Below, one piece after another: positions 1 through 30,324 of a stretch of 30,324 bases of DNA. This DNA is from Mesotaenium endlicherianum (taxonomy: Eukaryota). The notes beneath the pieces were generated by a model that was not told the origin of the DNA, did not search any database, and saw only the letters and a program-made list of their open reading frames with translations. The stretch's first letter is position 1; each line of letters begins with the position of its first letter. Location of the stretch: NCBI GenBank assembly GCA_009602735.1, contig WELA01002297.1:986126-1016449 (forward strand), read 5' to 3'. Made by a program: the position numbers and the translations under genes.

Positions 1-1348
1 GGCTAGATACTTCAAGCTTTGCACGTCTTTAGCCGGCAGTTCCCACATAATGGTGGACCCCTTACTGTCATCATCAGAAATGCCTGCGGTCATGGCGGGC
101 AATATTCGCCTTGCTTTGCTCGCCAGTTTGTCATAGCAAACTCTTGCACTTTCGTGTGGAGGTATATAAAGGGCATGCCTGTGAAAGAGTTTGCCGATTG
201 ACATTTGTTGGGAATGGCATGGGCATGCAATCAAATGTTGATTTGGGCATTAAGTTTGTGTGTTAGCTGTAGACGCGTTCATTATCGTTGTATGCCTAAT
301 GTAACACTCTCAAGACAGTATTGAGGCAGTACTTTTTTTTTTGTATGGAATTAGCCCTCCATGCACGGGAAAATGCAGCTGCTTTCGTACGTCACGCTTG
401 TCTGATCAAGCCTTAAGTTCTTCGTCGAAGTCTCCTACATGCTAAAGAATGCATACGAAGCTTGCTAGGGGAATTTGAGAAGGAGCTGACCATCAGTTTG
501 ACAGATCAACACCAATACCAATCATTGTTTCCTCGAAGTGGGCGTCTAGAGTTTGACTTGTATAACAGAGGTCACACTAGCTGTGAACATCTTGCTGCGA
601 CAACTAATCATATGCAGGGCACTAGCTCCACGAGGGCCACTCAGATGCTGCTCCTTCTTTCGGGCTTGTGGGGACCTGCCCCCTCCTTGTATAGGAAGGC
701 CTGGCCTTGGCAGAACAGGAAACTACCAGGCATGCACGCTCTGTTGCAAGTAGGTGCTTTACAAGCTCACTCGTATGATGCTAGCTCGCAACGGCAAGGC
801 GAGGTACACTGCAGCAACATGCTGAGTAACGAGGAGATTCACGATTTGTGTTCAAACTGTACGGTTTTGAAGAGAATTGAAGGATCAGATTGCATCTCTG
901 ATTGGTCGCCACCTCGAGCACCTCTTACTCAGAGCATGAATATGGAGAAGGCTGGATGAACACCTATTATCCTTCCAATGGTCGAGCATGACCTGCCAGA
1001 CGTTGATAGCTACTTGCTTGGAGGGTTGACCAGGCCAAGCCATGGCTGACTTTGAGACGAAATGGCCCCAGGATGTTACCTGCGTGTCGGCCCAGTTGTG
1101 CATGCACCCGCTCGATGATGATTGAGAGGGCAGCCCTTCCTCCACCCTGAAGAAGCCCATTCTAGGCCACATGTGAGTTGCGTACAGTCTTGAATCTTCC
1201 TGCCAGGTATTCAGAGCTCCTCACTACTATCTTCCAGAGCCGTGGGGTTGGCAAGCAGGGCGCTTCAGACGAGATAATGAGCTGGAGCGCACGCTAGGCC
1301 AGGCAGGGCCCTAAGGGAATAGCAGGTGGCGTCGTCCTGAACGCTGTC

Positions 1349-1462
1349 CTACTTCTCATGAGGTACTTTCTTCTTCACGTACGACAAGTACGGGTCTTGG
1401 GCCGCCGTCACCACGTCGGGTCTGAGGCGCTGGTCGTACGTGAGGCACCGCCGGATGAAGTC
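1349..1462 (-). CDS. TLK: TLK last coding exon (DFIRRCLTY...[15 protein letters not shown])
   Basis: CTCAG acceptor; subdomain XI; TAG at 1349-1351. Confidence 0.9.
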   Translation of the reverse strand, partial: DFIRRCLTYDQRLRPDVVTAAQDPYLSYVKKKVPHEK

Positions 1463-4400
1463 CTGAGCCACACCCGTGCAAGCACGCACGCACGCACGCA
1501 CGCACGCATCCACATGTGAGCAATCTCTGGTCAAAAATCCAGGCAGTGCACATACTCGCCACATGTGCACTGTCGCCGGCTTGAAGTCTGAAGGCGACCA
1601 GCAATAGTGCACCCCTGAAAACAACGCCAGCAGGGCCACTCAGGCTGCCCTATATGCCATAAGGTGGCACCGCCCGATTGCTTAAAAACTCTCACGATGG
1701 ACCCCTTTACTCGTTCACGATTTCTCACATGTGCGGAGCGGCACTGAGGAGCCACGTGCCACGGAAGGGACAGCTCAGCTCATATTCGCCCCATTCAAGC
1801 AACTTCCAACATCCACCCAGTTGTGCGTGCATTGGCTCAAAGTCAGTCAGTCAGTCCGTCAGGCCCGCCCCCGCCGCCACCACGAGTGTGATCGCAACAA
1901 ACATCGCCTCGGCGCCGCAAGCCCTGCCCCAGGAGGCCCAGGACACCAGCCCGCAAGACGCCTGCATGCAGGGCCACCACAAGGCCGACATCATCAATGC
2001 AAGCTTTGAGACGGAAACGCCACTGGACGGGGGGCCTCTGACAGGCCGCAGGCAGCGGACAGCGGGCGGTAAGAGGGCGGCGGGCAGAGGGAGAAGGGCC
2101 GCAGCAGACCTTGGCCTCAGAGGAGACGGCGGGGCGCGGCGGGAAGGCGACGGTGCGCGCCTTCACGATGGTGTCCTCGCGCAATATGCGCTCCTGCGTC
2201 TGCTCGTGCCCGAACGGGCGCCGCCCGTACAGCATCTGGTACAGGATCACGCCCGCCGACCACACGTCCACCTGCGCACCACGCAGGCATGCACGCACGC
2301 ACGCCGGCAGCGCCCTGTCAGCCTGTGTGCTTGTCTGCGATGCCATCTGTGGCGCCAGCCCACGCCGACGCCCCTAGCCCAGCAGGGGCTGACCTGCTCC
2401 TCCAAAGACGTCTGGTAACTGGCTGTCTCTCTCGTCTGTTCCCTCCACCTCTCCCTCTCTCCCTCCCTCCCTCTGGAGGTTCTGAGCACCCCCAGTTCCC
2501 GTCTGCCTGAGCTCACTGCCCAGCGGGCGGGGAGCATCTGGGCGGCAAATACGTGCCCGATGTGTACAAAGGACTGCCGCCCGCGCATATAACAGGGAAG
2601 GGAGGGAGGGGCACAGATGCCAGCAGCCACGCGATGCAATGGGGGAGAAGGCTTGGCGCGCTCTTCTTGCTGCTGCCTTCTCCTTGTTGGGCTCACACCC
2701 TTGTGGGACCCAGCCACCAACTCACACAGAAGACGGTCTAACTCAACGAGAAGACGAGTTGTGTTCAAACAGCAACAGCAACAGCAGCAGGAGCAGGAGC
2801 AGGAGCAGGAGCGACAGGCAGCAGGCGCATATGCGCAGCCCCGAGTCCTCAGCAGGGGAAACGAGACGTGCTCCACGCTGACCTGCACAGGGGGAAGGGG
2901 TGGGGGGGTTGACAGGGGACACAGCTGACTTTCTACCTAGCTGCGCTCACCTTGGAGGAGATCAGAGGCGTCTTGTTGACGTCGAAGCACTCGGGAGGCA
3001 AGTACCTGCCACACAGGGGCGTTCCGACCGTCAGAGCCCTACCCCCAGCAGTATAGTTTGCACACATGGAGCCAGCAGCGCGGGTCATATTAGGCCGGAT
3101 GCACAAAAGCTAGCACGAATGCGCACACACACACACACACACAGGCACTCGCACACGCACACGCACACGCGCGAGCATCATGTACCTCACTGGACCTCCC
3201 CCCTGCCGTACCTAGTGCCCGCGGCGGGACAGAAGGCAGGGTGAAAGGTGATCTGCAGCTGGCGTGGGGGCCTGCTTGGCCAGGTCAGTTCAAGGGAGCG
3301 GACGGCGATGCGGCCCCCCCTATCCGCCCATCTACCTGGCTGTCTGCCTCTGTCCATCGTCTGGCACTGGGTGGAGGGGGAGGTCAGCATGAATAACGTC
3401 CGTGGGGGATTCACTCCAATGTCACCAGGCTGCTGTGCGACAGCGAGATAGCAGCTGTTTCCCCGACACTAGCTCGTAGTCTGCCACACGCGCGTGTGCT
3501 TGACAAATGGGACACGCGCATGGCGTGCCACCCCAATAATGGCAAGTGGCAGGCCGCGGGGCTGAGCCCAGAAATAGCCGACCCAATCTGGTGGCGCTGC
3601 CAACACGATCCCATGCATGCACCAACCTCTGCCCTTCTCACACGCGCGTCCCTCATCCGGCGGGGGCAAGGCACGCAGGCGGGCATGCGGGAGGGCTCGC
3701 GCGCGGGGGCGAAAGCAAGGGGAAGGTACGACTTTTGGCGGGAGCCGGTCACTGCGCCGTGGGCGGGTGACAGCGGAGAAAAGCGCTCTCTCTATTTTTC
3801 TCCCTCTCCCTCTCTTCCCCTCCCTCCGCTCCCACTCACCAGTAGGTGCCGGCGCCCTGCGAGGTAAGCTCCATGCCCATGCTGCCGGCGCCGTGCTCGT
3901 CGTCCTCCAGCTGCTTGCTGAGGCCAAAGTCGGTGATCTTGACGTCGCCGGCCGCGTCGAACAGGATGTTGCCGGGCTTGAGGTCGTAGTGGATCACGCG
4001 GCAGCCCGGGCGGCTGAGGTGCACGAGGCCCTGGAAGATCTGCACGGCCACGCAGCGCGCCTCGCGCTCGCTCAGCACCGGCGTTGCCTTCAGCACCGCG
4101 TCCAGGTCCTTGCCTGCACCCGCGCACAAGCACTCACGCACCCACGCGCGCACGCACACATGCACGCCGCCGTCCGCACAGGTCAGCAGGCAGCCCAGCT
4201 GTCAGAGGAGGGAGCACGAGGAGTTGATGTTGTCGTGGGGAGGGCGAATCCTTGCCTGCATGCGCGCAAGCACACAGGGCTGCAAGCACGCATGCACGCC
4301 GCCAAATAGAAGGGCAAGCAGGCAGGCAGACAGACGGACAGGCGGACAGGCAAGGGAGCTGGAGCAAGAGGAGTCGAAGTCTTCAGACGTCGCTCAATCC

Positions 4401-6744
4401 TCCAGGAACATGGAGGAGGTGCTAGAACCCGGTTAGCCTGAGGCACCAGTTTTAGGAAGAGTAGGAGTGGGAAGACGGGCTCGGTGAGGGGAGGGGTGCC
4501 CACCCCCCCTCGTGCCTCCCACCCCAAGCGACAGCAATGGCAGCGGGACGAGCCAGGCAAGGCAGGGGCAGGGCTGAAGGCGAGGAGAGACGGGCGAGCG
4601 CCAAGGGGCGAAGGGCGAGGGGCACAGTAATGGGAGAGGAGGGAGGGGGGAGGGAGCGTAGGCAGGACGGTTGCCAACAGACGGACGGACGGGCGGGCGG
4701 GCGGACGGGCGGGCGGGCAGGCGGGCGGGCTCTTGTACCGTCGCAGTACTCGAGGACGGTGCAGAAGGTGCTGTTGTCGATCTCGAAAATGTCAAAGAGG
4801 CGCACGATGTGCGCGTGGTCCTGCTGCTTGTGGATGTTGTACTCGCGGATGGCGTGGCGCACGTAGCTCTGCTTCTTCGCCTCGCTCCACGCGCTGTTCA
4901 GCTGGTGCAGCTTGCACGCCACGTACCGGCTCTCCGCCAGGTCAAACGCCTGCCCCCCCCACTCCCCCCCCCNNNNNNNNNNNNNNNNNNNNNNNNNNNN
5001 NNNNNNNNNNNNNNNNNNNNNNNNNNNNNNNNNNNNNNNNNNNNNNNNNNNNNNNNNNNNNNNNNNNNNNNNNNNNNNNNNNNNNNNNNNNNNNNNNNNN
5101 NNNNNNNNNNNNNNNNNNNNNNNNNNNNNNNNNNNNNNNNNNNNNNNNNNNNNNNNNNNNNNNNNNNNNNNNNNNNNNNNNNNNNNNNNGGGGGGGGAGG
5201 GGAGAGGGAAAGGGAGGGAGAAGGGGAGGAGGAAGAGGTGAGAGAGGGGTGGGCGAGACCTTGTAGACCTCGGAGAAGCCACCCTTGCCCAGCAGGTTGA
5301 GCAGCGCGTAGCGGTGGTGCAGGATGCCAAAGTGGCTGAAGCGCGAGGCGTCCTCGTCCTTGACGCGCTTCACCTCGCGGATGTGGCCCGCCTTCTCCGT
5401 CTCGTAGCGCTCGCGGTCGCGCACCGCTGCGTCCTCCTCCTGCTCTCCTCCCTCTCCCCCCCCCNNNNNNNNNNNNNNNNNNNNNNNNNNNNNNNNNNNN
5501 NNCCAACCCTCACCCGCCAGCGCCCCTTGTCATCAGCACACTTACATTGGACGCGCGTCCAGAGTTGCTCCTGGAACACGTTTGCGCTCGTTACACACAT
5601 GCGCACCACGCACGCACACGCGCACCCACGCACTCACACGCACACACATGCACACACCGACGCATGCGCGCACTCACATGAGCACTCAAACGCGCACGCG
5701 CACGCACACGCGCACACGATTTCCCCCCTTCTTCAGCCCCTCCCAGTTGTCTCTCAGCCGGCCGGTTGCTCTTGGCTGCTGGTACAGCCTCTCTTCCCCG
5801 TACTTGTGGTGCAACGACGTACCGCCAGCTGGCACTCAAGCAACAAACTTTCCTCCTCCTCGAGTGACATCCCAGCTCTCCCCTATCCCCCCCAAGAAGT
5901 CCTTCCCCCTGTATTAGTATCCCCCCAACACCAGTCAAAGCCGGCAGAGAGGCTGATAGAGGACACATGCTGCAACCCAGATACTGCATGCACGCACGCA
6001 TGAGCTGATGCCGCGTGGCTGTTGCCCAGGAGGTCCGCCTGACAGCATGACATTCAGCGAAGTCAAACTTGCTGACGGCAGGATGCAGACAGGAACAGTT
6101 TGGGTTTGCGCACCCTCCTGTTGTTGTTTCCTTCCAACACCGTGATATTCCCCCCCTTGGAAAGGCGGGTTGGCATGGGGGAATAGACAATAGGCGTTGG
6201 AAAATGATAGTGGGCACACACACAAGTAGTGCAAGGCGAGAAGGGGAGGGGAGAGAGCGAGGAGGGGGAGGTGGGAGGGGGAGTAAGAGTCAGCGCGTGA
6301 ACACTCACCCGCTTGAGGGCGAGCAGGCGCGTCTTGTACGACTCCTCCAGCACCGCCGCCTCCTCCTCGCTCACCGCGGCCGCGTCTGCAGCACCGCGCC
6401 CGTTGCTTCCGCTCGTCCCGTTCTCTCTCTCGCCGCCCTTGTCTGCTCCGCCCAAACCCACCCCACCCCATCCCACCCCACCCCACCGCACTGCCACAGA
6501 GGCCCGGCGTCAGCCCGGGCACCAATGCACCACCAGCGCACTATCTCGCAGTTTTCAGAGGAGGGCACTGCACACACAAGTTGATGCCATTAGCAGAGCG
6601 CTTACACGGGCTGACAGGCTGACAGGCTGACAGGCTGACAGGCTGACGGACAGGACAGAGGAGTGAAGCGCTTGCCAGCAAAGAACCATCCTGGTTCGCG
6701 CCCCGTTGCAAGCACAATGGAGTGGAGGGCAGAGAGGCTTGCCT

Positions 6745-6779
<35 letters not shown>

Positions 6780-9700
6780 GCGCTTGAGCAGCTTGCGGCG
6801 CTTCTCCAGCACCTCCCTCTGCTCCAGCACCGCCGTCTGCTCTCGCCTCGCCACCCACCCACCCCCCCGCCCACGCAGCGGCCAGCCAGCAAGCCACCGC
6901 ACACCGCAGAGGCTCAGGTGGCCGCCGCAACTCCTCCCCTCGTGCACCAGACAGCACTGGCAGTCAGCCCCCAGCAGCGCGGCTCACGCGCACGACGTGG
7001 ACCAATACACACACACACGCACGCGCCCGCACACGCGCACGACGTGGACCAATACACACACACACGCACGCGCCCGCACGCGCGCACGCATGCACATGTA
7101 GCCTAGCATGACTTTTGCGCGCTTTGCACCCCGGGCAACGAAGTCCTGGGATCAGAAGAGGGACGAGCGTGCATATGCACACAGCAGGGAGAGAAGCCAT
7201 GTGCACGACGGGGAGAAAGCTGGGCGGTGGAAGGCGGGGCAAAGGGGGAGCTGGAGAGAGGAAGAGAGAGAGAGGGAGAGGGGAAGGAAGAGAGGGGGCA
7301 CCAGGCGAGCCTGGATGTCTTTGAGGGCCTGCCCGTCCTCCCACACCTCCGTCAGCATGGTGCCCGCTCTGCACCCCCCCAGTCCCACATATAAGTAACC
7401 CCCCCTCTTGGTTTGGCTACTCTCGGCAGAGAGGGGGCTCACAAGGGGGGAGAGGTGGAGCAGGTAGACGGGCAGGCAGACAGACACGGAGAGGGGCGCA
7501 CCTGCACACAGTCTTGCCTTTGCCTAAAATGGCACAGGCATTGCCCGCAGAAAGACTCTGCAGAGGGTTGAGGGGATTAAGCCCGAGCCACTGTGGCGCT
7601 GCGCGAGCGTGCACGCGTCAGCGGCAGGCAAGGCGCCAATCCCGCCCAGCTGACAGACGCGCAAGCGGGCGTAGAGAGGCAGCCGCACACGCGCGCAGAG
7701 GCTGGAGGGCTGCAGCATGGCTGCCAGGCGGACGGGCGGACAGCAGGAGGACGGCGAGGCGTCTGGCTGGTAGGGAAGATGCATGCAAGTGCGGGCCTGT
7801 GCATGGGAACGCGCATGCAGGCAGGCGCACAGGCCAACAGACAGGCAGCCTGGCAGGCAGGCAGACGACTGGGGCACCAGCGCAGTACACGAAGGACAAA
7901 TCGAGGGTTAGATAGAGGGTGAAGGGAAGAGCGAGGAGGGGGAGGATGCTGCGAGAAGAAGGGTGAGAGTGACTGGGAGGGTGAGTGTGAGGGTGAGAGC
8001 GGAATTCGGAGGGCGGAGGAGCAGAGGGGCGCACCGCATGATGCCGAGGTTGCCGAGGCGTTGCGCGTCGTGCCGCAGCCGCAGCCGCGCCTCCTGGCGC
8101 TCGCCGCGGGCGGCCACGATGAGCAGGTCCGATATCACCTTCAGCCGCTGCTCTCTCCTCTCCCCCCCCNNNNNNNNNNNNNNNNNNNNNNNNNNNNNNN
8201 NNNNNNNNNNNNNNNNNNNNNNNNNNNNNNNNNNNNNNNNNNNNNNNNNNNNNNNNNNNNNNNNNNNNNNNNNNNNNNNNNNNNNNNNNNNNNNNNNNNN
8301 NNNNNNNNNNNNNNNNNNNNNNNNNNNNNNNNNNNNNNNNNNNNNNNNNNNNNNNNNNNNNNNNNNNNNNNNNNNNNNNNNNNNNNNNNNNNNNNNNNNN
8401 NNNNNNNNNNNNNNNNNNNNNNNNNNNNNNNNNNNNNNNNNNNNNNNNNNNNNNNNNNNNNNNNNNNNNNNNNNNNNNNNNNNNNNNNNNNNNNNNNNNN
8501 NNNNNNNNNNNNNNNNNNNNNNNNNNNNNNNNNNNNNNNNNNNNNNNNNNNNNNNNNNNNNNNNNNNNNNNNNNNNNNNNNNNNNNNNNNNNNNNNNNNN
8601 NNNNNNNNNNNNNNNNNNNNNNNNNNNNNNNNNNNNNNNNNNNNNNNNNNNNNNNNNNNNNNNNNNNNNNNNNNNNNNNNNNNNNNNNNNNNNNNNNNNN
8701 NNNNNNNNNNNNNNNNNNNNNNNNNNNNNNNNNNNNNNNNNNNNNNNNNNNNNNNNNNNNNNNNNNNNNNNNNNNNNNNNNNNNNNNNNNNNNNNNNNNN
8801 NNNNNNNNNNNNNNNNNNNNNNNNNNNNNNNNNNNNNNNNNNNNNNNNNNNNNNNNNNNNNNNNNNNNNNNNNNNNNNNNNNNNNNNNNNNNNNNNNNNN
8901 NNNNNNNNNNNNNNNNNNNNNNNNNNNNNNNNNNNNNNNNNNNNNNNNNNNNNNNNNNNNNNNNNNNNNNNNNNNNNNNNNNNNNNNNNNNNNNNNNNNN
9001 NNNNNNNNNNNNNNNNNNNNNNNNNNNNNNNNNNNNNNNNNNNNNNNNNNNNNNNNNNNNNNNNNNNNNNNNNNNNNNNNNNNNNNNNNNNNNNNNNNNN
9101 NNNNNNNNNNNNNNNNNNNNNNNNNNNNNNNNNNNNNNNNNNNNNNNNNNNCCACCCCTCTCCCCCCGTGCCCGAGAACTATGGGCCATGGTCCCTCACA
9201 GAAGCCGACGGGCTCGTCTGATTAAAAAGCTCTGACTCTGGGTTGCTGCCCTGCCCTGCCCTGTCCCGTCAGCTTCACTCCCTTCCTGAGGAGAAACAGC
9301 ATGTCCGTCGGTCTTGCCCCGTGTCTCCCCCTCGCCGGCCCACCCTCGTAGTCCGGGCCCCCTCAGCATTCATGTCCGTCGAGATGGGCGGCGACGGCAG
9401 AGTGCCACCTCAGCCTGGTGGCGCGCCGGCATGCGTCAGGGCGCTCATGATTTAACCCCTCGTTTGCTCTTAGTGCATTACAAGTGGCGGCGGTAAACAA
9501 ACCCCCCAACAAAGCAGTGCCTGTGCCCTACCCACAGGGAGGCCTGCTTGCCGGGACGGACACACTGCGCATGGGAGGGAGGGAGAGAGGGAGGGAGGGA
9601 GAGCAATCGGCTGATTGGGAAGGGGGGGGGCACCTGCAGGCGCGTCCTCTCCTCATCCCACGACTTCTGGAGGGCTTCCAGGGACTCCTGCATTTGCATC

Positions 9701-12114
9701 CAGTGAGAGTGTGCGCGTGAGTGTGAGCGGCGTGCGCGTGCCAGCGCGTGCGCGCGTGAATGAGTGCGCGTGTGCGCGTGAATGAGTGCGTGTGTGCGTG
9801 TGCATGCGCGTTTGTATGCGTGCGTGAATGGGTGCGTCTATGTGTGTGCACGCGCGCGCGTGAATGTGTGTGCTCGCGCGCGCGTGTGCGTGTGTGTGCG
9901 TGCATGCGCGCACACGCGTGTGTGTGTGCGAGCAGCGCGCCCGCGCAAGCGAGGCCGGCACCGCCGACTACAATCACAACTACCAAATTTGAGCAACGCT
10001 TCTCCCGTCCAACCCAATCATCTCTCGCCTACTTCAAGCATTTTCTGATACACGCATGGAAACACCAAAACGTTGGCACAACAGCCCAGTTCCACGCGAG
10101 CCAGTGAGCGATCCATGCCCACAGAGACTGACGAGTGCCCCCGCCCGAGCAGCCCCCTCCCTCGCAAACCCTCTCAAGCTCAATGCCCTCAGGTCCTCAC
10201 AAGCGTCCACACTTGTGCCTCGTCACTCCTTCCCTCCCACTCTCCCCCCCTCCCTCAATCTCTCCCTCCCTCCCTCCTCCCCCNNNNNNNNNNNNNNNNN
10301 NNNNNNNNNNNNNNNNNNNNNNNNNNNNNNNNNNNNNNNNNNNNNNNNNNNNNNNNNNNNNNNNNNNNNNNNNNNNNNNNNNNNNNNNNNNNNNNNNNNN
10401 NNNNNNNNNNNNNNNNNNNNNNNNNNNNNNNNNNNNNNNNNNNNNNNNNNNNNNNNNNNNNNNNNNNNNNNNNNNNNNNNNNNNNNNNNNNNNNNNNNNN
10501 NNNNNNNNNNNNNNNNNNNNNNNNNNNNNNNNNNNNNNNNNNNNNNNNNNNNNNNNNNNNNNNNNNNNNNNNNNNNNNNNNNNNNNNNNNNNNNNNNNNN
10601 NNNNNNNNNNNNNNNNNNNNNNNNNNNNNNNNNNNNNNNNNNNNNNNNNNNNNNNNNNNNNNNNNNNNNNNNNNNNNNNNNNNNNNNNNNNNNNNNNNNN
10701 NNNNNNNNNNNNNNNNNNNNNNNNNNNNNNNNNNNNNNNNNNNNNNCCCCCCCCCCCTGAGCGCCAGCCCTGCTCTTTACTGCAGTCCATCCCCACGCAT
10801 TCGGAGATGAGAGGGAACGAGCACGTGGAGGTGATGGGAGAGCCGCAGAGATGCGGAGGAGGCATGTTGCTTTAGGAGGATCACAAGGAGGAGGAGGATG
10901 GGCTGGCTATGGGCACGCAGATAGGTGAGAGTCGAAAGGAGGGGGGGGAAGGAGGGAGGGCGAGCACACTTTATTTTTGCAGCGGACGTCTGACAGGCTG
11001 CTGCGGCACTGGCACCCCGCCACCACCCCTGAGCTGGGCCCATTGCTCTCCTCGGCCTGCCAGGTGGCGCATCGCATGCAAGCAGGCGGAAAGTGAGGCT
11101 TCAGTTCCTCCGCCAGACGGCCACAGCTGAGACTGGCGACCCATTCAAGCCCAAGCCCAGGAGTTCCCTCAGGACGGTACGACCTCCCGGAGAAAGCTGA
11201 GCTGGCGAAGTCGCTCCTGCGCCAGACAGGACGGGACAGGACGGGACAGGACGGGACAGAATGGGACAGGACGGTAACAGCAAGAACGGCGTGGCACCCT
11301 CTCCCGCAGGAGTGTGAGACGCCGTCCCCCGCCCCAGCACCAGCAGCAGCTACTGCTGCCCCGCGGCCGCCATTGCTCCGTGTCTCCGTGCCTTCTCATA
11401 CGCTAGTCCGCATGCATGCATGCACGGCATCCACCAGGCCGAAGAGGACTCCTCTGACAGAGGGAGATCAATAGAGGAGGCCTTGAGAGTACACACACAC
11501 GCACACACACAAGCGCACGTGCGCACACACACGCACACACACAAGCGCACGTGCGCACACACACGCACACACACACACACAGACACACTGGCGCTAGCAC
11601 CGAACAGGCCCCCTCTCTGCAAGGAGGCTCTCCTCTGCCTGCTTCCAGCGACGCCGAGGGTGGCTCCGCCGGCCTCTCCATCGATAGCCGTCTGTTACCC
11701 CGCTAAATAGGCCAAAGCCCTCCCCTCGAATATGGCCCCTTTCATGCTGGAGTTGACGTTGAGTGAACCTTGAAAGCACCGGCAGAGGGTTTGAGGGTGA
11801 GGCGAGACAACGCCCAGTCAGGACCAATCCCCCAAGTGACTGCCAGCACAGCAGGGAGCTGAGGAAGCTATCTGTACCTTGTAGTCGTCAAACTCCAGAG
11901 GGGGCGCGTCGACGAGAGGGCCGTCAGATGTCGCCTGGCCGGGTGGCCCTGCCTGAGGAGAGCCCCTAAGAGGAGAGGAAGCCGAGTTGGCCTGTAGCTC
12001 TCGGGCTTTGGAGGCGCGCGTGACCCTGCCAGATGTCGCCCCCTTGCTTGCCTTGCCCCCTCCCCCCCTCCCCTGCCTGCCACTATTGGTCCCTCCACTC
12101 TTCCCCTGACCCCC

Positions 12115-12145
<31 letters not shown>

Positions 12146-13550
12146 CTCGAGTCCCCCGACGCATTCTCGATTGAGAGCTGCGGCTGCGAGGGGTCATAAG
12201 AACGAATTCCAAGTTGGACCAGTCAGCACTTCTGCCAGCATGGCACATCCCCCTTCCCTGCTCATGCCAGCTGTCCCACGCAGCAGATCGATGGAAGCCA
12301 CATGTGGCAGTACAGGTGTGGCGCAAGAGCGAAAGTGCTTGTGCACTCGTGAAGCCTCCAGGCAGCAGGCCCCATCCCGTTCCAGCAGGGGGTGGAACAG
12401 CTGGCCCCCAAAACCGCTTGTTGCAAAATAATACAGGCAAACTGCTGCCATTGCCAATGCCTTTGATATTTCTTCTTGGGTGGGGGGGGGGGNNNNNNNN
12501 NNNNNNNNNNNNNNNNNNNNNNGGGGGGGGGGGGGGGACTGGTGATGAAGGGGTGGTTGAGAGGAGAAGCGGCTTGGGACCAGCCCCTTGCACATTATTT
12601 TGCAACCCCCGCACCGCTGTCTTGTGGATCAGTGATAGCTCTCTGCAAGTTTTCTACCTAGTTCTTGTAATAGCACAAGAGGGATTCTCCAGATTGAACC
12701 CCCACGAGCACAGCAGGTGTGATGTGGAAAGAGTCTGTGCCTTTGACCTTCCTATGGTGTTGGTGGATGGGGCGGGTTTGGTTCTTAGTATCTAGGGAAT
12801 ACATTCTTCCCAGGGTCCTACACGGCAAACAAAGCGTATAGCTGACTAAGTGGCTAATGTCGAGGGAGGCTCGAGATTGCACTGACCTTCAGATTTCGAA
12901 GCTCATCCTCCCCTTCGATGGAGAAGACTTTCCTTTTCCTTGGGTTTGGCATTATAGAGAACTCTCCCCCGGCCTGCACAGTATGTCTTCGTCGCGTGAT
13001 TAGGCCCCTGAAGAAACCAAGCGGATATCGTGACCTTCTGGCAGCAGGAAAGCCCAAACAACCCTTTGTTTATTATGCTTTTTGCCCTCTATATACTTGA
13101 TCGACCTTCTCCCGTCAGGTGCTACAACTCACTTGCAATAAAAGTACCTCCATATAACTTCTTTTTTTCCAGTTGGCACGATTTCATAGAAGGGCTAAAA
13201 CAGGTGTAGCCATAGGCTTGGCAGAAACTTGGGGATGTTACCCTCATCCAGATAATGCCGACGCGCATTTGGATACGCAGGGTCCCAAAACTTACGTCGT
13301 CGTCTGAGTCGGAGTATAAGTCCCCCCCTGCCACAATAACCTCTCTCGCACCAGGGCTCGTGGACTGCCTATGCTTCAGGTTCTGAGTAGCACCAATACC
13401 TCCTGTGGCACCTCTGATGTCCGAAACAGAAGGAGGTGAGATACCTGCCATCCTGGCTTCCAGCTTCGCAAGCTTCTCCGGAAGGTTTGGGTTAGAAGTA
13501 TTCGAGTTTGTTGACATTTGAAGGAGAATGTCTCCTCCATCCTCAAACAT
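1349..13550 (-). CDS. TLK: Tousled-like serine/threonine kinase, spliced multi-exon gene (whole span; exons listed separately)
   Basis: N-terminal [11 protein letters not shown] and SDSDDD motifs, coiled-coil LKVISDLL...EVWEDGQ...[10 protein letters not shown], and kinase motifs [42 protein letters not shown]. These match plant TOUSLED as I recall it. Splice phases are mutually consistent from 8035 down to the stop. Confidence 0.95.
2110..2271 (-). CDS. TLK: TLK exon ([30 protein letters not shown]...SSEAK)
   Basis: 162 nt phase 0/0; subdomains IX-X. Confidence 0.95.
2951..3005 (-). CDS. TLK: TLK exon ([18 protein letters not shown]), absent from the ORF track
   Basis: GGCAG|G acceptor completes the Trp codon; AAG|GTGAGC donor; 55 nt. 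Confidence 0.95.
3840..4113 (-). CDS. TLK: TLK exon (GKDLD...[12 protein letters not shown]...DFGLSK...[11 protein letters not shown])
   Basis: 274 nt phase 1/2; catalytic loop and DFG. Confidence 0.95.
4739..4949 (-). CDS. TLK: TLK exon (AFDL...VACKLH...[10 protein letters not shown]...FCTVLEYCD)
   Basis: 211 nt phase 0/1; catalytic Lys and helix-C Glu. Confidence 0.95.
5260..5439 (-). CDS. TLK: TLK exon ([13 protein letters not shown]...[18 protein letters not shown]), kinase subdomain I
   Basis: 180 nt phase 0/0; glycine-rich loop. Confidence 0.95.
6309..6442 (-). CDS. TLK: TLK exon (DKGGERE...[13 protein letters not shown])
   Basis: Phase 1 acceptor GAGCAG; CGG|GTGAGT donor; E.YK.RL..LKR motif. 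Confidence 0.85.
6609..6647. repeat. (GGCTGACA)n octamer tandem repeat, ~5 units
   Basis: Direct reading. Confidence 0.9.
6743..6836 (-). CDS. TLK: TLK exon ([21 protein letters not shown]10-P), probable GC donor
   Basis: GAGCAG acceptor; conserved [17 protein letters not shown] donor in phase 1. Confidence 0.8.
6985..7078. repeat. ~47-bp tandem duplication in intron
   Basis: CACGCGCACGACGTGGACCAATACACAC...GCACGCGCCCGCA occurs twice. Confidence 0.85.
7302..7368 (-). CDS. TLK: TLK exon ([22 protein letters not shown])
   Basis: WEDG motif; phase 2 acceptor matches upstream exon; CTG|GTGCCC donor. Confidence 0.9.
8035..8169 (-). CDS. TLK: TLK exon, 5' boundary at or in the gap (…[40 protein letters not shown])
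   Basis: Conserved TSL coiled-coil motif; donor CG|GTGCGC, phase 2. Confidence 0.85.
9634..9687 (-). CDS. TLK: TLK exon ([18 protein letters not shown], coiled-coil-like)
   Basis: TGCAG acceptor, CAG|GTGCCC donor, 54 nt phase 0/0. Confidence 0.6.
9710..9930. repeat. Intronic compound (GT)/(GC)/(GCGT) microsatellite
   Basis: Alternating purine-pyrimidine tract; similar tracts at ~1482-1508, 3122-3172, 5595-5717 and 11490-11588. Confidence 0.9.
10970..11056 (-). CDS. TLK: Candidate TLK exon ([29 protein letters not shown])
   Basis: GGCAG acceptor, AAA|GTGTGC donor followed by the C-rich intron start typical of this gene; 87 nt phase 0/0; no homology recognised. Confidence 0.35.
11225..11274. 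repeat. (GACAGGACGG)n 10-mer tandem repeat, ~5 units
   Basis: Direct reading. Confidence 0.85.
11878..12183 (-). CDS. TLK: Probable TLK exon ([15 protein letters not shown]9-GGQGKSGG...GRQGRGGG...EFDDYK)
   Basis: CGCAG acceptor, AAG|GTACAG donor, 306 nt open in phase 0/0; polyQ and GR-rich low complexity as in TSL N-termini. Confidence 0.6.
12887..12973 (-). CDS. TLK: TLK exon 2 ([29 protein letters not shown]; basic NLS-like RKRK)
   Basis: TGTGCAG acceptor, AAG|GTCAGT donor, 87 nt, phase 0/0; resembles the TSL segment after SDSDD. Confidence 0.75.
13296..13550 (-). CDS. TLK: TLK exon 1 ([13 protein letters not shown]...[14 protein letters not shown]...SDSDDD)
   Basis: ATG at 13550; 255 nt; donor GTAAGT, phase 0; plant TSL N-terminal motif. 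Confidence 0.85.
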
Positions 13551-15449
13551 TTTGGGGAGGCTGGAGGCAAAGACAGAGAATGGGGTCACTTTATCTATTC
13601 ACAGGAATTAAAAACCCTACTCGGCGACACTAGCTTCCGGCATATTCCAAGTTTGCTCGGCAACGGAAGTCATGAAGTGAATGGTGAATTGTGCTCAGAG
13701 ATGAACAGTCGCGAGATTATGCAACTGCACCAATATTGACATGGGCGCGACAGGTGTAAACTAAAATTGTGGCTATGGCTTGGCATCTCCGTCTACAAAT
13801 CGAGCATGGTGTCTTGAACGCTCATGTAGTAAGTAGTCCGAGCCAGTCCGAGCTATCCTCGAGCATACTTTGAAGCAGCCCTTGTGCAAAGCTCTTGCTA
13901 TCGACTTCGACAAAAACGCGGGATAATTGCGGAGGTCACAATTTGGCGGGGAAGGGACTAGTGCTCTCCTGTGTTCAGACGCCAACCCAAGAAGTGCATT
14001 CAATTGTTTGAATCAAATAGGTCACGATTGAACCGTATCGTTGACATAGACGAACCGACGCTCGCTTAAGCGTGTGAACATGACACTTCTCCGGGGTGAC
14101 TAGTTTGTTGAATGTTCAGGCACGGGACCACTCACTCGCAAAGATGACCATTCATATGACTCTCTTATCTTGGCGCTGAAGGGGACCTTTGGGGGTGATC
14201 AATCCTCGCATTCGCGACCCGATGTACTTCCTACCGAGGTTACAATAATCACGCTGTGGTCTTGAGCAGCGTGCCCGACTGCCACGCACGTCACCTCCGC
14301 TTAACAGCAAAGTCCCCGCATCATGCCCTCTTACCAAGGGTTACTAAGCAGTGTCGCACCCAGCATTTCAGGCACCCCCTAACGGCAATTCTCTTCATCT
14401 AATCAACCTCTTTCTCATCGCCGTCACTCAATCCATTCTATACATGACTGGTAACGAATACAAGCAAATGAACGTGCAGATACGCGTAATTGGGGTCCTA
14501 GCTGACGAGCTCGTTGGTCTCCCTAATGAGAGTTTATTGGGGCCCAATGCTTCTCGCTTAAAGTTGCGAAGTCGTTGGAATATCGGTCACCTTGGCATCA
14601 CAACTTGGCAAGTCTCTGTAAGGTAACGACTTGGGAATGACTGGTAGGATTTCTGGTACAGCTTCATGTGGTTTTGCAAATAGTTGCTAGTAGTCATATC
14701 ATTTGCTATGATCTCGTGTGAAAGCCAACAAAATAATTGACTATAAACGGCTAAATCTTGTATAGAGGTTGCGTAGTACACAGGTGCCTAAGTGGTTGTT
14801 GGTCACCGGGGAAGTATGAATACTTACCAGTATCGGTGCAGGACTGAATGTGTAAGTATGAGTAAAAACTAGCAGATTCGCTGAGCTCAAGTTTGCGCTT
14901 GGCCAAGGGTTGGTACTAGCCAACAATGGTTTTGGCCAAAACCCGGCTTGGTATGATCTGGGCCATTAGAGTGAATTCGAACCTTCACGTAACTTCGGCT
15001 GACGCGGACTTTCGACCAGGTGAAATTAATTAGAAGTTTGGATTAGCCTAGCGCGCCTAAGCTAGAATATTCCAAAAATGTCGATGCATGTATGTGGACG
15101 TCAAATTGACCCGACACGTCAGATCAGCCTGATCTGGCATACTCACGAATATTCAAGAAGGGGCCATTTGACAAACACTTGGAGATTTTGTTGCTAAGCG
15201 GCCCTCCCTCTTAGGGGCGAGCGATCGTCGTAGAAAACTATAAATGGGCATAACTTCTTCGTGATTTATCAGGTTTCACTTCTGTAAATTTCTACGGGTT
15301 TGTAATGACAAGACCTTCATCCTATTCCTTTTGTGAGCACTTTCTTTGAATCAAAATGCTCAGTAATTTTCTAAGGCTTTCTTAGTGATATGTCGCTGCA
15401 CTCTAGAGTATGATTGCAACTATTTTGGTTCCTCTTGAGTTACTACGCT

Positions 15450-15830
15450 TCTACTAGGGCACTCTGCCCCTTTCACCACCCTTGGGGGCTGAAACTCGGC
15501 AGACAGGGCCGGCAAGAGGGTTGCTAGAGAAGCAGCCAGAGGGATGCCAGCTTCATTTTCCCTCTGGGGGCATGTGCCCTTATCCTATGTCATGCAGCAT
15601 CCTTTTGGCAACCCTAAACTTGTTCTTGTCAGTATGCGGAATACACAGGAATGAGCAGGTTCCATTAACTTGCAAACTGTGCAAGAGGAAGCTGCCGAGT
15701 TGCTGTGTTCTCCTATGGGCCCACCTTGGGCTGGGGTTGAAGAGTTCAGAAGGCCACCTGAGAGGTGGACATGATCCAGGTGTAGGTCTGGTTCCCAGAA
15801 GATAGGGCCCCGGGGACCTAGCTTGCATCA
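15450..15830 (+). pseudogene. Decayed, diverged 3' part of the retrotransposon extra ORF (element A)
   Basis: Frame starting GCC at 15535 reads ARGMPASFSLWGHVPLSYVMQHPFGNP...INLQTVQEEAAELLCSPMGP...FRRP. It aligns with 23671 onward and has in-frame TGA stops. Confidence 0.8.
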
Positions 15831-15910
15831 GGAGATCAACAATCTGCAGTGTTGCATGCTCTTGTCAGCTTGTTAGGATTGTGATTTTGTTTTATTAAGA
15901 TGAGTGCTTT

Positions 15911-17139
15911 TGAAATGAATCTTGCTTATTCAAGATAAATATATAAGATCAGAGATAGGTGGAAGCGTGTAAAATCAGGGAGCGATCTTCGCCCTTAGAT
16001 TCCGTTTACTCATCTATACCCCTTGACTCACCGTAGTGTGCCATACTTGCACACTAACACAAGGTACAAGAAAGAGGCAAGCTTGGGGACTAGAGCTTCT
16101 CCATTAAACACTCATGACCTCTTGCCTACCAGGGCATACCAGCATGTATAAGCACATACACAACACCAGGGGACTGAATAGCAAAGGCGCTTTCATTCAG
16201 ATGACCATAAAGACATCCCACTGACTTAGGTGCAAAACCATGGAGTCTATTCATTAAATGACCCCAAAATATCAGAGGGCATAACTCTGTCAATACTACT
16301 TCAAATTCAACAAACTTAACGACGCAAAGGACGCATCTTGACGAGACCTGTCCGAAAAGTCCTAGTTCGCTCATTTGGAGCACAGACAAAGACGCCATGT
16401 CAATTTCCGTGAAAGCTGGTCATAATAACGAACCCAAAAGTGTACACATGACTTGCAAGTAGAAAATTTGACTCTAAAGCCTACTGTCCAGAATGAGGGA
16501 CCACAAGGTCCCAGCCTGCTATGTACCTAGTGACCACCTGGTTGACCACGACACAAGGTGCGCCGTTTCGTGAGAAACCCGTTAAGTTGGGACCCACAGA
16601 TCTAGGTATAACGACCTTATTAATTGGTCGGTTGACTGAAGTCCTAACTGTTCAGTTGACTGACGACGGCTCCGCCTACCCAAGAGTTAACCACATTGGT
16701 AGGAGATCGGTTTACCGAATCTCAGTAGACCTCCCGACTTTCAGTATACTACGGTCACATGTGCCAATCTAAGACTAATAATCCAAATGAATATATCTAT
16801 TCTCAGCGTACTGAAGCTAAGTATACTAACTAATATCAAGCGAGCTTACTATATGTCAACCTACTGATATTATATCCTATATATTACTGATATATGAATC
16901 TCAGCAAACTATACTATGATACAAAAGTCATCCTGCTGACCTTTTCAACAAAGTCAGCAAACTACACTATGATACAAAAGTCATTCTGCTAACCTTTTTG
17001 ACAAAGTAATTAAACTCGCATTATATCGACACATTCATTTAGATGAACTGGCACTTGTGAGTATATTGACATACTACTTATTTAGTGTTGTATTTATACA
17101 TTTACTTAATTAAATAAAATATTGAATTGATTTATTACA
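15911..17139 (-). mobile_element. Solo LTR (1229 bp) of a related, diverged family (LTR G)
   Basis: Ends TGAAATGAATC (15911) and GATTTATTACA (17139) match the family terminal inverted repeats. Flanks GCTTT/GCTGT form a 4-of-5 TSD. It shares a core motif (16664-16723) with the 720-bp LTRs. Confidence 0.7.
16901..17006. repeat. 2 x 53-bp tandem repeat inside LTR G
   Basis: TCAGCAAACTAYACTATGATACAAAAGTCATYCTGCTRACCTTTT..ACAAAG at 16901 and 16954. Confidence 0.9.
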
Positions 17140-17177
17140 GCTGTTGTCGAAGCGACAACAATGTAAGTCGGAGGAAT

Positions 17178-17886
17178 TGTAATAAATCAATATTATTGAT
17201 AATATAATATTCATTTAAATATAAAAGCTAATAGATTGAGTTTGCTGAACTTAGCTTTTATCAGGTCCGTTGGTCTTCAATTTTATTCACTTTTATGACT
17301 TAGCTGAAAGCAGCAGGTTGAAGTCTAACATTGGTCAGGTTGATGACACATTCTTTGACAGTCAGCTGACTGCCGAACTTGGTATCAGTGTATTGTCTAG
17401 TTATGCATTTAAGTGTGATATGCTAGATGAGTGGCTAGATGACACCCTTGGGTGAATGGCCAATGATGGGAGATGGCTGTGGATTTGGTTAGCCGAGGTC
17501 CTACCAACGTGGTTAACTCCCAGGTAGGGGGTGCCATCGCACTTGCCGTTGAACAATAAACTCATTCCATGTACATAGGTTAGGTTATGCCCTCGAGTTT
17601 GGCATTCAAATACGAGGCCAACTCTCTTGTACAGCTTACTGAGAGAACATCTAAATCCAAGGCTGCAAGTCGTTACACGAATTGTTTACTATCCTTACTT
17701 ATGTGTGAGTTTATTGATTATATGATGGATGCTTGTTATTTGCATTTCATTAATGAGTGTTACCTAAGCTAGTTGTGCGATTTTTGCTGATTAATAAGTT
17801 AATCAGAAGATACCATAAAAATTACTTGCTGACATGAAGATCTTCAATTTATTCTTAATCGCCTATTGGTAAGTCGATTCATTTCA
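17178..17886 (+). mobile_element. 3' LTR of old element A (709 bp)
   Basis: TGTAATAAATC...GATTCATTTCA; preceded by hairpin 17142-17160 and degenerate PPT AAGTCGGAGGAA; colinear with LTR 24048-24767. Confidence 0.9.
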
Positions 17887-19083
17887 ACGTAGTCTTACGA
17901 CCACCTCTTCCAAAGCCTCCTCGAGAGTACCCACCTCACCCTCTAGACTGCCAAGTATTGTACTCATACCCAAAAGACTCTTGCTCATCCAACTATCATC
18001 CTTAGCCTGGTCTCCTTCAATCGCATTGTAGGAACCATGTAGCTTTTTGACAATCTTAGCCACCAAAGCACTACTCTAGCGCTGGTAGTTGAATAGCTGC
18101 TAATCCCAAGCATCAATATCTCGGATCAATGGTCAGTCTATTTTTCATACTTCTTTTCAACAAAATGACTTCACACCTCAGACTTCAAGCCAAACCTGAA
18201 GTATGCTATCTTATAGAGCTCTGGCAACGCGGGCTGCTTCATTATGTTCTCCTAAAATTTTTGAGCATACTCAGCAACTGAAGTGGTTTGCTTCAGTGTG
18301 AGGGAGATCATTGCATAGATAGCTTTCTCTTACTGATTAATCACATCAAACTTTTCATGTAATTGCTCAATGAACCCTTCTCACGAAAGGTCACCGAGGT
18401 GGTTAGCCTTACGCTCTCCTTTATGGAAGAGCCACCAGTCTGCTGCGTTGCCTTTCAGCAAAGCACCGGTGTGCCTTAATTTTTAGTGAAATCTTGCATG
18501 TCTGGATATTTCTCCAGCCACTGCTCAACATTACCAAAAACCTTTATCAGGTAATACTATTTGTTTCCCTCAGGGTCATAGTCCTGAGGTGGCTTTGGTT
18601 TTGGCCTATTAGGCCCTCTGCCACCATCAGTAGAGTGAAAATTCAGTTGGCCTTTTCACGTATTATTGCCATCATAATCCTCTTGTTGGGGCTGATACAT
18701 CACAGTCATCTGAGATTGTATTTGAACAAACAATGCACTCAAATCGACATTCTGAAGTGGCAATGCAGACATAGCAGCAACAGCAACATTGACTCGCTCG
18801 GCAGCAACTTCAACATTTCCTCTTGCTGTTGTATTAGCAATTCCCCCTTTGCTTTAGCTAGACGCTCAATTTCTATTCTGATGCGCTCTTCTTCAGCCTG
18901 CTGGTTTGTAATTGCAGCAATGGCTGCCGTCTCTTCTGCATCTTCTCTATTTGCTGTATCGGCTAAAGCTTTTGAATAAGTGCGAGACCCAAATACATGA
19001 CTCTCGGCTTGTCCTTCAATGTTATCATCATCCCCACCCTCAATATTTCAAGAGTTGCTAGTTTGAGATCGCGTCCTTACCAT
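17887..19083 (-). pseudogene. gag: Decayed gag of element B, truncated by LTR A before the zinc knuckle
   Basis: ATGGTAAGGACG start at 19083; colinear with gag 24802-~26143; several stops and frameshifts. Confidence 0.9.
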
Positions 19084-19104
19084 ATGAAGAAAACTGTGAT
19101 AAGA

Positions 19105-19116
19105 GCTCCGATACCA
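19105..19116 (-). promoter_or_regulatory. Primer-binding site (tRNA-iMet type) of element B
   Basis: TGGTATCGGAGC one base from the LTR CA end. Confidence 0.9.
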
Positions 19117-19117
19117 C

Positions 19118-19717
19118 TGAAGTGAATCGACTTACCAATAAGCGATTAAATTATTAATAAAGATTTTTATATCAGCAAGTAATCTCTATGGTGTTTTTTG
19201 GTTAACTTATTAATCAGCAAAAGACTCCACAACTAGCATCCGTAATACTCACAAGTCAAATGCAATTAAACTAGCATCAATCATGCAATCAGTAAACTCC
19301 TACATAAGCAAGATAAGAAGCAGTTTGGGTAACGGCGTCACAGCCTTAGCTTCAGTCAATCTCTTGGTAAACGAAACTAAGTGTTGGCATCATTTTTGAA
19401 TGTTGAACTTGAGGGCATAACATAACCCATGTACATAGAATGAGTTTTACTGTTCAATGGTCAGTGCCAAAGCACCCCCTACTTGGGAGCTAACCACGTC
19501 GGTAGGATTTCAGCTAACTAAATCCACAGCCATCTCCCATCATCCCAAATCGCCATCCACCCAAGGGTGTCATCTGGCCACCCATCTAGCATATCACACT
19601 TAGATGCATAACTAGGCAATCCACTGATACCGAGTACGGCAGTCAACTGACTGTTAAAGAATGTGTCAGCAACCTGATCTGCAATAGACTTCAACCTGCT
19701 GCTCTCGGCTGAGTCAT
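19118..19717 (-). mobile_element. 5' LTR of element B, lacking its first 120 nt (interrupted by LTR C)
   Basis: Homologous to the reference LTR; abuts the PBS; ends at GAGTCAT|TGAAATG. Confidence 0.9.
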
Positions 19718-20299
19718 TGAAATGAATCGACTTACCAAATAGGCGATTAGCAATTAATGAAGATCTTCATGTCAACAAGTAATCTTTATGGTATTTTCTG
19801 TTAATTAATTAGACAGCAAAAGACAACACACTAGCAGTGGACAGTACTCGCAAGTCAAATGCAAGTAAACAAGCATCAGTAATGCAATCAGTAAACTCAT
19901 ACATAAGCAAGGCTAGAAGACAGTGCATATCAATGGCTTTTCGCCTTCGATTCCGATGTCTCTCCGTAAGCTGTACAAGAGAGTTGGCCTTGTTTTCGAA
20001 TGCCGAACTCGAGAGCAATACCTAGCATATGTACACGAAATGAGTTTACTGTTCAACGGCCAGTGCGATGGCACCGCCTACCCGGGAGATAACCACGTTG
20101 GTAGGACCTCGGTTAACCAAATCCACCGCCATCTCCCATCATCCCGATTCGCCATCCATCCTAAGGATGTCATCTGGCCATTCATCGAGCACACCACACT
20201 TAGACTCATATCTAGGCAGTTCGCTGCTACCAAGTACGGAAGTCAGCTGGCTGTCAAAGAATGTGTCAGCAAGCTGATATAAGTTGACTTCAGCCTGCT
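19718..20299 (-). mobile_element. LTR C, lacking its first 137 nt (interrupted by LTR D)
   Basis: Precise U5 end at 19718; ends at CAGCCTGCT|TGAAATG. Confidence 0.9.
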
Positions 20300-21017
20300 T
20301 GAAATGAATCGACTTACCAAATAGGCGATTAAGAATTAATAAAGATCTTTATATCAGCAAGTAATCTTTATGGTATTTCCGCTAACTGGTTTTCAGCAAA
20401 GGACAATACACTAGCAGTGAATAATACTCGTAAGTCAAATGCGAGTAAACTAGCATCAATAATGCAAATCAGTAAACTCATACATAAGCAAGGTTAGAAG
20501 ACAGTGCGTATCAATGGCTTCTCGCCTTGGATTCAGATCTCTCTCAGTAAGCTGTACAAGAGAGTTGGCCTCGTTTCCGAATGCCGAACTCGAGAGCAAT
20601 GCCTAGCATATGTACATGGAATGAGTTTACTGTTCAACGGTCAGTGCGATGGCACCGCCTACCCGGGAGTTAACCACGTTGGTAGGACCTCGGTTAACCA
20701 AATCCACCGCCATCTCCCATCATCCCGAATAGCCATCCATCATAGGGATGTCATCTGGCCATTCATCTAGCATATCGCACTTAGATGCATATCAAGGCAG
20801 TTCGCTGCTACCGAGTACGGAAGTCAGCTGGCTGTCAAAGAATGGGTCAGCAAGCTGACTTATATGGACTTCAGCCTGCTGCTTCCGGCTGAGTCATTAT
20901 ACTGATAATTATGTAAAGTCCAGCAGACTGACTATTAACTAAAACTCAGCAGGCTGATCTTAATTAACTATTATATTTAAATGAATATTATATCTACTAA
21001 TATACTGATTCATTACA
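20300..21017 (-). mobile_element. Complete 3' LTR D (718 bp)
   Basis: Both termini intact; PPT at 21018-21032 (TTAAGTTGGAGGGAT on minus strand). Confidence 0.95.
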
Positions 21018-21130
21018 ATCCCTCCAACTTAACTGGTTGTCGCCTCGACAACATTAAACTGCCAAAGCCTTAAATAAAGCGACTGACCCTGACCAGCCTC
21101 CCCTACTGACTGTCTTCTCAGCCTGTCACC

Positions 21131-22002
21131 TTAAGGGGTTGTTCCTGGGGCTTCAGGATCAGGAGACGGAGATCTGGACCTAGATCTGGACAGCCCTCTA
21201 GGTCTGTCAGCTGGCCTTCTAAAGAACCCTGTTTGCTCTAAAGTTGGGCCTCGAGGAGAACGAAGGATGGTAGCCTGTTCTTCAACCACTTGGGTGTTGA
21301 TCCCCACATAGACAGGCATTCCAGTAGGATGCTGAAATACATTGGCTAGAGGTACATGCCCCTGAGCGGAGGGGGAGGCCGGCATACCTCTGGCCCACCC
21401 GCGTGTCCCTCTTCTGGCACCCCTGTCCTCTGGGATTTCTGCCTGTGTCTGCTGCCCAGTACAGTCAGTTCAGCTTCTTCCCCTGCTTGGGCAGGTGGGC
21501 TGGGGGAGCGAGCGCGGGGTCCAGTTGTCGCCATAACGGGGATCACATTCCAAATANTTGATCGTGGTTCCTTAGGAGGCGCCCCTCCCTGCCCCTGGGT
21601 GTCCTGAGTACCTGCTGCTGAAGCTTCTCCTCTGCCTTGTTCTTCTTCCTCATCCTCCTCATCCTCCTCCTCGGAGAGAGTAGGGGTCTCGTCCACTAAG
21701 TCGTCCTGCTCCCTAGTAGACATGGAGTAGTCTACCGACCTCCCTTTCTTAGGGCGCGCTGGAGGTTGCTTGGCCTTGAGCCTACTGATATCTATCCGGC
21801 CTGCATTCTTTGCCCATTTGACAAAGGCATGCTTGCCCTTAGAGAAGTAGTCTCTTCCCCTCCTCCTATGCTCCTTGGTCTCTGCATTCATATTGCTCAG
21901 GCATCCATTCAGCCTGGGGTCCCAAGGGGCAATGTGAGGTGGTAGGATGAGATAGCCGTCTAGGCCATAGTGGAAGTCATCCGGTTGGGCTCGGTCACAC
22001 TC
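21131..22002 (-). pseudogene. 5'-truncated, frameshifted copy of the extra ORF (element D)
   Basis: Near-identical to 23062-23934; one C missing in CAGAAATCCC(C)AGAG; cut by LTR F at 22003. Confidence 0.9.
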
Positions 22003-22636
22003 TGAAATGAATCGCCTTACCAAATAGGCGATTAACAATTTATAAAGATCTTTATATCAGCAAGTAATCTTTATGGTACTTTCCGTTAACTGTTTAAACG
22101 GCAAAAGAACAACGCACTAGCAGTGAATAATACTCGTCAGCCAAATGAGAGTAAACTAGCATCAATAATGCAAATCAGTAAACTCATACATAAGCAAGGT
22201 TAGAAGACAGTGCGTATCAATGGCTTCTCGCCTTGGATTCAGATCTCTCTCAGTAAGCTGTACAAGAGAGTTGGCCTCGTTTCCGAATGCCGAACTCGAG
22301 AGCAATGCCTAGCATATGTACATGGAATGAGTTTACTGTTCAACGGTCAGTGCGATGGCACCGCCTACCCGGGAGTTAACCACGTTGGTAGGACCTCGGT
22401 TAACCAAATCCACCGCCATCTCCCATCATCCCGAATAGCCATCCATCATAGGGATGTCATCTGGCTATTCATCTAGCATATCGCACTTAGATGCATATCA
22501 AGGCAGTTCGCTGCTAACGAGTACGGAAGTCAGCTTGCTGTCAAAGAATGTGTCAGCCAGCTGACTTATATGGACTTTCAGCCTGCTGCTATCGAGTACG
22601 GAAGTCAGCTTGCTGTCAATATATTGATTCATTACA
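22003..22636 (-). mobile_element. LTR F: both termini present, internal deletion plus ~30-bp duplication, no TSD
   Basis: TGAAATGAATC at 22003, GATTCATTACA ending 22636; 22591-22619 repeats ~22516-22544; flanks CACTC vs AGACA. Confidence 0.9.
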
Positions 22637-22728
22637 AGACAACACTGCTATAGAAGGAAGGAGCTACAGCACTGGACAGGTACATCGAGACACACACCGG
22701 CGTGGTCCTTTACAAAGATTATGCTAAG

Positions 22729-23934
22729 ATGGTGGGCTATACAGCAGAGCAGGCCCGGTATCTCGCAGATGATTCAGAGGACAAGCCGGTCCCCATACCG
22801 GGAATAGTGGGAGATCAGAGACTCATCCGGATGGTGAGCATGCGGCCCGATAGCTTTAAGGATACGGTATTCTACCTCACACTCCTGCCAGCTTACAATG
22901 AAGTTGAGAGAAGGAGCTGGGAGTACTTGGCCAGGGAAGCAGGACAGCAGATGTTCTCTCCCCACTGGTTCCCGTGTAAACTGAGGAAGGCTGAGCACGG
23001 ACCCCAGTACTACCAGCAGCCAACAGACTGGAGGTGGATGACCGTCACAAATAAGAAGCAGGAGTGTGACCGAGCCCAACCGGATGACTTCCACTATGGC
23101 CTAGACGGCTATCTCATCCTACCACCTCACATTGCCCCTTGGGACCCCAGGCTGAATGGATGCCTGAGCAATATGAATGCAGAGACCAAGGAACATAGGA
23201 GGAGGGGAAGAGAGTACTTCTCTAAGGGAAAGCATGCCTTTGTCAAATGGGCAAAGAATGCAGGCCGGATAGATATCAGTAGGCTGAAGGCCAAGCAACC
23301 TCCAGCGCGCCCTAAGAAAGGGAGGTCGGTAGACTACTCCATGTCTACTAGGGAGCAGGACGACTTAGTGGACGAGACCCCTACTCTCTCCGAGGAGGAG
23401 GATGAGGAGGATGAGGAAGAAGAACAAGGCAGAGGAGAAGCATCAGCAGCAGGTACTCAGGATACCCAGGGACAGGCAGGGGCGCTTCCTAAAGAACCAC
23501 GATCAGGTGTTTGGAATGTGATCCCCGTTATGGCGACAACTGGACCCCGCGCTCGCTCCCCCAGCCCACCTGCCCAAGCAGGGGAAGAAGCTGATCTGAC
23601 TGTACTGGGCAGCAGACACAGACAGAAATCCCCAGAGGACAGGGGTGCCAGAAGAGGGACACGCGGGTGGGCCAGAGGTATGCCAGCCTCCCCCTCCGCT
23701 CAGGGGCATGTACCTCTAGCCAATGTATTTCAGCATCCTACTGGAATGCCTGTCTATGTGGGAATCAACACCCAAGTGGTTGAAGAGCAGGCCACCATCC
23801 TCCGTTCTCCTCGAGGGCCAACTTTAGAGCAAACAGGGTTCTTTAGAAGGCCAGCTGACAGACCTAGAGGGCTGTCCAGATCTAGGTCCAGATCTCCGTC
23901 TCCTGATCCTGAAGCCCCAGGAACAACCCCTTAA
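22729..23934 (+). CDS. Retrotransposon extra ORF of unknown function (~401 aa from first ATG; possibly 5'-truncated by LTR F)
   Basis: Long open frame ending 113 nt before the LTR; aromatic-rich N-half, basic patch, poly-Glu tract, RS-rich tail; two more copies in the window. Confidence 0.75.
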   Translation: MVGYTAEQARYLADDSEDKPVPIPGIVGDQRLIRMVSMRPDSFKDTVFYLTLLPAYNEVERRSWEYLAREAGQQMFSPHWFPCKLRKAEHGPQYYQQPTDWRWMTVTNKKQECDRAQPDDFHYGLDGYLILPPHIAPWDPRLNGCLSNMNAETKEHRRRGREYFSKGKHAFVKWAKNAGRIDISRLKAKQPPARPKKGRSVDYSMSTREQDDLVDETPTLSEEEDEEDEEEEQGRGEASAAGTQDTQGQAGALPKEPRSGVWNVIPVMATTGPRARSPSPPAQAGEEADLTVLGSRHRQKSPEDRGARRGTRGWARGMPASPSAQGHVPLANVFQHPTGMPVYVGINTQVVEEQATILRSPRGPTLEQTGFFRRPADRPRGLSRSRSRSPSPDPEAPGTTP

Positions 23935-24011
23935 GGTGACACGCTGAAGAGGCAGTCAGTAAGGGAGGCTGGTCAGGTTCAGTTCCCTTATTTAAAATTT
24001 CTGCAGTTTAA

Positions 24012-24047
24012 TGTTGTCGAGGCGACAACAAGTTAAGTTGGAGGGAT
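24012..24047 (+). promoter_or_regulatory. 8-bp hairpin plus polypurine tract
   Basis: TGTTGTCG-AGG-CGACAACA, then TTAAGTTGGAGGGAT directly before the LTR TG. Confidence 0.85.
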
Positions 24048-24767
24048 TGTAATGAATCAGTATATTAGTGGATATAATATTCATTTAAATATAATAGTTA
24101 ATTAAGTTCAGCCTGCTGAACTTTAGTTAATAGTCAGTCTGCTGGACTTTACATAATTATCAGTTTAATGACTCAGCCGAAAGCAGCAGGCTGAAGTCAA
24201 CTTAAGTCAGCTTGCTGACACATTCTTTGACAGCCAGCTGACTTCCGTGCTCGGTAGCAGCGAACTGCCTTGATATGCATCTAAGTACCACCTGCTAGAT
24301 GAATGGCCAGATGACATCCCCATGATGGATGGCTATTCGGGATGATGGGAGATGGCGGTGGATTTGGTTAACCGAGGTCCTACCAACGTGGTTAACTCCC
24401 GGGTAGGCGGTGCCATCGCACTGACCGTTGAACAGTAAACTCATTCCATGTACATATGCTAGGCATTGCTCTCGAGTTCGGCATTCGGAAACGAGGCCAA
24501 CTCTCTTGTACAGCTTACTGAGAGAGATCTGAATCCAAGGCGAGAAGCCATTGATACGCACTGTCTTCTAACCTTGCTTATGTATGAGTTTACTGATTTG
24601 CATTATTGATGCTAGTTTACTCGCATTTGACTTACGAGTATTATTCACTGCTAGTGTGTTGTCCTTTGCCGTTTAACCAGTTAACGGAAAATACCATAAA
24701 GATTACTTGCTGATATAAAGATCTTTATTAATTGTTAATCGCCTATTTGGTAAGTCGATTCATTTCA
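24048..24767 (+). mobile_element. LTR E (720 bp), preceded by a PPT and followed by a PBS
   Basis: TGTAATGAATC...GATTCATTTCA, 10/11 terminal inverted repeat. Confidence 0.95.
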
Positions 24768-24768
24768 G

Positions 24769-24780
24769 TGGTATCGGAGC
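24769..24780 (+). promoter_or_regulatory. Primer-binding site, tRNA-iMet type
   Basis: TGGTATCGGAGC vs the usual plant TGGTATCAGAGC. Confidence 0.9.
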
Positions 24781-24801
24781 AGTTATCACAGTCTTCTTTG
24801 T

Positions 24802-26280
24802 ATGGTAAGGACAAGGTCTCAAACTAGCAACTCCCGAGACATGGAGAACCAGGATAACGAGAATGTCGAAAACCAGGCGGAAAGCCATGTAGCGGGAAAC
24901 CGTACCTATTCGGAAGCAGTAGCGGATACTGCAGCTAGGGAGGCTGCAGATGAGGCAGCTGCTATTGCCTCAGTCGCAGCTCAGCAAGCTGAGGAGGAGA
25001 TAGCCAGACTAGAAGCTGAACAAGTAGCAAAGGCCGCTGAAGATATACAAAGGAGGGAAGGACAGCCAGCTGACGAGCGCACTGTTGAAGAACTTATGGC
25101 ATCAAGGGCCAATGTTCTGAACCCACCTCCTGCCGTACAACTCAATGTACCCCTAGGTCAAATACGTGACCGGCTGAATGCGGCAGGAATTGCTGCTGCA
25201 GGAGCAAGAGGGATTGTTGAGGACACTACTCAGCGAGTAGATGCCAATGCTGCTGCTGCATTTGCTAATCTACCACCCCAAAATGTAGACTTGGGAGCAT
25301 TGTTCGTTCAGATGCAGTCGCAAATGGCGACCATGTATCAGTCCCAGCAGGAGGACAAAAGAATCATAATGTCCCTACTCCGGGACAGAGACCAACTGGG
25401 GTCTCACACCACTAGTGGTGGTGGCCGAGGGCCTAGTAAGCCCAAGCCGAAACCTCCCCAGGACTATGATCCTGAGGGAAACAGAAAATATTACCTGATC
25501 AAGTTTCTCGCGGATGTTGAGCAGTGGCTGGAGAACTACCCAGAACTGCAAGATTACGAGAAGGTCAGGCACACCGGTGCGCTACTGAAAGGCAGTGCCG
25601 CAGACTGGTGGCTTTACTGGAAGGAAGAGCGTAAGGCTCGGCAACTCGGTGACCCTACGTGGGTAGAGTTTGTCGAGAAGTTGCATGAGAAGTTTGATGT
25701 CATCAACCAGCAGGAGAAAGCTATCTATGCGATGATCTCCCTGACACTGAAGCAGACCACTTCAGTTGCTGAGTTTGCTCAAAAGTTCCAAGAGAACATG
25801 ATGAAGCAGCCTGATTTGCCAGAACGGTATAGGATAGCATACTTCAGGTATGGCTTGAAATCCGAGGTCTCTGGTCATTTTGCTGAGAAAAAGTATGAGA
25901 AACTGGCTGACTTGATCCAGGATGCTGACGCCTGGGATCAGCAGCAGTTCAATCACAAGCGCCAGAGTAACGCTTTGGTGTCTAAGATTGTCAAAAAGCC
26001 CCACGGTTCCTACAATGCAGTTGAAGGAGACCAGGCTGAGGATAATCAGGGTGATGAATATGAGTATGAGTACAATGCTATTCAGTCTAGAGGTAGAGGT
26101 GGTCCCTCTCGAGGTGGCTATGGAAGGGGTGGTGGTAGGACTAAGCCGAGACCAGCCTCAGCAAAATCTACTTGCTACCATTGTCAGCAGAAAGGCCACT
26201 ACAGAGAACAGTGTCCGGTCAAGCACCTGCCTAAGGTCGAGAGAAAAGACCAGCCTTTAAAAGACAGCAACAGTCAGTAA
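24802..26280 (+). CDS. gag: Ty3/Gypsy Gag
   Basis: LKGSAADWW...TWVEF...[10 protein letters not shown] capsid-type motifs, RGG tract, CCHC knuckle [14 protein letters not shown]. Confidence 0.95.
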
Positions 26281-26297
26281 TCCAGTCTACTGACTGT
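26256..26297 (+). promoter_or_regulatory. -1 programmed ribosomal frameshift signal
   Basis: U_UUA_AAA (26256-26262) in the gag frame, 7-nt spacer, perfect 10-bp stem ACAGTCAGTA/TACTGACTGT; pol frame is -1 and open from 26235. Confidence 0.8.
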
Positions 26298-26348
26298 GAG
26301 GATGCTAGAGATAGTGAGTCGTCACTAGCTGCCCTCGTAGCAGGTATT

Positions 26349-29300
26349 ATGGGTCCTGCTGAACTGGATTCACTATGCATGCCTGACAAACAGATAAAGG
26401 AGACCATCAGTAATATAGACGTCCAGAGAGTGCACACTCTGGATGCTCTTGTTCCACCTGATGTCCAACATTTCTTTGCTACGTCAGGAGAACAATGCGA
26501 AAGTCAGGAAAAGACAGTCCCCCCTATCCTACTGCATTGCATGATTGCAGGTAGGAAGGTGAGGGCATTTGTTGACGGAGGGGCGTCACATACTTTTATT
26601 CACAAGGACTTAGTTAAGCGGCTAAGGCTGCCTACTGTCACCCAAGGGAATAGAAAAATATTCCTTGGAGATGCCTCAAGTATCCCGGGAGGAGTTATAA
26701 CCAAGCCTATTGAGGTCCAGTTAGGTTCTGGCATTGCAGTTCTAACTGAAACGCTTACATTTGAGGTACTCAACACTGGCTTTTATGATCTCGTGCTAGG
26801 CAGGTCCTGGCTTAATAGACATCAAGCTGAAGTGTGTTGGAGCAGAGGTACAGTTAAAGTGAGAGGAGCCAGTGATGGGCAGACTGACTTGGCACCCACC
26901 AGTGCTCTTCCTCTTGTCCTGTGTGGATGGCAAATGAAGGAAAAGAAGAGGCTTCCAGAAGGATGCAAGTTGCTGAATGCAATGGAGTTCGTCAAAAGCT
27001 GGAACCAGAAGGAAGACAGAATGTTCTGTCTGCTGCTAAGAGAGGTACCTCCTCAACCTGAAGAAGTGGTTGAGAAAAAGGTAAGCCCTCCGGAGCACCC
27101 TACTGCTGCAAAAATTGTTGCTCAGTACACTGATGTGTTTAACATGCCTCCAGGACTACCCCCTAAAAGGGAAGTAGATCATAGGATTGATCTATTACCT
27201 GGTAGCCAGCCACCCTGGCAACGCACTTATGGCTTGTCTTATTTGGAGAGCGAGGAGTTGAAAACACAGATTGCAGAGCTGGAGGAAAATGGTTACATTT
27301 CTCCCAGTAAATCACCGTACGGCGCACCTATCCTATTTGTTAAGAAAAAGGATGGCAGTATGCGGATGTGTGTGGATTACAGAGCCCTGAACAGAATTAC
27401 AGTAAAGAACAAGTATGCTTTACCCAGAATCGAGGACTTGCTTGATACCCTGTCTGGCGCTAAGGTGTTCAGTAAGATAGATCTCAAGAGTGGTTATCAT
27501 CAAATCAGAATTGCTGAGGGGGATGAACACAAGACTGCTTTCCGCACACGTTATGGACACTATGAGTTCAACGTGATGCCATTTGGACTGACTAATGCTC
27601 CTGCTACCTTTATGGGTGCTATGAATGACATTTTCAGACCTTATTTGGATAAGTTTGTGCAAGTTTTCCTGGATGATATTTTAATTTTCTCTAAAGATGA
27701 AGCTCAGCACACTGAACACTTAAAGAAAGTGCTGGACACTCTGCGGAAAAATCACTTGTATGCTAAAATGAGCAAGTGTGATTTCTTTAAGGAAAGTATT
27801 GAATTCTTAGGCCACGTTGTCAGTAAAGAGGGCATCAGTGTGGATCCTAAGAAAGTCCAGACCATAAGGGACTGGCCAGTACCACAGTCTGTCTCTGAAG
27901 TTAGATCCTTCCTCGGGTTGGCTAACTACTATAGGAGATTTATTGAGAATTATTCCACAAAGGCCAGTAAACTGACTGACCTTACTAAGAAAGACATCGG
28001 GTATGTGTGGGGGGAAGAGCAGCAGGCTGCCTTCCAGACCCTTAAAGATGCCCTTTGTTCTGCCCCAGTGCTAGCCGTGTATGACCCCAGCAAACCGGTG
28101 CAGGTGGTTACTGATGCCTCTGATTTTGCCATGGGTGCTATTTTGTTGCAGCCTGCTGACAAAACCACAAAGGATGGTAAGGTACGGCAGGAGTGGCATC
28201 CTGTGTTGTATGAGTCTATGAAATTTAATCCAGCGGAGATTAATTACTCAGTGCATGATAAAGAGCTGCTAGCTATCATTCATGTACTCAAACAGTGGAG
28301 AGCATACTTACATGGTAAAGCTTTTAAGGTGATTACAGATCATCTAGCTCTGACCCACTTTCAGAAGAAGTCCAAGCTGTCGAGGAGGGAGAACCGCTGG
28401 AGCCAGATGCTGGAGCAGTTCCAAGTCCAGATCGACTACAAACCAGGGAAGTTGAATCCTGCTGATGCACTCTCTAGAAGACCTGACTTGCAAGAAAGGA
28501 ACTTTAGTCAGCATACTGTAGATAAAGTCCTGTGTGCACTCACTTCACTAAAGGTGAAAAAGTCCTTCCTTGAACAACTTAGGAAAGCCTACCTTTCTGA
28601 CCCAACATTTGAGCCCAGCCCCACTACTGGTGTGTGTCGTGCTACTGCACTCGGGTATAAGCTCAAGGGAGGGGTCTGGGTGACTGAAACCACTTCAGGC
28701 AGGCTGAAGCTGGTCATTCCTAATAATTTGGAAATAAGGTCTCTCTTACTGAGTCAAGCTCATGACAGTCTCCTGGGTGGACATTTGGGGCAGGCCAAAA
28801 CTGTTGGCAAACTGGCAAAACATTATCATTGGGAGGGGTTACCCCGGGAGGTCTTGAAATATGTCAAGTCCTGTGACCAGTGTCAGAGAAATAAGTCTCG
28901 GCACACACCACCCGGAGGTCTCTTGCAACCGCTACCCATCCCAGCGGGACGCTGGGAAACTATATCCATGGACTGGGTGGTCTCACTATCAAGAACTGCC
29001 AACGGGCATGATTCAATACTGGTAGTCGTGGATAAACTGACAAAAATGGTCATTTTTATCCCCACAACTGTCAAAGTGACTGCACTCGAAACAGCGAGAC
29101 AGTTTTACAACCATGTAGTATGCCAACATGGGCTCCCTTCTAATATCATCTCAGACAGAGACTCAAAATTCACCTCTAAGTTCTGGAGAGCTTTAATGGG
29201 GTTAATGGGAGTCAAACAGCTGCTCAGCACAGCAAACCACCCTCAGACTGATGGGCAGACTGAAAGAACTAACCGAGTTCTGCAGGAGGTGCTGAGAGCA

Positions 29301-30065
29301 TATATTAACCAAAAACAAGATAATTGGGATGACCTGTTGCCTCAAATTCAGTTTGCGGTCAACAGTGCGGTGCACGCGTCAACGGGCAAAACTCCTTTTG
29401 AACTCAGCCTGGGTAGAGTCCCTAAGTCTCCTCTAGATGTGCTAGGGGAATCTTTAACTCACCCTGAAGGGATTGACAACCCGGTCTCCCTCCAGTTAAC
29501 TCAGGAGTTTGCTGACACCCTGTCAGAAGTCCAACGAAACTTGCACACGGCCCAAGAAAACCAACAAAAATACGCTAATCAACACCGTCGGGAACTGACA
29601 TTTTCCAAGGGGGATTTAGTCAAACTGCATTCTCAGCACCTGTACCTCCCTGGTGTGGTCAAGAAAAAGCTTGGCCCTGTCTGGGTCGGTCCATATTCGG
29701 TGGTCCGTCGTGTCGGTCAGAATGCTTACAAACTGAACATGTCAGCTGAATACAAGGGGCACCCGGTCTTTAATGTCTCCTTCCTGGAACCGTACATCAA
29801 AGGTGATACACTGTTCACAGGTCGGTTCCCTGTCCAACCGGGACCGGTCCCCGCTGTCCGGGACGGCGACCCTGAGGAATATGAGGTCGATGAGATTTTA
29901 GACGCTCGCTCGGTCCGTCGATCGTCTAAATATGTCATGAAATACCTCATTCGATGGAAGGGTTACGATGCCTCTGGGGACACTTGGGAGTTTAAGGACC
30001 ACTTGACCAATGCCAAAGGGGCGTTGACACGGTTCCACCTTCGGGCCGCTGGAGTCCCTCCATAA
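26349..30065 (+). CDS. pol: Ty3/Gypsy chromovirus Pol (PR-RT-RH-INT-chromodomain); frame open from 26235, probably made as Gag-Pol
   Basis: FVDGGAS protease, [26 protein letters not shown] RNase H, HHCC + DDE + GPY integrase, EEYEVDEIL...YLIRWKGY...TWE chromodomain. Confidence 0.97.
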
Positions 30066-30324
30066 CTGTCATTTCAGTTGACACGGGAAGGTGACAGGCG
30101 GTCCTGTCTCCATTTAAGTTGGAGGGGAAAATATATGACAGTTAGTGAGCGAGAGCGATAAAAACACACTCATACGTTTATGTGTAGCGCATCGCAACTA
30201 CGTCAACTTTTAACAACCATCCTGTAAGGTAAACAGCAGCGAAGCCGCTATACTAAATACTAACATACTTCCTGCAATCCCTATGACAAAGGTCCATATC
30301 CTACTAACTTGTGCCCTGGTTACA

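Follow-up and report, generated by a model that had tools for sequence, protein, structure and literature searches.

An extra open reading frame under purifying selection beside the 3' LTR of a chromovirus family in Mesotaenium endlicherianum

In work from 2011, Steinbauerova reportedly found the extra open reading frames (ORFs) of chromoviruses only at the 5' side, and in grasses. The REXdb survey (Neumann 2019, PMC6317226) counts 3372 extra ORFs in Ty3 elements, which form 314 unrelated groups and mostly lack known domains. Its Additional file 5 lists extra ORFs in the Tekay chromoviruses at 33, 12, 18 and 8% for the classes 5'F, 5'R, 3'F and 3'R, a column reading that is somewhat doubtful, as the Athila row looks shifted against Additional file 4. 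A previous reading of the present locus, made from its sequence only, had treated such ORFs as rare in chromoviruses; this agrees with the other five clades named in REXdb but not with Tekay, in which 3'-sense ORFs are found in 18% of 782 elements. Additional file 5 holds no extra ORF class for any algal or moss chromovirus clade, with individual exceptions possible (Additional files 1 and 3).

The DNA analysed here (30,324 nucleotides, hereafter the window) comes from Mesotaenium endlicherianum, described in the excerpted literature as a single-celled zygnematophyte, and carries a 401-codon ORF beside an LTR of a chromovirus family. Like the 3'F class of Tekay, this is a chromovirus 3'-sense ORF of at least 250 codons (PMC6317226). 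Tekay, however, occurs in seed plants only and its chromodomain has no aromatic cage, whereas the Mesotaenium element is algal and has the cage, and the ORFs are likened by description, not by sequence. Chlamyvir of algae and Tcn1 of mosses and lycophytes, as far as the accessible parts of their descriptions go, share with the Mesotaenium element a caged chromodomain and a non-seed host, but unlike it have no extra ORF class in REXdb. The same partial descriptions give Tcn1 overlapping gag and pol frames, as here, but mostly self-priming, and give Chlamyvir a tRNA-Met primer binding site (PBS) in part, as here, but gag and pol mostly parted by a stop codon.

Other likenesses come from outside the chromoviruses. 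The env-like 3' ORFs of Athila and SIRE, in the portions of the literature consulted, have the same position, sense orientation and fast divergence, but belong to another lineage, and the Mesotaenium ORF has neither a membrane segment nor a match to PF03078. Maize Grande GENE23 and the ORFs of Retand and Ogre are likewise extra genes in the 3' internal region that are kept in most copies, and GENE23 is reported to be nuclear (excerpts of PMC7264820). These ORFs are antisense, reside in non-chromovirus elements and often carry PMD or Transposase_28, whereas Pfam finds neither domain in the Mesotaenium ORF. VANC of VANDAL elements offers a functional analogy only, as an element-encoded factor against silencing (PMC13547354, in part); it belongs to a DNA transposon, has a MAIN-related fold, is dicot-specific in the part of the source seen, and shares no detected sequence similarity with the Mesotaenium ORF. 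The accessible parts of PMC3350952 and PMC9289625 make no mention of a comparable algal ORF, our literature search found nothing on chromoviruses of Zygnematophyceae, and titles and abstract openings yielded no description of this element. The kind of ORF is one known from seed-plant elements, while its host lineage, chromovirus branch, protein family and paired polypurine tract (PPT) were not found described.

The element type is established by the right-hand part of the window. A 720-bp LTR bounded by TG...CA (24048 to 24767, plus strand) is at once the 3' LTR of the ORF unit and the 5' LTR of a gag-pol unit. One nucleotide after it lies a tRNA-Met type PBS, TGGTATCGGAGC (24769 to 24780, plus strand); a PBS of the TGGTATC type is one that we take to be complementary to tRNA-Met. 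Pfam detects Ty3_capsid, Retrotrans_gag and a zinc knuckle in gag (24802 to 26280, plus strand), and protease, RT, RNase H, integrase, SH3 and chromodomain in pol (26349 to 30065, plus strand, with the frame open from about 26233). The two genes overlap in different frames, and a -1 frameshift heptamer, T TTA AAA, is predicted at 26256 to 26262 (plus strand) to lead from gag into the pol frame. The chromodomain (PF00385, E 2e-8, residues 1178-1230) is at the integrase C-terminus, and inspection by eye finds its Y/W/Y aromatic cage residues intact, a feature restricted to non-seed plants according to the part of the REXdb article consulted (PMC6317226). With the LTR-PBS-gag-pol structure, the PR-RT-RH-INT order and the C-terminal chromodomain all present, the element is a Ty3/gypsy chromovirus, and the previous assignment to the chromoviruses holds.

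The closest full-coverage pol matches have 54% identity. A quick RT-RH tree was made from the window and 50 of the 120 matches (the named ones and P0021-P0059, aligned over at least 380 residues), with REXdb references left out. Window pol falls outside a fully supported seed-plant clade of 11 rows and within no supported clade. The algal host, the cage and the position outside the seed-plant clade set the element apart from Tekay, and a TGGTATC-type PBS one base beyond the LTR sets it apart from the self-priming found in 83% of Tcn1 members. Twenty IMG/VR contigs catalogued as 'viral' (L004-L023) are compact Ty3-type LTR retrotransposons of 5.2-7.1 kb with 31-38% identity; 18 of the 20 have terminal direct repeats, and none of the 20 has an ATG-initiated ORF of 250 codons after pol. 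Comparison of the window integrase with metagenomes gave three short, distant loci.

The extra ORF itself, referred to as copy C (22729 to 23934, plus strand; 401 amino acids in the translated ORF list), has its stop 113 nt before the LTR start TGTAATG at 24048. An 8-bp hairpin (24012-24030) and the 3' PPT (24033-24047) lie between them on the plus strand. Thus, the sense ORF of about 400 amino acids, the hairpin-PPT and all of the protein motifs quoted in the sequence-only reading are present as described. The frame is free of stops for 426 codons (22654-23931), compared with a mean of 130 and a maximum of 320 for the longest stop-free run in 2000 shuffles of 22637-24047. In keeping with the REXdb definition of an extra ORF, it exceeds 250 codons, is separate from the polyprotein and lies outside any tandem repeat; the poly-Glu purine run is the one repeat found over it. 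The N-terminal half is aromatic-rich and basic (14.5% W/Y/F/H, net charge +10), and the C-terminal half is acidic and of low complexity (net charge -8). The protein carries RPKKGR, poly-Glu, a conserved GHVPL..V.QHP.G motif in the C-terminal half and an RS/SP tail. There are two motifs of the RSPSP type besides the RSRSRS of the tail; these are partly kept in copy A, and the RS run is only four dipeptides long.

Native sequence upstream of the ATG (22637 to 22728, plus strand), which includes a stop codon at 22651-22653, is cut by an inserted LTR and appears as a loose end at 22637 in DNA run X8. Because that minus-strand LTR ends at 22636, 92 nt before the ATG, the native 5' context of the ORF is missing and its length of about 400 amino acids is insecure. 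The ATG may be internal to a longer frame. Thirty letters upstream of 22637 in run X8, read by eye, extend the frame with no stop. When an N-terminal extension was weighed, the upstream openness (about 39 codons with one stop) was within chance by our estimate and the ATG context was strong (A at -3, G at +4), so that the start may lie at this ATG or further upstream.

The arrangement had also been said to recur in two further copies, D and A. A pattern scan of the window supports this in that all three PPT-LTR junctions have the ORF or a relic of it upstream, but D is partial and A is a relic that a probable solo LTR parts from its PPT. Of the ORF, copy D (21134 to 22002, minus strand) retains only codons 112-401, interrupted by a 1-nt frameshift and containing one N; its 3' UTR, hairpin-PPT and LTR (20300-21017) occupy 20300 to 21133 on the same strand. 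Between C and D sits an LTR of this element family that carries an internal deletion (22003 to 22636, minus strand). Its insertion breaks C off ahead of the ORF and truncates D at codon 112, and its flanks do not form a target-site duplication, which makes it a rearranged junction. At 17890 to 20299 (minus strand) are two further LTR pieces (19718-20299 and 19118-19727), a PBS and a decayed gag that belongs to an older copy, B.

Copy A (15457 to 15819, plus strand) is a decayed relic of the C-terminal part of the ORF (codons ~284-397), in which 52 of 108 aligned residues are identical to the C protein. Its hairpin-PPT and LTR (17178-17886) lie at 17142 to 17886 (plus strand), and this LTR is 15% diverged from that of C. 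The intervening probable solo LTR (15911 to 17139, minus strand, 1.2 kb), which the previous reading missed, belongs to a related subfamily; it is recognised by its termini and one 77-nt match, and is flanked by GCTTT and GCTGT. Near one of its ends, at 16901-17006, are two tandem 53-nt copies that are 91% alike. The DNA upstream of copy A gives no match to the post-pol region or to the N-terminal half of the ORF.

Comparisons among these copies demonstrate selection on the protein. C and D share 290 codons, which contain 210 synonymous and 660 non-synonymous sites. Besides one N and one 1-nt gap, the two copies are separated by 14 changes that are synonymous and 6 that are not. The resulting dN/dS of 0.137 (binomial p 2e-5; p at most 3e-4 in simulations with three transition fractions) is that of one close pair in the window, joined by one distant pair (C and A), and is not genome-wide. 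Differences between C and D amount to 20 of 865 nt in the ORF, 15 of 113 nt in the 3' UTR and 22 of 718 nt in the LTRs. Between C and A, mismatches by codon position are 43/38/65 over 108 codons, and the older copy A keeps the GHVPL..V.QHP.G motif. The low dN/dS and the codon-position pattern indicate that the protein was selected while the C, D and A lineages replicated. The ORF is a protein-coding gene of the chromovirus family, under purifying selection; a ratio near 1 had been named as the outcome that would count against such a gene, and the value obtained from this pair is far from it. Frameshifts and stops in the copies are best read as decay after selection.

The protein, called unrecognised at the outset, had no match in any protein database searched, including one that holds the predicted proteins of the host. 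A word-indexed protein search returned 7986 candidates of 220-702 aa, none of which reached E 0.001, and phmmer over 1.84 billion representatives with no length limit returned none. There was likewise no match among PDB sequences at E 10, by exact sequence look-up, or to the retrieved pol-family proteins and 23 retrieved loci, and none of the 588 pattern matches in metagenome, 599 in viral and 601 in prokaryote genome contigs was confirmed. Pfam shows no similarity to VANC, PMD, Transposase_28 or Athila ORF1 (PF03078); its candidates DUF6462 (E 0.02-0.12) and HsdM_N (E 0.17) were sub-threshold. The ESM Atlas gave no usable match. Clusters of DNA_pol_A (0.87-0.89, 117-128 of 256 shared features) had a sub-threshold, chance-level recognition value and were rejected. 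Two single-sequence AlphaFold2 models, with pLDDT values of 35 and 33, were of insufficient quality for a fold search, and Rfam gave no matches over 22600-30324.

The sequence-only reading had placed the ORF downstream of pol in a full element. Read depth and the pattern of joints fit this placement, as does the finding that both PBS-bearing LTRs in the window lead into gag, but none of the contigs or reads joins pol to the ORF, and the two never share one pair of LTRs in the window. At least half of the words of the ORF region are contained in 20 of the 24 sequencing runs listed. For DNA runs X1 and X8, the region 22600-30324 was divided into 20 gag-pol bins, five ORF bins, one post-pol bin and two pure LTR bins, with two mixed bins excluded. 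Summed contig depth, which is not a copy number, was compared as a median with that of the gag-pol bins; the ratio was 0.53 (X1) and 0.92 (X8) for the ORF, 0.62 and 1.02 for the post-pol region, and 2.16 and 4.07 in the pure LTR bins. Among the best-supported 15 of 274 joints, the deepest of which reaches 586, none runs from the post-pol PPT (~30127) back to the LTR at 24048, with X1 joints incompletely counted. A direct pol-LTR junction would be expected to give one of the strongest joints. Taken together, depth, joints and the PBS-bearing LTRs make it quite probable that autonomous copies carry the ORF behind pol and ahead of their 3' LTR.

The post-pol region holds a further feature that had been missed. 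A 6-bp stem (30093-30108) and a 13-nt stretch identical to the PPT core (30114-30126), which starts 49 nt after the pol stop, lie within 30093 to 30127 (plus strand), and 195 non-LTR bases follow the PPT copy in the window. One X8 contig runs on past it into sequence resembling another LTR start, which weakly suggests that the copy is an old 3' end of the element. On its sequence, the copy is predicted to be either a central PPT or an ancestral 3' PPT. Central PPTs are known in EVADE, Ty1 and HIV-1 and are linked to nuclear import of cDNA (PMC7197481, in the part consulted). Such a copy may preserve a trace of the way in which 3' modules of this sort are gained. In X1, a short tandem duplication is seen at 30133-30169, and 15 contigs have other sequence behind 30162.

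A subgenomic transcript of the ORF had been proposed as a check on its expression, and both poly(A) RNA runs used (X22 and X23) gave zero ORF reads, in samples where the family looks silent. The 1036 and 1796 million letters read correspond to ~6% and ~12% of these runs, which share a species label with the best-matching DNA run and may differ in strain from the window. Depth was 0 in all five bins of 22600-23889, and none of the RNA runs among the listed runs contained the ORF stretch. Depth rose to 25-35 in the LTR bins; in the pol bins it remained under 10, and most of the reads there were diverged. Reads at least 99% alike numbered 14 of 257 (X22) and 30 of 386 (X23), and with so few near-identical reads the chromovirus family looks silent in both runs. 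Reads over the LTR break off abruptly at its two edges and at 24870, where they run into constant, unrelated sequence, which suggests solo or truncated LTR copies inside host transcripts.

The role of extra ORFs in plant LTR retrotransposons is an open question, and the Mesotaenium ORF is one that is selected and predicted to be soluble. From its motifs and by analogy, we tentatively propose that the product may be a soluble nuclear accessory factor that acts on the DNA or chromatin of its own element. On this view, a high-copy Ty3 chromovirus would carry the ORF behind pol as a selectively kept accessory gene, ahead of the 3' LTR, and the product would raise transcription of the element or shield it from silencing. 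Import into the nucleus would occur through RPKKGR and the RS/SP tail. Given linkage to pol, the chances are evenly balanced that the aromatic, basic N-terminal half binds nucleic acid or chromatin and that the acidic tract is an activation or histone-binding arm. Ribosomes that scan genomic RNA in the ordinary way could not reach a 3' ORF behind the pol stop, so translation would need a subgenomic RNA, either spliced or initiated internally, which might be made under conditions other than those sampled. The second PPT, behind pol, would be a central plus-strand primer, likely marking the old 3' end where the module was added. The product of the Grande extra ORF has been reported in the nucleus, and ORFs of this kind have been proposed to play accessory roles (excerpts of PMC7264820), and VANC is a precedent for anti-silencing (PMC13547354, in part). 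The fullest version of this proposal, in which an undescribed class of nuclear anti-silencing factors or transactivators was gained behind an ancestral PPT, now the central primer, and drove expansion of the family in a unicellular sister lineage of land plants, seems unlikely to hold in its entirety.

Other roles for the protein can be weighed against an action on DNA or chromatin. The main rival, possible but doubtful, has the protein act on RNA or particles, as an SR-like or Rev-like factor for splicing or export of genomic RNA or as an escort of the cDNA complex into the nucleus; both readings rest on motifs and analogy. The two RSPSP-type motifs, the RSRSRS tail partly kept in A, the basic N-terminal half and the central-PPT-like copy after pol, a feature tied to cDNA nuclear import in the part of PMC7197481 consulted, would suit this rival. 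However, Pfam finds no RRM or other RNA-binding family, the RS run is short, and no spliced RNA was seen among the reads of X22 and X23. An env-like or cell-to-cell movement protein is very improbable. Position and orientation do match the env-like ORFs of Athila and SIRE (PMC7264820, in part), and the true N-terminus may be missing, so that a signal peptide could have been lost from view. Yet the 426 residues contain no hydrophobic or membrane segment (highest 19-residue Kyte-Doolittle mean 0.73), in agreement with the earlier opinion that the protein is not env-like. The unicellular host, as described in the sources excerpted, also removes the explanation by movement through plasmodesmata that is offered for seed-plant ORFs.

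The proposed nuclear factor also presupposes that the ORF belongs to the autonomous element. It could instead come from a non-autonomous partner that shares LTR, PBS and PPT and lacks gag-pol, the tandem then being a recombinant of two element types. Such an origin, which would suit the separation of pol and ORF by LTRs throughout the window, the ORF depth of about half that of gag-pol in X1, the PPT copy right after pol and the LTR-like continuation of the X8 contig, is distinctly unlikely. It would lead one to expect a joint from the pol PPT to the LTR among the best-supported 15 of 274, where none is seen; both PBS-bearing LTRs precede gag, the ORF is at all three PPT-LTR junctions, and an X1 LTR depth of about twice that of gag-pol leaves little room for a second abundant class. 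There is very little likelihood that the ORF is a neutral passenger or a recently captured fragment of a host gene, despite the broken copies (the frameshift in D, the stops in A and the stop upstream of the C ATG) and the lack of a transcript in X22 and X23. A dN/dS of ~0.14 and retention of the ORF across copies whose LTRs are 15% apart argue against a passenger. The search for a captured host gene or env-like protein, posed at the outset as a possible refutation, gave no clear match in the host-inclusive protein database, the 1.84 billion representatives or Pfam. Because that database includes the predicted proteins of the host, it is unlikely that a similarly long, annotated host gene was captured recently.

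An intron-rich host gene on the minus strand (1800-13550, starting at 13550) lies in the left half of the window. It has kinase-like exons and introns that are microsatellite-rich and GC-rich; its N-terminus presumably recalls a TOUSLED-like kinase. Exon 1 has 100% identity over 85 residues to Mesen1 ME000147S01100, and four exons of that model match the window at 96-100%. Mesen1 is the JGI portal for M. endlicherianum (PMC12266102, in the part consulted). The public model is a 265-aa N-terminal piece of the gene only, so the annotation was probably split by assembly gaps. The interval 13600-15450, from the host gene start to copy A, gives no match to the chromovirus LTR family and may hold other transposon remnants. 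From ~15.4 kb to the window end, the sequence consists of copies of a single LTR family, nested in one another. Insertions of this family into its own sequence are consistent with self-targeting. The interval 15400-30324, 2-17 kb upstream of the host gene, contains a minimum of seven LTRs or LTR pieces, which differ in age, lie on both strands and are nested in each other. Run X1 contains further LTR starts that interrupt gag, pol and the ORF of the element itself, which matches the nesting in the window.
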